Positions 1 to 64,000 of a DNA stretch of 64,000 nt are shown one piece after another. Source of the stretch: an uncultured Spirochaetota bacterium (GTDB taxonomy: Bacteria; Spirochaetota; Spirochaetia; SZUA-6; CAVTHK01); assembly GCA_963734495.1 (NCBI GenBank), contig CAVTHK010000011.1, forward strand, positions 64,001 through 128,000. Direction: 5' to 3'. Every line of letters starts with the position of its first letter. Within the stretch, counting starts at the first letter, position 1. The notes below the pieces were generated by a model. It saw only the letters and a list, made by a program, of their open reading frames with translations. It ran no database searches and was not told the DNA's origin. Position numbers and translations under genes: made by a program.

Positions 1-1
1 G

Positions 2-1090
2 GGGTGGGGCAGGCTGAGCAGGCTGACTCCGCATCGCCCCGAACCGGTGCTGGAGTACATCGTCGTGAGGATGGACACCGACCAGGGGGTCAGTGGGGTG
101 GGGGAGACAGCGCCCGACATCGCGTTCTTCGGCGAGACGCTTGAAGAGGTAAAGACCGCGATCGACAGGTACTTCGGCCCGCGCCTCATCGGGAAGGATC
201 CCTTTGACCGCGAGGAGATGCTGTACCAGCTGGATTTCCGCGGGAACTCGTGCGCCCGCTCCGCGCTCGACCTGGCGATCCACGACCTGATGGGAAAGGC
301 TCTCGGAGTGCCGGTCTGCGACCTGATCGGGGGCCGCTGCAGGGAAGAGGTCGTGGCCGCCCTCGAGATAGACGGCGGCCCGCCCGAGGAGATGGCGAAG
401 CTGTGCGCGGAATACGTGGCTCAGGGCGTGCGCGCCTTCAAGCCCAAGATCGGCGGTTACCCCGACGAAGACGTCCAGCGGCTGCGGGCGATCAGGGAGG
501 CCGTAGGCAAGGACGTGACGATCCGGGCCGATGCCAACCAGGGCTACACGCCCAAGGAGGCGATCAGGCTCTGCCGCCAGGCCGAAAGGTACGACGTCGG
601 GCTGGAGCTCCTCGAGCAGCCGGTCGCCTATTGGGACCTCAAGGGGATGGCCGAGGTCAGGAGGGCGGTGGACACCCTCATTGAGGCGGACGAGAGCTGC
701 TACGGCATCCACGACGCCATGAACATCATCCGGCAAGAGGCCGCGGATGTGATCAACATCAAGGTGGAGAAGGTGGGCGGCCTCTACAACGCCAAGAAAG
801 TCGCGGCCCTGGCCGAGGCCGCAGGGCTTCAGTGCGTGATCGGCACCGCCTTCGGCCTCGGCATCACGATCGCGGCCAAGCTGCACCTGGCCGCATCGAC
901 GAAGATCATAAAGGACCCTGTGGAGTTCACCGAGATCCGATTGCACGACAACCTGCTGTCGCCTCCTGACGACAAGCGTCTCACGTTGCCGCTGCGCGAT
1001 GGGTTCCTGGACGTGCCTGAAGGGCCGGGCTTCGGCGTGTCGTTCGACGAGGAGAAACTCGTGGCGCACCGCGCGGGAATCGTCGACTAG
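2..1090 (+). CDS. Mandelate racemase/muconate lactonizing enzyme (enolase superfamily) protein, 5'-truncated by the window edge
   Basis: Frame is open from base 2 (GWGRLSRLTPHRPEPVLEY), matching the paralog's N-terminus. Motifs FKPK, DAN, EQP, DES and NIKVEKVGG, plus C-terminal PEGPGFGV. Confidence 0.9.
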   Translation, partial: GWGRLSRLTPHRPEPVLEYIVVRMDTDQGVSGVGETAPDIAFFGETLEEVKTAIDRYFGPRLIGKDPFDREEMLYQLDFRGNSCARSALDLAIHDLMGKALGVPVCDLIGGRCREEVVAALEIDGGPPEEMAKLCAEYVAQGVRAFKPKIGGYPDEDVQRLRAIREAVGKDVTIRADANQGYTPKEAIRLCRQAERYDVGLELLEQPVAYWDLKGMAEVRRAVDTLIEADESCYGIHDAMNIIRQEAADVINIKVEKVGGLYNAKKVAALAEAAGLQCVIGTAFGLGITIAAKLHLAASTKIIKDPVEFTEIRLHDNLLSPPDDKRLTLPLRDGFLDVPEGPGFGVSFDEEKLVAHRAGIVD

Positions 1091-1155
1091 AGGGAAACTG
1101 CCGGCCGGCTGCGGTTCCGCGGTGCTGTCCCGCAGCCGGCCGTCCCCACCGGGCG

Positions 1156-2335
1156 TCAGTCCACGATGTCCGAGATGTGCTTCTTCGCCCTGCCCTCGTC
1201 AAAGGCGACGCCGAAGCCGGGCCCCTGCGGGACGCTGAAACAACCGTCCTTGAGAGGCAGAGTGAGCAGCTTGTCGTGCGGCTGGACGAGCAGGTTGTCG
1301 TGGAGCCTCACCTCGGTGAACTCGACGGCATCCCTGATGATCTTGGTCGACGCGGCCAGGTGCAGCTTGGCCGCGATCGTGATGCCGAGGCCGAAAGCGG
1401 TGCCGATCACGCACTGCAGGCCCGCCCCCTCGGCCACCGCGGCGACCTTTTTCGCGTTGTAGAGGCCGCCGACCTTCTCGATCTTGATGTTGAGCACGTC
1501 GGCCGCACCCTGCCTTACGATGTTCATCGCGTCGTTGACGCCGTAGCAGCTCTCGTCCGCCTCGATCAGGATGTCGACCGCGCTCTTCACTTCAGCCATG
1601 CCCCTCAGGTCCCAGTACGCGACCGGCTGCTCCAGGAGCTCCAGGCCGACGTCGTACTTTTCCGCCAGCCTGCAGAGCCTGATCGCCTCCTTGGGCGTGT
1701 AGCCCTGGTTGGCGTCGGCCCGGATCGTCACGTCCTTGCCCACAGCCTCCCTGATCGCCCGCAGCCGCTGCACGTCCTCGTCGGGGTAGCCGCCGATCTT
1801 GGGCTTGAAGGCGCGCACGCCCTGCGCCACGTACTCCGCGCAGGCCTGGGCCATCTCGTCCGCAGGTCCGCCGCCGATCTCGAGGGCGACCAGAGACCTT
1901 GTCCCTGCACATCCCGCCGATCAGGTCGAAGACCGGCACGCCGAGGGCCTTGCCGAGAAGGTCGTGCACCGCAAGGTCGAGCGCCGAGCGGGCGCACGAA
2001 TTGCCGCGGAAATCCAGCTGATAGAGGATCTCCTCCCGGTCGAACGGATCCCTGCCCACGAGCCGCGGGCCGAGGTACCGGTCGATCGCGGACTTTACTT
2101 CCTCCAGGGTCTCCCCGAAGAACCCGATGTCGGGAGTGGCCTCTCCGAAGCCTATGGCTCCCGAGTCGGTCTCGATCTTCACGATCACGTACTCGAGCAC
2201 CGGCTTCGGCCTGTGCGGGGTGATCCTGCTGAGCCTGTCCCATTCCCTCTTCGTGCCGGCCCTGACGCGCGAAGTGTAGCCGCGCTTCGGCGTGGAAAGG
2301 GAGTACGCCGTGGTGGATACCTTGGTAATCTTCAT
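1156..2335 (-). CDS. Second enolase-superfamily paralog, split by a +1 frameshift near 1895
   Basis: The N-half of ORF 1592..2335 and ORF 1156..1854 align with the first copy. Removing one base in 'gtc t ctg gtc gcc ctc gag' restores the frame. SD 'aaggag' upstream. Confidence 0.88.
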
Positions 2336-2348
2336 GATCGACTCCTTG

Positions 2349-3227
2349 TTACTGACCGGACTTGTGGCTGCCTCTCTCGACCAGCTTCATCAGCACAGGC
2401 CCCTGGGCGCGGATGTGCTCCGACAGCAGTCTGCGGGCGCGTATCCAGTCTCGCGCAATGAGAGCCTCGATGATCCGGCGGTGCTGCAGGACCATCCTGT
2501 CTACCACTGCCGTCTCCGGAGCCGCGTAGTAAAACAGCGCCGTGTAGTACCTGGCGATGTACTGCTGGAAGAACTGGCGTATGTAGAGGTTACCGGACTT
2601 GTCGATGAGGTAGTCGTGCATCCGATTGTCGAGCACGGGCCGCGCACCCCTCGCGAGACTCCGGTCGCCCTCGAGCATCTCGCGCAGATCCGCCTTCCGC
2701 AGCCGAAAGCGCGACAGCTCGAGCGCCTTGAGCTCGAGAGTCCCGCGAACTTCGAGGTACGCGTCCATGTCTTCCTGCCGGACCGGGTGCACGAGCCATC
2801 CGCGCCGCGGCACGTGCTCGATCAGCCCTGCGCCCACGAAACGGTTGAACGTCCGGCGGATGATGGACCTGCCGATGCCCAGCTCTCTGGACAGCGCCTG
2901 CTCCCGCACGTACGTCGCGCGCCTGCGCAGGCTCGCGTGCATGATCGTCTTGAGCAGCGTCTCGTCCCAGTCTCCCGGCGTCGGTGGCGCGGGGACGGGC
3001 CTGCGACGCGCCTTTCTGCGCGCTCCCGGGCCGGGCACCTCGAGCCTGCGGTTGGGGAGCTTCGTGATGAGACCTTCGCCGACGAGGGCCTCGACCGCGG
3101 CGCGCAACGGCGTCACGCTCACGCCGTAGCGTCCCGCCAGGCCGGCCAGCGAGAGCCGGCCGCGGGGGATCTCGCCCGACTCGATCCGCTGCGCGAGGTC
3201 CGCTCGTATGTAGTCCGTCAGCTTCAT
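2349..3227 (-). CDS. GntR/FadR-family regulator with two winged-HTH domains and an FCD domain
   Basis: LAGRYGVSVTPLRAAVEALVGEGLI, then a second HTH (LSRELGIGRSIIRRTFNRFVGAGLIEHVPRRGW), then an FCD-like tail (QHRRIIEALIARD...HI). Confidence 0.85.
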   Translation of the reverse strand: MKLTDYIRADLAQRIESGEIPRGRLSLAGLAGRYGVSVTPLRAAVEALVGEGLITKLPNRRLEVPGPGARRKARRRPVPAPPTPGDWDETLLKTIMHASLRRRATYVREQALSRELGIGRSIIRRTFNRFVGAGLIEHVPRRGWLVHPVRQEDMDAYLEVRGTLELKALELSRFRLRKADLREMLEGDRSLARGARPVLDNRMHDYLIDKSGNLYIRQFFQQYIARYYTALFYYAAPETAVVDRMVLQHRRIIEALIARDWIRARRLLSEHIRAQGPVLMKLVERGSHKSGQ

Positions 3228-3275
3228 CGCCTGTCCCCGCCGCCTGCCTCCGCTGCCGGACGGTCCCGAATTTGC

Positions 3276-3318
3276 TTGACTTCCCGCAACTCGTACCGTA
3301 AAGTCCGCATAGTGTCAA
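3276..3318. promoter_or_regulatory. Overlapping divergent sigma70-type promoters (ABC operon and gntR)
   Basis: + strand TTGACT-N17-TAAAGT (3276-3304). - strand TTGACA-N17-TACGAG (3318-3290), a weaker -10. Confidence 0.6.
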
Positions 3319-3430
3319 CAAAATAAAGTTAGGAGCGCTTCCCACAAGGGCGCCCGTTCGACCGCACCGTCGCGGAGCCATCGGGTTTCGTTGAAGCCCT
3401 CATGAGTCTCTTGAGAAAAGGAGTGTGCCA

Positions 3431-5032
3431 ATGAAAAGGAAGCTCTCCCGGGTGCTCGCGCTGGCGGCAATCCTCTGCCTTGCCGCATCAGGCGGCCTGT
3501 TCGCGACAGGCGCCGCCGAAGGCGGAGCGGCCGCCGCGCCGGGAACGCCCAAGAAGGGCGGGACCCTGAACGTGGGGCTGCACATCCCCTTTGCGACGCT
3601 GGACTGGCAGGCTACGGTGCAGCACCCCGCGCCCCAGGTGCAGAGCAACGTCTGGGAAGGCCTCACCGCGTTTGGCAAGGACTTCACCGCCGTCCCTGAG
3701 CTCGCCGAGTCGTATCAGGCCTCACCCGACGGACTGGTCTGGACCTTCAATCTGCGCAAAGGAGTGCTCTTCCACAACCTCAAGGAGATGACCTCGGCGG
3801 ACGTCAAGGCTTCGGTCGAGCGATGGATCAAAGTGGGGCCGAAAGGCCAGTCGCTGCCGTTTGACAGGATCGAGGCCCCGGACAAGTACACGGTTCAGAT
3901 GTACTTCAAGACTCCGATCGGCCAGACCCTCCTGCTCCTCCTCGGGTCGGACGAGAACAAGTGCGTCATCATGCCCAAGGAGGTGTGTGACGCCTCGCCG
4001 AAGCCCAACGTCCTTTCCGCGATCATCGGCACGGGCCCGTACAAGTGGACGGAGTACAAGGAGGACCAGTACATCAAGCTCACCCGCTTTGACCAGTACG
4101 TCGCGCGCACGGATGCGCCCAACTACCAGAGCGGAAAGAAGGTCCCGTACGTCGACCAGATCATCTTCTGGATCGTGCCGGAGGTTTCCACGCGCATCGC
4201 CGGCGTCAAGTCCGGCGAGTACGACTTGACCATCTACGTTCCCGAAACTGAGTACGACAGCCTGAGCAAGACGCCCGGTGTCGTTCCGGTCATCGTGGGG
4301 CCCGGCTTCAACTTCTACATCATGTTCAACCACCAGAAAGGTCTCACGAGCAACCTCTACATCCGCAAGGCCATCCAGGCGGCCATCAACTGCGACGAGG
4401 TGATGGCCGCTGCGGTCCCCAACCCGAAGTTCCGCTTCCTCAACCCGAGCTTCTTTCCCCCGGTGAGCCCCTACAGCAACAACGCGCGCGCCGAGCTCTA
4501 CAACCAGGGCAGCGTCGCCAAGGCGAAAGAGTACCTGGACAAGGCGGGGTACAAGGGAGAGCCCATCACTTTCCAGGCGATCTCGACCAGGCCGGAGACT
4601 ATCCGGATCGGAGTCGCGTTGGTCGAGCAGTTCAAGAGGGCGGGCATGAACGCTTCGGTCCTCAGCTACGACCTGCAGACCTGGATCGCGAAGCGGCGGG
4701 ACGGCAACTCCCTGATGATGTACAACTCCGGCGGCAACTGGATAGATCCGTCGCTGTACCAGCCCGAGTTCAGCGGGACCTTCCCCTCCAAGGAGACCGG
4801 ATTCAGCGACCCCGAGGTCGACAAGGTCTTTGCCGCGCTCAACCGCGAGACCGATACGCAGAAGCGCAAAGTGCTCGCCGAGCAGCTGCAGACGCTGTTC
4901 TACGACAAGGTCGCGACGTACAGCCTGGGGTACTACTACCGCATGGCAGTCAAGCGCGACTACGTCATGGACCCCGAAGGCAACCTCGCGCTCGGAAACC
5001 TGACGCTGAACAACATCTGGCTGAACAAGTAG
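3431..5032 (+). CDS. ABC transporter substrate-binding protein, family 5 (Dpp/Opp)
   Basis: Signal peptide, PELAESY...WTFNLRKGVLFH, IGTGPYK; SD 'aaggag'. Confidence 0.93.
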   Translation: MKRKLSRVLALAAILCLAASGGLFATGAAEGGAAAAPGTPKKGGTLNVGLHIPFATLDWQATVQHPAPQVQSNVWEGLTAFGKDFTAVPELAESYQASPDGLVWTFNLRKGVLFHNLKEMTSADVKASVERWIKVGPKGQSLPFDRIEAPDKYTVQMYFKTPIGQTLLLLLGSDENKCVIMPKEVCDASPKPNVLSAIIGTGPYKWTEYKEDQYIKLTRFDQYVARTDAPNYQSGKKVPYVDQIIFWIVPEVSTRIAGVKSGEYDLTIYVPETEYDSLSKTPGVVPVIVGPGFNFYIMFNHQKGLTSNLYIRKAIQAAINCDEVMAAAVPNPKFRFLNPSFFPPVSPYSNNARAELYNQGSVAKAKEYLDKAGYKGEPITFQAISTRPETIRIGVALVEQFKRAGMNASVLSYDLQTWIAKRRDGNSLMMYNSGGNWIDPSLYQPEFSGTFPSKETGFSDPEVDKVFAALNRETDTQKRKVLAEQLQTLFYDKVATYSLGYYYRMAVKRDYVMDPEGNLALGNLTLNNIWLNK

Positions 5033-5046
5033 ACTCGAGCGGATCG

Positions 5047-5072
5047 GGGGCGCGCGGAGCAACGCGCGCCCC
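5047..5072 (+). other. Intergenic stem-loop after the SBP gene (probable mRNA stabiliser)
   Basis: ggggcgcgcg-gagcaa-cgcgcgcccc, 10-bp stem. Confidence 0.55.
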
Positions 5073-5113
5073 TCGCTTTGCACTGTCCTGGAGTCGACGA
5101 AGAGGGGAAAGCG

Positions 5114-6061
5114 ATGTGGGCATACGTGGTGCGAAGGATCCTCGCGTTTGTGCCCACTATTTTCGTCGCGATCACGCTGATCTTTATCCTTACCCGGATG
5201 GTGCCCGGCAACCCCGTCTGGTCGCTCGTCGGCTACCAGGGCGTTTCTGACGAGAGGGTCAAGGAGGTGTCGCACGACATGGGGCTGGACAGGCCTGTCC
5301 TCGTGCAGTACATCGCCTGGCTGCCCAAGGTGCTGCGGGGCGACTTCGGGAACTCCGTGTTCTTCAACAGGCCCGTGATCGCGATCATCGCGGAACGGTT
5401 CCCGGTCACTCTGAGCCTGGCGGGGCTGTCGATGCTGCTCACCCTGGTGATGGCCCTCCCGCTGGGCATCCTCGCGGCGACCCGCCAGAACTCGTCGCTG
5501 GACCAGGCATCCATGGTGTTCTCCACCCTGGGCGTCTCCATTCCGAATTTCTGGCTCGGCTTTCTGCTGATGCTGCTCTTTGCCGTCATCCTGCGCTGGT
5601 TTCCCGCGGCAGGCTATCGGCCGGCTTCCATGGGCATCGTGCCCTGGCTCACCCGGCTCGTCCTGCCGGTGTTGACGCTCTCGATGTCGCAGATCGCGCT
5701 CCTGGTGCGCCAGACCCGCTCGAGCATGCTGGACGTTCTCGGCGAGGAGTACATCGTCACGGCGAGGGCGAAGGGCCTGAGCGAGGCCAAGGTGATCTAC
5801 AAGCACGCGCTCCGCAACGCGTTCGTGTTGATCATCACCATCATAGGTCTCACGTTCGCTCTCAGCCTCGGGGGGTCCGTGCTTGTCGAGACCGTTTTCG
5901 CGATCCCCGGCATCGGTCAGCTCATCACGACCGCCGCCATTCGTCGCGACTACCCCGTCATCGAGGGCGGCATAGCCTTTCTCACCGCGCTTTCGCTCGT
6001 CGCCAACCTGCTCGTGGACCTCTCCTACGCGATCATCAACCCGAGGGTGAGCTATGAGTGA
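5114..6061 (+). CDS. dppB: Peptide ABC permease (DppB-like)
   Basis: GLDRPVLVQY, EEYIVTARAKGL, ETVFAIPGIG. Confidence 0.92.
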   Translation: MWAYVVRRILAFVPTIFVAITLIFILTRMVPGNPVWSLVGYQGVSDERVKEVSHDMGLDRPVLVQYIAWLPKVLRGDFGNSVFFNRPVIAIIAERFPVTLSLAGLSMLLTLVMALPLGILAATRQNSSLDQASMVFSTLGVSIPNFWLGFLLMLLFAVILRWFPAAGYRPASMGIVPWLTRLVLPVLTLSMSQIALLVRQTRSSMLDVLGEEYIVTARAKGLSEAKVIYKHALRNAFVLIITIIGLTFALSLGGSVLVETVFAIPGIGQLITTAAIRRDYPVIEGGIAFLTALSLVANLLVDLSYAIINPRVSYE

Positions 6062-6956
6062 CCGACCCGCAAGCCTCGCGGCGCCCGTCCGACGACGGTG
6101 GCACGAGGAGCTCCGGCGGATGTTCGGCAACAGGCTGTTCCTCCTCGGGCTGGTCATCCTCTTCCCCATATGCGTCGCCGCCGTCGCTGCTCCCTGGCTC
6201 ACGCCCTACGACCCCGTCAAGATGGATACCAGGAACTCGCTCCTTCCGATGAGCCTGGCGCACCCGTTTGGCACGGACGAGCTGGGTCGCGACGTGCTCT
6301 CTCGCGTCCTCTTCGGTGCGCGCATTTCGCTGCGGGTGAGCAGCCTGTGTGCCCTGTACTGCGCGCTGTTCGGAGTGCCGCTCGGTCTCCTGTCGGGCTA
6401 CTACCGGGCTCTGGATGCGGTGATCGGCCGGGTGGTGGACGCCCTCATGGTGTTCCCCGGTCTCATCATGGCCATTATGCTCATGGCTGCCCTCGGACCC
6501 GCCGAGACGAACGTCGTCATCGCGATGACCATCCTCTACACTCCGCGCATCGTCCGCGTGGTCCGCAGCTCGGTGATACAGCTCAAGTCTCAGGACTTTG
6601 TCGACGCCGCACGCGTGATCGGCGCGAGCGACGCGCGCGTCCTCCTGGTCCACATATTGCCCGGCGCGACTGCGCCGCTGATAGTCCAGGTCACCTTTCT
6701 GTTCGCATTGGCGATCCTGGTCGAAGCGAGCATGAGCTTTCTCGGCCTCGGGACGCCCCCGCCCGCGCCCAGTTGGGGAGTCATCATCAGCGACGGCAGG
6801 GACTTTATCGGGACCGCGCCGTGGCTCATGTTCTTTCCAGGTCTGGCCATATCTCTGGCCGTGATGGGGCTGAACTTTATGGGCGACGGGCTTCGGGACG
6901 TTCTCGACCCGCGACTGCGCAACACGGCCCGCGGGATCGGGAGCTCGGTGAGCTGA
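6054..6956 (+). CDS. dppC: Peptide ABC permease (DppC-like)
   Basis: HPFGTDELGRDVLSR, SFLGLG...PSWG, GDGLRDVLDPR. Confidence 0.92.
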   Translation: MSDRPASLAAPVRRRWHEELRRMFGNRLFLLGLVILFPICVAAVAAPWLTPYDPVKMDTRNSLLPMSLAHPFGTDELGRDVLSRVLFGARISLRVSSLCALYCALFGVPLGLLSGYYRALDAVIGRVVDALMVFPGLIMAIMLMAALGPAETNVVIAMTILYTPRIVRVVRSSVIQLKSQDFVDAARVIGASDARVLLVHILPGATAPLIVQVTFLFALAILVEASMSFLGLGTPPPAPSWGVIISDGRDFIGTAPWLMFFPGLAISLAVMGLNFMGDGLRDVLDPRLRNTARGIGSSVS

Positions 6957-6958
6957 AG

Positions 6959-7999
6959 ATGGGTGATCGTGGAGCCCGGGTCGTGCGGAGCGCAGGCGCC
7001 GCGCACCTCCTGGAGATCAAAGGCCTCGAGACCCGCTTCTTCACCGACGCGGGCGTCGTGCGCGCGGTCGACGGCGTGGACCTGTGGGTCGACAGCGGCG
7101 AGATCCTCGGAGTGGTCGGGGAGTCCGGCTGCGGAAAGACCATGACGGCGCGCTCGATCCTCAGGCTCATCCCCAAGCCGGGCAGGATCGTCGCAGGAAG
7201 CATCGTCCTTGACGGCGTGGACCTCCTCGCACTGCCCGAAGCCGAGATGCGCGCGATGAGAGGCAGAGACATCTCCATGGTCTTCCAGGAGCCGATGGTC
7301 AGCCTCAACCCCGTGTTCCGAGTCGGCAACCAGATCGAGGAGATCCTCGTGACTCATCGCAGGACGATGAGCAGGGGAGAGCGGAGAGAGCGTGTTCTCG
7401 AGCTCCTGCGGCTCGTCGGGATCCCCTCGCCTGAGCAGAGAATGCGCAGCTATCCCCACGAGCTCTCAGGCGGCATGCGGCAGCGCGTCATGATCGCCAT
7501 GGCCCTGGCCTGCGGAAACCCGAAGCTGCTGATCGCAGACGAGCCCACTACGGCTCTGGACGTCACGATCCAGGCCCAGATCCTCGAGCTCTTCCAGAAG
7601 CTCCTCAGGGAGATGGGAATGTCGGTGATGCTCATCACGCACGATCTCGGTGTGGTCGCGGAAACGGCGAACCGGGTCGTCGTGATGTACGCCGGGAGCG
7701 TCGTGGAAACCGCTACCGTCGGGGAGCTGTTTCGCGCTCCCCTGCACCCGTACACGCGCGGCCTTCTCCGGTCCCTGCCCCAGGCCGGAAGGGACAGCCG
7801 CAAGGGCCTCCTGTACACCATCCCCGGCGCCGTCCCCGACCTCCTGCACCTCGCGCCCGGATGCAAGTTCTTCGACCGGTGCCCCTATGCCAGGGCGGAG
7901 GTGTGCCGGGGGACCGAGCCAGCCCTCGAGGAGCCTGAGCCCGGTCACTCTGTCCGCTGCAGGCGGATTGGTGATATCCGCGACGGAGGGCAAGCGTGA
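6959..7999 (+). CDS. dppD: Peptide ABC ATPase (DppD-like)
   Basis: [25 protein letters not shown]-terminal CKFFDRC. True start taken as ATG 6959 inside ORF 6098..7999. Confidence 0.92.
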
Positions 8000-8982
8000 C
8001 AGGCGCGACAGAAGCGAAAGCGCCCTTCTTTGCCGTGCGGAATCTCACAAAGCGCTTCCCCGTCCGCAGAGGCGTGTTCCTCCGGACAACGGGCCACATC
8101 AGTGCCGTGGACGACATCAGCTTCGAGGTCGACCAGGGCACCACTCTCGGGCTCGTGGGGGAATCCGGGTGCGGCAAGACCACGACCGCGCGGATGATCC
8201 TCCACCTCGAGAAGCCGAGCGCCGGGCAGATGCTGCTCGAGGGTGAAAACACGGTCGACATTCGGGGAGAGCGCCTGCGGCAGTTCCGCCGTCGCGTGCA
8301 GCTCATCTTCCAGGACCCCTACTCGTCCCTGAACCCCCACAGGAACATCGAGCAGATCATCGGGGAGCCCTTTGTCGTCCACAAGCTCTCGCGACGAGCC
8401 CAGGTCCGCGAGAGGGTCGCCGCAACCCTCGAGCTCGTGAACCTCCCATCCGATACCATGCGCAAGTATCCCCATGAGCTCTCCGGAGGCCAGCGTCAGC
8501 GCGTCGGTATAGCCCGCGCCCTCACGTTGAGCCCCAAGATCGTGGTCTGCGACGAACCGGTCTCCGCGCTGGACGTGTCCATCAGGTCTCAGATCATCAA
8601 CCTTCTGATCGATCTGCAGAAGAGGCTCGGTCTCACCTACCTCTTTATCGCGCATGACCTCTCGGTGGTCGAGCACGTGAGCGATCGGGTTGCGGTCATG
8701 TACCTGGGAAAGATCGTCGAGATGGCGCCGGCCGGCGCTTTCTTCGCCGGGCACCTGCACCCGTACACCGAAGCCCTCCTCTCCGCGGTCCCGGTGCCCG
8801 ATCCCGGGCGAAAGCGGGAGCGCATCATCCTCTCCGGCGACGTGCCGAGCCCCTTGAACCCGCCGAGCGGCTGCAGGTTCCGCACCCGCTGCCCTCTCGC
8901 CCAGGGCATCTGCGCGAAGCAGGAGCCGCAGCTCAAAGAACGCTCAGCGGGGCATTTCGTCGCCTGTCATCTGCGAGGGTGA
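7996..8982 (+). CDS. dppF: Peptide ABC ATPase (DppF-like)
   Basis: [29 protein letters not shown]. Confidence 0.92.
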   Translation: MTGATEAKAPFFAVRNLTKRFPVRRGVFLRTTGHISAVDDISFEVDQGTTLGLVGESGCGKTTTARMILHLEKPSAGQMLLEGENTVDIRGERLRQFRRRVQLIFQDPYSSLNPHRNIEQIIGEPFVVHKLSRRAQVRERVAATLELVNLPSDTMRKYPHELSGGQRQRVGIARALTLSPKIVVCDEPVSALDVSIRSQIINLLIDLQKRLGLTYLFIAHDLSVVEHVSDRVAVMYLGKIVEMAPAGAFFAGHLHPYTEALLSAVPVPDPGRKRERIILSGDVPSPLNPPSGCRFRTRCPLAQGICAKQEPQLKERSAGHFVACHLRG

Positions 8983-10499
8983 CAAGGGATGAACCCGTGA
9001 AGCCGAACATCGTGGTGATCCTTGCCGACGACGTCGGGTATGGCGATTTCGGCAGCCTCAACCCCGCCTCGAAGATCCCGACCCCGAACATCGACGGCCT
9101 GGCGCAAAAGGGCATGGTCTTTACCGACGCTCACTCCGGCTCGTCCGTGTGCACGCCGTCGCGCTACGGGCTGCTCACGGGGAGGTACTGTTGGCGGTCG
9201 CGGCTGCAGCGAAGCGTTCTGTACAGCTACGAGCCCCCGCTCATCGAGCCCGGACGCCCGACGGTGGCGACCGTGCTCCGCGGGGCGGGGTACCGCACCG
9301 CGTGCGTGGGCAAGTGGCACCTCGGCCTCGGGTTCTCCGCGCGCGAGGGAAGACCCGTCGATTTTTCCCGCGAGCTTCCGTGGCCGGAGGCCGACCGCGC
9401 GCTCGAGGAAAGCATGGACTTCGAGGCGCCGGTCACGGGCGGGCCGCTGGCGCTCGGGTTCGACTCCTTCTTTGGCACGTCGGGCTGCTCGACCTGCCAG
9501 CCGCCCTACGGCTTTATCGACGGCGACCGGTTCGTCACCCCCCCCTCGTTCTACGTGGAGCGGTTCCCCTATACGGGGAGACCGGGCATGACCGCGCCAG
9601 GTTGGGACCACGCAGAGGCAGACCCGACATTCGCGCGCAAGGCTGTGGAGTTCGTGCTCTCCCAGAATGGGTCCTCGCGGCCCTTTTTCCTCTACCTCGC
9701 CGCGTCTGCCGCCCACGAGCCTTGCGTGGACAAAGTCGTCCCCCGGTTCGCCCGCGGCCGCAGCGCGGCGGGGCCCAGGGGCGACCTCGTCTGGCTTTTC
9801 GACTGGATCGTGGGCCAGGTCGTGGAGGCTCTTGCCCGCATCGGCCAGCTGGACAACACGGCGATCTTCGTGACCAGCGACAACGGGGCGCTTCCCGGCG
9901 ACCGGGTCATGACGGCTTCCGGCCGCGAGGAGTATCGGACCTACGGCCACAGGTCCTGCGGAGACTGGCGGGGATACAAATCGCACATATGGGAAGGCGG
10001 ACACCGGGAGCCGTTGATCGTCTCGTGGCCGGGCCGCATCGAGCCGGGCTCGATCTGCGATGCGCTGGTCTGTCTGAACGACGTCGTGTCCACGGCCTCG
10101 GAAATGGCGGGAGCTTCCGTGCCGCGAGGGGCGGCCGAGGACAGCCGCAGCTTCCTGCCCCTCCTTCTCGGCAGGACGCCGGGCGAGCCCGCGCGCGTCG
10201 ACCTGGTCCACCATTCCGTGACCGGCGTGTTCTCGATCAGGCGCCGCGAGTGGAAGCTCATTCACGAGACCCTCGGCTCCGGCGGCTGGCCTCCCCCTGC
10301 CGGCGGGGGGCCGCAGCCTGGCAGTCCCGGTCAGCTCTACAACCTGGCGCTGGATCCGGCCGAGAAGAACAACCTGTTTGGTCGCGAGAAAGGCATCGTG
10401 CGCGAGCTCACCGAGCTCCTCGAGCATACCCGTTCCGACGCCGATTCGCCCCGGGCCGAGGCGCGCGGGCGCAAGACCCCTCTGGAGGATGAAACATGA
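8979..10499 (+). CDS. Arylsulfatase (Cys-type formylglycine sulfatase)
   Basis: KPNIVVILADD, CTPSRYGLLTGR, GKWHLG, SDNG; no signal peptide. Confidence 0.92.
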   Translation: MTRDEPVKPNIVVILADDVGYGDFGSLNPASKIPTPNIDGLAQKGMVFTDAHSGSSVCTPSRYGLLTGRYCWRSRLQRSVLYSYEPPLIEPGRPTVATVLRGAGYRTACVGKWHLGLGFSAREGRPVDFSRELPWPEADRALEESMDFEAPVTGGPLALGFDSFFGTSGCSTCQPPYGFIDGDRFVTPPSFYVERFPYTGRPGMTAPGWDHAEADPTFARKAVEFVLSQNGSSRPFFLYLAASAAHEPCVDKVVPRFARGRSAAGPRGDLVWLFDWIVGQVVEALARIGQLDNTAIFVTSDNGALPGDRVMTASGREEYRTYGHRSCGDWRGYKSHIWEGGHREPLIVSWPGRIEPGSICDALVCLNDVVSTASEMAGASVPRGAAEDSRSFLPLLLGRTPGEPARVDLVHHSVTGVFSIRRREWKLIHETLGSGGWPPPAGGGPQPGSPGQLYNLALDPAEKNNLFGREKGIVRELTELLEHTRSDADSPRAEARGRKTPLEDET

Positions 10500-11473
10500 A
10501 GGACCAGAAGCTGCTCTACCTGTCGCGCGCCGACGTCGAAGCCGTCGGTCTCTCCATGCGCGAGATCATCGAAAGCGTCGAGGCCGCCTTTTGCGAAAAG
10601 GGATGCGGCCGCGTCGAGATGCCCCCCAAGCCGGCCGTGCACCCGGGGGCCAATACCTTCGCGCATGCCATGCCGGCCTTTATCCCCGCGCTGCGGTCGG
10701 TCGGGGTCAAGTGGGTGAGCGGCAACCCGGACAACCCGAAGCAGGGGATCCCCTACATCAACGGGCTCGTCATCCTGAACGACCCGGAAACCGTCTCGCC
10801 CGTCGCGGTCATGGACTGCACCTGGATCACGGCCAAGCGCACCGGCGCGGCCACAGCTATCGCAGCGAAGTATCTGGCGCGCAGCGAGGCGAAGACCATC
10901 GGCATCCTCGGCGCGGGGGTGCAGGGGTTCGGCAACCTCGAGGCGCTCAAGAGCCTTTTCCCGATCGAGCACGTGACCGTCTACGACCTTCGGCCCGAAG
11001 CCGCGCGACTCTACCGCGAGAAGGCTCTTTCGGCGTGGCCGGACATGACCGTGGTCGTCGCCACCGGCCCGCGCGAGGCCGTCGAGGGGATGGACCTGGT
11101 CGTGACCGCGGGGCCGACCGTCCGACCGCCGCATGCAACCATCAAGGCGGGCTGGCTCGGTGCCGGCAGCTTCGCGTCGATGGTGGACTACGACTCCTAC
11201 TGGGACCGAGCGGCGCTCAGGGAGGCGGACAAGTTCACGACCGACGACGTCCCGCAGCTCGAGGACCACAAGAAGCTCGGCTACTTCCTGGACATCCCGC
11301 CCGTCTACGCGGAGTTAGGCGAGATAGTGGCCGGGCTGAAGAAGGGGCGCGAAAGCAGCCGCGAACGCAACATCGCGTGCAACCTGGGGCTCGCCATAGA
11401 CGACATGGCGGTGGCGCCCCTCATCTACGAGCGGGCGCGCGAGCGCGGCATCGGCACCTGGCTCCCGCTGTAG
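10496..11473 (+). CDS. Ornithine cyclodeaminase/mu-crystallin family protein
   Basis: HAMPA, GVKWVS, ITAKRTGAA, GAGVQG, GLAIDD. Confidence 0.9.
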   Translation: MKDQKLLYLSRADVEAVGLSMREIIESVEAAFCEKGCGRVEMPPKPAVHPGANTFAHAMPAFIPALRSVGVKWVSGNPDNPKQGIPYINGLVILNDPETVSPVAVMDCTWITAKRTGAATAIAAKYLARSEAKTIGILGAGVQGFGNLEALKSLFPIEHVTVYDLRPEAARLYREKALSAWPDMTVVVATGPREAVEGMDLVVTAGPTVRPPHATIKAGWLGAGSFASMVDYDSYWDRAALREADKFTTDDVPQLEDHKKLGYFLDIPPVYAELGEIVAGLKKGRESSRERNIACNLGLAIDDMAVAPLIYERARERGIGTWLPL

Positions 11474-11495
11474 CGGCGTTCGCGGCCGCGTCCCC

Positions 11496-13190
11496 CTACA
11501 CCACCAAGGTGCGGCTCTGCTCGCGCATGTAGAGCGGCACGTACCAGCGGCCGCCGGCGTTCTTGCCCGTGGAGCCGGAGCCCTTCCAGCCGCCGAAGGG
11601 TTGGAAACCAGGCCACGCGCCTGTCGTCGAGCCCTGCGCGCGGTTGGCGTAGACCACGCCGGCCTCGACGCGGTCAAAGAACACCGCCGCTTCCTCTTCG
11701 CTCCCGTAAAAGCCGGCCGTGAGCCCGTAAGGGGTGTCGTTCGCCAGGCGGATGCCTTCATCTATATCCTCAACCGGCGCGACGGTGAGGATCGGCAGAA
11801 ACATCTCGTGCTTCCACAGCCTGTGGCTCAGGGGAATGTCCGCCGCGATCGTCGGCTCGCAGAAGAAGCCCTGCGCGAAGGCGCCTTCGGTGAGCACTCT
11901 GCCGCCGGTCACGATCCTGCCCGCGCGGGCGAGCTCGCCGGTGAACTGCCGGTAGTCTCGATACGCGGCCTCGTTGATCACGGGGCCGAGGAAGACGCCG
12001 CGCTCCGTCGGGTCGCCGATGACGAGCCTCCTGGTCGCGGCGACGAGACGCTCCAGGAGCTCGCCGTAGACCTGCCGCTCGACAAAGAGGCGCGAGTTGG
12101 CCGAGCACTTCTGGCCCTGCAGGCCGAAGGCCGAGCGGACGATGCCGGCCGTCGCCCGCTCGAGGTCCGCGTTCCGCGAGACGATGCACGGGTTCTTGCC
12201 GCCGAGCTCGAGGATCGTCGGCCGCGGGTGACGGCCCGAAGCGAAGGCACGGTAGATCCCCATGCCCACATCGAGCGACCCCGTAAAGGTGATGCCGTCG
12301 ACCCCGGGGTTGGTGACCAGCTCCTGGCCGATCGTACCGCCCGGGCCCGTGACGTAGTTGAAGACGCCGCCGGGAATCCCGGCGTCCCGCAGCGCCTCCG
12401 CGAGCAGGCGCCCGGTCCAGGGCGTCTTGCTCGCGGGCTTGAAGACCACAGCGTTCCCCGCTGCGAGCGCTGCCCCGGTGGGGCCGCCGGTCAGGGCGCC
12501 AGGGAAATTGAAGGGACTGATCACGACCCAGACCCCGTGGGGCCGGAGCACCGAGACGTTGCGGACGTTGATGCCGGGGATCGGGTCCTTTCCCATGGAC
12601 GCGACGAAGCCGCCGTTGGCCTCGACCTGGTCGCAGGCGTAGCGGATCAGGTCGGCGGTCTCGGCCGCGTCGCCCAGCGCCTCCGTGCGGATTTTGCCGA
12701 CCTCGAGCGAGATCGCTGCCCCGAAGTCGTAGATGCGCTCGTCGATGATCGCGGCCGCCCGGCGGAGGAGGCGCACGCGCTCCTTCCACGGCGTGCCCGA
12801 CCATGCGGGCCACGCCTTGCGCGCCGCCTCGATCGCCTGGCGGCCGTGCTCCGCCGTGCCCTGCGGGAACAGGCCGAGCACCCAGTCACGGTTGATCGGC
12901 GAGCGGTCCTGGAACTGGTTGGCCGCCCGCACCTCCCGGCCTCCGATGATCATGCCGTACTCGCGCCCGAGCCTCGCCCTGGTGTCTGCGAGGGCCTTCT
13001 CGTAGCGCGCGTGGAGCTGCTCAGGCGGGTTGAACATTGTGGCGTACGTCAACTTGAAGGGAGCCGCCGAATGGCTTCCCGCTGTCCTGCGCGTGATGGT
13101 CTTGCCGGGCGCCTTTCTTGCCCTCGCCTTTCTTCCGGGGGCCCTGACTGCTTTCCGGGTCGCTGCTTTCGTCACTCTCCGCGTCGCCAT
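11496..13190 (-). CDS. Aldehyde dehydrogenase, 1-pyrroline-5-carboxylate dehydrogenase-like, with a basic N-terminal tail
   Basis: ISPFNFP, FTGS, ELGGKN, GQKCSA, PFGGWKGSGSTGK; SD AGGAGG before ATG 13190. Confidence 0.88.
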   Translation of the reverse strand: MATRRVTKAATRKAVRAPGRKARARKAPGKTITRRTAGSHSAAPFKLTYATMFNPPEQLHARYEKALADTRARLGREYGMIIGGREVRAANQFQDRSPINRDWVLGLFPQGTAEHGRQAIEAARKAWPAWSGTPWKERVRLLRRAAAIIDERIYDFGAAISLEVGKIRTEALGDAAETADLIRYACDQVEANGGFVASMGKDPIPGINVRNVSVLRPHGVWVVISPFNFPGALTGGPTGAALAAGNAVVFKPASKTPWTGRLLAEALRDAGIPGGVFNYVTGPGGTIGQELVTNPGVDGITFTGSLDVGMGIYRAFASGRHPRPTILELGGKNPCIVSRNADLERATAGIVRSAFGLQGQKCSANSRLFVERQVYGELLERLVAATRRLVIGDPTERGVFLGPVINEAAYRDYRQFTGELARAGRIVTGGRVLTEGAFAQGFFCEPTIAADIPLSHRLWKHEMFLPILTVAPVEDIDEGIRLANDTPYGLTAGFYGSEEEAAVFFDRVEAGVVYANRAQGSTTGAWPGFQPFGGWKGSGSTGKNAGGRWYVPLYMREQSRTLVV

Positions 13191-13230
13191 GCTGCGCCTC
13201 CTATGACCTGGCGTCATCGCCAGGTCCCAA

Positions 13231-13253
13231 GCCCCCCCAATCCTTGGGGGGGC
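13231..13253. other. Perfect 10-bp hairpin between the oxidase and ALDH genes
   Basis: gcccccccaa-tcc-ttgggggggc; no U-tract. Confidence 0.55.
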
Positions 13254-13295
13254 TACGAAAGTACTCGCGCATCTCGCCGCCGTCCACCACGGGGC

Positions 13296-14495
13296 TTATA
13301 GCGGACCGGTCCCCCGCGGCTCCATCTCGCGGTCGAGGCCGAACGGGTTGTCCGCGGCCCCGAGGCGGCCGGCGAGCAGGTCCGCGAGCAGGCGGCTTCC
13401 CGCCGGGCTCGCCATTACGCCGTGGCCGCTGTACCCCGTGTTGACCCAGAGCCCTTCGACCCCGGTGGGCCCGATCAGCGGGCGGTGATCAGGGGTCATC
13501 GTGTACCGCCCCGCCTGGATCATCCACTGGATCGCGCCGTGCTCCCAGACGTCCCGCCAGAAAGGGGCGACGCGCGCGGCGGCGATCGGGCTCGCCGGGT
13601 CGAGCAGGCGGAAGGCGAGCTCGTGATCGATCCCCACAGGATCGGAAGGGTGCGTGGCCGCAGTGGTGGGGTCCGTGTAGAGCAGGTAGGCGCCCTGGAG
13701 CGCGGGCCTCCAGTGGACCCCGGTGTCCTCGTCGATCGTCATCGGCGCGTCGGCCGGCACCTGCGGGAGGTCGGGGAGCACGATCTTCTGCCGCCGCACG
13801 GCAGTCACCGGAAGCTGCACGCCCGCCTCGTGCGCGACCAGCGCCGAAAGCGGCCCGGCTGCGATCACCGCGGTGCGCGTGCTGATGACGCCCGCCGTCG
13901 TCTCCACGGCGGCCAGGCGCCCGCCCGAAAGCCGGAAGCCGGTCACGCTGCACCCGACAGCGGCCGGCGCGGCGGAGGCGGCGGCGAGCCCGTGCGTCAG
14001 CCGCTTCGGGTCGATGAAGCCGTCGCCCTGCCGGAAGCGCGCCTGGATCACGTCGGGGCTCGCGTAGGGAAAGCGGCGCCGCACCTCGCCGCCCGTGAGG
14101 ATCTCGATGTCCTTCTGTCCCCAGGAGTGCTGCTGCGCGACCAGCTCGCGCTGCCGCGCCGCGGCCGCGGGATCGGTCGTGAGGAAGAGGTAGCCCTGCG
14201 GTCGGACCCCCGGGTCATACGCTGTCTGGCGGGTCACCTCGGCGAAGTGGAGGAACAGCTCGACTGACTCGCGCACGAGGTCCATTTCTTCGCGGGTGTC
14301 GAACTGCAGGCGGAAGCCGCCGGTGGCCGCGGCTGTGGTCAAGGTCGCCAGTCTCGGCCTGCGCTCGACGATCAGCGGGTGCATCCCCGCGCGCGCGGCA
14401 AAGAAGGCGGTGGCCGCGCCCACGACCCCTCCGCCGACGATGACCAGGTCAGCGGTGCGGGGCGGCTCTCGCAGGTAGGTGATGGTCGGCCCCAT
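13296..14495 (-). CDS. FAD-dependent oxidoreductase, DAO/sarcosine oxidase beta family
   Basis: IVGGGVVG, TPDHRPLIG, GYSGHG; start MGPTITY at 14495. Confidence 0.88.
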   Translation of the reverse strand: MGPTITYLREPPRTADLVIVGGGVVGAATAFFAARAGMHPLIVERRPRLATLTTAAATGGFRLQFDTREEMDLVRESVELFLHFAEVTRQTAYDPGVRPQGYLFLTTDPAAAARQRELVAQQHSWGQKDIEILTGGEVRRRFPYASPDVIQARFRQGDGFIDPKRLTHGLAAASAAPAAVGCSVTGFRLSGGRLAAVETTAGVISTRTAVIAAGPLSALVAHEAGVQLPVTAVRRQKIVLPDLPQVPADAPMTIDEDTGVHWRPALQGAYLLYTDPTTAATHPSDPVGIDHELAFRLLDPASPIAAARVAPFWRDVWEHGAIQWMIQAGRYTMTPDHRPLIGPTGVEGLWVNTGYSGHGVMASPAGSRLLADLLAGRLGAADNPFGLDREMEPRGTGPL

Positions 14496-14563
14496 CGTTG
14501 CCCCCCGCAGCAAAGGTGGTGGCAGCGGGAGCCCGCGGTCAAGGGGCGCGCAGCGTCGGCGCG

Positions 14564-15839
14564 TCAGCCGGAGGTGACGGGATTGCTGAGGGCGAGCAGC
14601 GTGCCCGCGGTGTCGCGCACCTCCACGACGCACCAGCGCGACCTGCCGGCGGCGACAGGGCGCGCGCCCTCGCCGTCCGCACGGAGCTCCAGCGGCGGCT
14701 CGCCCTCGCGCACGAGGCGCACGAGACTTCCGGGCGGGCAAGCGCCCCACCGGACGTTGCCGCCCTCGAAGGCCAGGCGCGGACCCGAGGTCAGGTAGAG
14801 CCGGCCGGCTGCAACGGCGGCAAGGATGGCGGCTTCGGTCCTGTCTTCGGCGGCGACCATATTGAACCCGACGTGGTCCTCGATGCCCGGCCCGTGGGCG
14901 TCGGTGCCTGCCGTCGCCACAAGCCGGTGCCCCTGCCGCAGCCACTCGTACCACAGCGCCAGAGCGCGCTCGTTGTTGCTTTCGCCCCCCCAGGGGCCGT
15001 TCCACACTTCGACGACACCCGCGGTTCCGGGCATCATGTCGTCGAACCGCCAGTCGCAGCCCGTGCAGTGAGGGTCGCCGACCGACGTCGGGTGGGCGAT
15101 CACGAAGAGCCCGCCGCGCCCCCGCACGTCGGCCGCGATCGCCTGCATGCTCCTGCCGCTTTCGATCACGCCCCAGTCGATCCAGTCGCGCGTGCCCAGG
15201 CTCAGCGCGTGGCCGTGGAACGTCGTGAGCTCGAAGCCCCCCATCACGAGCAGGTCGGCGGAAGTCATCTCCCCGATGCCCGCGAGGTGCGAGATCGTGT
15301 TGTGATCGGTCAGCGTGACGAAGTCGAGCCCGGCCGCGCGGGCGGCAGCGAGGAGGGCAGGCGTTTCCCAGGACCCGTCTGAGGCGACCGTGTGCGCGTG
15401 CAGGTCGCCCCGGTACCAGCCGGGCCCCGAGCGCCCGGGGCGCGCTCCGCGCGATGCAGCCGGCGCCGCGGGCGAGGGCGTCGTCGCCGCCCCCCGCTGC
15501 CAGTCGACGAGGACCTCGTAGGGGCAGGGCCCGCTCACGCGGTGGACGTGGATCACGACCGACCACTCGCCCGCGGGGAGCGGGCCGCGGAGGTAGCCCG
15601 GCGTCGCAAGGCTCGGGCCGATCGAGACCGAGTGCGAAGCTGCCGCCGCGGTGGCCGGAGCCGCGGAAGCCCTCAGGGTCGAAGAGGCTCAGGCAGAGCA
15701 TGTTCGAGAGCCTGCCGGGCTCACCGGCCGCGAACCTCAGCTCCAGATCAAGCTGCCCCGCCCCGGCAGGCACGCGGAACGTGCGCGCTACGTGGGTCTT
15801 CTGGTCGCTCGGGGAGAGCGTGCCGCCGAATCTCAGCAT
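14564..15839 (-). CDS. PHP-domain metallohydrolase (CehA/McbA-like), +1 frameshift near 15635
   Basis: N-part MLRFGG...FRGSGHR continues in the next frame as HSVSIGPSLATPGYLRGPLPAGEW. PHP motifs GDLHAHT..SDG, TDHN, AHP, GTDAH. Confidence 0.8.
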
Positions 15840-15850
15840 TCGAAGCGTGG

Positions 15851-16186
15851 CTACGCGGTCGTCAGAGCGGCCCGCTGGCGGGAGACGTTTCTGCGGATGA
15901 TCGTCTCGAGGCCGTCCATGAAGTGGGAGATGCACTGACAGGAGAGCGAATAGTACACAGTGGTGCCCTCCTTGCGGTCTTCGACGACTCCCGCGGCCTT
16001 GAGCAGGGAAAGGTGCTTGGAAATCGTAGACGTGTCGGAGCCCACCATCTCCGTCAGCTCACACACGCAGTACGGGTGTTTCTGCAGCTTTTCGACGATG
16101 AAGATGCGGGTCGGGTGCGCAAGCGCCTTGAGGATGCGGGCCCTCGCCTCGGAGCGCGCCCTTTCGCCGGCCGTCATTCCCTTCAT
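15851..16186 (-). CDS. arsR: ArsR/SmtB-family metalloregulator
   Basis: KALAHPTR, CVCEL, STISKHLSLLK, YYSLSCQC. Confidence 0.9.
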   Translation of the reverse strand: MKGMTAGERARSEARARILKALAHPTRIFIVEKLQKHPYCVCELTEMVGSDTSTISKHLSLLKAAGVVEDRKEGTTVYYSLSCQCISHFMDGLETIIRRNVSRQRAALTTA

Positions 16187-16266
16187 TTGATGGTAATATG
16201 GCCAAACTGGCCGGGCGCGTCAATCCCCGTTGACATGACTTTGCTGCTTGGCTACATTGCCAACAA
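16187..16266. promoter_or_regulatory. Back-to-back promoters, each with a putative ArsR operator over its -10
   Basis: + TTGACA-N17-TACATT (16230-16258); - TTGACG-N17-CATATT (16223-16195). Shared motif TTGGCTACATTGCCAACAA / TTGGCCATATTACCATCAA. Confidence 0.75.
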
Positions 16267-16290
16267 CGGAATCCGAAAAGGAGGTGTCCC

Positions 16291-16533
16291 GTGACGGTGC
16301 AGATCCTGGGCGGCGGCTGCCCCAAGTGCCACCAGCTCGAGAAGAACGCGAAAGAGGCGATCGCGCGCCTGGGCATCAACGCGACGGTGGCCGCGGTCAC
16401 CGATATGGACAAGATCGTTGAGATGGGCGTCATGGTCACGCCCGCCCTCGCCGTCGACGGCACGGTGAAGAAGGCCGGTGCCGTCCTGTCGGTCGACCAG
16501 ATCACGCAGATCCTGAAAGCGAGCGCGGGATGA
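16291..16533 (+). CDS. Small thioredoxin-family redox-active disulfide protein (MTH895/Thioredoxin_3-like)
   Basis: ILGGGCPKC, GVMVTPALAVDG; SD AGGAGG. Confidence 0.9.
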   Translation: MTVQILGGGCPKCHQLEKNAKEAIARLGINATVAAVTDMDKIVEMGVMVTPALAVDGTVKKAGAVLSVDQITQILKASAG

Positions 16534-17762
16534 GCTCTCTGGAGACTCGCCCGCGGCCTGCTGACCGGCTGCGGGCGGCGTTGTCGGAAAAGAAGAATCA
16601 GGCGCTGCTGATCCTCTTCGGGGTGTTCCTGTTCGCTTACCTCGTGCCGTTCGCCCATCCGCGCGTGAGCGGCGCCGTCAACGAAGCCTTCGCGATGCTG
16701 GGCGAGTACGCGCGGCAGCACGTGCTGCTGTGCCTGGTGCCCGCTTTCTTCATCGCGGGCGCGATCACGATGTTCCTCAACCAGCAGTCCGTGATCCGCT
16801 ACCTCGGGCCGAACGCGCCCAAACCGGTGGCGTACAGCGTGGCCGCCGTGAGCGGCACGATTCTCGCCGTCTGCTCGTGCACAGTCCTTCCTTTGTTCAA
16901 GGGCATCTATCGCAAGGGCGCGGGTCTGGGGCCCGCAGTCTCCTTTCTCTATTCCGGGCCCGCGATCAACGTGCTGGCCATCGTGCTGACGGCCAAAGTG
17001 CTCGGGCCCGAGCTGGGCCTTGCGCGGGCGCTCGGCGCCATGGCATTTGCCGTGCTCATCGGCCTGTCCATGCACATGATATTCCGCCGCGAGGACGAGC
17101 AGCGGACCACCAATGCGGCGATGTTCGAAGGCGAGGTCCCCGCCGCGCCTCGTTCCCTCGGGCAGACCTCGATCATGATGGCCGCGATGGTGGGGATCCT
17201 CGTCTTCGTGAACTGGGCGCCTTCAGCGGGGGCCGCGGGGGCATGGGACGTGGTGTACAGGGCGAAGTACCTGATCACGGCCGCCTTCGGCCTGCTGCTC
17301 GTGTACTCGCTCCTGCGATGGTTCGAGCGCAGCGAGCTGCGCGACTGGGTCGCAGCCACCAGGGACTTCGCGGTGCAGATCCTGCCGCTGCTCTTTGGCG
17401 GAGTGCTCGTGGCAGGGTTTCTCTTGGGGCGGCCGGGCCACGGCGCGCTCATCCCCCAGGGCTGGGTCGCGGGGCTCGTGGGCGGAAATACGCTGGGCGC
17501 CAACCTGATCGCGTCGGTGTTCGGCGTGCTGATGTATTTTGCCACGCTGACCGAGGTCCCGATCATGCAGGGGCTGATCGGCGCCGGCATGGGCCAGGGG
17601 CCGGCCCTCGCGCTGCTGCTCTCGGGACCGTCTCTTTCCCTCCCTTCGATCCTCGTCATCGCGGGCGAGATCGGCTGGCGCAAGACCGCGACTTATGCCG
17701 GTCTCGTGGTAGTGTTCTCCACGCTGACCGGCCTCGGCTATGGCGCCCTGATGGGACGGTGA
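16530..17762 (+). CDS. ArsP/DUF318-family permease
   Basis: HVLLCLVPAFFIAGAI, AVCSCTVLPLF, MYFATLTEVPI. Confidence 0.88.
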   Translation: MSSLETRPRPADRLRAALSEKKNQALLILFGVFLFAYLVPFAHPRVSGAVNEAFAMLGEYARQHVLLCLVPAFFIAGAITMFLNQQSVIRYLGPNAPKPVAYSVAAVSGTILAVCSCTVLPLFKGIYRKGAGLGPAVSFLYSGPAINVLAIVLTAKVLGPELGLARALGAMAFAVLIGLSMHMIFRREDEQRTTNAAMFEGEVPAAPRSLGQTSIMMAAMVGILVFVNWAPSAGAAGAWDVVYRAKYLITAAFGLLLVYSLLRWFERSELRDWVAATRDFAVQILPLLFGGVLVAGFLLGRPGHGALIPQGWVAGLVGGNTLGANLIASVFGVLMYFATLTEVPIMQGLIGAGMGQGPALALLLSGPSLSLPSILVIAGEIGWRKTATYAGLVVVFSTLTGLGYGALMGR

Positions 17763-17768
17763 CTCTGA

Positions 17769-18204
<436 letters not shown>

Positions 18205-18215
<11 letters not shown>

Positions 18216-19450
18216 CAACGAAGCGGCGGCAGGCAGGCAGGTGAGAGGGCTCGGGCTCTTCGACCGCTATCTCACTCTCTGGGTATTCCTCTGCATTGTC
18301 GCGGGCATTATTCTGGGACGCCTCGCTCCGGAAACGGCGAAATTTCTCGACGGCCTGTCGATCTATTCTGGCGGCGCGCCGGTCGTTTCCATCCCGATCG
18401 CGGTCTGCCTCTTCTTCATGATGTTCCCGATCATGGTCAAGATCGATTTCCGCGAGGTGGTCCAGGCCGGCCGCAGCGCGAAGCCCGTCGCGCTGACGCT
18501 GTTCGTCAACTGGGCGATCAAGCCCTTCACGATGTACGCCATCGCCGTGTTCTTCCTCGGGGCGGTCTTTCGCGGCTTCATCGGCGCCGATGCCGTCGAT
18601 CTGGTCAAGATGCCCTTCGGCCTGGACCTGCCGGTGGGCGCGACGTACGGCTCAGGAACGGTCGTGCTGTCGGAGGGCGCCAGGATGCTGCAGGTGCCGC
18701 TGTGGCGCAGCTACCTGGCCGGCTGCATCCTGCTCGGGGTCGCGCCCTGCACCGCGATGGTGCTGGTGTGGGGCTAGCTTGCCCGGGGCAACGACGGTCA
18801 CACCCTCGTGATGGTGGCCATCAACTCGCTGACCATGCTGCTGCTGTACGGACCGCTCGGCGGCTTGCTGCTCGGAGTCGGCCGGCTTCCCGTGCCCTGG
18901 CAGGCGCTGGTGCTCTCGATCGCGATCTACGTCGCCTTGCCGCTGGTGGCCGGCTACTTCGTCCGTCGATGGATCATCGGCGCCAGAGGCGAAGCGTGGT
19001 TCCGGGAGAAGTTCCTGCACGTGCTCTCGCCGATCACGACCGTCGCGCTCCTCGCTGACGCTGGTGCTTCTGTTCTCGTTCAAGGGCGACGTGATCGTCG
19101 CAAACCCGCTGACGATTCTCTGGATCGCCGTGCCGCTCTTTATCCAGACCATGCTCATCTTCTGGCTCGGTTACTGGCTGGCCCGCGTTCTGAGGCTGAC
19201 CTACGCCGACGCCGCCCCCACCGCGATGATCGGGGCGTCGAACCACTTCGAGGTCGCCATCGCCACCGCGACCATGCTGTTCGGCCTGTCCTCCGGCGCG
19301 TCCCTCGCCACGGTGGTCGGCGTGCTGATCGAGGTCCCGGTGATGCTGATGCTGGTGCGCATCTGCCTGAAGACCACGCGGTGGTTTCCGCAGACGGCGC
19401 CTGCCGCGGCGGTCGCGCAGGCACGGCCGACACGAGGTCGTTCCGCTTGA
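18205..19450 (+). pseudogene. acr3: ACR3-family arsenite efflux transporter with an in-frame TAG (18775-18777) and a +1 frameshift (~19054); pseudogene or assembly error
   Basis: [60 protein letters not shown] spread over three ORFs. Confidence 0.85.
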
Positions 19451-19454
19451 GGCC

Positions 19455-20222
19455 TCACCGCGCCGAGACGCCCCCGTCGATGACCAGCTCGCTCCCGGTC
19501 ATGTAGCGCGACTCGTCGGTGGCGAGGAACAGGATCCCCCAGGCGATGTCGTCCGGCTGGGCGAGGCGGCCGAGCGGGGTCATCGCCGTTCGTTTCTCCC
19601 GCACTCCCGGCTGCGAATGGAAGTTGCGCGTCATCGGCGTTTCGACGAACCCCGGGAAGACCGCGTTCACCCGGATGCCCTCGGATGCGTATTGAATCGC
19701 CGCTGTCTTGGAGAGCGCCCGGACCGCCCCCTTGGATGCGGCGTAGGCCGTGCCGAAGTCGTCCCCCACGATCGCGTAGACCGAAGCGGTGTTGATGATC
19801 GAGCCGCCGCCCGCGGCGCGCATCAGAGGGACCGCGTGCTTGATCCCGAGGAACACGCCCCTCGCGTTGGTGGCGAAGGTGACCTCCCACCCTTCCACGG
19901 TCGTGTGCTCCACCGTCGGCCGCGAAAGCGGCCCTCCGCGCCCGGCGTTGTTGACGAGCACGTCCAGCCTGCCGAAGAGGCTCCTGACGCCGTCCATGAC
20001 GCGGGCCCACCCCGGCTCGTCGCTCACGTCGAGGTGCTCGAAGACGACCTTGACGCCGCCCTTGCCGAGCTCCGCGGCAAGCGTCTGGCCCGCCTCGTCG
20101 TTGATGTCGGCGATCACGACGCCCGCTGCGCCGTGGGCGGCGAAGAGCCGGCAGGCCGCCCCGCCGATTCCCGATGCGCCGCCGGTGACGAGGGCGACCT
20201 TGCCCCGCAGCCTTCCGTTCAC
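19455..20222 (-). CDS. Short-chain dehydrogenase/reductase
   Basis: [29 protein letters not shown]. Confidence 0.92.
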
Positions 20223-20285
20223 GAAAACCTCCGTCTGCGGCGATGATAACCCGGAGGCGCCCCGTTCTGCAGTCCGGCGACGCCC

Positions 20286-22205
20286 CTATCCCTCGTGCAC
20301 CGCGGTGCGTGTCGCCGTCCGCTGGGTCGCCAGGGAGACCAGCACGAGCACCACGAAGCTGAACGGGATCGAGATGATCCCAGGGTTCGCCAGTGGTATC
20401 GGCGCCTTGAGCGGGTCCAGGCCGTAGAGGCTGTACATCGTCGGCGAAAAGAGAATGAGCCCGATCGAGGAGGCGATTCCGGCGATGATGGAGGCCGTGA
20501 TGCCGGCGGCCGTCGCTTTCTTCCAGAACAGCATCATGATGATCGCCGGCAGGTTTGCCGAAGCGGCCACGGCAAAGGCGAGCCCCACCAGGAACGAGAC
20601 GTTCACGCCCTTGAAGATGATCCCGAGGACGATGGCGACGAACCCGACGGCGAAGGCAACGACCTTGCCGACGAATACCTTCTGCTTGTCACTGGAGATC
20701 AGCCCTCCGAACCGGTCCAGAAGGTCGTGGGCCACCGCGCCCGAGGCCGCAATGATGAGCCCGCTCACCGTGCCCAGAACGGTCGCGAAGGCGATCGCCG
20801 AGATCATGGAAAAGAGAAAGGTTCCAAACGTGCGGGCCAGCAGCGGTGCCGACATGTTGTCGTCCAGCAGGTTGACCACGCCCCCTGTCATCGCGCCGAG
20901 TCCCATGAAGAGCGTGAGCACGTAGAACAGGCCGATGGCGGCGATCGCCACGATGGTCGACTTGCGCGCCGCCGCGGCGCTGGGCACCGTGTAGTAGCGG
21001 ATCAGGATGTGCGGCAGAGCGGCCGTGCCCAGGAAGAGAGCGATCATGAGCGAGGCGAAGTCGATCCGCTGCAACGGCGTGCCGTCGACGCGGAAACGGA
21101 GCCCGGGGCGGAGGATCCGGCTCCCTTCGGTGAGAACCGGATAGTAGACAGTCACCTTGTCCTGGCCGTCCGCGAACCGTGTCGACTTCCACAGTCTCAC
21201 CTTGCTCTGGCGATCGCCGATGAGGCTGAGGAACTTGAAGGGTCCTATCGGGCCGGTCCTCACCTCGGGTCCGGTCTTTCCCGCGATCGCTTCCATGTTC
21301 CCGACCAGGGCAAGCTGATTGTCGCGAGAGGCCGGAGCCCCGTTGATGACGTCCGGCTGCCCGGGCCGCGTTACCACCGACTGAGTCTCCTGCAGGCGGA
21401 CGGTGCCTTCCGCCTTTTCGACCTTCCACCAGGTCGACGTGCCGTCGCGCAGGAGCCTGGCGAACCGCAGGCCTCCGGCATCGACGACGGCGGCCACGCT
21501 GTAACGGGGGTCCTCCGCGGCAAGCGTCCCGCCGGTCTCCGCGGCGTTCAGGGTTGCGTACTGCTTGAACGGCACGCGGCCCCCCTGGTCGGGCGTCGTC
21601 GAGAGCCCGCGCAGGCTCACCGCCGCCACCAGGACCAGGGAGAACACGATCAGGAGGGTCCCCTTGATGAACTGCACGTAGGTCGTGGAGGTCATGCCGG
21701 CCGTAGCCACGATGGTGACGACGATGAAACCGACCATGATGACCCCTGCGTAATGCGGCAGGCCGAGCAGCGGGGTCACAAGAACGCCGGCGCCCACCAT
21801 CTGGGGAATGAGGTAGCACAGCGAGACGAGCAGCGTGCTGATGGCGGCCGCGAGCTTGATGCCCTTGTTGTCGAACTTGGCGTCCAGCGCATCGGTGAAC
21901 GTGTACTTGCCGAGCCGCTTGAGCGGCTCAGCCACGACGAAGAGCGCCACGATCCAGCCGGCGAGGTAGCCGATGGAATAGAGGAAGCCGTCGTACCCCG
22001 CTGTGGCGATCATGCCGCAGATCCCCAGAAAGGAGGCCGCTGAGAGGTAGTCCCCCGCGAAGGCCACGCCGTTTACCGACCAGTGGATCCGGCTTCCGGC
22101 CGCATAGTAGCCGCTCGCTGACCTCGCACGCCCCGCGAAGTAGAAGGAGATGGCCAGCACCAGGGCGACAAAGAGCACAAAGAGAGCAACGGGAAGGATG
22201 CCCAT
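20286..22205 (-). CDS. actP: Cation/acetate (monocarboxylate) symporter, SSS family
   Basis: AGDYLSAASFLG, YLIPQMVGAG, GTAALPHILIRYYTVP, AFATVLGTVSGL, AASANLP; large hydrophilic insertion in the middle. Confidence 0.88.
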   Translation of the reverse strand: MGILPVALFVLFVALVLAISFYFAGRARSASGYYAAGSRIHWSVNGVAFAGDYLSAASFLGICGMIATAGYDGFLYSIGYLAGWIVALFVVAEPLKRLGKYTFTDALDAKFDNKGIKLAAAISTLLVSLCYLIPQMVGAGVLVTPLLGLPHYAGVIMVGFIVVTIVATAGMTSTTYVQFIKGTLLIVFSLVLVAAVSLRGLSTTPDQGGRVPFKQYATLNAAETGGTLAAEDPRYSVAAVVDAGGLRFARLLRDGTSTWWKVEKAEGTVRLQETQSVVTRPGQPDVINGAPASRDNQLALVGNMEAIAGKTGPEVRTGPIGPFKFLSLIGDRQSKVRLWKSTRFADGQDKVTVYYPVLTEGSRILRPGLRFRVDGTPLQRIDFASLMIALFLGTAALPHILIRYYTVPSAAAARKSTIVAIAAIGLFYVLTLFMGLGAMTGGVVNLLDDNMSAPLLARTFGTFLFSMISAIAFATVLGTVSGLIIAASGAVAHDLLDRFGGLISSDKQKVFVGKVVAFAVGFVAIVLGIIFKGVNVSFLVGLAFAVAASANLPAIIMMLFWKKATAAGITASIIAGIASSIGLILFSPTMYSLYGLDPLKAPIPLANPGIISIPFSFVVLVLVSLATQRTATRTAVHEG

Positions 22206-22491
22206 CTATCGGCCCTCCTTGTTGTCGGCAAGCTCCGCCTCTTTGCGGCTGCACGCGCGGTTGTAGAAGTAGGGCCAGGACCAAGGCGAGGACGATGAGC
22301 CCCATCCCGTACACGACGGCCAGGTTCAGCCCTGCGACGACCGTCACGCCCATGAGCGAAGGATCGATCAGATTGATGGCGACGAATCCCGCGTACACGG
22401 TGCAGTAGATCACGAACATGATCACGCCCAGACGCCTCTTGAATGCGAACGCGGGGTCCCTGCCGGCGGATGCGGCTGGCTGGTGCAACAT
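22206..22491 (-). CDS. DUF485 (YjcH-like) small membrane partner of ActP, +1 frameshift near 22270
   Basis: RLGVIMFVIYCTVYAGFVAIN...GLNLAVVYGMGLI, resuming as FYNRACSRKEAELADNKEGR*; the stop abuts the actP ATG. Confidence 0.8.
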
Positions 22492-22629
22492 GCGACGACC
22501 TTCCTTTTCTCTGTCGTTGTGGCTGTTTATCTCATTCCTGCACTCAGAAAGCAAGCAACTCCCCGCCCGCCCCCGCCGGCCGGCGCGGCTTGGAGAAGGC
22601 GGGCGAACGGGATACGATGGACCAGGCCG

Positions 22630-25600
22630 ATGAGCGAAGAAATCTGCGTGGGCCTTCACTGCCATTCCAACCTCAGCGACGGAAGCCTCACGCCCGAACA
22701 GCTTGCCGAGCTTGTCGCGTCGCACGGCGCCCGGTACGCGGCCCTCACGGATCATGACACCGTCGCGGGATCCCGTCGTTTCCGACAGGCTCTTTCGCGC
22801 CTGGGCGTCGGCTGCGTCGACGCGGCCGAAATCACGACCGCCTCGCCCTGGGGTGAGATCCATCTGCTGGCCTACGGCGTGCGCGTCGACGACGAGAATC
22901 TTCTGGCCCTGCTCGAGGCGACTCGCCGGCGCACAGATCCCGGCGTGCAGGGCCTGGTCGATTCCCTCCGGCGCTTCGGCTCCCGGGCGGATCCTCCGCA
23001 TCCGCAAACGGCCGGCCCCGCCGAGGTGATTGCCGCGATCCACGCGGCCGGCGGCGCGGCCTTTCTCGCTCACCCGCTCTCCTACGCCTTTGACGCGGGT
23101 TCCCTCGAGCCGATCATCGCCGAGCTCGCGGCTGCCGGGCTGGACGGACTGGAGGCGATCTACCCGGGGTATGCCCCGCAGAATGTAGAGAGGCTGCTGG
23201 ACCTCGGCCGGAAGTACGCCCTCGCGATCAGCGCGGGAAGCGACTACCACGGCCCGGGCATGGCCGGTCCGGTCTCGCCCTGCGTTACCATGGACAGGCA
23301 GCGTTGGGAGGCGTTGCGGGATCATATCCTGCGCGTGGCTCCTCAGGGCCGGGGCGGGGGCGACGGCGCGCCGATTCCGCTGCCGGTTGCCAGTCGAGTG
23401 CGCCTGGGCGGATCTGCAGCCCGTGTCATCTTCCCCGCCGTCCTCGCGATCGTCCTCTTTCTCGTGACGATCTTTGCGGTGCTCATCCCGAGCTTTGAGC
23501 GCGTTCTCATGGAGAAGAAGAAGGACCTGATCCACGAGCTGACCAATTCCGCTGTGAGCGTCCTCGCGGAGTTTGCCGCCGACGAGCGGGCCGGCTCCCT
23601 GACGCGCGAGCAGGCACAGAGCGCCGCGGCTGCCCGCATTCGGGATCTCCGCTACGGCAAGGAGGGCAAGGACTACTTCTGGATCACCGACACGCATCCC
23701 ACGATGATCGTTCACCCCTACCGCCGGGAGCTGGAAGGCACGGACGTCTCGGGGTACATGGACGCCAACGGCGTGCGGGTCTTCGTGGAATTCATCAAGG
23801 CGGTCCGGGAAAAGGACGAGGGCTACGTCGAGTATCTGTGGCAGTGGAAGGACGACGCGCACCGCATCGTGCCCAAGCTGTCATTCGTCAAACGCTTCGC
23901 CCCCTGGGACTGGGTGGTGGGCACCGGCGTCTATCTCGACGACGTGAACTCCGAGATCACGGGGATCGCGGGCCGCTTTATCGGGCTGGAGGCGGCGGTT
24001 TCCGTCGTGCTGTCCCTTCTTCTGGTCTTCATCGCGCACCAGAGCCTGGCCGCCGAGCGGCGTCGCCGGGTCGCAGAGTCCAGCCTGCGGGAATCTCACG
24101 AGAAGTACCGGGCGCTGGTGGAGGCGTCGACCGAGGGGATGCTCATCGTGGTCGGCGGCGCCTGCACTTACGCCAACAGGACGCTGCAGGACATGCTTGG
24201 TTTTACCGAGGCGGAGATCTCGCTCCTCGGGGTCGCCGACCTGATCCGGGCCCGCGAGGGAGACGACGCGGCCCGGCGCGCGTTTCTCGACTCGCTCTCC
24301 GGCGATCCCGCGCGATCAGCGGCGCCTGCCGGCGAGTTCCCGCTGGCGGGCCGCGACGGGCGGACGGTGGATGCGCTGCTCACGGCCTCCCGATTCGACG
24401 TGGCCGGCCGGGACAGCGCGATTATCACAGTAAAGGATCTGGCGGCACGGCGGAGGGCCGAGGCGGCCGCCGACTCCGTCGGCCTGTCCGACGCCCTGTG
24501 GAAGGGCGTCGCGATCGGGATCTTCAGGGCAACCTGGGGCCGCAGAGCGTTCCTGCTGGCCTGCAACCCCGCGGCGCGCGAGATCCTCGGCCTTTCCGGA
24601 GACACCGACATCACGCAGGTCAACCTCTTCAGCCTGCTGGCCGATCAACGCGAGGGGGAAAAGCTCTACAGCGACCTCTCCGAGGGCATCGCCTTGCGCG
24701 AGCGCGAGGTTCGCCTGCAGGGGCTCGACCGCCGCGAGCGTGTCGTCCTCCTTTCCGCGGCGGTGGAGTCGGACGCCGACAGCGGCGAAACGCGCTGCCT
24801 CGACGGCGTCCTGCAGGACGTGACCGAGCTCACGCGACGCCGCCAGAGAAGCGAGGAGCTCATGGCGGAGCTTGAGACTTCATCGCTGCTCCTGCTGGAC
24901 TCAGTGGAGAGATATTCAACGCCCGCCGCGACCTGCGATATGAACACCCCGATCCGGACGGCAGCGGGGCGCATGAGCCGGACCCGCCAGGACGCCCTGG
25001 TGGTGCTGACCCCGGCCGGGGATCCTGTCGGGATCGTGACGGATCGCGACATGCGAGAGCGCGTCGTGGCCGCCCAACTGGATCCGCAGCGACCGGTGCG
25101 CGAGATCATGAGCTCGCCCCTGGTCACGACGCGCCAGAGCTCGCCGGTCTACGAGGCGATTCTCCTGATGCGCGAGCGGGGCATCGCGCATCTGGCGGTC
25201 AAGGACCCGGAGGGCCGGGTGGTCGCCGTGACGCGGGGGATGGACCTGTTGCGGATGCAGCGTCAATCCCCGGCCATGATTCGTCAGGAGATCCGGGCTG
25301 CCGGCTCCGTCGAGGATCTCACGGAGTGCCGGTCCAGAGTGGCGGACCTGGTGCGGGGTCTGGTTGCGGGCGGCGCGCGACCGCGATCCGCCGTTCGGGT
25401 CTTCTCCATGGCCTCCGACCTGATCGTCGAGCGCCTCGTCGACTTTGCCGTTCGCGAGCTCGGCGACCCTCCCGCCGCTTTCGCCTTTGTGGCCATAGGC
25501 AGCGAGGGACGCCGGGAGCAGACTCCAGCCTCGGACCAGGACAACGCGATCGTCTACGCGGACGCGGCCGACGCGGAGAAGGCCCGCCGCTACTTCGTGT

Positions 25601-26253
25601 CCCTTGGCGAAAGCGTCTGCCGGCGGCTGAATGAGGTAGGGGTCCCTTACTGCCAGGGCGGTATCATGGCCATGAATCCCGAATGGTGCGTTCCCCTTGA
25701 GAAGTGGCGAGGCTATTTTGCCCGCTGGATCCGGGAGCCGGAGCCCGAGCAGGTCTTGCGCTTCAACATCTTCTTCGACCTCCGGTGCACGACGGGGAAC
25801 GGCGAGCTCGTCGAGGCGCTGCTCCGAACCGCGCGGGACCTCGTCGCGGCGACGCCTTCGTTTCTTCTCCATCTGGCGCAGGACTCACTCGGGAAGCGGG
25901 TGCCCGCCAACCGTAAGGCGGGCGACATCGATCTCAAAGAGGCAATGTCGCTCGTTGTCAATTTTGCGCGGGTCTACAGTCTGCGTCACGGCGTCGACGC
26001 CACCAACACGCTCGAACGACTGGACGATCTGCGCGACGCCCGGGTTCTCAGCCGCTCTTCGCACGCGAACATCACTCAGGCCTACGAGCTCCTGATGCGT
26101 CTGCGGCTCGGGCTCGATTCGTTGACGCACAGGGCTGCCGTCGACCCGGCTTCGCTGCCGCGCGATCAGCAGGCGCTGCTACGGGACGCCGTGGCGGAAC
26201 TGCCGGTGCTCCAGAAGAAGATGGCCTTTGATTTCCTCGGCCAGGCGCTGTAG
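22630..26253 (+). CDS. Membrane sensor-enzyme fusion: PHP - TM - Cache_2 - TM - PAS - PAS - CBS pair - DUF294 nucleotidyltransferase - DUF294_C
   Basis: LHCHSNLSDG/TDHD/AHP/GSDYHG; YFWITD...HP...PKLSFVKRFAPWDWVVGTGVY; YANRTLQDMLG; ACNPAAREILG; GIVTDRD...IMSSPL; GSEGRREQTPASDQDN; IDLK...NTLERL. Confidence 0.85.
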   Translation: MSEEICVGLHCHSNLSDGSLTPEQLAELVASHGARYAALTDHDTVAGSRRFRQALSRLGVGCVDAAEITTASPWGEIHLLAYGVRVDDENLLALLEATRRRTDPGVQGLVDSLRRFGSRADPPHPQTAGPAEVIAAIHAAGGAAFLAHPLSYAFDAGSLEPIIAELAAAGLDGLEAIYPGYAPQNVERLLDLGRKYALAISAGSDYHGPGMAGPVSPCVTMDRQRWEALRDHILRVAPQGRGGGDGAPIPLPVASRVRLGGSAARVIFPAVLAIVLFLVTIFAVLIPSFERVLMEKKKDLIHELTNSAVSVLAEFAADERAGSLTREQAQSAAAARIRDLRYGKEGKDYFWITDTHPTMIVHPYRRELEGTDVSGYMDANGVRVFVEFIKAVREKDEGYVEYLWQWKDDAHRIVPKLSFVKRFAPWDWVVGTGVYLDDVNSEITGIAGRFIGLEAAVSVVLSLLLVFIAHQSLAAERRRRVAESSLRESHEKYRALVEASTEGMLIVVGGACTYANRTLQDMLGFTEAEISLLGVADLIRAREGDDAARRAFLDSLSGDPARSAAPAGEFPLAGRDGRTVDALLTASRFDVAGRDSAIITVKDLAARRRAEAAADSVGLSDALWKGVAIGIFRATWGRRAFLLACNPAAREILGLSGDTDITQVNLFSLLADQREGEKLYSDLSEGIALREREVRLQGLDRRERVVLLSAAVESDADSGETRCLDGVLQDVTELTRRRQRSEELMAELETSSLLLLDSVERYSTPAATCDMNTPIRTAAGRMSRTRQDALVVLTPAGDPVGIVTDRDMRERVVAAQLDPQRPVREIMSSPLVTTRQSSPVYEAILLMRERGIAHLAVKDPEGRVVAVTRGMDLLRMQRQSPAMIRQEIRAAGSVEDLTECRSRVADLVRGLVAGGARPRSAVRVFSMASDLIVERLVDFAVRELGDPPAAFAFVAIGSEGRREQTPASDQDNAIVYADAADAEKARRYFVSLGESVCRRLNEVGVPYCQGGIMAMNPEWCVPLEKWRGYFARWIREPEPEQVLRFNIFFDLRCTTGNGELVEALLRTARDLVAATPSFLLHLAQDSLGKRVPANRKAGDIDLKEAMSLVVNFARVYSLRHGVDATNTLERLDDLRDARVLSRSSHANITQAYELLMRLRLGLDSLTHRAAVDPASLPRDQQALLRDAVAELPVLQKKMAFDFLGQAL

Positions 26254-26274
26254 GCCCCTGCGCCGAGGCGGGCG

Positions 26275-27594
26275 TCACGAGCGGCGGAAGATCCTGGCGA
26301 GCAGGCCGCGGGGCGGCGCGATGCCGAAGAATCCGGAGATCTGGTTGGCGAGCTCCCGGCGCAGGATCTGGAAGGAGAAGTGCTTGCGCGCGAGCTCGAA
26401 GTTCTTGTCCGTCATCTCCTTCCTGCGCCGGGGATCGGTGAGGACCCTACTGACCTCCTTGACCGCGGCGTCCGTGACGTAGCCGTCGATCGCGATCACG
26501 TCGAAGCCCTTGGGCTCGATGTCCACGATGAAGACAGAGTAGCGGTTGACCAGGATCGGTTTGCGGAAATACACTGCTTCGAGAAACGCGTTGCCGAACC
26601 CTTCGTAAATGCTCGGGTAGGTGATCAGGTCCGCGTGCGGGTAGACGTCCCACAGCGAGTACCCGCCTGCTTCTCCCCGCGCCTCCTCGTTGAGCCTGTT
26701 GTGGATAAAGTGCAGCGGCACTCCCTGACGCAGGCCCCAGTTCCTCACCCAGTCGGCGTACTCCGGGCCTTCGTCGTCCATGGTGTGCGAGACGACGAGC
26801 TTCGCGTTGGGCATGTTGAGCAGCTCCACCAGGTAGATGGCCTGCTCGATGCCCTTGCGGAACACGACCCTCGTCGGCTGGAGGATGATGACGTCGTCCT
26901 CCTTGAAACCCATGTCCGAGCGGAAACGACGGCCGTCGCGCGGGCGGGGGGCCTTCTTCTCGAAGTCCATGACGTTGTAGATGAGGCGCGCGGCGATATT
27001 CCTGCGGGCCGCAAGCTCCGTCTGCGCCACGGAGTTGATCACGACGTGGCTGATCGTGGGGAGGTCGGGAGGAAACGCGGCGGCGAGGATGTCCTGGCAG
27101 GCGCTGCTCAGGAAGCGAGTCCGCTCCCAGAAGAAGTCGTGGTGGTGGGCGATGGTCGGGATTCCGGTCTCGGCGATGAGCTCCGTGAGCGCGACGCCCA
27201 GGGGGACGTGCATGGGGATCGCGAGGGCGTTCTCCACGACGAGCAGGTCGATGCCGAACTTCTCGACGAACTCGTACAGCCGGTCCTTGAGCTGCTCCTT
27301 GAGCCCGTGCAAGGCGTCGGTGGTCTTGCGCGTCCTCCGCTGGCCCGAGAACAGCGTCTTCGTGAGCTCGAGCACGGCGGGATGGCCGAAAAAGGCCTCG
27401 GGCACGAGGAGGCTCGCCGCGGGGTCGCGGTCCAGCTCCCCGGCGAACCAGAAGCACTTGTGGCCGAGCTCCCTGAAGACCGAGGCCCACTTGGACGCCT
27501 CGAGCGAGACCCCGTCGAGGCCGCGGAAGCGGGTCGAGACGAAGCCGACACGGAGCGACGCGTCGCGGCGGCCGCCCGAAGCGCCCGGCTTCAC
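26275..27594 (-). CDS. GT4 glycosyltransferase, mannosylglucosylglycerate synthase-like
   Basis: DGVSLEASKW, HHHDFFWER, QPTRVVFRKGIE, YPSIYEGFGNAFLEA; GTGA overlap with the upstream gene. Confidence 0.8.
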   Translation of the reverse strand: MKPGASGGRRDASLRVGFVSTRFRGLDGVSLEASKWASVFRELGHKCFWFAGELDRDPAASLLVPEAFFGHPAVLELTKTLFSGQRRTRKTTDALHGLKEQLKDRLYEFVEKFGIDLLVVENALAIPMHVPLGVALTELIAETGIPTIAHHHDFFWERTRFLSSACQDILAAAFPPDLPTISHVVINSVAQTELAARRNIAARLIYNVMDFEKKAPRPRDGRRFRSDMGFKEDDVIILQPTRVVFRKGIEQAIYLVELLNMPNAKLVVSHTMDDEGPEYADWVRNWGLRQGVPLHFIHNRLNEEARGEAGGYSLWDVYPHADLITYPSIYEGFGNAFLEAVYFRKPILVNRYSVFIVDIEPKGFDVIAIDGYVTDAAVKEVSRVLTDPRRRKEMTDKNFELARKHFSFQILRRELANQISGFFGIAPPRGLLARIFRRS

Positions 27595-29258
27595 GGAGCG
27601 TCCCCCAGCCACGCCGTCTGGCGCGGGGCCAGGCGGCGCGGCGCGGACCCGCCGCGGATCAGCTCGATCGCGCCGCGCGCACCCGGCAGGCGCTTCAGGT
27701 CGACCGAAACGCCGCGGTCCGAAACGTTCTGCAGGCAGAGCACCTGCCGGCCGTCCGGCGCCGTGCGCTCCACTGCGAACAAGGCGTCGCCCGCGTCGAG
27801 CACGCGGTGGGCCGTGCCGGGGGCGAACGCCGGGTGCGCGGCTCGCACTTCCAGCAGCCGTTTCACCCGCGCGAACACCCGCGCGCGCCGCGAGCGCGGA
27901 TCGGCGAGCTCCGCTTCGAGCGCCGCGAGCTCGAGCCGCTGCCTGTTGATCGCGCGGTTGCTGCCGCTGCGCTCGGCGCCCTCGCGCCAGCCCGTCGAGC
28001 CGAACATGCTGTGGAACCAGATGCCCGGCACGCCGGGAAGCGCCAGCGCGATCGCGTGCGCGCCGACCAGCCGGTCGACCCAGGCTTCGACGGGCTCGCG
28101 CGGATCGGTCAGCGCGTCGCCGTAGTTGATGTTCAGCTCATAGGGGCTCGCGCTGCCGTCGCTGCCGGTCCGGTAGGAGACCAGGCCTCCGTGCGCCAGG
28201 GCGCGGTCCACGAGAGCAGCCGCCTCGGCGTCGGTGAGGAGGCCGCGCGCGGCGTTCAACCCGATCCCGTCGTGCGACGCGAGGAAGTTGAAAAACGTCG
28301 TCCGCGGCGACGGGGAGGCGAGCGCCGCGGCCCACCGCGAAAGGGCCGCAGCGCTTCCGGCATGAAACGAGTGCAGCACCAGCGGCGGCAGCGCGAAGTT
28401 GTAGACCATCTGCGCCTCGTTCGCGCCGTCGCCGAAGTAGGAGACGTTTTCCTCGTGCGCCACGTTGGTCTCGGTCACCAGAGCGACGTGGGGCGCGGCG
28501 CGGTCGAGCACCGAGCGGTAGAGCTGGATGACGCGGTGCGTCTCCGGCAGGTGCACGCACGAGGTGCCCATCCGCTTCCAGAGGTAGGCGATCGCATCGA
28601 GCCGGATGATCCCGGCGCCGCGCGAAGCGTAGGAGAGCAGCGTATCGATCGTCTCCAGCAGCACCTCGGGGCGGGCGAAGTTCAGGTCGACCTGGTCGTC
28701 GGAGAACGTGGTCCACACGAGCCTCTCGCCGGCGGGCGTCGCGAACCTCGTGAGCAGCGGCAGCGTGCGCGGCCGCGTCACCATCGACAGGTCGGTCCCT
28801 TCCGCAACGGTGATGAACCAGTCGCGGTACCTCGGGTCGTCGTCGAGGAAACCCCTGAACCAGGCGCTGCGTACCGACACGTGGTTGAACACCGCGTCGA
28901 GCATGAGGCGGAATGTCCGTCCGAGGCGCGCCACGTCGTCCCAGCTCCCGAGCGCCGGGTCGACCGCGCGGTAGTCGATCACCGAGAAGCCGTCGTCCGA
29001 CGACGAGGGGTAGAAGGGGAGGATATGGACAAAGGTGAAGGTCCCCGCCAGGCGGCGCTCGCAGAAGCGGCCGAGAGCGGCCAGCGGCGGTGAGCCCGCC
29101 TCGCGCACCATGTCCGCGTACGTGATGAGCACGGCGTCGCGTTCGGTAAAGCCGCCCGCGGGCTGCTCAGGCATCCGGCCGCGCCACGCCTCGATCAGCC
29201 GCTCGATGCGCGCGTCGGTCTCGCGGCCCGACTGCTCGCCGTAGAGAAGCTCGGTCAT
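27591..29258 (-). CDS. GH13_18 sugar phosphorylase (glucosylglycerate phosphorylase/YcjM-like)
   Basis: LITYAD, HILPFYPSSSDDGFSVIDY, WTTFSDDQVDLN, RLDAIAYLWK, TETNV, SHDGIG, YELN. Confidence 0.88.
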   Translation of the reverse strand: MTELLYGEQSGRETDARIERLIEAWRGRMPEQPAGGFTERDAVLITYADMVREAGSPPLAALGRFCERRLAGTFTFVHILPFYPSSSDDGFSVIDYRAVDPALGSWDDVARLGRTFRLMLDAVFNHVSVRSAWFRGFLDDDPRYRDWFITVAEGTDLSMVTRPRTLPLLTRFATPAGERLVWTTFSDDQVDLNFARPEVLLETIDTLLSYASRGAGIIRLDAIAYLWKRMGTSCVHLPETHRVIQLYRSVLDRAAPHVALVTETNVAHEENVSYFGDGANEAQMVYNFALPPLVLHSFHAGSAAALSRWAAALASPSPRTTFFNFLASHDGIGLNAARGLLTDAEAAALVDRALAHGGLVSYRTGSDGSASPYELNINYGDALTDPREPVEAWVDRLVGAHAIALALPGVPGIWFHSMFGSTGWREGAERSGSNRAINRQRLELAALEAELADPRSRRARVFARVKRLLEVRAAHPAFAPGTAHRVLDAGDALFAVERTAPDGRQVLCLQNVSDRGVSVDLKRLPGARGAIELIRGGSAPRRLAPRQTAWLGDAP

Positions 29259-30112
29259 CCCTTGACCCCTCCGGCGACGAGGCCCTTCTCCAGGTACTTC
29301 TCGAAGCTCAGGAACAACGCGACGATCGGGATCGTCATGATCGTGCTCGCGGCCATCACCACGTCCCAGCGCGTGTTCAGCTGCTCGGAGATCGACAGCA
29401 GCTTGATGGGCAGCGTGAAGTTCTCGCGCCGGTTCAGGAACACGAACGCGTAGAGGAACTCGTTCCACGCGATCATGAAGGTGTAGATCGTCACCGACAC
29501 CATGGCCGGGACCGAGAGCGGGATCGTGATGCGCACGATCACCTGCGGCCGGCTGCAGCCGTCGATGAGCCCGGCCTGCTCGATCTCGTCCGGAATGGTC
29601 TTGAAGTATCCTGACAGCATGTAGAGGGCGACCGGCAGCGTCTGCGCCATGTAGGTGAGCACCAGGACGGCGAGGTTGTCCTGCACCTCGACGGAGAACA
29701 GACCCCCGAGCTTTACCATCATCGCGAACAGCGGGATGATCAGCAGCACCCCGGGGAACAGGTACACGACCAGCACCAGGTTCATAAAGAGGCGCTTGCC
29801 GGGAAAGCGCAGGCGGGCCACGGCGTAGGAGCCCATCGTCGCGACGACGATCGCGATCAAAGCGGTGGTCGGGGCGACGACCGCGGTGTTCGCCAGGTTC
29901 CTCGCGAAGCCCATCTCCCTGAACAGGATCCGGTACGCGTCGAGGTGGATGCGGCTCGGGAAGAAGACCGGCGTGCGGCCAAAGAGCTCCATCAGGTTCT
30001 TGGTCGACGAGGTGACCATCCAGTAGAAGGGGAACACGATCACGGCGAGCGCCGCGGCGAGCGCCGCCCAGAACAGAGCACGGTTCCGGCGCGCCCTCGC
30101 CGCGGTCACCAT
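29255..30112 (-). CDS. Carbohydrate ABC permease
   Basis: FKTIPDEIEQAGLIDGC, AWNEFLYA, GLVAGGVKG. Confidence 0.9.
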   Translation of the reverse strand: MVTAARARRNRALFWAALAAALAVIVFPFYWMVTSSTKNLMELFGRTPVFFPSRIHLDAYRILFREMGFARNLANTAVVAPTTALIAIVVATMGSYAVARLRFPGKRLFMNLVLVVYLFPGVLLIIPLFAMMVKLGGLFSVEVQDNLAVLVLTYMAQTLPVALYMLSGYFKTIPDEIEQAGLIDGCSRPQVIVRITIPLSVPAMVSVTIYTFMIAWNEFLYAFVFLNRRENFTLPIKLLSISEQLNTRWDVVMAASTIMTIPIVALFLSFEKYLEKGLVAGGVKG

Positions 30113-31071
30113 TGCAGCACCTTCCGGATGTACACGGGCATGAAGCCCGCGAGGATCAGCACGAGGAACATCGCGGTGGCCGCGCCCTCGCCGAAGTCGA
30201 AGAGCTTGAAGCTGAACTCGTAGGTGAGGATGGGCAGCACGCGCGTGCCGAAGCCTCCGCCGGTGAGCAGGAAGACGTCGTCGAACTTGTTGAATGTCCA
30301 CATCAGGCGGATGAGAAAGACAGTCCCGAGCACGGTCCGCACCTCGGGCAGCGTGATGTGCCAGAAGCAGGTCCACCGCCCCGCTCCGTCCACACCGGCG
30401 GCCTCGTAGAGCGTCGCGTCGATGGCCTGGAGGCGCGCGAGGATCATGAGCATCGCGAAGGGGAAGTAGCGCCAGCCTTCGATGAGCACGACGATGGGAA
30501 GAGCGAGCCCCTGCCTCCCGAGCCAGGGGACCGGCTCTTCGATGAGCCCGAGGGAGAGGAGCGCCCAGTTGACCACGCCGCGCACCGTCGGGTCGAGGAG
30601 CCACCTCCAGACGTAGGCGACCGAGATCAGCGGCGCGATGTAAGGGACGAGGAACACGGCGCGCGTGAGGCCGCGTCCGCGGAAACTGCGGTTCAGAAGC
30701 AGGCTCGCGCCCAGTCCGGCCATCACCGTCACGATCGTGCCCGAGACCGCGTACACGATCGAGGTCCGCAGGGCGTCGGGGAACGCGAAGTCCCGTGCGG
30801 CCCGCAGGTAGTTGTCGATGCCGACGAAACGGGCACGGAACACGTCGTTGAGGTTGTCGAGCCCGACCCTGTGGAGGCTGATCCACACGTTGAAGACGAC
30901 GGGAAAGATGACCAGGCCCACGACGATGGCGAACGTGGGCACGATCATCGCGTAGGCGAGGCGCGCCTCGCGCCGTTCCAGCAGCGTGCGTCTGTAGCGC
31001 ATGGCGATCCCTCGAGGCATGCGCGCGCCCCCGCCGCGGTCCTCGCGGGCGGGGGCGGCGGCCGCCTTCAC
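30106..31071 (-). CDS. Carbohydrate ABC permease (start uncertain)
   Basis: FVGIDNY, LYEAAGVDGA, ITLP. Confidence 0.9.
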   Translation of the reverse strand: MKAAAAPAREDRGGGARMPRGIAMRYRRTLLERREARLAYAMIVPTFAIVVGLVIFPVVFNVWISLHRVGLDNLNDVFRARFVGIDNYLRAARDFAFPDALRTSIVYAVSGTIVTVMAGLGASLLLNRSFRGRGLTRAVFLVPYIAPLISVAYVWRWLLDPTVRGVVNWALLSLGLIEEPVPWLGRQGLALPIVVLIEGWRYFPFAMLMILARLQAIDATLYEAAGVDGAGRWTCFWHITLPEVRTVLGTVFLIRLMWTFNKFDDVFLLTGGGFGTRVLPILTYEFSFKLFDFGEGAATAMFLVLILAGFMPVYIRKVLQW

Positions 31072-31073
31072 CT

Positions 31074-32447
31074 TTACTTCTTATCCGCCATCCGGGTCTT
31101 GTACAGCTCCTCGACGCGCTGCTGCAGCCAATCGGCTGCCTGCTGCGGGGTCATCTTGCCTTCGACGACGCTGCTGACGGCCTGCGGCACCAGCAGGCGG
31201 CCTTCGATGTCGCCGACGACCGCGCGCTCCACCGGGCCCATCTGCGGGGCGTAGGCCCAGCGCTGCATGCTGTTGTAGCCGTTCACGACCGTGTCGATGA
31301 CCGACTTCGGGTAGCGCTTGAAGATGTCGTGCTGCGACCAGGCGTCGACCGCGGTGGTGCGCACGGGGATCTTGCCGTTGGGCGCGAGGAACAGGATGTC
31401 GATGTAGTCCTGGCCCGTGAGCATGAACTTGAGCAGCCGCACGGAAGCGTCGGTGTCGGTCCCCTTGAAGATCGCCATGGGCACGAGCTGCCCGAAGGTG
31501 GCGCTGCCGCCGCGCCTGCCTTTCATGCTGGGCGCGAAGCCGGTGAGCTCGCCGAGGTTCCGGACCGTGGGCTCGACCCCCTTCTGCAGCCCGACGAGGT
31601 CGTCCATGACGTAGGTCGAGTACCAGAGCATGGCGGCCTGGCCGGTGATGTAGAACTGCCGCGCCTGCATCCAGTAGTTGGGCCCGGGCGCCGCGTACTT
31701 CTGCAGGCCCGTGTAGAAGGCCAGCGCCTCCACCATCTCGGGCGAGCTCATGGCCACCCTGCGGTCCTTGTCGAAGGGGAAGGCGCCGTTCGACATCGCC
31801 ACCTGCTCGAAGATCTGGTGCCCGTAGTTCTGGCCGGGGTCCGTCCCGAGGGTGAGGGCATAGAGGAAGCCGTCCCTGCCCTTGAGCGCCTCGGCGGCCT
31901 TCTGGATGTCGTCCCAGCTGATGGGCGCGGCCAGGCCCGCCTTCTGGAACGCGTCCGTGCGGTACCACAGGGCCTGGATCCAGCCGTCGAACGGGACGGC
32001 AGCGTACTTGCCGGCGCCGGTGCTGACCAGGTTGAGGACGCCCTTGTGGAAGGTGTTCTCGCCCAGCTCCTTGACCACGCGGGTGGCCGCGTCCACGTCG
32101 AGGATGCCGTCGGCGAGGAACGGCGCGACGCGCTCGATCCCCACGCGCGCGATGTCGGGGAGCCGGTTGGCGCCGCGGGCCGTGGCTATGCGCTGGCTCG
32201 TGGTCGCCTCGTCTATCGGGACGATGCGGACGTCGACATCGGGGTTCTGCGCCATAAAGTGGTCCGCCACTTTTTCGTAGGCGACGATGCGGTACTCTTC
32301 GTTGTCCGTGCTCCAGAGCTCGACCACGGTCTTCTTCGCGGCCGCGGTCTCGGAGACCGGCGAGGCCCGGAGCGGGACCGACGGCGCCGCCGCCAGCAGG
32401 GCCGCGATCGCGAGCGCTCCGATCCAGGGGAAGTGTTTGCGGGACAT
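31074..32447 (-). CDS. Carbohydrate ABC substrate-binding protein
   Basis: Signal peptide MSRKHFPWIGALAIAALL, LWYRTDAFQKAGL, MTPQQAA. Confidence 0.9.
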   Translation of the reverse strand: MSRKHFPWIGALAIAALLAAAPSVPLRASPVSETAAAKKTVVELWSTDNEEYRIVAYEKVADHFMAQNPDVDVRIVPIDEATTSQRIATARGANRLPDIARVGIERVAPFLADGILDVDAATRVVKELGENTFHKGVLNLVSTGAGKYAAVPFDGWIQALWYRTDAFQKAGLAAPISWDDIQKAAEALKGRDGFLYALTLGTDPGQNYGHQIFEQVAMSNGAFPFDKDRRVAMSSPEMVEALAFYTGLQKYAAPGPNYWMQARQFYITGQAAMLWYSTYVMDDLVGLQKGVEPTVRNLGELTGFAPSMKGRRGGSATFGQLVPMAIFKGTDTDASVRLLKFMLTGQDYIDILFLAPNGKIPVRTTAVDAWSQHDIFKRYPKSVIDTVVNGYNSMQRWAYAPQMGPVERAVVGDIEGRLLVPQAVSSVVEGKMTPQQAADWLQQRVEELYKTRMADKK

Positions 32448-32615
32448 GTTCCTCTCTCCTTGTGTGTGGCTGCCCGGGCGCAACGCCATCCGTGGCGCGC
32501 CCCGGGCCCGGTCGATCCATCGACCTTGCGATGCGTGAGTCCTCTCGTTTGCGTCCACCTCCCTTCGCGCGCCTTGCGGCGGACCGCCGGATGCGCGCTC
32601 GCGCTTTGTCCCGGC

Positions 32616-33665
32616 CTACCCCCCGGTCGAGGCCCGCACGACGAGCTCCGGCATGATGATGATCTCGCGCTCCTCCAGCGGCTCGTCCCTGATGATCGCC
32701 GCGAGCATCCGCACCACCCGGCGCGCCGTGTCGTAGGTCGGCTGCCTGAGCGTCGTGAGCGGAGGCTGGGTATGCGCCGAGTCCTCCGTGCCGTCGTAGC
32801 CCGCCACGGCGACGTCCACGCCGGTCCTCAGGCCCTTCTCGTGAACGGCCCGCATCGCGCCGATCGCGGTGAGATCGTTGACGCCGAGGATCGCCGTCGG
32901 AGGCTCCGGGAGGGCGAGGAGGCGCCGCGCCGCCTCGTAGCCGCCGTCGCGGGTCAGGTCGCCGGACGCGACCCACGACTCGTTGGGCTCCAGCCCGGCC
33001 GCGGTCAGGCCGTCGCGGTAGCCGGCGTGGCGCTCGGCCTCCAGCGTGATCCCTTTCGGCGCTCCGATGTAGGCGATGCGGCGGTGGCCCCGGGCTGCGA
33101 GGTGCGCCACCAGCCGCGCGAACGCGCCGCGGGAATCCATGTCGATAAAAGGGAACTGGCCGCGGTGCGCCGTGCGCCCGTTCGCGACGAATGGGAGGCC
33201 GCTCTTGAGCAGATAGCTCACCCGCCAGTCGCGCAGCCTCATGCGGTTCAGGATCATGCCGTCGACCAGGCGGCTGCAGATCCAGCGGGCGTAGAGCTTC
33301 TGCTCGGCCGGCGTATCCGGCTGCGCCTTGGAGACCAGCAGGTCGAAGCCCTGCGCCGTGACCTCGTCGCCGAGCCCCGCGATGAACTCCGAGAAGAAGG
33401 GGTCGGAGAAGCGGCCGCCGCTCGCGGGCAGGATGTAGCCGATGACGTCGGCGCGCCTGCGGCGCAGACCGCGAGCGGCGCTGCTCGGCGCGTAGCCCAT
33501 TTCGGCCGCGGCCTGCACCACGCGCTCGCGCGTCGCCTCTGCGACGTCGTCGTAGCCGTCGAGCGCGCGTGAGACCGTGGTGATGGAGAGCTCGAGCCGC
33601 GCCGCGACGTCGCGGATCGTGACCGACGGCCGCGGTCCGGGGACCCGCGCCCGTTTGCCGCCCAT
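32616..33665 (-). CDS. LacI-family transcriptional regulator
   Basis: TIRDVAARLELSITTVSRALDG, PTAILGVND, GYDG, PPLTT. Confidence 0.93.
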   Translation of the reverse strand: MGGKRARVPGPRPSVTIRDVAARLELSITTVSRALDGYDDVAEATRERVVQAAAEMGYAPSSAARGLRRRRADVIGYILPASGGRFSDPFFSEFIAGLGDEVTAQGFDLLVSKAQPDTPAEQKLYARWICSRLVDGMILNRMRLRDWRVSYLLKSGLPFVANGRTAHRGQFPFIDMDSRGAFARLVAHLAARGHRRIAYIGAPKGITLEAERHAGYRDGLTAAGLEPNESWVASGDLTRDGGYEAARRLLALPEPPTAILGVNDLTAIGAMRAVHEKGLRTGVDVAVAGYDGTEDSAHTQPPLTTLRQPTYDTARRVVRMLAAIIRDEPLEEREIIIMPELVVRASTGG

Positions 33666-33717
33666 CGCCGTCCCTTTGACGCTGTGGGACGTCCGCCCCC
33701 GGCGCTTCTTGTTTGCA

Positions 33718-33733
33718 GCCAAAACGTTTTGGC
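33718..33733. promoter_or_regulatory. LacI-family operator (perfect 16-bp palindrome)
   Basis: GCCAAAACGTTTTGGC with central CG, upstream of the lacI-led operon and downstream of a - strand TTGACA (33772-33767). Confidence 0.75.
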
Positions 33734-33927
33734 CCCCACTGACAGGATCGCGCACGGGAAACCCGTTGTCAACCCGCGCCTCCCGGCCGATCCAGGCCGA
33801 TCCCGGCCGCGCCTCCCGGCCCCTCCGAGCTCGCGCCTGCCGGCGCTTGCGGTGCGCTTGCCGCAGCCCGCCGCAGACCGCCCGCGCGCCCCCCGACGCA
33901 GCCCGCCGCAGCGCGTCGCGCGAGAGC

Positions 33928-33955
33928 TTGACAGCTCCCACCCCTTTCCTAGACT
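33928..33955 (+). promoter_or_regulatory. Sigma70-type promoter of the kinase-HAD operon
   Basis: TTGACA-N16-TAGACT, 11 nt before ATG 33967, no SD. Confidence 0.65.
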
Positions 33956-33966
33956 GACCGTCTGGT

Positions 33967-35892
33967 ATGGAGATTCTCAAGGGCCGCGGGCTCGCGGAGC
34001 TGCTCGAGCGCGTGCGCGGAGCGCGCCTGGCGATCGTCGGAGATTTCTGCCTGGACGCGTATCTCATCCTCGACCAGTCGCGCGCGGAGGTCTCGATCGA
34101 GACCGGCCTGGAGACGCGGGCCGTCCGTGAGCATCGCTATTCCCCGGGCGGCGCGGGCAACGTCGCGGCCAACTGCGCGGCGCTGGGAGTCGCCACGGTC
34201 CACGCCTTTGGGGTCGTCGGGCCCGATCTCTACGGCGTCGAGATTCGCAGGCAGCTCGAAGCGATGGGCGTCCGGACCGGAGCGCTGCTGGTGCAGCGGG
34301 AAGGCTGGAGCACCCACGTCTACACCAAGGCGATCCAGGGCGACGCCGAGCTCAACCGGGTCGACTTCGGGAACTTCAACGGCCTTGCCCCCGAAACGGG
34401 GACTGCCCTGCTCGGCCGCCTCGAAGCGATGCTGACCGAGCTGGACTGCGTCATCATCAACCAGCAGGTGCGCTGGGGCATCCAGACCGACGAGTTCCGC
34501 CGCGGCCTCGTGGAACTGGTCGCGCGCCACCCCGCCCGCGTCTTTGTCACCGATTCCCGCTCCTACGACGAGGAGTTCGCGGGGACGATCCGCAAGCTCA
34601 ACGACCGGGAGGCGGTCTCGATCTGCGGAGGGCAGGTGGCGGCCGACGGCGCCGTTTCCGGCTCAGCGGCGCGCGAGGCCGCGACGGAGCTTTACCGGCG
34701 GTGGGCGAAGCCCGTGGTGCTCACGCGGGGCGAGCACGGCTGCCTGGTCGTGGACGAACATGGCGTCCACGAGGTGCCGGGGATTCTGATCCTCTCTCGC
34801 GTCGACACCGTCGGCGCGGGCGACAGCCTGCTCGCGGGCTTTGCCGCGGCGCTGGCCGCCGGCGAGCCGCCGGCCGCGGCCGCGCAGCTCGGCAACTACA
34901 TGGCCGCGGTCACGGTGACCAAGCTCAACGTGACGGGCACCGCTTCGCCCGAGGAGATCCTCGCGGTCGGCTCCGACCCTGACTTCCGCTACCGGCCCGA
35001 GCTCGCCCGCTCGCCCCTGCGCGCCCGCTACGCCCCCGGGTCGGACGTCGAGATTGTCTCTTTCGAGCGGCCCCCGTCGCGCATCACCCACGCGATCTTC
35101 GACCACGACGGCACCATCTCGACGCTCCGGCAGGGCTGGGAGCAGATCATGGAGCCGATGATGATCCGCGCCGTGCTCGGCGACGGCCTCCACACGTGCG
35201 AGCAGTCGCGTCTCGACGCTGTCCGCGACGCGGTGCGCTGGTTCATCGACCGGACCACGGGCGTGCAGACCCTGGCGCAGATGAAGGGACTGATCGACCT
35301 CGTGCGCGACTTCGGCTTCGTGCCGGCGGAGCGCGTCCTCGACGAGCACGGGTACAAGGCGCTCTACAACCGCGAGCTCCTGGACATGGTGCGCCACCGC
35401 ACGGACACCCTCGCCAGGGGCGAGCTCGATGTCGCGGACTTCTCGATCAAGGGCGCCCCGGCTTTCGCGCGCGCGCTGGCTGAGAGAGGCGTCAAGCTCT
35501 ACCTCGCCAGCGGGACGGACCAGTCCGACGTCGAGGCGGAGGCGGAGGCGCTCGGCTACGCGGCGCTGTTCGAGGGCAGGATCTACGGCGCCGTCGGCGA
35601 CCTCTCCCACGAGCCGAAGCGGGAGGTGCTCGTCCGTATCCTCAAGGAGATCGGCGCCGGGGCGCGGGCCGCGCTCGTGACGTTCGGCGACGGTCCGGTG
35701 GAGCTGCGCGAGACCGTCAAGCGCGGAGGCCTGGCCGTGGGCGTCGCGAGCGACGAGCAGCGCCGCTGGGGCTGGAACATGCGCAAGCGCCAGCGGCTGA
35801 TCGAGGCGGGCGCGGCTCTGCTCGTGCCCGACTTTTGCCAGACGCGGGCCCTGCTGGCTCTGCTCGGCTTTGGCGACGGGGGCGCAGCGTGA
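33967..35892 (+). CDS. PfkB kinase (HldE/RfaE domain I-like) fused to a HAD hydrolase
   Basis: VGDFCLDAY, PGGAGNVAAN, LTRGEHG, DTVGAGD; then IFDHDGTIS, LASGT, FGDGPVE. Confidence 0.85.
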   Translation: MEILKGRGLAELLERVRGARLAIVGDFCLDAYLILDQSRAEVSIETGLETRAVREHRYSPGGAGNVAANCAALGVATVHAFGVVGPDLYGVEIRRQLEAMGVRTGALLVQREGWSTHVYTKAIQGDAELNRVDFGNFNGLAPETGTALLGRLEAMLTELDCVIINQQVRWGIQTDEFRRGLVELVARHPARVFVTDSRSYDEEFAGTIRKLNDREAVSICGGQVAADGAVSGSAAREAATELYRRWAKPVVLTRGEHGCLVVDEHGVHEVPGILILSRVDTVGAGDSLLAGFAAALAAGEPPAAAAQLGNYMAAVTVTKLNVTGTASPEEILAVGSDPDFRYRPELARSPLRARYAPGSDVEIVSFERPPSRITHAIFDHDGTISTLRQGWEQIMEPMMIRAVLGDGLHTCEQSRLDAVRDAVRWFIDRTTGVQTLAQMKGLIDLVRDFGFVPAERVLDEHGYKALYNRELLDMVRHRTDTLARGELDVADFSIKGAPAFARALAERGVKLYLASGTDQSDVEAEAEALGYAALFEGRIYGAVGDLSHEPKREVLVRILKEIGAGARAALVTFGDGPVELRETVKRGGLAVGVASDEQRRWGWNMRKRQRLIEAGAALLVPDFCQTRALLALLGFGDGGAA

Positions 35893-36983
35893 TCGACCGC
35901 GGGGCCCTGCGCTTCCGCCCGCTCGCCGAGCGCGCGAACCGCGTGAGCGTGCTGCGCGACCTCGTGCGGCCGGGTGACGCGCCGCGGGCGCTGTCGCGCG
36001 CCGCGGCCCAAGCGGCGGCCGCGGCAGCCGGCGACCTGCGGAAGGCGCGGGCGGCGGGCCGCGCCCGCGTCATGGCGTTCGGCGCGCACGCGATCAAGAA
36101 CGGCCTCGCGCCCGTGCTGATCCGGCTCATCGAGAGAGGCTGGCTCACGCACCTGGCCACCAACGGCGCGGGCATCATCCACGACTGGGAGCTCGCCTAC
36201 ACGGGCGAGACCAGCGAGGACGTGCGGGCGAACGTGGCGCGCGGCGAGTTCGGCATGTGGGAGGAGACCGGCCGCTTCCTGAACCTCGCGATCGACGTGG
36301 GCGCGTACGCCGGCCTCGGCTACGGCGAATCCGTCGGCGCGTTGATCAGCCGCGACGGCCTCGAGATCCCCGCGGCCGCGGACCTGGAGCGCGCGGCCCG
36401 GCGCGCCGCGGACGACCCCGACGCGGCCGCGCGGGCCGCGGATCTCCTCGGCGTCGTGAGGCGCTTCGGGCTCGCTGCCGGCCGCCTCACGGTCGCGCAC
36501 AGCCACCCGGAAGTGAGTGTGGCGGCAGCGGCGTTCCGGCTCGGAGTCCCGTTCACCGGCCACCCGATGTTCGGCCACGACATCATCTACGCGCACCCGA
36601 TGAACCACGGCGCGTCGATCGGCCGCACCGCGGAGCGCGACTTCCTGCGCTTCGCCGCGAGCGTCGCCGGCCTCGGCAACGGCGGGGTCTACCTTTCGGT
36701 CGGTTCCGCCGTGATGTCGCCGATGGTCTTCGAGAAGTCGCTGTCGATGGCGCGCAACCTGGCCGCGAAGACCGGGGCGACGGTCGATGGCCAGAGCATG
36801 TACGTCGTCGACCTGCAGGAGTCGACGTGGGACTGGGGCGCGGAAGGAGAGCCGCCTCCCGACAACCCCGCGTACTACCTGCGGTTCTGCAAGACCTTCA
36901 GCCGCATGGGCGGCCGGATGGTGCCGGTAGCAGCGGACAACCGCGACTTCTTGCTTGCCCTCCTGTCTGCTCTGGAAACGTAA
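35889..36983 (+). CDS. Conserved protein, deoxyhypusine-synthase-like fold
   Basis: GAHAIKNGL, LATNGAGIIHDWE, GEFGMWEETG, GHDIIY, SVGSAVMSPMVFEK; GTGA coupling to the upstream gene. Confidence 0.7.
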   Translation: MIDRGALRFRPLAERANRVSVLRDLVRPGDAPRALSRAAAQAAAAAAGDLRKARAAGRARVMAFGAHAIKNGLAPVLIRLIERGWLTHLATNGAGIIHDWELAYTGETSEDVRANVARGEFGMWEETGRFLNLAIDVGAYAGLGYGESVGALISRDGLEIPAAADLERAARRAADDPDAAARAADLLGVVRRFGLAAGRLTVAHSHPEVSVAAAAFRLGVPFTGHPMFGHDIIYAHPMNHGASIGRTAERDFLRFAASVAGLGNGGVYLSVGSAVMSPMVFEKSLSMARNLAAKTGATVDGQSMYVVDLQESTWDWGAEGEPPPDNPAYYLRFCKTFSRMGGRMVPVAADNRDFLLALLSALET

Positions 36984-37108
36984 GGCCTGCGGCGCATAGG
37001 AGGGCTTGCCCTCCTGTCTGCTCTTGAAACGTAAGGCCTGCGGCGCATAGGAGGGTTGGCCCTCCTGTCAGCTCTTGAGGCGTAGGGCCTGCCGCGCGTA
37101 AGGAGGCC
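36954..37108. repeat. Three tandem ~51-bp repeats with palindromic ends
   Basis: Unit cttgccctcctgtctgctctggaaacgtaaggcctgcggcgcataggaggg at 36954, 37005 (1 mismatch) and 37056 (degenerate). Confidence 0.9.
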
Positions 37109-37222
37109 TCGCCGCTCCGGAGCCCGGGCGGGCCGCGGGGACCTTCTTCTCCACTATTCCTTGATTGTCCGGCTCAGACCCGCGTATCATGCCGCCGACG
37201 CTTCGGCGAAAAGGAGGATGCG

Positions 37223-37864
37223 ATGACGGCGGTCGAGCAGTGGCACAACGAGGCGGTGGGCAGGCGCGCCTGCGAGGCGCTCAGGAAGAACGGTTTCGAC
37301 GCCCGGTACGTCGCGACGGGACGCGAAGCGCTCGAGAATGTCGCGGGATTCATGAAACCTAAAATGAAGGTGGGCTTCGGCGGGTCAATGACCGTCGCGG
37401 CGATCGGCGCGCCCGCGAAGGCCAAAGAGCTCGGGGCCGAGGTGCTCGATCACAACGCACCGGGCCTCGACGCGGCGCGCAAGCTCGAGATCAGGCGCGC
37501 GCAGCTCACGTGCGACCTGTTCGTCGCGAGCTCGAACGCGGTGACGCTCGAGGGCGACATCGTCAACGTGGACGGCGCGGGCAACCGGGTTGCCGCGCTG
37601 ACGTTCGGCCCGAAGAAGACGGTGGTCGTGGTGGGGGCCAACAAGATCGTGCGGGACCTCGACGAGGCGTTCACCCGCCTGGAGACCGTCGCCTCGCCGA
37701 TGAACAACAAGCGGCTGAATCAGCCGAACCCCTGCGTCAAGAGCGGCCAGTGCGAGGACTGCGAAGGCGACACGCGCATCTGCCGGGTCTACCAGATCCT
37801 GCGGCGGCGGCCGTCGCTCGCCGATTTCACCGTCATTGTGGTGGGCGAGCCTCTGGGGTACTGA
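37223..37864 (+). CDS. LUD-domain (lactate utilization LutC/YkgG-like) protein
   Basis: GFGGSMT, SSNAVT, NVDGAGNRVAA, GANKIV, Cys cluster PCVKSGQCEDC...RIC; SD AGGAGG. Confidence 0.85.
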   Translation: MTAVEQWHNEAVGRRACEALRKNGFDARYVATGREALENVAGFMKPKMKVGFGGSMTVAAIGAPAKAKELGAEVLDHNAPGLDAARKLEIRRAQLTCDLFVASSNAVTLEGDIVNVDGAGNRVAALTFGPKKTVVVVGANKIVRDLDEAFTRLETVASPMNNKRLNQPNPCVKSGQCEDCEGDTRICRVYQILRRRPSLADFTVIVVGEPLGY

Positions 37865-37913
37865 GCGGGGCCGGGCTTTGGGCCCGTGCCTTGGGGTGGC
37901 ACGTTCTCGAAGC

Positions 37914-38387
37914 CTACGCGATCACGAGCCCGCGGATGCCGAGGACGAGCCCGACGCCCAGGCCGTACGCCACGTGGCCCGCGAGGTGCACGACCGCCAC
38001 GGCGAACCCCGCCTCACGGAACCGTTCCACGGGGTGGCGCTCCGCCACGGCGACCACCAGGATGAAGCTCATCACGAAGCCGTGAACGAACCCCAGCAGC
38101 GTCGCGGCGACGACGGTGAGCCAGAAGCCCTCCACGGAGAGGAAGCCGAGAACGAGCGTGTACAGCACGGCGAACACGACGCCGCCGGTGGCGTAGAGCG
38201 TCCCTCCCACGAGGAGAGCCCTGTCGAGCGAGCCGGTGAACACGCTTCCGATCGCCCTCACCATGTCCGCGTTGGCCATCCCGCTCCTGGTGGCCAGGCT
38301 CATCAGGAGCGTCATCGCCCCCGTCCCGACCAGCCCCGCAAGCAGGACCGTCACCAGGAAACGAACGACCAGGACGCCTTGGTCCAT
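37914..38387 (-). CDS. Hypothetical four-TM membrane protein
   Basis: Four hydrophobic segments, HLAGHVAYG; SD GGAGG. Confidence 0.75.
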   Translation of the reverse strand: MDQGVLVVRFLVTVLLAGLVGTGAMTLLMSLATRSGMANADMVRAIGSVFTGSLDRALLVGGTLYATGGVVFAVLYTLVLGFLSVEGFWLTVVAATLLGFVHGFVMSFILVVAVAERHPVERFREAGFAVAVVHLAGHVAYGLGVGLVLGIRGLVIA

Positions 38388-38513
38388 CCGGCACCTCCCT
38401 GCCGCGGCGATCGGGACGCCGCGGCCCGCCCGGCCCTCACCTCCCTTTCTTCGCTGTCACGCGGGCATCGGATCTCTTGACGACCGCTGCCTCGCGACGC
38501 GACTGTAAAATGT

Positions 38514-39504
<991 letters not shown>

Positions 39505-39544
39505 GGCGGGGCGCCCCGGCGCGGCCCCGCGCCAAGGCTCGCGC

Positions 39545-40774
39545 TCAGCGGGCGAGCCACCGGCCGAGCCACGCGAACGCTTCCTCCTGCATCGGAACGT
39601 CGAACTTGTGCGGTCCGTCGTAGAAGGACATGTTGAAGGCATCCCTCGCGCCGGCCTTTGCGTAGCACCGCTCGAGGATCGCCTGCGCGCGGCGCGCCTC
39701 CTCCAGCGTGAACAGCGGGTCCTGCGTCGTCTGCAGCACCAGGGCGGGCGCGGGCATGTGCAGGCTGAGCAGCTCGGGGTAGTCGAGCAGGCGGGTGAGG
39801 CGCGGCACGTAGACCATCCAGGTGTGGGTGTGGCAGACATTCAGCACGAAGTCGCGCCACGTCGTCATGAAGCCCGCCGTGACGGAGCAGCGGATGCGAT
39901 CGTCCACGGCAGCGAGCAGGTTGGTGCGGAGCCCGCCGCCGGAGAGGCCGCAGCAGCCGACGCGGCGCGCGTCGACGTCGGGCCGCGAGCAGAGCCAGGC
40001 GAGCGCGGCGCGGTCCTCGGCGAGGAAGACGCCGGGCCACGACATGCCCGCGGAGAAGAGCGATTTCGCCACGATGTCCTCGTGACGGCGGGCAAAGGCG
40101 TCGTAGGCGGCGATCTCTTCCGTGGTCTCCCGCGGCGAGACGTCGGCCACCGGCGAGGCCGCGGCGGCATCGGCGGGATCGAGCTCCTTTGCGGCGAGCG
40201 GGGGGCTCATCATGCGCTCGACGACGAGGGCCGGAAGCTGCGACGGCTCGACCCTGCGGCTGCCGAACAGGAACGCGTCGTGCGCCAGCACGGCGAAGCC
40301 GCGCAGCGCGAGCTCGTTCACCCAGGCCCGGCCGCCGTAGTAATGGGCCTGGTGGGCGACGATCATCTCGTGCTGCGGGGCGTCCGTGCGCGTGATCTTC
40401 TGATGGCCGAAGTACTTGGCCCCGCCGTGATCGTGCAGCGCGAGCACCGCGGGCAGAGGACCGGAGACGCCGGCCGGCTTCAAGAACACCGCTCGCGTGG
40501 GCGGCCCGTACGCGAGCGTCCATTCGAGCTCCTCGCCCTCGAGCCCGTCGGCGCGGAAGCGGCGGAGGACGCGGGCCTCGCGCGGCGCCGCCGCCGGCGG
40601 CCCCGCGAGCAGATCGGCGAGCCGTTCGCGCGCCGCCTGCTTCCACTCATCGACGGTCCTCCACCGCTCGTTGCGGAACGAGAGCGGCCCCGGGCGCTCG
40701 AGCGAGCTCTCCTCCAGCATGGCGGCGGCCCACGGTCCGTAGGGACCGATCATGTTGAGGGGGACGGTCGGCAT
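39545..40774 (-). CDS. Alpha/beta hydrolase (dienelactone hydrolase/acetylxylan esterase-like)
   Basis: [46 protein letters not shown]. Confidence 0.8.
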
Positions 40775-40803
40775 GGCTCCTCCTTGCGTGCGTCGCGATC
40801 CGG

Positions 40804-41445
40804 TCACGGGAAAAGCGCCTCTTCCACCTCGGCGCAGAGGGCGTGATAGACCGGGAGGTGAAGCTCCTGGACGCGCATCGTCTCGCGGGCCGGCACGCAG
40901 ATCGCGATGTCGACGAGCCCGCGCAGCTTTCCCCCGGATGCGCCGGTGAGGCCGATGGTGGCGATTCCGGCGGCGCGCGCCGCGGCCGCGGCCGCGGCGA
41001 CGTTCCGCGCGTTGCCCGACGTGCTGATGCCGATGAGCATGTCGCCCCTGCGGCCGTAGGCGAGGACCTGCTGAGCGAAGACGTACTCCGGGTTCACGTC
41101 GTTCGCGAACGCCGTGAGGAGAGCAGGGTGCGCCGCGAGGCTGATCGCGGGAAGCCCGCCCTGCAAAGCCTCGGCCAGCGCGCGTCCTTCGCCGGGGAGG
41201 GCGCGCTCGATCGCCTCGCGGAGCGCGGCCGGAAGCGGCCGCTTCTTGAGGAAGCCTTTGACCAGCTCGCCCGCGATGTGGTCGCAGTCCGCGCAGCTTC
41301 CGCCGTTGCCGCACAGAAGGAGCTTGCCGCCCGCCGTGAAGCCCGCGATGAGAGCCCGTGCCGCCTGCCCGATCGCCGCGCGGCAGGTTTCGAGCGCGGG
41401 GTAGGCCGCCATCAGTGCCTCGATGTGAGAGAGCTTGTCCGCCAT
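40804..41445 (-). CDS. gmhA: SIS-domain phosphosugar isomerase, sedoheptulose-7-phosphate isomerase-like
   Basis: CGNGGSCAD..HIAGEL, FAND, ISTSGNA, VQELH..VYHALC. Confidence 0.85.
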   Translation of the reverse strand: MADKLSHIEALMAAYPALETCRAAIGQAARALIAGFTAGGKLLLCGNGGSCADCDHIAGELVKGFLKKRPLPAALREAIERALPGEGRALAEALQGGLPAISLAAHPALLTAFANDVNPEYVFAQQVLAYGRRGDMLIGISTSGNARNVAAAAAAARAAGIATIGLTGASGGKLRGLVDIAICVPARETMRVQELHLPVYHALCAEVEEALFP

Positions 41446-41591
41446 AGGCCCGCTCCTCGAGCGCGGACCGCGTGCCGCGCCCTCGATCCTTGTACCACGG
41501 GACGGCGAGCCAGAGAAAGAGTTGTCGGCGCCGCGGCCCCCTCCCGGAGAGCGGGCTTGCCGCTCCGCCGCCAAGGAGATATAGCTTGACC

Positions 41592-42906
41592 GTGGAACGC
41601 GAAGACCTGTGGACCTGGCTCGCCGCCACCCGGCGCGCGACCGAGACTTACCTGCGCGACAGGCTTCTGCCCTTCTGGATGCAGCGGATCCTCGAGCCGA
41701 AATACGGCGGCTTCCGCACCGCCTACGACCGGGACGGGCGGCCGAGCGGCGAGACGCAGAAGACCCTCCTCTGCCAGGGGCGGAGCCTCTTTACCCTCTC
41801 GTTCGCCGCGCGCCTGGGGTGGCACATCCGCGAGCTCGAGCGCCTCGCGCGCGAAGGCTCGCGTTTCCTCGAGCGCTTCCGCGACCCCGAGCACGGCGGC
41901 CACTTCTGGATCCTGGAGGAGGACGGGAGGGTCAAGGATGACTCCAAAGTCGTCTATGGCCTCTCGTTCATGATCTACGCGCTGTCCGAGTTTGCCCTGC
42001 TTACCGGCGACGGCCGGGCACGCGAGGAGGCGGGCTCCCTCTTCGACCTCCTGCTCGCGCGCGCCGCGGACATCGGCCACGGCGGGTTCTTCGAGCACTT
42101 CGACCGGAGGTTCGACCTGGCGGTCGTGCGGCCCGACGGGGTGGCTCACAAGTCGCTGGACGTGCACATGCACCTGATGGAGGCCTTTACCACGCTCTAT
42201 GAGCTCACCGGCCGGGAGCGGCACAGGCGCGCGCTCGTGGAGATGATCGAGCTCATCTACGGGCGCATGGTCGACCCGGGCACGGGCTGCGGCATCTCGA
42301 TGTTCGCGCCGGACTGGACGCCGATCGCGAACGTGCAGCTCGCAACCGTCTGGGGCTCCGACCGCTTCCAGGCCGGCAAGCCGCCGGAGATGACCTCATA
42401 CGGGCACAACATCGAGCTGGCCTGGCTCACGCTCCACGCGCTCGAAGTGCTTGCCCGTCCTGTCGGGCTTGCCGCGCGGGGCACGACCGGCCGCGGCGCC
42501 TGGCGCCAGCCCCGACGAGGCGCTGATGCGCTCGCGCGTCGAGCGGCTTTTCCGCCACACCGTCGAGCGCGGCGTCGACCGGGAGTACGGCGGTCTCTAC
42601 GTCGAGGGGCCGCGCGACGGCGACGCCACCGACACGGACAAGGAGTTCTGGCAGCAGGCCGAGGCCATGGTGGGCTTTCTCGATGCCTGGCTGCTCCTGC
42701 GCGACGAGCGGTACCTGGAAGCCTTCCGCTCGGTCTACGACTTCGTCTTCGGTCACCTCGTTCACCCGCAGCTCGGCGAGTGGTACGCGCTGGCGGATCG
42801 CCGCGGAAAGGTGCTGCGAAGCTACCTCGGACACAGCTGGAAGATCTGCTACCACACGGTGCGCGCCACCTGCCTGGTCGTGGAAAAACTCAAGAAGATC
42901 GTGTGA
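41592..42906 (+). CDS. AGE-family epimerase (cellobiose/N-acylglucosamine 2-epimerase), +1 frameshift between ~42450 and ~42510
   Basis: KSLDVHMHLMEAF, SYGHNIELAWL, then KEFWQQAEA and WKICYH in the next frame. Confidence 0.85.
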
Positions 42907-42957
42907 AGCCCGGCGCGCGGAGCGCACCGGGCTCAAGGCTCGCGCGCCTCGCGCGCG

Positions 42958-43650
42958 CTACATGTGAAAGAGCCGCCTCAGCTCGGGCCGGCTGCGCAGC
43001 GAGCGCTGGAGAAAGAGCAGCACCAGGACGACCGGCACGATGCACCCGAACGCCACGAGCGACCAGCCTGGCGCGAAGGGACGCGAGAGGTGTCGGTTGA
43101 GGATCTGCTCCAGCCCCAGCAGGTAGAGACCGGCGGCGAGCAGCGCGAGCGCGGTCACCTGCAGAGGCGGCCGCCGACGCGCGATCGCAGCGGTGGCCGC
43201 GGCGAGCACGACGGCCAGCAGCGCCGCCGGAAGCGCCAGGGGCACGAACCACGGCGGGCCGGCCGTCAGCTTGTCGAGGCCGTAGAGAAAGGCGAGCAGG
43301 GCGGCCGTCTGGCAGCCGAGCCAGACGAGCGGCCGCGGGCAGGAGACGATAGCGACGACCGCCGAGACCCACAGAAAGCCGATGGCGGCCAGCGGGTACA
43401 GCGACCACGTGAGCCGCATGCGGTAGGCAAAGTCCGCTGCGAACACCACGGTCGCCGCCGCGCCGGCCAGGATCGTCGCCGCCTCCAGCATCCAGCGCCT
43501 CATCGCGCGCGGCGCCCCGCGCGGCTCGGGGGGGCGCGGCGCCGCCTTCGGCTCGCCGGGGGTGTCCGCGGAGCCCAGCGGCGTCCCGCACAGCGGGCAG
43601 CGAGCCAGCCCTTCTTCAACCTCTACTCCGCAGCTCCTGCACAGACTCAT
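42958..43650 (-). CDS. Zinc-ribbon membrane protein (DUF6320-like)
   Basis: CRSC...CPLC followed by about six TM segments, ending LRRLFHM. Confidence 0.7.
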   Translation of the reverse strand: MSLCRSCGVEVEEGLARCPLCGTPLGSADTPGEPKAAPRPPEPRGAPRAMRRWMLEAATILAGAAATVVFAADFAYRMRLTWSLYPLAAIGFLWVSAVVAIVSCPRPLVWLGCQTAALLAFLYGLDKLTAGPPWFVPLALPAALLAVVLAAATAAIARRRPPLQVTALALLAAGLYLLGLEQILNRHLSRPFAPGWSLVAFGCIVPVVLVLLFLQRSLRSRPELRRLFHM

Positions 43651-43652
43651 CT

Positions 43653-44924
43653 CTATCGCTCCCCGACGGTCACCCCGACGCCCTTGCCCGCGAGCGTGGT
43701 GAAGAACCGCCGCTCGACCTCGCGGTCCTCGACGACGCTTCCGAACGCCACGCGCAGCTCGCCGCGGAAGCTGAGCACGGCGCAGTTCTTCTTTATGCTC
43801 GAATTCGGGCCGAGCGCGAAGCCGAACGACGCGATGTGGGAATCGATCGCCTCGGGGACCGTTACCCGCCCGAGGTTGGAGAGGACTCCGGAGTAGACCC
43901 GTTCGCCGAGACGCCTGTTGGCGACCGAGAGCATCATGTCCTTGAGCGGCAGCGGCACGGCGCGGATCAGCGGGTTCCTCTCCGCGCCGACGTTGCGCGC
44001 GATCTGTCGCGCGAGCTGCTTCTCATCGACCTCCATGCGCATGCTGTGGTGCACCCGGGCGACGATCTCTTCGAGGCTGTACTCGCCGACGGCGAGGTCG
44101 ATCTCCGGCGAGACGAACAGCGAGAAATTCCGCATGGTCTCGGACGGGTGGAACTGGCGCATGTTCACAGGAACCTCGAGGCGGATGACGGTCCGCCTCC
44201 CGCCCGAGCGGCGGCGCGTCTCGGAAAGCGCATGCATGTAGAGCGCGACGAGGTACTCGGTGAGGCTCGCGCCCTGCTCGCGCGCGAGCTCCAGAACGGA
44301 CGCGAGCGGCATCCGGCCGGTGAGGATGCGGTAGCCGGGCGCCGGCCGCCTGCCGCCGGCGAGCTGCCAGGCGGGCGCCAGGCGCGGAGGCTTCGGCAGC
44401 CGGCCGCGGAAGAAGCGGTTGTGGGCGTCCTCGAACTCCCCCGCGGCCGGCTCCTCCGCAGGGTCCAGGAACGGCGCGCGATCCCCGACCCGCACCCCGC
44501 ACTGCGACAGGTACTCGGTCACCAGCGTTCCGAGGAACCGGAGGCCCCCGCCCCCGTCGGTGAGGACGTGCGAAAAATCGACGGCGACGCCGCGGCCCCT
44601 CGCCTGGACGCGCAGCAGGTGCGTGTCGCGCCGGCGCAGCGCGATCATGGAGACCGGCAGGTCGCCCATGGGCTCGATCGCGGGGACTCCCTCGTGGCGC
44701 AGCAGGTAGTACCAGAAGACGCCGCGCCGGAGATAGACCTGAAAGTACGGGCAGCGCCGCAGCACGACCCTCAGCGCTTCGGCGAGCGCCGCGATCCGCA
44801 CCGGCGTCGCGAGCTCGACCGACAGGCGGAACACGGCGGGGGAGCCGGGCGTAAAGGAAGAGGGGTAGATCTTTGCCGCGTTGTCCAGCCTGAGCCAGTC
44901 GCTTTCGCGAAGGTCGGTTGTCAT
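43653..44924 (-). CDS. Condensation-fold acyltransferase (alcohol acetyltransferase-like)
   Basis: WLRLDNAAKIYP, catalytic HVLTDG (HxxxDG), VPVNMR, LSNLG. Confidence 0.78.
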   Translation of the reverse strand: MTTDLRESDWLRLDNAAKIYPSSFTPGSPAVFRLSVELATPVRIAALAEALRVVLRRCPYFQVYLRRGVFWYYLLRHEGVPAIEPMGDLPVSMIALRRRDTHLLRVQARGRGVAVDFSHVLTDGGGGLRFLGTLVTEYLSQCGVRVGDRAPFLDPAEEPAAGEFEDAHNRFFRGRLPKPPRLAPAWQLAGGRRPAPGYRILTGRMPLASVLELAREQGASLTEYLVALYMHALSETRRRSGGRRTVIRLEVPVNMRQFHPSETMRNFSLFVSPEIDLAVGEYSLEEIVARVHHSMRMEVDEKQLARQIARNVGAERNPLIRAVPLPLKDMMLSVANRRLGERVYSGVLSNLGRVTVPEAIDSHIASFGFALGPNSSIKKNCAVLSFRGELRVAFGSVVEDREVERRFFTTLAGKGVGVTVGER

Positions 44925-44946
44925 GGCCTTTTCCGCAGGCAACAGA

Positions 44947-45585
44947 TTACACCCACAGCCCGTGCGCGATGAACTGCAGCCACGGGTCTTCGCCCAGGAC
45001 CAGGTAGTAGATGAGCGTGGCCATCCATCCGTGAAAGACGCCCAGCGGGTAGAGGTTGCGCACGCGGAACCAGGTGCTCGTCGTGATGACGGCCATGACC
45101 GAGGTGGTCAGGACCAGCGCGGGCGAAGGGAGGTGCACGGCGGCAAACGCGACGGCCGTCGTCGCTACGGCCCATCGCTCGCCAACGCCCAGGCCGTCGC
45201 GGAGGTTCCCGGCGAGGAGGGAGACGATGAGGAACTGCTGCACCAGCCCCCACGCGGGATACAGGAGAAGGAGGGGAAGCATGTGCCAGTGCAGGAGCAT
45301 CCGCCCGCTCCAGAGCCCGTACAGCAGGCATGCGATCGCTCCGGCCGCGGCGAACGGCGCCAGGCGCCGCGTCGATTCGCCGATCCCGGCGCCGGTAAAG
45401 CCCCATGCCGCGAGCCGGCCGGGATCCGTGCGCGCGCGCAGCAGGACGTAGCCGGCCCAGAACATGCAAGCCGCGACGATAAAGGGGAGCTTGAAGCCGA
45501 GCCCGTCCGACACGACGAACTTTCCGAAGCCGGTCAGAACGAGGGCGACGATCTCGCCGCGGGCGCGGGTCACCGACGTCTTCAC
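44947..45585 (-). CDS. CPBP/Abi-like intramembrane protein
   Basis: Multiple TMs, FAAVH, RNLYPLGVFHG; the usual EE motif appears as QQ. Confidence 0.65.
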   Translation of the reverse strand: MKTSVTRARGEIVALVLTGFGKFVVSDGLGFKLPFIVAACMFWAGYVLLRARTDPGRLAAWGFTGAGIGESTRRLAPFAAAGAIACLLYGLWSGRMLLHWHMLPLLLLYPAWGLVQQFLIVSLLAGNLRDGLGVGERWAVATTAVAFAAVHLPSPALVLTTSVMAVITTSTWFRVRNLYPLGVFHGWMATLIYYLVLGEDPWLQFIAHGLWV

Positions 45586-46640
45586 GGCTGAGCCCTCAGC
45601 AGGGAGAGAGGGATCTCCTGCCGCAGCTTCTCCCGCCCTTCCGCATCCAGGATCCGTACGGTGAGCAGCGGGTCCTCGCGGTCCCAGTCGATGTCGAGGG
45701 CGCCCACGTTGTGTCCGATATAAGCGCCGCCGACCCGGAACCTGTTCCGATCGGGCTCGTCGACGGGGGACTTCCGGTTGAGCCCGCTCGAGGTCACGTC
45801 GTAGAGCGGGTAAAGCCCTTCCGCGTCGAGGCGGGAGATCTCGGCAAAGTGGCGGTCCCCGCTCAGGAAGATCACCCCCGAGGCCTCCGTCCTGCTCAGG
45901 GTCTCCAGCAGCCGCTTCTGCTCCAGCGGGAAGTTGGCCCATGCCTCCCAGCCGTGCTGCGCGGCAAGCACCTGGATGCTCGAGACGATCAATCGCACCC
46001 GCGCGGGCTCGCGCAGCCGCTCTTCGAGCCAGCGCCACTGCTCCCCGCCGAGGATCGTCGCCGAGGGGTTGTCGTCGGCCACGTAGGGGCCGTGGGTCAG
46101 GCCGGGGATCCGGCCGATGCGCAGCCGCGAGCGGAAGTACCGCGTGTCGAGCAGGATGATCTGAACGCGACGGCCGGGCGGCCCGAAGAAGGCGCTGTCG
46201 TAAACGCCGTCGTGCGCGCGCCGCGGAGAGTCCGCGGGCACGCGCCAGAAATCGAGGAAGTGCTCCCTCGACATGACTTTCGCGGGGAAATCGCCGCCCG
46301 CGTCGTTGGCGCCGTAGTCGTGGTCGTCCCAGGTCGCCAGCACCGGGCAGGCCGCCTCGAGCCGCTGGAACGCGGGGTCGTTCCGCAGCTCCGCGTAGCG
46401 ACGCTCGAGGACTGCGGGGTCCGACGTATCCGCGTACACGTTGTCGCCCATGAAGATGAAGAGATCGGGCCGCTCACGCACGGCCACGTCGAGCGTCGGG
46501 TGGGGCCGCGTCGGGATCAGGCAGGAACCGAAGAGGATGCGGCGCAGCGCCTGCTCCTGCGCGGGCAGGGCAGGCGGCAGGCTCGCCGCGATCGCGAGCG
46601 CCGCGGCCAGCGCGCGCAGGCTGACTACACGTGTTCCCAC
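45582..46640 (-). CDS. phoD: PhoD-family alkaline phosphatase/phosphodiesterase (start uncertain)
   Basis: FGSC, GDNVYAD, TWDDHDYG, LLDTRYFR, LSGDRH; signal-like N-terminus. Confidence 0.88.
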   Translation of the reverse strand: MGTRVVSLRALAAALAIAASLPPALPAQEQALRRILFGSCLIPTRPHPTLDVAVRERPDLFIFMGDNVYADTSDPAVLERRYAELRNDPAFQRLEAACPVLATWDDHDYGANDAGGDFPAKVMSREHFLDFWRVPADSPRRAHDGVYDSAFFGPPGRRVQIILLDTRYFRSRLRIGRIPGLTHGPYVADDNPSATILGGEQWRWLEERLREPARVRLIVSSIQVLAAQHGWEAWANFPLEQKRLLETLSRTEASGVIFLSGDRHFAEISRLDAEGLYPLYDVTSSGLNRKSPVDEPDRNRFRVGGAYIGHNVGALDIDWDREDPLLTVRILDAEGREKLRQEIPLSLLRAQP

Positions 46641-47566
46641 GTCGGCACGGGGTACGCGCCGCCCCGCTGCAGCGCCCCGATCGCCGCCCGCACCGCCTCG
46701 CGGTCCTCGCGGTAGGTGACGCCATACCACTGGGCATCGGTCGGCAGCACTTTCATGCGCGCCTCGCCGGTGGCCAGCAGGCGGTTGACCAGCGCCGGGA
46801 TGTAGAGCTCGGCCTTCGGGTCTGCTCCCTTCTCGCGGAGGAACGCGGTGAGCTCGCGCTCCAGGAGCGCGAAGACGGTCGGCGTGAAGCCGAAGAGGTT
46901 CATGGATACGACCTCGTCTCCGCTCAGCTCGAGCCTGCTCCCGTCCGGGCGCAGCGACACGGCGCCGGCGCCCTTCTTCTCGATGCGGGTGTGCTCCTCC
47001 AGGCCCGCGAGCCAGCGCCCGCCGTCCGTTCCTCCGGGTACGCCCGCGCTCACGGTGCAGAGCCCGCGCGACACAGTCCCGTGCTCGGAGAGCGTGTTGC
47101 GGAGCGTAAAGCCGACCATGGCGTAGTCGTGAGATCCGGGCGCCGCCTCGAGGAGGTAACGCGCCATCGCCGCGATCGAGGCGCGGCCGTAGAAATCGTC
47201 GGCGTTGATGACAGCGAAGCCCTCGCGGATCTCGCGACGCGCCGCGTAGACGGCGTGCCCGGTGCCCCATGGCTTGGCGCGCCCGGGCGGCACGCGAAAC
47301 CCCGGCGGGATGTCGTCCATCGACTGCAGGGCGTACGCGACGTCGATGCGGCGCTCGTAGCGGCGGCCGACCGCCTCGCGGAAGTCCTGCTCGATCTCGC
47401 GCCTGATCACGAAGACGACGCGGGCAAAGCCGCTCCTGATCGCGTCGTAGATCGAAAAGTCGATGATCGTCTCGCCGCCCTGGCCGACGGGGTCGATCTG
47501 CTTGATGCCGCCGTAGCGGCTGCCCATCCCTGCCGCGAGCACGAGGAGCGCCGGTTTGCCTGCCAC
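46625..47566 (-). CDS. Sugar-phosphate nucleotidyltransferase (NTP_transferase family)
   Basis: LAAGMGSRYGGIKQ, KPWGTGHA, INADDFYG, WYGVTY. Confidence 0.88.
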   Translation of the reverse strand: MAGKPALLVLAAGMGSRYGGIKQIDPVGQGGETIIDFSIYDAIRSGFARVVFVIRREIEQDFREAVGRRYERRIDVAYALQSMDDIPPGFRVPPGRAKPWGTGHAVYAARREIREGFAVINADDFYGRASIAAMARYLLEAAPGSHDYAMVGFTLRNTLSEHGTVSRGLCTVSAGVPGGTDGGRWLAGLEEHTRIEKKGAGAVSLRPDGSRLELSGDEVVSMNLFGFTPTVFALLERELTAFLREKGADPKAELYIPALVNRLLATGEARMKVLPTDAQWYGVTYREDREAVRAAIGALQRGGAYPVPTWEHV

Positions 47567-47572
47567 GCTGGG

Positions 47573-47579
47573 TATAATA
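47573..47579. promoter_or_regulatory. Bidirectional -10 element in a 30-bp divergent gap
   Basis: TATAAT on + (47573-47578) overlaps TATTAT on - (47579-47574); the latter lies 7 nt before GTG 47566. Confidence 0.55.
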
Positions 47580-47596
47580 CACGGAGGAGGGGCGGG

Positions 47597-48584
47597 ATGG
47601 AAAAGCGAAGGCTGGGGCGGACCGGCCTCGAGATCTCGCGGCTGGTTTTCGGCTGCGGCGCGGTGGGCGGCGTCCTGTTCAACGCGGCGCCTGACGAAGG
47701 GGTCGAGGCGGTGCGGCGCGCGCTCGCCCACGGCATCAACTGGTTCGACACCGCGGCGTCCTACGGCGACGGCAGGTCCGAGCAGCGGCTCGGGGCGATC
47801 CTGCGCGAGCTCGGGGCGACGCCTCGCGTGTCGACCAAGGTCGGGCTCAAGCCCGAAGAGCTCGGCGACATTCCCGGCGCGATCCGCCGCTCGCTCGAGC
47901 GGAGCCTCGAGCGCCTCGGCATGGCGAGGCGTCGACCTCTTTCAGCTCCACAACCATGTGACGCTCGAGCGCGGCGCGCGCCGCAACTCCCTGGGAGTCG
48001 ACGACGTGCTCGGCAAAGGCGGCGTGGCGGAGACGTTCGAGCGCCTCAGGGCCGAAGGGCTCTTCCGCTGGAGCGGCTTTACCGGGCTGGGCGAGACCGC
48101 GGCGCTGGAGCGCATGGTCGAGAGCGGCGCGTTCCACACGATCCAGGCGTACTTCAACGTGCTCAACCCGAGCGCGGTGCTGAGCGTGCCCGCGGGATTC
48201 ACGGCCGTGGACCTCGGGCGGATCGCGGCCACGGCGCACGCGGCGGGCCTCGGCGTGCTGAACATCCGCGTGCTCGCCGCGGGCGCGCTCGCGGGGCGCG
48301 CGCTGCCGGCGGGAGGCGCGCCCCTCACCGAGGGCGCCGATGCCGCGGCCGAGGCCGCGCGCGCCGCCGCGCTGCGGCGCACCCTCGGCATCGGCGAGCG
48401 GGAGCTCCATCGGCTGGCGCTCCGCTTCGCGCTCGCGCGCCCGGAGATCGATGCCGTGCTGGTGGGCTTTGGCACCGCGGACCAGGTCGATGCCGCGGTC
48501 GCGGCGCTGTCCGACCCGCCGATCGACGAGGCGACCCTGCGCGAGATCGCGCGGTTGTACGAAAAGCCGCCGTTCGCAGCCTGA
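47597..48584 (+). CDS. Aldo/keto reductase, +1 frameshift near 47927
   Basis: MEKRRLGRTGLEIS, DTAASYG, STKVG, SLERLG then VDLFQLHN in the next frame; SD GGAGG. Confidence 0.85.
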
Positions 48585-48611
48585 GGCCGCCGCGGCGGCC
48601 TTCAATTCAAT

Positions 48612-49484
48612 TTACATTTTCCCCAGGGCCGCCGAGAGGTAGTCGCTCTTTACGAAGCGCTCGACCACGAACAGGATCACGACGTTGGGCACCACGAGCA
48701 CCAGCGCGACCACGCTTGCGTTGGTCCGGATAAAGTTGTAGCCGAGGAACGAGTAGAGCACGGTCGGGATCGTCTGGAATGTCGGCGTGCCGATCACGAA
48801 CGTCAGGTTGAACTCCTCGAGGCTCGTGATGAACGCGAAGATCATCCCCGCGAGCAGCCCCGGGCGGATCATGGGGAGAAAGATCTCCCTGATCTTGGTC
48901 CAGGTGCCCGCGCCGAGATTCTCGGCCGCGTCGATCACCTCCTGCGGGATCGCCTCGAAGCTCGTGGTCAGCACGCGGATCATGTAGGGAAGCCCGAGCA
49001 GCGTGTGCCCGAGCACCAGGCCGGGGAACGTCTGCGCGAGGCCGAGAGCGGCAAAGACGCGGCTCAGGAACAGCGCAATCACCATTCCTGGCATGATGAT
49101 GGGCAGGAGCACCAGGATCATGACGTACTTCTTGCCCCTCATCTGCATGCGGCCGAGCGCGTACGCGGTGGGAAGCGCGAGGACGAAGGAGAGGGCCACC
49201 GCGAGCGGAGCGAGCGTGTAGCTCGTGGCTATGCCCTTGAGGAGATCGGTGTACTTGAAGACGTACTGCCAGGAGTGGATGGAGAGCCTGGAGGGCAGCG
49301 TCTGGGGATAGGACCACGGGTGGTCGGGGTCGACCAGCGACCAGAGCACCGCCATCGAGAGCGGCGCCCCGATCCAGACGATCTGCACGACGAACAGGAA
49401 GACGATGAGCAGCCAGTAGAAGCGGCTCTTCGCCCCTTCGGAGATCCTCGCGTGCGCCGCCGGGATTGCGAGCGGTTCCGCCAT
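48612..49484 (-). CDS. ABC permease (PotC/YnjC-like)
   Basis: DAAENLGA, IFAFITSLEEF. Confidence 0.88.
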   Translation of the reverse strand: MAEPLAIPAAHARISEGAKSRFYWLLIVFLFVVQIVWIGAPLSMAVLWSLVDPDHPWSYPQTLPSRLSIHSWQYVFKYTDLLKGIATSYTLAPLAVALSFVLALPTAYALGRMQMRGKKYVMILVLLPIIMPGMVIALFLSRVFAALGLAQTFPGLVLGHTLLGLPYMIRVLTTSFEAIPQEVIDAAENLGAGTWTKIREIFLPMIRPGLLAGMIFAFITSLEEFNLTFVIGTPTFQTIPTVLYSFLGYNFIRTNASVVALVLVVPNVVILFVVERFVKSDYLSAALGKM

Positions 49485-49487
49485 CCG

Positions 49488-50354
49488 CTACTCCCTGGTC
49501 AACAGGCCGGCGAGCCTGGAATAGGCGGCCACCACGAACAGAGCCGTGACGATGATCAGCACGCCCTGGACCGCGGCCTGCCCCCACTCCTGGAACATCG
49601 TCGCCGTCGTGAGCATGCGCACGGCGAGCGAGTTGGGGTAGTTGGGGCCCGCGACGCTCGTGATCGGGAAGTCGCCGAACGCCTTGATGAACATCAGGAT
49701 CATGGAGACGAGGATCCCCGGCATGGCGAGGGGCACGTAGATGTCCTTGAGGAGGGCGAGCCTGCCCGCGCCGAGGTTCTTCGCCGCGTCGATGACGTCC
49801 TCGCGGATGCCGGCGAGCGAAGCGGCCAGGATCAGGAGCACGAACGGCAGGTTCTTCCAGACCTGGATGGCGATGACTCCCCAGCCCTGCCTGTCGTTGA
49901 GCATGCGCAGCGGCTCCTTGATGAGGCCGAGGAACATGAGGAGCTGGTTGACCAGGCCGTGGTACGAGATCACGTTCACGATCAGAAAGGCAGCCACGAG
50001 GGCGGGGACGAAGAGCGGGATCTTGATCAGCGAGCCGAGCGTCGACTTGCTCGGGTCGGGCTTGCGGAGGAAGAGGGCGAGGGGCAGCGCGAGGGCTACG
50101 GTGCCGACCGAGCTCCCGACGCCCAGCTTGAGGGAGAACAGCAGCGAGTCCTGGACCTCCCGCGTGCCGAGGATCGCCCAGTGGGCGAGCGTGAACCGCG
50201 ACGGGCCGACCATGCTGAAGAGCCCGAAGCTCTGGAAGACGGTGACCATCACGGCGGCCGTCACGAAGAAGAAGATGAAACCGGCCCCCGGGATGAGCAG
50301 GAGCCACGCGAGCAGCTCGCCCCGCGGCTTCGCGCCTCGCGCACGTGCGCTCAT
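49488..50354 (-). CDS. ABC permease (PotB-like)
   Basis: WKNLPF, DAAKNLGA, PLAMPGI. Confidence 0.88.
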   Translation of the reverse strand: MSARARGAKPRGELLAWLLLIPGAGFIFFFVTAAVMVTVFQSFGLFSMVGPSRFTLAHWAILGTREVQDSLLFSLKLGVGSSVGTVALALPLALFLRKPDPSKSTLGSLIKIPLFVPALVAAFLIVNVISYHGLVNQLLMFLGLIKEPLRMLNDRQGWGVIAIQVWKNLPFVLLILAASLAGIREDVIDAAKNLGAGRLALLKDIYVPLAMPGILVSMILMFIKAFGDFPITSVAGPNYPNSLAVRMLTTATMFQEWGQAAVQGVLIIVTALFVVAAYSRLAGLLTRE

Positions 50355-51409
50355 GCCGATTCCCTTTCGAGCACGCGGATCGCCTCTTCGGGGATCCCGA
50401 GCTCGATCGGGTCCCCCTCGCGGAAGGGACGGCCCGTGCTCATCTGCACGCGGACGCGCACGGTCCCTACGTCGACGAACAGGTCGGTGAGGTTCCCCAT
50501 GAAGATCGCCTGGCTGATCCTGCCCTTTACGCGGTTGGCCATCGGCTCCTGGTAGATCGACACGTCCTCCGGCCGGAAGCTGAAAAGGACGTCCTGGCCC
50601 GCGAGGGGACGATCGCTGCGGAGCGCCAGCTCGCCGAACTCGCCGCGCACGCGGTAGCGGTCGCCCTGGGAGCCGACCACCTGGCCGTGAAAGATGTTGG
50701 CGAGCCCGATGAACCCGGCCACGAAGCTGGTCCGGGGCTGGCAGTAGACGGAGAAGGGATCGCCGACCTGCTCGATCCGGCCCTTGTTCATCACGACGAC
50801 GCGGTCGGAGATCACGAGCGCCTCGGCCTGGTCGTGGGTGACGTAGATCGACGTGATGCCGAGGCGCTTCTGCAGGTTTCGGATCTCGACCCGGACGAAC
50901 TCGCGCAGCTTGGCGTCCAGGTTGGAGAGCGGCTCGTCGAAGAGCAGCACGTCGGGCTCGATGACGATGGCTCGGGCCAGCGCCACCCGCTGCTGCTGGC
51001 CGCCGGAGAGCTCGGAGGGCTTGCGGCTGCCGAGGCCCTCGAGGCCGACCATCTCCAGGACGTTCCTGATGCGCGCTTTCTGCTCGGCGAGAGGGACCTT
51101 CTTCATCCGCAGCCCGAATCGGATGTTCTCGTACACGCTCATATGCGGGAACAGGGCGTAGGACTGGAAGCACATGCCCGTGTTCCGCCTGGCCGGCGGG
51201 ATGTCGTTCATCAGCCTGCCGTTGATGAGGATGTGGCCCCGGTCGGGCAGGAGGAAGCCGGCGATCAGCCGGAGGGTCGTGGTCTTGCCGCAGCCCGAGG
51301 GGCCGAGCAGCGTGATGAACTCGCCCTCGCTGACGTCGAGGTCGAAGCCCTCGACCGCAACGAAATCGCCGAACGTCTTGGTGACGCCAGCGAGCTGCAG
51401 GCCTGACAT
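50351..51409 (-). CDS. ABC ATPase (PotA/FbpC-like)
   Basis: GPSGCGKTT, FQSYALFPH, LSGGQQQR, TOBE-like tail. Confidence 0.93.
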   Translation of the reverse strand: MSGLQLAGVTKTFGDFVAVEGFDLDVSEGEFITLLGPSGCGKTTTLRLIAGFLLPDRGHILINGRLMNDIPPARRNTGMCFQSYALFPHMSVYENIRFGLRMKKVPLAEQKARIRNVLEMVGLEGLGSRKPSELSGGQQQRVALARAIVIEPDVLLFDEPLSNLDAKLREFVRVEIRNLQKRLGITSIYVTHDQAEALVISDRVVVMNKGRIEQVGDPFSVYCQPRTSFVAGFIGLANIFHGQVVGSQGDRYRVRGEFGELALRSDRPLAGQDVLFSFRPEDVSIYQEPMANRVKGRISQAIFMGNLTDLFVDVGTVRVRVQMSTGRPFREGDPIELGIPEEAIRVLERESA

Positions 51410-51470
51410 GTTTTTGCCCTCGGCACGAGGGGGGCCTGGCGGTCCGGTCCCCCCTCACGCGCGTCCGGTC

Positions 51471-52628
51471 CTACTTCATCAGGACGTTCTTGACGAAATC
51501 CGCTATGAACTTGGCCTTGTACTGGGCAGGTATCCAGGTGAGGCTGTTCTTGCGCTCGTTCTCCGTGAGCAGCGTGCTGGTGACCGACACGTCCGTGCGG
51601 GCCGGGTAGAGTCCCACGCCGCCGAGCGCCTTCTGCTGGTCGACGTCCGTCAGGAAGGAGATCAGCAGGATCGCGGCCGCCTTGTGGGGCGCGTTCTTGA
51701 GCACGCCGAGGGTGTCGCCGCCGCCGGCGAACCCCATCGTCGGGATGTAGAGCTTCGCGCGCTTGAACAGCGCGCCGCCGCTCATCTGGGTGTAGGCGAC
51801 GTCATCCCAGGCCACCGTCAGCCACAGCTCCCCGTCGTTGACGCGCTGGATCGAATCGTTGTTCGAGTTGGTAAAGACGATCTTGTCCTTGCGGCTGTTC
51901 ACCCAGTCCCACGCCTTGCCCCAGTCCGCCACGTCGGCAGCCTGGACGTCCGTGTCCCCGTAGTACTTGTCCAGCCCGCCCGCCTCGTACTTGAGCAGCG
52001 TCTGCACGAAGGCCTGCCCCGCCCCGCCCTTGGACGGGTCGTTGAACCCGAACCGCTTGGGGTTGGCGTCGATCCACGCGGTCAGCTCCTGCCACGTCTG
52101 CGGCGGATTCTTCACCTTGTCGGGGTCGTAGAGAAGCCCCGTCTGGTTCCGCATGAAGGGCACGAGGTATCCGTTGGTGGCCAGCCCCTCCTGCCTCTCC
52201 CACGCGGCGGGCGCGAACTTGTCCGCGTTCGGCATCCGGGCCTTGAGCGGGCCCATCGTCAGGCCCATGTCGAGGACCGATTTCACCCCGGCGCCGCCCA
52301 CGATCATCGCGTCCATCGTGCCGACCGGCATGTCCTTTTCCGCGATCGCCTTGTTAAAGTTGGCCGTTTCGGCGCCCGACACGATGACCTTGGCGTCGAT
52401 GCCGTACTTCTGTTTAAAGGCGTTCATCGCGTCGACAAAGTAGCTCTCCTTGTACCAGACGTAGAGAACGACCTGTCCCTCCGCCTTTGCGGCCTTGACC
52501 AGATCGTCCCACGGCATGGTGAGAAAGTCCTTCTGGGTCGCCGCGGCCGGCGTTTCCGCGCCCCCGCTGGCGAACGAGAGGGCCGCGCTGCACAGGAGCA
52601 GAAGCCCCAGCAGCATACCTTTCCTCAT
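51471..52628 (-). CDS. ABC substrate-binding protein (PotD/YnjB-like)
   Basis: Signal peptide, AAKAEGQV, PPQTWQEL, NAPHKAAA; SD GGAGG before ATG 52628. Confidence 0.88.
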   Translation of the reverse strand: MRKGMLLGLLLLCSAALSFASGGAETPAAATQKDFLTMPWDDLVKAAKAEGQVVLYVWYKESYFVDAMNAFKQKYGIDAKVIVSGAETANFNKAIAEKDMPVGTMDAMIVGGAGVKSVLDMGLTMGPLKARMPNADKFAPAAWERQEGLATNGYLVPFMRNQTGLLYDPDKVKNPPQTWQELTAWIDANPKRFGFNDPSKGGAGQAFVQTLLKYEAGGLDKYYGDTDVQAADVADWGKAWDWVNSRKDKIVFTNSNNDSIQRVNDGELWLTVAWDDVAYTQMSGGALFKRAKLYIPTMGFAGGGDTLGVLKNAPHKAAAILLISFLTDVDQQKALGGVGLYPARTDVSVTSTLLTENERKNSLTWIPAQYKAKFIADFVKNVLMK

Positions 52629-52715
52629 GTGCACCTCCTATGGCGTCTTCGCCAAGTCCCGAGCCCCTCGTACTCGGGGGGCCCCGAGCTCCGATCGTTG
52701 TCAGGGCTCAAGGCA

Positions 52716-52744
52716 ATGGTAGTCACAGAGCACCACGGAGTCAA
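52716..52744 (-). promoter_or_regulatory. Sigma70-type promoter of the Pot/Ynj-like operon
   Basis: TTGACT-N17-TACCAT. Confidence 0.65.
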
Positions 52745-52816
52745 AATTGAAGGCTGACGCCCGCCGCCGCTTGCGCTGCCATGGAAGGCCGCGTCGGGAT
52801 GCGGTAGTATGGCGCG

Positions 52817-53533
52817 ATGGCATCCGCTTTCATGGCGATCGCGCACCGGGGCGCCTCGGCGCGGAAGCCCGAGAACACGCTGGCCGCGTTCCGCGAGGCG
52901 CTCGCCATGGGCATCCGCGACCTGGAGTGCGACGTGCGGCTCTCGCGCGATGGCCGCATCGTGGTCATCCACGACGCAAAGGTCGATCGGACGACCGACG
53001 GCAGCGGCCGCGTCGCGGACCTCACGCTCACCGAGCTGCGCGCGCTGGACGCGGGCGGGGGCGAGCGCATCCCGCTGCTGGAGGAGCTGCTCGCGATCCT
53101 GACTCCCGACGCGAGTCTCGTCGTGGAGATCAAGGAGGACGACCGCTTCCCCCGGCTGACCGACGCCGTCGTCGCGCTCCTCGCGAAGCGGCGGGGGCCC
53201 GGCAGGGTCGGCATCTCGGCCTTCGAGGCGCCTACCCTGCGGCGCGTGAGGGAGCTCTCGCCGGGCCTCGAGCTCTCGGCGCTGCTGCACGACACGGCCG
53301 GCGCCCTCGACGAGGCGCTTGCGATCGGGGTGGACATCCTCTGCCCGAAGGCGTCCGCAGTCACGGCCGAGCTGGTGTCCCGGCTGCACGCAGGCGGCTA
53401 CCGCGTGCGCGCCTGGGGCCTCGCGGGGCGGGACGAGGCGGAGATGGCGCGCCTCATCCGCTGCGGCGCCGACGGCATGACTACCGACTACCCGGACGTG
53501 CTGGCCGAGCTGCACAAACGCCTTCGCGGCTGA
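52817..53533 (+). CDS. Glycerophosphodiester phosphodiesterase (cytoplasmic, UgpQ/GlpQ family)
   Basis: IAHRGAS...PENTLAAF, ECDV, HD, EIK, TTDYP. Confidence 0.92.
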   Translation: MASAFMAIAHRGASARKPENTLAAFREALAMGIRDLECDVRLSRDGRIVVIHDAKVDRTTDGSGRVADLTLTELRALDAGGGERIPLLEELLAILTPDASLVVEIKEDDRFPRLTDAVVALLAKRRGPGRVGISAFEAPTLRRVRELSPGLELSALLHDTAGALDEALAIGVDILCPKASAVTAELVSRLHAGGYRVRAWGLAGRDEAEMARLIRCGADGMTTDYPDVLAELHKRLRG

Positions 53534-53546
53534 TCCTGCCCCGCGT

Positions 53547-53891
53547 CTACGGCTTCTCGGGCAGCCGGTCGCCCGGGAAGCCCCGGCAGGCGTGGATCTC
53601 GTAGACGAACACCCCCGCCTTTACGCCCGGATCATCGTCCATGACTTTCCGGATTTCCTCGACGGTGCCGTTGAAGATGCCGACTCCCCTGACGTCGCTG
53701 CCGTCCCTGACGGGGCAGACGATGGAGAGGACGCCCTCGGCCCTGAGCGCGAAATTGCGACGCCCGTGCTCCCAGACGATCTTGTCGGCCCCGGGTGAGC
53801 CGGCGGCGGGGCCAGCCTTGAGGATGACCGCAGTGTACTCTCTCGCCACTGTCATCATCTGCCGCATGGAGTCGTCAGTGATTTCTTTCAT
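53547..53891 (-). CDS. Small YciI-like hypothetical protein
   Basis: WEHGRRNF, MDDDPGVKAGVFVYEIH; SD GGAGGAG. Confidence 0.7.
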   Translation of the reverse strand: MKEITDDSMRQMMTVAREYTAVILKAGPAAGSPGADKIVWEHGRRNFALRAEGVLSIVCPVRDGSDVRGVGIFNGTVEEIRKVMDDDPGVKAGVFVYEIHACRGFPGDRLPEKP

Positions 53892-53988
53892 AGCTCCTCC
53901 AAAGAAGAGGCGTCGCGCCGCGGCCGCCGCCAGAAATGATGGACCGTAATGTACTGACGCGAGACGGCCGTACGGCCCCGCGAGCGGC

Positions 53989-54882
53989 TTACTCGTAGAA
54001 GACCCAGCGCTTCCTCATCCGCCACTGGAACATCGTGGCGAGCGCCACGACGACGAAGAGCAGCCAGGCCAGCGAGCAGGCGTACCCCATGCGGAAGTAG
54101 TTGAAGGCATTCTGGTACAGGTAGTAGATGTACACGGTCGTCGCGCGTCCCGGACCGCCGCTGGTCATGATGTAGATCAGGCCGAAGACCTGGAAGGAGT
54201 TTATGAACGACAGGATCAGGATGAAGAAGGTCGTCGGCGCCAGCATGGGCCAGGTGACGTGGAGAAACTGCTGCGCACGGTCGGCGCCGTCGATGTTGGC
54301 CGCGTCGTAGTACTGCGCGGGTATGCCCTTGAGGCCCGCGAGGTACAGCACCATGTTGTACCCCCCGCCGTGCCACACGCTGACCATGATGATCGCGGGC
54401 ATGGCCCATCGGGACTGGTACAGCCATGACGGCCCCGCTATCCCGAACGTCTTGAGCAGGTTGTTCAGCAAGCCGCGGTCGGGCGCCAGGATCCAGCTCC
54501 ATACGACCCCGATCGCGACCTCCGAGGTCACCACGGGGGCGAAGAACAGACCCTTGAAGAACCCCGAGGTGACGAGGTTCTCGTTGATCAGGAGGGCGAG
54601 CGCGAGCCCGGCGATCAGGGTGAGGGGAATGCTGCCCAGCGTGTAGTAGATGGTGTTGCGCAGCGTGATGCTGAAGAGCTTGTCCGTCGTCAGGATCTTC
54701 ACGTAGTTCTCGAGACCCACGAACCTGGGCTGGGACACGCCGGTCCAGTTGGTGAAGCTCGCGGCAAAGGAGATCAGCGTCGGCACGAAATCGAACAGCG
54801 CCGTCCCGAGCACGACGGGCAGCACGAACAGAAGCCCCATCAGCCGCCGCTGCGTCCTGTAGTTCAGGCTCAAGCCGCTCAC
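53989..54882 (-). CDS. Carbohydrate ABC permease
   Basis: FVGLENY, YYDAANIDGA, TSGGPG. Confidence 0.9.
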   Translation of the reverse strand: MSGLSLNYRTQRRLMGLLFVLPVVLGTALFDFVPTLISFAASFTNWTGVSQPRFVGLENYVKILTTDKLFSITLRNTIYYTLGSIPLTLIAGLALALLINENLVTSGFFKGLFFAPVVTSEVAIGVVWSWILAPDRGLLNNLLKTFGIAGPSWLYQSRWAMPAIIMVSVWHGGGYNMVLYLAGLKGIPAQYYDAANIDGADRAQQFLHVTWPMLAPTTFFILILSFINSFQVFGLIYIMTSGGPGRATTVYIYYLYQNAFNYFRMGYACSLAWLLFVVVALATMFQWRMRKRWVFYE

Positions 54883-54900
54883 GCGCCGCTCCTTCCTTGG

Positions 54901-55797
54901 CTATTCCTTGAGCCCCGAAAGCGCGATGCCCTCGGTGAACGTCCGCTCGAAGAGCAGGTAGACGATCATGATGGGCAGCATAACGATCGTGGAGCCCGCC
55001 ATCAGTGGCCCCCAGAGCGTGCCGAACTCACCCTGGAACACGGCCAGACCCAGCGGCGCGGTCATCTTTTCCAGCGTGTTGATGAAGATGAGCGGCCCGA
55101 GGAGCTGGTTCCAGGACCCCATGAACATGAAGATCGCCAGCACTCCGAGCGCCGGCCTCGCCAGCGGAAGCATGATCTTCGTATAGCTCTGCCAGAGCCC
55201 GCATCCGTCCACCCACGCCGAGTCTTCGAGCTCGCTCGGAAGCGTGATGAAGAACTGCCGCATCAGGAACACCCCGAACGTGCTCGCCACGATCGGCGGG
55301 ATGATGAGCGTGTAGTGCGTGTCGATCCACCCGATGCGCCGGAACACGATGTAGAGCGGGATCAGCCTGACGGTGCTCGGTATCATCAGCGTGGCGAGCA
55401 GGAACCCGAACAGGAAGCCGGAGCCCGGGAACTTGACCTTCGCGAAGCTGTAGCCCGCCAGGGAGCACACGAAAAGGGCTCCCAGGACCGCCAGGACCGA
55501 GATTTTCGTGCTGTTCAACATGAAGAGGGCAAAGGGGACGGCCGTCCACGCGTCGGCGTAGTTCTTCCAGACGAACTTCGACGGGATCCACTCGGGCGGG
55601 ATGTGCGCGATCTGGTCCGGCGGCTTCAGCGACGTGGAGATCATCCAGAGAAACGGAGTCGCCATCACGATCCCGACGAGAATCATCAGCGCGTACTTGA
55701 GCACGAGCGCGGCGATCGCGACGATCCGCGATCCGCCCGCGATCATCGGCCTTCTGCGCCTCGTGTGGTCTGCTGCGACAGTCTGATCGGCTGCCAT
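54901..55797 (-). CDS. Carbohydrate ABC permease (start uncertain)
   Basis: PFLWMISTSLK, FLMRQFF..LPSELEDSAWVDG, GIALSGLKE. Confidence 0.9.
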   Translation of the reverse strand: MAADQTVAADHTRRRRPMIAGGSRIVAIAALVLKYALMILVGIVMATPFLWMISTSLKPPDQIAHIPPEWIPSKFVWKNYADAWTAVPFALFMLNSTKISVLAVLGALFVCSLAGYSFAKVKFPGSGFLFGFLLATLMIPSTVRLIPLYIVFRRIGWIDTHYTLIIPPIVASTFGVFLMRQFFITLPSELEDSAWVDGCGLWQSYTKIMLPLARPALGVLAIFMFMGSWNQLLGPLIFINTLEKMTAPLGLAVFQGEFGTLWGPLMAGSTIVMLPIMIVYLLFERTFTEGIALSGLKE

Positions 55798-55821
55798 CCC
55801 GCGCACCCCGCTCGACGGACG

Positions 55822-55853
55822 GCATGGGGGATGCCCTGCGGCATCCCCCATGC
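55822..55853. other. Perfect 14-bp intergenic hairpin downstream of the SBP gene
   Basis: gcatgggggatgcc-ctgc-ggcatcccccatgc. Confidence 0.7.
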
Positions 55854-55873
55854 TTCGACTGCGACAGGTATTC

Positions 55874-57172
55874 CTAGAATTCCGCCAGCAGCGCCTCGAT
55901 ATCCTTGCGCACGGCGTTGAGCGCATCCGTCGCCTTGAGATCGCCGTTCATGACGAGCCTGATCTGCGGCCAGTAGATATTGCGGGCCTGCTCGGTGTTC
56001 GTCGTCTTGGGCACGGGCAGGTACCCGTCGAGCGCCTTGATCGCCAGGTCCCTGTCCTGGGGCATGGCCACGCCGGGAAGCCAGTAGGACGCGGCCCACT
56101 CGGGCTTGACCGGCAGCCAGAAGCCCGACTTTCCGAGGATCTTGTAGGCGTCCTCGGACGTGAGGAACGTGAGCCACTTGAAGGCTTCTGCCGGGTGCTT
56201 GGCGTCCTTCGGGATCACCTGCGAGTCGAGCGCCCCGCCGGTCTTGAAGTTCACCTTGCCGGGAATGGGCCTGGCTGCCCACACGAACTTGTCGCCCACC
56301 TTCCGTGCAACGCTCGGGATCTGACGGGTGTCTCCGTTGAACATGGCGAGCGAGCCCGCGGCAAAGAGGTCGGTCTGGTTCATCTGGCCCCACGTGGAAA
56401 ACGGCGGCTGGACGTGGTTGACCAGGGTGAGGTCGGCCACCCACTGGACCGCCTCCGCACCCGGGGGATCGGCGAGGACGAACTTGCGGCCGTCATCGCT
56501 GTAGACGTTGCCGCCGTTGTTCGCCGCCCACGTCACCTCGTTGCTCGGGAACGTATGGCTGACCGAGCCGCCGTAGCGCTTTGTCTCGGTGCCCGTGGTG
56601 ACCGTCAGCTTCTTGGCCGTGGCGACAAAGTCGTCGAAGGTCCACCTGTCCTTGGGGGGAAGGGCGACTCCGGCCTGCTTGAAGGCGTCCACGTTGACCC
56701 AGACGACCTCGGCCGTGAGCCCCTTGACCCAGGACATGTGCTTGCCCCTCACCTTGGGCCAGCTCCAGAACGCCGGGATGAATCCCTCCGTCTTGATGTT
56801 GGCCTTCTTGATGTAGTCATCGAGGGGCAGCAGGAGGTCGCGCACGGAGTAGTCCTGCACGTAGTCGTCGTTGAGCCTCATCAGGTCGGGCGGAGTGCCG
56901 GCGGCGATCAGCGTGTGCATCTTGTCGACGATACGCGAAGGCGTGTACAGCGGCTTGATCTTGATCGTCGGGTTGGCGGCCTCGAAATTCGCGATCAGCG
57001 TGTCCAGGTTCAGGTCCTGAGGGTTTTCATCGAACAGCCAGGTCACTTCCACGGGCTGTCCCGTGCTGGCCGCCTCCTGGGTGCCCGTGGCGCTCACCGG
57101 CATCGAGCTCAGGATGACCAGCAGCCCGATCGAAAAGACCAGGGTCAGCTCGGACTTCTGTCCTTTGTCCAT
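55874..57172 (-). CDS. Carbohydrate ABC substrate-binding protein
   Basis: Signal peptide, FEAANPTIKI, AAGTPPD, WTFDDF, KHPAEAFKWL; SD GGAGG. Confidence 0.9.
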   Translation of the reverse strand: MDKGQKSELTLVFSIGLLVILSSMPVSATGTQEAASTGQPVEVTWLFDENPQDLNLDTLIANFEAANPTIKIKPLYTPSRIVDKMHTLIAAGTPPDLMRLNDDYVQDYSVRDLLLPLDDYIKKANIKTEGFIPAFWSWPKVRGKHMSWVKGLTAEVVWVNVDAFKQAGVALPPKDRWTFDDFVATAKKLTVTTGTETKRYGGSVSHTFPSNEVTWAANNGGNVYSDDGRKFVLADPPGAEAVQWVADLTLVNHVQPPFSTWGQMNQTDLFAAGSLAMFNGDTRQIPSVARKVGDKFVWAARPIPGKVNFKTGGALDSQVIPKDAKHPAEAFKWLTFLTSEDAYKILGKSGFWLPVKPEWAASYWLPGVAMPQDRDLAIKALDGYLPVPKTTNTEQARNIYWPQIRLVMNGDLKATDALNAVRKDIEALLAEF

Positions 57173-57245
57173 TCGGATTCCTCCCCCGTTCGGATTTGCC
57201 TGCCGTGCTCCCTTGCCGCGGGAGCGGATCACCTCCTGCCCAGAA

Positions 57246-57273
57246 ATTGTAAGCAAACTCCGACCGGTGTCAA
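57246..57273 (-). promoter_or_regulatory. Sigma70-type promoter of the sugar ABC operon
   Basis: TTGACA-N16-TACAAT. Confidence 0.7.
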
Positions 57274-57314
57274 ATGCGATTCCCGCAGGGAACGCGCCGC
57301 GGGCGGGCGGGGCT

Positions 57315-58712
57315 TCAGGCATGGAGCTTGCCGCGGGCAAGCGAGGCGAAGATGCCGGCGAGGCAGAGCGCGGAGAAGATCAGAAAGGAGAACCGGAAGC
57401 TCATCAGGAACGCCGGGTAGCGATCCGGCGTTATCTGCGCCTCGCCCAGGAAGACCGCGATGATCAGCGCGGCGACTCCCATGCTCAGCATCTGTCCGAT
57501 CAGGCGCATCGCGGCCGTCGTGGCCGCGGCGACGCCGTAGTGCACCCGGCTCACCGAGCCCATGATCGCGTTGGTGTTCGGCGAGGAGAACAGCGCGAAC
57601 CCCAGGCCGCAGAGCAGGAGGATGCCGACCACGTGCCCGAGCGTCGACGAGGCGCCGAGCGAGGAGGCCAGCGCGAGCCCGGCGGTGGTCAGCGCCATTC
57701 CGATCGAAGAGACGATGCGCGGCTCGACACGGTCCGAGAGCCTGCCGGCCAGCGGAGACAGGATCGCCTGCACCACCGGCTGGATGAGCAGGATGAGGCC
57801 CGCCGTGCGCGGATCCAGCCCCTTGATGTACTGCAGGTAGAGGCTGAGCAGGAAGCCCAGGGCGAACGTGGCCGCGTAGTTGATGAGGGCGGAGAGGTTC
57901 GAGAGGGCGAAGGTGACGTTGCGGAACAGGCTGATCGCGAGCACGGGACTGGGCGCGCGGCTCTCCACGATCACGAAGAGGGCCAGGCACGCGACGCCTG
58001 CGAGCATCAACCAGACGCCGGTCAGCGCCGGAAGCACCCTGAAGCCGTACATGATCGCCAGCAGGGCCACGGCGTAGAGCGCCGAGCCGAGCACGTCCAT
58101 CTTCTGGCCGCGCGCTTCCGCCCATTCCCCCCGCATCTTCCAGATGGTCAGGGCGACCACCAGGCCGCCCAGGATCGTCGTGAGGAAGAAGATGTGTCTC
58201 CAGCCCAGGTAGTGGGTGATGAACCCGCCGATCGCGGGCCCGAACGCGAGACCGGCGTACACCGCGGCCACGCTGATGCCGAGCGCGCGGCCTCTCTCGG
58301 CGGGCGGGTACACGGAAGTCACGATGGCGGTCGCGGTCCCGAACATCATCGCGTCCGTGATCCCCTGGAGCGCGCGGAGGGCGATCAGCATGGTCTCCGA
58401 GGTCGCCAGGCCGCACAGGAGGGACATGATCGTGTAGCCGATCATGCCGGAGAGGAAGACCTTTTTCCGGCCGTAGATGTCCGCCAGCCTCCCGAGAGGC
58501 ACGAGGAACATCGCGGCCGCGAGCAGGTAGATCGTGGATATCCAGCTCAGGGTGACGGCGCCGGAGCCGAACTCGGCGCCGATCGAAGGAAGAGCGATGT
58601 TGATCGAAGACCCCATGAACGGGGTGAGAAAAGCCGCCGTCGCGGCGACGAACAGGACGACTCCCTTGTCCACGCCGCTGGCGGGCCCGGCAGGTCTTTC
58701 AGCGCTGCTCAT
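57315..58712 (-). CDS. MFS transporter, DHA2/EmrB-like
   Basis: NIALPSI, GRLADIYGRKK, ERGRALG, FSSPNTNAIM. Confidence 0.92.
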   Translation of the reverse strand: MSSAERPAGPASGVDKGVVLFVAATAAFLTPFMGSSINIALPSIGAEFGSGAVTLSWISTIYLLAAAMFLVPLGRLADIYGRKKVFLSGMIGYTIMSLLCGLATSETMLIALRALQGITDAMMFGTATAIVTSVYPPAERGRALGISVAAVYAGLAFGPAIGGFITHYLGWRHIFFLTTILGGLVVALTIWKMRGEWAEARGQKMDVLGSALYAVALLAIMYGFRVLPALTGVWLMLAGVACLALFVIVESRAPSPVLAISLFRNVTFALSNLSALINYAATFALGFLLSLYLQYIKGLDPRTAGLILLIQPVVQAILSPLAGRLSDRVEPRIVSSIGMALTTAGLALASSLGASSTLGHVVGILLLCGLGFALFSSPNTNAIMGSVSRVHYGVAAATTAAMRLIGQMLSMGVAALIIAVFLGEAQITPDRYPAFLMSFRFSFLIFSALCLAGIFASLARGKLHA

Positions 58713-58842
58713 GACGTCCGCATAAGCTACCACGGAAGAGCGGTACAGGATAGAGCGGGCGCCGTCTGCCGCTCACCGATCCGCGGCAGCGGCTCGAACG
58801 ACCGCCTGCCGAAAGTCCGACAGGCTGATACAGTGTCAGCCA

Positions 58843-60384
58843 ATGAACAAGCCCGTCCGCCTCGTTCCCCACGCCGTCGTCCTCGTCGCGAGCACGGGGA
58901 TCATGATCATCGAGCTCGTCGCAGGCCGCCTTGTGGCCAAGTATCTCGGCAACTCGCTCTACACCTGGACCAGCGTCATCGGCATCGTGCTGGGCGGGAT
59001 CAGCCTGGGCAACTGGATCGGAGGGAGGCTCGCGGACAGGATCGCGCCCCGCAGGATCATTCCGTGGATCCTGCTGGCCGCTTCGGCGCTCACCGTCCTC
59101 GTCCTCGCCCTGGATCTTCTGGTGACCTTCGTCACGCGCACGGTCGCCGCGGGCGGGATGACGGTCGGCATCCTTGCGCGCGCGGTCGCGATCATCACGG
59201 TCCTCTTCTTTCTCCCTTCCGCGTCGCTGGGAATGGTCTCGCCCGTGATGGCCAAGTATGCCATCGAGGCGTCCTCCGGGGTGGGCGCTACCGTCGGCGG
59301 CATCTACGCGGCCGGCTCGCTCGGCAGCATCGGCGGCACCTTTCTCGCCGGCTACCTGCTCATCCCCGCGTTCGGCCTCAGCGCGAACATCCTCATGGTG
59401 GGCGTCGTCCTCGCGGCTCTCTCGCTCCTCATGGGCGGCCGCCGCATCGTGAGCGGGGCGTGGCTTGCGGCCCTGCTCCTCCTGCTGGTCACGGGAGCGC
59501 CCGAGCGGCTTTCCCGCCAGCCGGAAACGACGCACGTGCTCTTCGAGAAGGACTCCGCCTACTCCTACGTGCAGGTCGCGGACAAGAGCCTCGCCGCGGG
59601 GGTCGAACGCACGCTTCGCCTGGACGCGCTCATCCACAACAGGTACGACCCGAAGAGCCCGGACACGCTCCTGTACCAGTACGAGCGGATCTTCGCGGCC
59701 CTGACTGCCGCCTGGTCGCGCGAAACGGCCGGCGGGGGCCCGTTCGCGACGCTCACCCTCGGGGGCGGAGCCCTGACGCTGCCGACGTACCTCGAGCGTC
59801 ACTTCCCTTCGGCGACTCACACCGTCGTCGAGATCGACCCCGAGGTCGTGCGCACGGCACGGCGCTTCTTCGATGTGCCCGCCGACTCGCGCCTCCGCAT
59901 CGTGGTCGAGGACGCGCGCCGGTACGTCGACGAGGCTCAGGGGAAGGCGGCCTACGGCGTGGTCTACTGCGACGCCTTCAACGCCTACTCGGTCCCCGCT
60001 CACCTCACGACGCGCGAGTTCGTCGCCGGCGTGGCACGCCTCCTCGCTCCGGACGGGATCTTCCTCGCCAACGTGATCGACATCTTCGACTCGGGCAGGT
60101 TCCTCGGCGCCTACCTCGCCACGGTCAAGGCCGTCTTCACGGAGACGGTCGTCTACCTGCCGACGGATTCGCGCTGGGACGCGCGCGCGACGTTCGTGGT
60201 CGCCGCGAGCCGCGGCCGGCCGTTTCCCGCGACGCTGCTCGACGCCGAGGGGAACGCGGTTGCCTCGGCAATCCCGCGGGCGCGGCTCGACGAGCTCGCG
60301 GGCCGCCGGACGCGCATCCTCACCGACGACCACGCGCCCGTGGAGAACCTGATGGCGCCCGTGTTCCTCCGCAGCGTGAAGTAG
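58843..60384 (+). CDS. Fused MFS-like membrane domain/spermidine synthase-like methyltransferase
   Basis: IIELVAGRL...GNSLYTWTSVIG, LGGGALT, VEIDPEV, DAF, HLTTREF, LTDDHAPVE. Confidence 0.87.
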   Translation: MNKPVRLVPHAVVLVASTGIMIIELVAGRLVAKYLGNSLYTWTSVIGIVLGGISLGNWIGGRLADRIAPRRIIPWILLAASALTVLVLALDLLVTFVTRTVAAGGMTVGILARAVAIITVLFFLPSASLGMVSPVMAKYAIEASSGVGATVGGIYAAGSLGSIGGTFLAGYLLIPAFGLSANILMVGVVLAALSLLMGGRRIVSGAWLAALLLLLVTGAPERLSRQPETTHVLFEKDSAYSYVQVADKSLAAGVERTLRLDALIHNRYDPKSPDTLLYQYERIFAALTAAWSRETAGGGPFATLTLGGGALTLPTYLERHFPSATHTVVEIDPEVVRTARRFFDVPADSRLRIVVEDARRYVDEAQGKAAYGVVYCDAFNAYSVPAHLTTREFVAGVARLLAPDGIFLANVIDIFDSGRFLGAYLATVKAVFTETVVYLPTDSRWDARATFVVAASRGRPFPATLLDAEGNAVASAIPRARLDELAGRRTRILTDDHAPVENLMAPVFLRSVK

Positions 60385-60463
60385 CGGGGCCCCCGGCGGC
60401 GCCCAGCGGCGCCCCGGCGGAGTTGACAGCGGCCGGTGAGCGGTGCGACGTTCAGCGGCGGGA

Positions 60464-61615
60464 ATGCGCATCGTCCACTGGTACCCGAACCTGCTCGACG
60501 GCGGCGCCGTCGCCGACGCGGTCACCGGCCTCGCGGACGCGCAGGCCGCACTGGGCGCCGACGTCGTCGTCGCCGCCGCCGAGCCGCGGCGCCCGCGCGG
60601 CGGGGAGCGCACGCGGTCCGGCAACCCGCGCGTCTTCTGCTGGCGGCCCGCGTGGCGATGGCAGAGGGGAAACGTCGTCCTCCGCGGGCTCGCGCGCGCG
60701 GACCGCGAGGAGCTGGCACTCCTGCGCCCCGACGTCGTCCACATCCACGGCGAGATCAATCCCGACAACATGAGGGTGCCTTCAATTTTCGACTGCGCGA
60801 TCGTGCTCAGCCCTCACGGCGCGTTTCACCCCGTCGTGCTGCGCCGCAACCGGGTCGCGAAGGCTGCCTACCTCGCGCTCGCGGATCGCGTGCTGTACCG
60901 CAGGGTGGTCTTCCAGGCGCTCTCTCCCCTGGAAAGGCGGGACATCCTCGGCCGTTTCCCCCGCGCGGAAGTCTACGTCGCTCCGAACGGGCCGAGCCCG
61001 CGCATCGAGGAGCAGCTGTCGGCGCGGAGCATGGACGTCCCGCGGCCGCCTTCAGCTTCAATTTCGTTCCTCTTCGCGGGCAGGCTCGACGTCCGGGGCA
61101 AGGCGCTCGACACGATGCTCGAGGCGTTCGCCCTTGCCGCGCCGGGCATCCCGGGCGCGACGCTGGTTCTCGCCGGCGCCGACCCGGGGGGAGCGAGAGC
61201 CGAGCTGCTGCGCCTTGCGCGCAGCCTCGGAGTCGAAGGGCAGGTCGAGGTCCCCGGTCTCCTCAGCGAGGACGCGCTCGCGCACGCGTACGGGAGGGCG
61301 GACGTTTACCTTCAGCTTTCGAGGAACGAGGCGTTTTCCCTTTCCGTGGCCGAAGCGCTGCTCGCCGGCGTCCCGGTCATCCTCGGCCGCGAGGTCGGCA
61401 TCGGTTCCTACGCCGAGATCGCGGGCCTGCCTCACGTCGCGATCGCGGGTCCGGACGCGGAGGGCGTTGCGGAAGCGATGGTCCGCGCAGCCGGCGGCAT
61501 CGAGGCGCTCACGAGGAGCGCCCGGGAGAGCCGGGCGCGCGTCCGCGCATTCCTGTCCTGGAAGAGAGTGGCGGCGATCACGCTCGCGCGATACGCGACG
61601 CTCGCGCGAGCCTGA
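60464..61615 (+). CDS. GT4 glycosyltransferase
   Basis: PDVVHIHG, SPHG, VAPNG, FAGRLDVRGK, SRNEAFSLSVAEA. Confidence 0.88.
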   Translation: MRIVHWYPNLLDGGAVADAVTGLADAQAALGADVVVAAAEPRRPRGGERTRSGNPRVFCWRPAWRWQRGNVVLRGLARADREELALLRPDVVHIHGEINPDNMRVPSIFDCAIVLSPHGAFHPVVLRRNRVAKAAYLALADRVLYRRVVFQALSPLERRDILGRFPRAEVYVAPNGPSPRIEEQLSARSMDVPRPPSASISFLFAGRLDVRGKALDTMLEAFALAAPGIPGATLVLAGADPGGARAELLRLARSLGVEGQVEVPGLLSEDALAHAYGRADVYLQLSRNEAFSLSVAEALLAGVPVILGREVGIGSYAEIAGLPHVAIAGPDAEGVAEAMVRAAGGIEALTRSARESRARVRAFLSWKRVAAITLARYATLARA

Positions 61616-61660
61616 GGTGCCGGCGGTCGGTGCGGCCCGCGTGCTCGCGCCTGCCCGCCA

Positions 61661-62371
61661 TCATCGGCGGAAGTCGGGAATGTCGGCGACCTTCCACAGG
61701 GCGAGGCACTTGTCCCGGTAGTCGACGGCGGGGTGCCTTTCGTTGATCGCCTCGATCGCAGGTGGAAACCCGAACGGAGGCAGCCGCAGGTTGATGGGCC
61801 GCCAGGCGCCGGCAGGGATGTCTTCGTTCGCCTTCCTGTCCGCAAAGGTCGTCGTGAGGAAGTACGCGGATGCGGAGCGCTTGACATTTGCGAGCGCGTC
61901 GAAAATGGCGGCGTACGGCAGGTGCACGAGGCAGTCGCGGCACAGGACGAGGTCGGCGCGGGGGAGCTGGTCGCGCGTGAGGTCGAGCCGGACGAACCTG
62001 CGATTCGCGCCGGCGTACAGAGCCGCGTTGCGCTCGATCATCTCGGCGACGATGTCGGCGCCGGTGTAGTCGACGTCCAGCTCCACCGTCCTCATCCAGA
62101 AGAAGTCTCCGCAGGGAATGTCGAGCAGCGATCGGCAGCCCAGATCACGGACCAGCCGGGGAAGCGCCTCGCGGACCGCCCTCGTCTGCTCGAGGCTCGC
62201 GCCGGAGCCGGAGCGCGAATCGCCGGCCCCCCACGCGCCCGCGCGGTACATAGCGGTGAAGATCCGTTCCTGCGTCCTGCCGCGCATCGCGGGAGAGTAC
62301 TTGATGGCTCTCCAGATCTTCGCGAGAAAGGGAGCCCGTCGCAGCAGGAAGGCCCTGAGGGAGTTCAGCAT
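61661..62371 (-). CDS. Class I SAM-dependent methyltransferase
   Basis: SGSGAS, LDIPCGDFFW, YTGADIV, CRDCLVHL. Confidence 0.85.
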   Translation of the reverse strand: MLNSLRAFLLRRAPFLAKIWRAIKYSPAMRGRTQERIFTAMYRAGAWGAGDSRSGSGASLEQTRAVREALPRLVRDLGCRSLLDIPCGDFFWMRTVELDVDYTGADIVAEMIERNAALYAGANRRFVRLDLTRDQLPRADLVLCRDCLVHLPYAAIFDALANVKRSASAYFLTTTFADRKANEDIPAGAWRPINLRLPPFGFPPAIEAINERHPAVDYRDKCLALWKVADIPDFRR

Positions 62372-62417
62372 GCTCAGACCTGCATTCTACCGCGACGCGG
62401 GCCGCGGCGGTCAAGGA

Positions 62418-62460
62418 CTGGTCGAGCGCTGACCGAGCGCTGGTCGAGGCTGGTCGAGCG
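62418..62460. repeat. Four tandem ~11-bp direct repeats (CTGGTCGAGCG)
   Basis: ctggtcgagcg ctgaccgagcg ctggtcgagg ctggtcgagcg. Confidence 0.75.
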
Positions 62461-64000
62461 CTACCGGCCCGCGAGCCACTGGGGCACGATGATGCGCACC
62501 ACGCGCAGGCCCTGCTGGTCCACGACAAAGGCGTGCTCGCCCGAAACGGCCACCGCCGCGGCGTAATCGACGTCGGCGGAGCTGACCCGGCGCGGGCTCC
62601 GCGGCGCGCTCAGGTCGAGCACGGAGAGGCCGCGGACGCCTTCGGCGAGGTAAGCACGGCCGCCCGCGACGATCGCGTCCTCGACGTTGCGGCTGGGATA
62701 GAGCGCCAGGCTGCGCGGTGAGCGGGGGTCGGTCACGTCGAGCAGCGACAGGCCGGCCGGCCCGGTGACCGCGGCCAGCACCATGCCGGAGTGGAAGGCC
62801 GCCAGGCTCACCGTGCGGGCCTGCAGCGAACCGATGCGGCCGAGCGAGCGCGGGGCGGTCGGATCCGTCACGTCCAGGACTTCGACCCCGTCGGCGCCGA
62901 TGGCGACGGCCGCGAGGTCCCCGTGCACCGACACGTCGCGCGCGCCCCCGAGGGACACGGTGGAGAGCTTCCGCACCGAGCGGGCGTCGGTCACGTCGAA
63001 GATGGAGAGGCCCGCCAGGGCGTCGGCGCAGTAGACGAGCAGGCGTCCGTCGCGCTCCTGCGCGTCGAGCGCCCGGGCATCGCCGCCCGTCTCAAGGCCG
63101 ACGAGGTTGCGCAGGCGGACCCTTCCGCTTTCCCTCTCGATCCCGATGACGCGGACGCCGCGTCCGCGTTCCGCAGCGAGGATGCGCGCGTTGCCGGCGC
63201 CGCCGGCCAGCCTCACGTCGCAGGCGTCCGCGGTGTCGATCGAGGCGAGCAGCGAGGCGTCGCTCACGGCGGCGGGCTCCGCGGCCGCGAAGAGCTTGAT
63301 GCCGGAGCTCCCGTCAGCCACCGCGACCACCGGACCCACGCCGTCGAGCGAGCCGAGGGCGAGAGCCCGGGCTTCGGTGCCGGTCCTCGCCGCGGCGACT
63401 TCGAGCGAGCGGCCCTGGGTGAACACGTCGAGTATGCTCAGGCCCGAAGGACCCGCCGTCAACGCGTAGGCGCGGCCGCAGAAATCGTCGCGGAGCGCGA
63501 TGGCTTCCGCGGGCGCGGACGCGAGGTCGCCGAAGATCCGCGGCGTGGCGGGGTCGCTCACGTCCACGACCTTGGTGCCGCGCGCGCCGTCCGCAAGGTA
63601 GACGAACACCCGGCCGTCCGGCTCTGCCCTGACCTCGAGCTGCCGCGGGTCGTCCGCGGCCACCGACGTCGCGGGCGCCGGCGCCGTGGGGTCGCTCACG
63701 TCGATGAGGTGCAGCGCGTCCGCGGTCGCCACGTACGCGATCTCCCGTCCGTCGGGTCTGAGGCCGACGCTCACGCAGCGCGCGTTCTCGAGGGCTACCC
63801 GAGCGAGCGGGCGCGGGAGCGAAGGCCGGCCGAGGTCGAAGAGCGCGAGCCCCTGGGGGCCGACCGCGCAGAGGAGCCGCCCGGTCGCGCTCAGCGAGAG
63901 GGCGCGAAAGCATCCGGCCAGGGCGGGCCCCGCGGGGGTCGGGTCGGCCGGGTCCGCGGCGTCGAGCACGACGATCCCGCCGTCGCCGGCGGCCACGTAG
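62461..64000 (-). CDS. LVIVD-repeat beta-propeller protein, 5'-truncated by the window edge
   Basis: Recurrent LHLIDVSDP, KVVDVSDP, EVLDVTDP, SLLDVTDP, AYLAEG. Confidence 0.85.
   Translation of the reverse strand, partial: YVAAGDGGIVVLDAADPADPTPAGPALAGCFRALSLSATGRLLCAVGPQGLALFDLGRPSLPRPLARVALENARCVSVGLRPDGREIAYVATADALHLIDVSDPTAPAPATSVAADDPRQLEVRAEPDGRVFVYLADGARGTKVVDVSDPATPRIFGDLASAPAEAIALRDDFCGRAYALTAGPSGLSILDVFTQGRSLEVAAARTGTEARALALGSLDGVGPVVAVADGSSGIKLFAAAEPAAVSDASLLASIDTADACDVRLAGGAGNARILAAERGRGVRVIGIERESGRVRLRNLVGLETGGDARALDAQERDGRLLVYCADALAGLSIFDVTDARSVRKLSTVSLGGARDVSVHGDLAAVAIGADGVEVLDVTDPTAPRSLGRIGSLQARTVSLAAFHSGMVLAAVTGPAGLSLLDVTDPRSPRSLALYPSRNVEDAIVAGGRAYLAEGVRGLSVLDLSAPRSPRRVSSADVDYAAAVAVSGEHAFVVDQQGLRVVRIIVPQWLAGR

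Follow-up and report, generated by a model that had tools for sequence, protein, structure and literature searches.

A nucleotidyltransferase, a metal-dependent hydrolase (HD) and ligand-sensing domains are united in one chain in GlnD, and in DrrA/SidM-SidD a writer is matched by a separate metal-dependent eraser, SidD being a de-AMPylase. As an output of signal transduction, DUF294/COG2905 is widespread; in pseudomonads, vibrios and many others its genes belong to the regulons for acetate and propionate uptake. A literature search found no measured activity for any DUF294 protein. For its soluble forms, Price et al. (10.1101/072470) report that the COG2905/RNase T gene shows cofitness with the DUF4212-SSS transporter next to it. 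A 2026 preprint (10.64898/2026.09.07.749794) rates the function of PP_0353/PP_0354 as unclear and finds growth on propionate and pyruvate only moderately impaired when they are deleted.

Of 12 annotated soluble cNMP-CBS-DUF294 loci, 10 have a 3'-5' exonuclease gene downstream (carrying RNase_T in all four tested) and nine have an SSS symporter gene immediately upstream. The initial annotation had such proteins beside actP/DUF485 and a DEDDh exonuclease gene; the DEDDh part stands, and the other part is refined, the conserved genomic companion being an SSS symporter in general and not acetate metabolism specifically. The window considered here, the whole analysed stretch of 64,000 nucleotides, encodes a real, widespread and unstudied membrane receptor with a DUF294 module, below termed the sensor. 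It probably detects extracellular acids resembling acetate and responds through a GlnE-like nucleotide-transferring enzyme and a built-in phosphoesterase.

The sensor gene and its divergent neighbours

Coordinates are those of the window; residue ranges in the list, and transmembrane and residue numbers generally, follow the 1207-aa form, while Pfam positions in the text follow a 1256-aa form.

20286..22205, minus strand: actP-like SSS carboxylate symporter, 639 aa (Pfam SSF, 3.5e-63)
22206..22491, minus strand: DUF485 (yjcH-like) gene, frameshifted near 22266-22272 in the assembly (Pfam, sequence reading)
22492..22629, no strand: divergent intergenic region, 138 bp (sequence reading)
22630..26253, plus strand: sensor gene, 1207 aa plus stop, with the ORF open from GTG 22483
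22630..23334, plus strand: PHP phosphoesterase domain, TrpH/YciV-like, residues 1-235, cytoplasmic (Pfam PHP, PDB matches)
23425..23493, plus strand: TM1, residues about 266-288 (hydropathy scan)
23506..23967, plus strand: periplasmic sCache_2 domain, residues 293-446 (Pfam, 1.9e-41)
23980..24045, plus strand: TM2, residues about 451-472 (hydropathy scan)
24088..24468, plus strand: PAS domain 1, residues about 487-613 (PAS_8, PAS, TIGR00229)
24556..24828, plus strand: PAS domain 2, residues about 643-733 (PAS_9)
24898..25272, plus strand: CBS pair, residues about 757-881 (two Pfam CBS matches, from 812 in 1256-aa numbering; AF2 model)
25336..25749, plus strand: DUF294 nucleotidyltransferase core, residues 903-1040 (Pfam, 2e-45; motif; fold)
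25912..26235, plus strand: DUF294_C helical 'substrate-binding' domain, residues 1095-1202 (Pfam, 3.2e-22; within the GlnE/DrrA fold match)

The frame is open without a break over 22483..26253 on the plus strand, giving 1256 aa when counted from GTG 22483, in keeping with the uninterrupted ORF of about 1,200 aa first described. The start is most likely ATG 22630, yielding 1207 aa to the stop at 26253, since a 100% identical database copy (P0002) is just as long and the alignments of homologues begin at residue 1-7. Pfam bears out the domains originally proposed, in the order PHP, TM, sCache_2, TM, PAS, PAS, CBS pair, DUF294 and DUF294_C (PAS_8 at 540-590, PAS_9 at 692-782), and the hydropathy scan gives exactly two hydrophobic segments, one on each side of the Cache domain, as had been predicted. 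The reported lack of kinase, GGDEF, MCP or DNA-binding output likewise holds, with no kinase, GGDEF/EAL, MCP or HTH/DNA-binding domain at E<=0.1 in Pfam and NCBIfam domain models.

DUF485 lies upstream of actP, starts at 22491 and is divergent from the sensor gene at a distance of 138 bp, so the head-to-head arrangement with DUF485-actP is as first read, with the correction that DUF485 is frameshifted in the assembly. Its Pfam match spans profile positions 13-69 only, the expected C-terminus and stop, adjoining the actP ATG, are read in another frame, and one related metagenome contig, where DUF485 is in frame, lacks the base at 22266. A genuine frameshift could mean that the uptake operon is in decay. 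The interval delimited by the initial annotation, 20286..26253, spans actP, DUF485 and the sensor together. The actP product carries an insert of ~165 aa, as aligned to P. aeruginosa ActP, that is common to 44 of 60 neighbouring ActPs. No consensus promoter was found in the 138-bp intergenic region. An Acr3 gene is also split in the same assembly, which, with the DUF485 frameshift, seems to carry indels.

Such indels, together with the existence of PHP as a truly separate gene in four Actinomycetota, give some footing to the idea of an artefactual ORF, in which an error of assembly or an indel had merged distinct PHP and receptor genes. This is wildly improbable: an indel would break a frame and not fuse two genes, the closest homologues (49-58% identity) align end to end with the sensor, and 31 independent loci, drawn from 10 phyla or more, show the same unbroken fusion. 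Assembly error, raised at the outset as a reason for caution, is thus refuted by relatives with the identical fusion. Full-length homologues with the sensor's domains are present in many phyla. DUF294 is in all 120 homologues listed and PHP also in about 115 (a table reading of precomputed Pfam lists), and most of the 120 align over 94-100% of the sensor; in species-representative genomes, 595 of 600 pattern matches encode a relative. A search of 20 relatives, one of them from the same genus, found the gene in none, which makes it accessory here.

Probable Cache input and CBS-DUF294 output

The sCache_2 match (342-495, 1.9e-41) is accompanied by matches of the Cache domain to 4k08 (7.6e-35) and 5g4y (4e-33). 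In PscD, propionate is contacted by Y90, W92, H103, F126, Y143, W145 and K156, and acetate is bound by PscD, McpP and Adeh_3718 (PMC5062169). All seven contact residues are identical in the sensor (Y349, W351, H362, F385, Y402, W404 and K416), and the pocket residues are invariant among 42 homologues. Judged from these residues, the pocket is of the type of C2/C3-carboxylate sensors, so that the original expectation of short carboxylates for Cache_2 is borne out at this level and extracellular C2/C3 carboxylates are very likely what is sensed.

At the other end, the CBS pair sits directly ahead of DUF294 (PF03445, 952-1089, 154.5 bits against a cut-off of 21, 2e-45), which is followed by DUF294_C (PF10335, 1144-1251, 79.3 bits against 22.5, 3.2e-22). 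The Pol-beta type motif GSEGRREQ..SDQDN quoted at first reading is present in the translation. In the 42-homologue alignment made for conserved sites (identity 38-58%), G957, S958, G960, R961, E963, D969, Q970 and D971 are invariant, as are nucleotidyltransferase residues G208, S209, D220 and Q221 in a second alignment of 51 sequences.

An AF2 model of the CBS-DUF294 part (pLDDT 91.7) was compared with 48,161 chains by VIA-align. CBS structures match with Z 15-19, and GlnE and DrrA match far above other nucleotidyltransferases: GlnE 1v4a with Z 27.3 (rmsd 3.6, 330 aligned), GlnE 3k7d with Z 26.5 and DrrA 6yx5_B with Z 26.4 (292 aligned, 12% identity). Foldseek returns the same three, with E from 1.5e-9 to 4.3e-8. 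All three are protein adenylyltransferases, and on the model the sensor nucleotidyltransferase groups structurally with protein AMPylators. The analogy first drawn with GlnD, a nucleotidyltransferase plus a metal hydrolase, fits this fold match.

PHP and the partner hydrolases

The Pfam PHP match (58-120) is just above its cut-off (28.3 bits versus 26.4). The motifs singled out at first reading, HCHSNLSDG, TDHD, AHP and GSDYHG, are in the translation, and the ligands H10, H12, D17, H42, E67, H78, H148, D205 and H207 are invariant in the 42 sequences. PDB matches of the domain are 3e0f, 9etk, 7ug9 and 2yb1.

No DEDDh (RNase_T) exonuclease gene lies beside the sensor in the window neighbourhood, and PF00929 (RNase_T) has no match across the 83%-complete genome. 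A survey of 81 Cache-type loci shows 31 with a PHP fusion and four, from Actinomycetota, where PHP has an ORF of its own lying 10-45 bp upstream; another 31 have a neighbouring Metallophos (calcineurin-like phosphoesterase) gene, whose catalytic D/H/N residues are preserved in 29-30 of 30. The three kinds of partner are mutually exclusive and jointly account for 67 loci; no neighbouring hydrolase was seen in the other 14, five of which have a truncated flank. As to whether homologous loci keep an exonuclease gene, DEDDh adjoins only one of the 81 (L016), which is PHP-less and is nested in the tree inside the single clade of PHP forms (SH-aLRT 99). An ActP-like gene is within 1.5 kb in 52 loci. 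In a genome from the order to which the window belongs, a shorter Cache-PAS-DUF294 protein is encoded with no hydrolase gene and no actP close by.

The proposal that PHP stands in for the exonuclease has come through all the genomic tests run, and is refined in that the calcineurin-like phosphoesterase is a third partner class, as frequent as PHP; the substrate and the writer and eraser roles are predictions. Conceivably PHP has no functional tie to the nucleotidyltransferase at all, being a metal or phosphate sensor, or else a pAp phosphatase or 5'-3' RNase of the housekeeping type, that became fused by chance to a Cache receptor. The domain is indeed closest to stand-alone TrpH/YciV-type enzymes. 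However, the housekeeping equivalogs score far short (pAp phosphatase NF041577, 114.2 bits versus a cut-off of 400; RNase RNM NF047791, 105.7 versus 375), a split PHP stays the immediate neighbour, the sole PHP-less member of the PHP clade has a DEDDh gene instead, and with the mutual exclusion of the three partners and their joint coverage such a chance fusion is quite improbable.

Proposed mechanism and comparison with known systems

As a tentative reading, the sensor is a one-component transmembrane receptor with carboxylate input, nucleotidyltransferase output, a PHP counter-enzyme and a target in SSS uptake. Its periplasmic sCache_2 would bind a C2/C3 monocarboxylate (acetate, glycolate, propionate or pyruvate), with the signal travelling via TM2 and the two PAS domains to be combined with what the CBS pair reports of the adenine-nucleotide state, acetate and adenylates thus being the supposed gates; ligand identity and the direction of regulation are the suppositions of the model. 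The combined signal would set the activity of the C-terminal GlnE/DrrA-type nucleotidyltransferase (DUF294 plus DUF294_C). PHP, on the same cytoplasmic side and with all its metal ligands, would be a dedicated phosphodiesterase that hydrolyses the nucleotidyl linkage so made, its role being filled in other lineages by a separate DEDDh exonuclease or calcineurin-like phosphoesterase gene. The substrate would most likely be a protein of the adjoining SSS carboxylate-uptake system (ActP, the DUF485 subunit or a factor for their expression), and uptake would then be adjusted post-translationally, as in GlnD-PII-AmtB. Overall, the initial interpretation is partly supported.

Counting against a protein target, family names and PDB titles indicate that, for each of the three partner hydrolases, the closest characterised relatives work on nucleotides or nucleic acids and not on proteins, so that a nucleotide or RNA substrate fits at least as well. 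The nucleotidyltransferase might then act on nucleic acid or make a small nucleotide (a non-templated RNA 3' tail, or a signal in the form of a linear dinucleotide or oligonucleotide) with the partner as a trimming or degrading nuclease, expression of the symporter operon being controlled and no protein modified. Characterised members of each partner family do cut nucleotide phosphodiesters (DnaQ/RNase T-like; pAp phosphatase and 5'-3' exoribonuclease; YfcE/SbcD-like), and short oligonucleotides would be a substrate open to enzymes of opposite polarity. Even so we consider it unlikely: structurally, the sensor is matched best by protein AMPylators, Pfam finds no RNA-binding domain in it, and there is no Rfam match at the locus, including the intergenic region. 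No RNA-tailing enzyme or cyclic-nucleotide synthase is among the best 50 structural matches, a weak point as most of these are CBS domains.

Returning to protein modification, its broadest extension is that DUF294 modules are a general switch of SSS-family transporters by protein nucleotidylylation, that DEDDh, PHP and calcineurin-like folds were independently recruited as de-nucleotidylylases, and that the sensor is the first transmembrane one-component receptor with a reversible AMPylation/UMPylation output, reading external acetate and internal adenylate charge. This is doubtful, and we know of no de-nucleotidylylase activity for these three mutually unrelated folds. If the eraser model is true, new enzyme classes join the small set of known de-AMPylases, and a new type of bacterial receptor leads from nutrient sensing to post-translational transporter control. 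The family gives a concrete handle on the long-unexplained role of DUF294, constraining it in three ways (a very likely C2/C3 input, an AMPylator-type structure and a consistent phosphoesterase partner that evolution has supplied fused, split or as a neighbour) and narrowing its function to a short list of assays.

Among known systems, soluble COG2905 (P. aeruginosa PA3233 and P. putida PP_0354, with partners PA3232 and PP_0353) has the same core of CBS pair, DUF294 and DUF294_C, likewise adjoins an SSS symporter operon (DUF485-actP or DUF4212-SSS) and is also paired with a metal-dependent phosphoesterase. However, its hydrolase is a separate DEDDh gene and not a fused PHP, and the cNMP domain (PF00027, matched by four soluble members and absent from the sensor at E<=0.1) is replaced by TM-sCache_2-TM-PAS-PAS, making the sensor's input extracellular. 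TrpH/YciV-type enzymes (the Cv1693 3',5'-nucleoside bisphosphate phosphatase, 2YB1, and a 5'-3' exoribonuclease, 7UG9) share the PHP fold family and full metal-ligand set, the differences being the sensor's domain of about 235 aa, its N-terminal fusion to a receptor and scores far under both NCBIfam cut-offs. With PscD (5G4Y/5G4Z), Adeh_3718 (4K08) and McpP the likeness is in sCache_2 (E 4e-33 to 7.6e-35, seven identical contact residues); there Cache feeds an MCP signalling domain and chemotaxis, here PAS-PAS-CBS-nucleotidyltransferase. CrbS/MxtR-CrbR/ErdR controls acs/actP in response to short-chain acids, with uptake genes as at this locus, but consists of a histidine kinase and a regulator that binds DNA, neither of which the sensor has. 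DrrA/SidM, matched in its AMPylation domain, is a secreted Legionella effector acting on host Rab1, whereas the sensor is a resident membrane receptor. With GlnE it has the nucleotidyltransferase and helical-domain fold in common (Z 26-27), yet it is not an orthologue of GlnE or GlnD (13.9 bits versus 519.4 on the GlnD equivalog TIGR01693; no HD or ACT domain by Pfam): its hydrolase is PHP and not HD, and it is membrane-bound with extracellular sensing.

Architecture and surroundings of the sensor

The receptor is real. It is encoded by a single ORF (22483..26253, + strand, from translation of the window) whose first in-frame ATG, at 22630, reads MSEEICVGLHCH..., and this is taken as the start because an identical 1207-aa product is present in a public protein collection (P0002) and alignments of homologues begin at residue 1-7. 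Pfam recognizes PHP, sCache_2, two PAS, two CBS, DUF294 and DUF294_C domains, and hydropathy scanning picks out two membrane segments and no more, ~266-288 and ~451-472, flanking the Cache domain. The domain order of the initial annotation (PHP, two transmembrane segments around Cache_2, two PAS, a CBS pair and DUF294) is thus what was found, as is the lack of kinase, MCP, GGDEF and DNA-binding output that it described, no such family being detected by Pfam at E<=0.1. With exactly two membrane segments around Cache, PHP and PAS-CBS-DUF294 therefore share one side, presumably the cytoplasm. The NCBIfam families nearest to the PHP domain are 3',5'-nucleoside bisphosphate phosphatase and RNase RNM, with scores far under the cut-offs. 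A complex prediction of the PHP domain with CBS-DUF294, run without controls, scored 0.00 and weighs neither way.

Features of the sensor neighbourhood in the window
13296-15935, long ORF, DAO oxidoreductase in its C-terminal part
14564-15556, - strand, 330-aa PHP-type ORF overlapping the preceding one
16530-17762, ArsP
17769-18215, LMW phosphatase-type ArsC
18205-18777 and 18808-19506, + strand, Acr3/SBF arsenite carrier in two parts, both matching SBF
20286..22205, - strand, actP (SSF, by Pfam)
22206-22491, - strand, DUF485 gene, start at 22491
22630..26253, + strand, sensor

The head-to-head layout with DUF485-actP is as initially described, the divergent DUF485 start lying 138 bp from the sensor ATG. 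An SDR gene and the ars cluster are upstream of actP/DUF485, and glycosyltransferase, amylase and sugar ABC genes are downstream of the sensor. A promoter and terminator scan yielded nothing in the 138-bp divergent intergenic region, and Rfam had no match in window 19000-28000. DUF485 is frameshifted near 22266-22272 in this assembly, its conserved C-terminus and a stop abutting the actP ATG being in another frame. Either the assembly has an indel here or the gene is a true pseudogene; a 151-nt contig of a 96%-similar relative, weak at depth 2, is without one base at 22266 and reads DUF485 in frame. The split of Acr3 is possibly a second indel in the assembly. The second PHP-type ORF, unrelated to the sensor, has a HAHT..SDG motif and a weak match to the PHP profile, and looks CehA/McbA-like. 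ActP of the window has a ~165-aa insert (residues ~195-360) missing from P. aeruginosa ActP but common to 44 of the 60 ActP ORFs that neighbour Cache-type DUF294 genes, a 515-aa Ignavibacteria group being without it; the insert could be where ActP and the sensor meet. At 83% completeness, the window genome encodes DUF294 in one gene only and shows no RNase_T match. No sequencing run searched contains the stretch (best share 0.09) and no RNA run containing it is listed; four runs have only short pieces, from relatives, with the PHP-TM junction outside their coverage.

Spread of the fusion and its phosphoesterase partners

Of 8000 candidates scored in a word-based protein search, 708 reached E<=0.001. 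In the 120 of these listed, DUF294 is present in all and PHP, on our own reading of the list, in ~115, and most are aligned over 94-100% of the query with 38-58% identity. Among one-genome-per-species contigs at least 600 stretches match the search patterns and 595 of 600 encode a relative; the best 80 of the at least 595 relative-encoding stretches were retrieved with 10-kb flanks. They derive from Chloroflexota, Armatimonadota, Actinomycetota, Acidobacteriota, NC10, Gemmatimonadota, Sumerlaeota, Spirochaetota, Lentisphaerota, Bacteroidota, Ignavibacteriota, Chlorobiota, Myxococcota, Desulfobacterota and others. Since relatives in many phyla carry the same fusion, aligned mostly over nearly the full query, the possibility raised at the outset that PHP was joined by an assembly error is excluded, and with it the sensor ORF as an artefact. 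Among DUF294 regulators the protein falls in a well-populated branch that is unnamed and unstudied; a search of literature outside subscription journals found no publication describing the PHP fusion or the activity of a DUF294 protein. The gene occurs sporadically in the lineage to which the window belongs, with no full-length copy in the 20 relatives searched (1 of the same genus, 19 of the same order). A genome of that order has, at locus L100 (G017:C259, 3450-5969), an 839-aa Cache-PAS-DUF294 protein with a ~170-aa N-terminus lacking assignment and no CBS match, with no adjoining hydrolase gene and no actP nearby.

In the 80 retrieved loci plus the window, ORFs were called and clustered by all-against-all BLASTP; recurrent clusters were named with Pfam, and every ORF was searched with our own HMMs.

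Phosphoesterase partners in the 81 Cache-type loci
PHP fused: 31/81
PHP as a separate ORF: 4/81, Actinomycetota, 10-45 bp upstream on the same strand
Calcineurin-like Metallophos gene adjacent (Pfam): 31/81
DEDDh exonuclease adjacent: 1/81 (L016)
Phosphoesterase not seen adjacent: 14/81, 5 with the flank ended by the contig; L074 adjoins an HD-domain gene

The PHP, Metallophos and DEDDh partners are mutually exclusive in these loci. The comparative prediction of the initial annotation, anticorrelation between PHP and a DEDDh gene, accordingly holds, DEDDh being adjacent only at L016. There, in a member of the Myxococcales, the order is soluble cNMP-CBS-DUF294, RNase_T exonuclease, PHP-less Cache-DUF294, DUF485, actP. 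In all four split PHP loci a stop or frame change separates the two ORFs. The Metallophos gene is directly upstream on the same strand in 22 cases, directly downstream and convergent in 5, and downstream on the same strand in 4; its residues D8, H10, D36, N71, H72, H149, H188 and H190 are kept in 29-30 of 30. In two deltaproteobacterial loci (L032 7124-9803; L036 13722-16540) an sCache_2 histidine kinase and a sigma-54 response regulator come directly after the Cache-DUF294/Metallophos pair, and so two carboxylate sensors with different outputs are in one operon.

A quick IQ-TREE tree of the CBS-DUF294 region (LG+G4, SH-aLRT only) had 70 rows, i.e. 66 fully covered loci and four soluble outgroups, 15 loci being omitted because the region was not fully covered. 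The PHP forms, 28 fused and 4 split, are in one clade (support 99), which includes PHP-less, DEDDh-adjacent L016, and the split forms adjoin a fused Thermoleophilia sequence. Metallophos-linked forms are a basal grade, with a root that rests on four long outgroup branches. On our reading of this quick tree, PHP would have been gained once, undergone one or two later fissions, and been lost once where DEDDh was at hand.

Soluble relatives and the link to SSS symporters

A tblastn search with the CBS-DUF294 part yielded 68 plasmid records, of which 12 were inspected, picked for taxonomic spread and not random. The expected exonuclease neighbour of the soluble forms is evident: an annotated 3'-5' exonuclease gene is no more than 2 genes downstream on the same strand in 10 of the 12, the two exceptions being Skermanella and the shorter Paracoccus methylovorus form (PLSDB gene tables are incomplete). 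RNase_T was present in 4/4 exonucleases scanned, and cNMP_binding, CBS, DUF294 and DUF294_C in 4/4 DUF294 proteins. An SSS symporter is directly upstream in 9 of 12 loci: DUF485-ActP in 3, DUF4212-SSS in 5 and a sodium/sugar symporter in 1. In this last (L097, a Salinivibrio plasmid, 828-5075) the DUF294-exonuclease pair comes after the symporter, beside galM, which ties the module to SSS carriers generally and not to acetate carriers alone. In alphaproteobacterial soluble loci DUF294 and the exonuclease gene are separated by a conserved hypothetical gene of ~170-190 aa, with no Pfam match in the one product scanned.

Alphaproteobacterial hypothetical gene
L082, 6370-6888
L092, 4348-4866
L093, 4421-4945
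L094, 4407-4991
L098, 4370-4867

For the Cache-type loci, an ActP-like gene is within 1.5 kb in 52/81 and anywhere in the locus in 60/81. With fused PHP, actP is directly upstream on the same strand in 19 of 31, in the order DUF485-actP-sensor, and only L042 and L080 among the 81 are arranged divergently as in the window. Strains deleted for P. putida PP_0353/PP_0354 are reported to grow with no more than moderate defects on propionate and on pyruvate, the role of the genes being called unclear (10.64898/2026.09.07.749794). P. aeruginosa PA3232-PA3235 are reported to be co-induced on propionate (10.1101/2022.08.25.505149). Price et al. note that a 'COG2905 (RNAse T domain protein)' encoded nearby is cofit with a DUF4212-SSS transporter, for whose expression it was speculated to be needed (10.1101/072470).

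Predicted ligand, output fold and candidate mechanism

Across 42 full-length homologues the nine PHP metal ligands (H10, H12, D17, H42, E67, H78, H148, D205, H207), the NTase motif G957 S958 ... D969 Q970 D971, and much of the Cache domain are invariant. The Cache domain matches acetate-bound Adeh_3718 (4K08) at 7.6e-35 and PscD (5G4Y/5G4Z) at 4e-33. According to Brewster et al., acetate is bound by PscD, McpP and Adeh_3718, and the propionate contacts in PscD are Y90, W92, H103, F126, Y143, W145 and K156 (PMC5062169). By HMMER alignment the window protein has the same residue at 7/7 of these positions (Y349, W351, H362, F385, Y402, W404, K416), and all seven are likewise invariant in the 42 homologues, and because of this a C2/C3 monocarboxylate is strongly predicted as the ligand.

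For the output module, 51 family members were aligned from the CBS pair to the C-terminal end and the region was folded, giving a CBS-DUF294 model with mean pLDDT 91.7 and pTM 0.77. GlnE (1V4A, 3K7D) and DrrA (6YX5_B) lead the non-CBS matches by Foldseek against the PDB, and VIA-align was run against 48,161 representative chains, the remaining matches listed being CBS pairs at Z<=19.

Leading VIA-align matches of the CBS-DUF294 model
1v4a_A (GlnE): Z 27.3, rmsd 3.6, 330 aligned
3k7d_B (GlnE): Z 26.5, rmsd 3.1, 306 aligned
6yx5_B (DrrA): Z 26.4, rmsd 3.4, 292 aligned

GlnE and DrrA adenylylate tyrosines of target proteins. At the sequence level GlnD is far below membership, at 13.9 bits against a cut-off of 519; a HEPN survey groups DUF294_C with GlnD/GlnE C-terminal domains. 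When a protein atlas was queried with the DUF294 part, every cluster retrieved was a DUF294 cluster except a single low-scoring one (0.89) with SidM_N in 13% of its members, a lead only.

The GlnE-like transferase would have its activity set by an external C2/C3 carboxylate and by the adenylate state, as sensed through the CBS pair, and PHP would reverse its product. That the substrate is a nucleotide or RNA is the main rival, rather unlikely but drawing on the fact that all three partner families (PHP, Metallophos, DEDDh) are known as nucleotide or nucleic-acid hydrolases. A role for PHP unrelated to the transferase fits the displacement pattern poorly and is quite improbable. The whole chain, acting on a protein of the SSS uptake system, is tentatively favoured because of the structural match to GlnE and DrrA and because a symporter is conserved next door.
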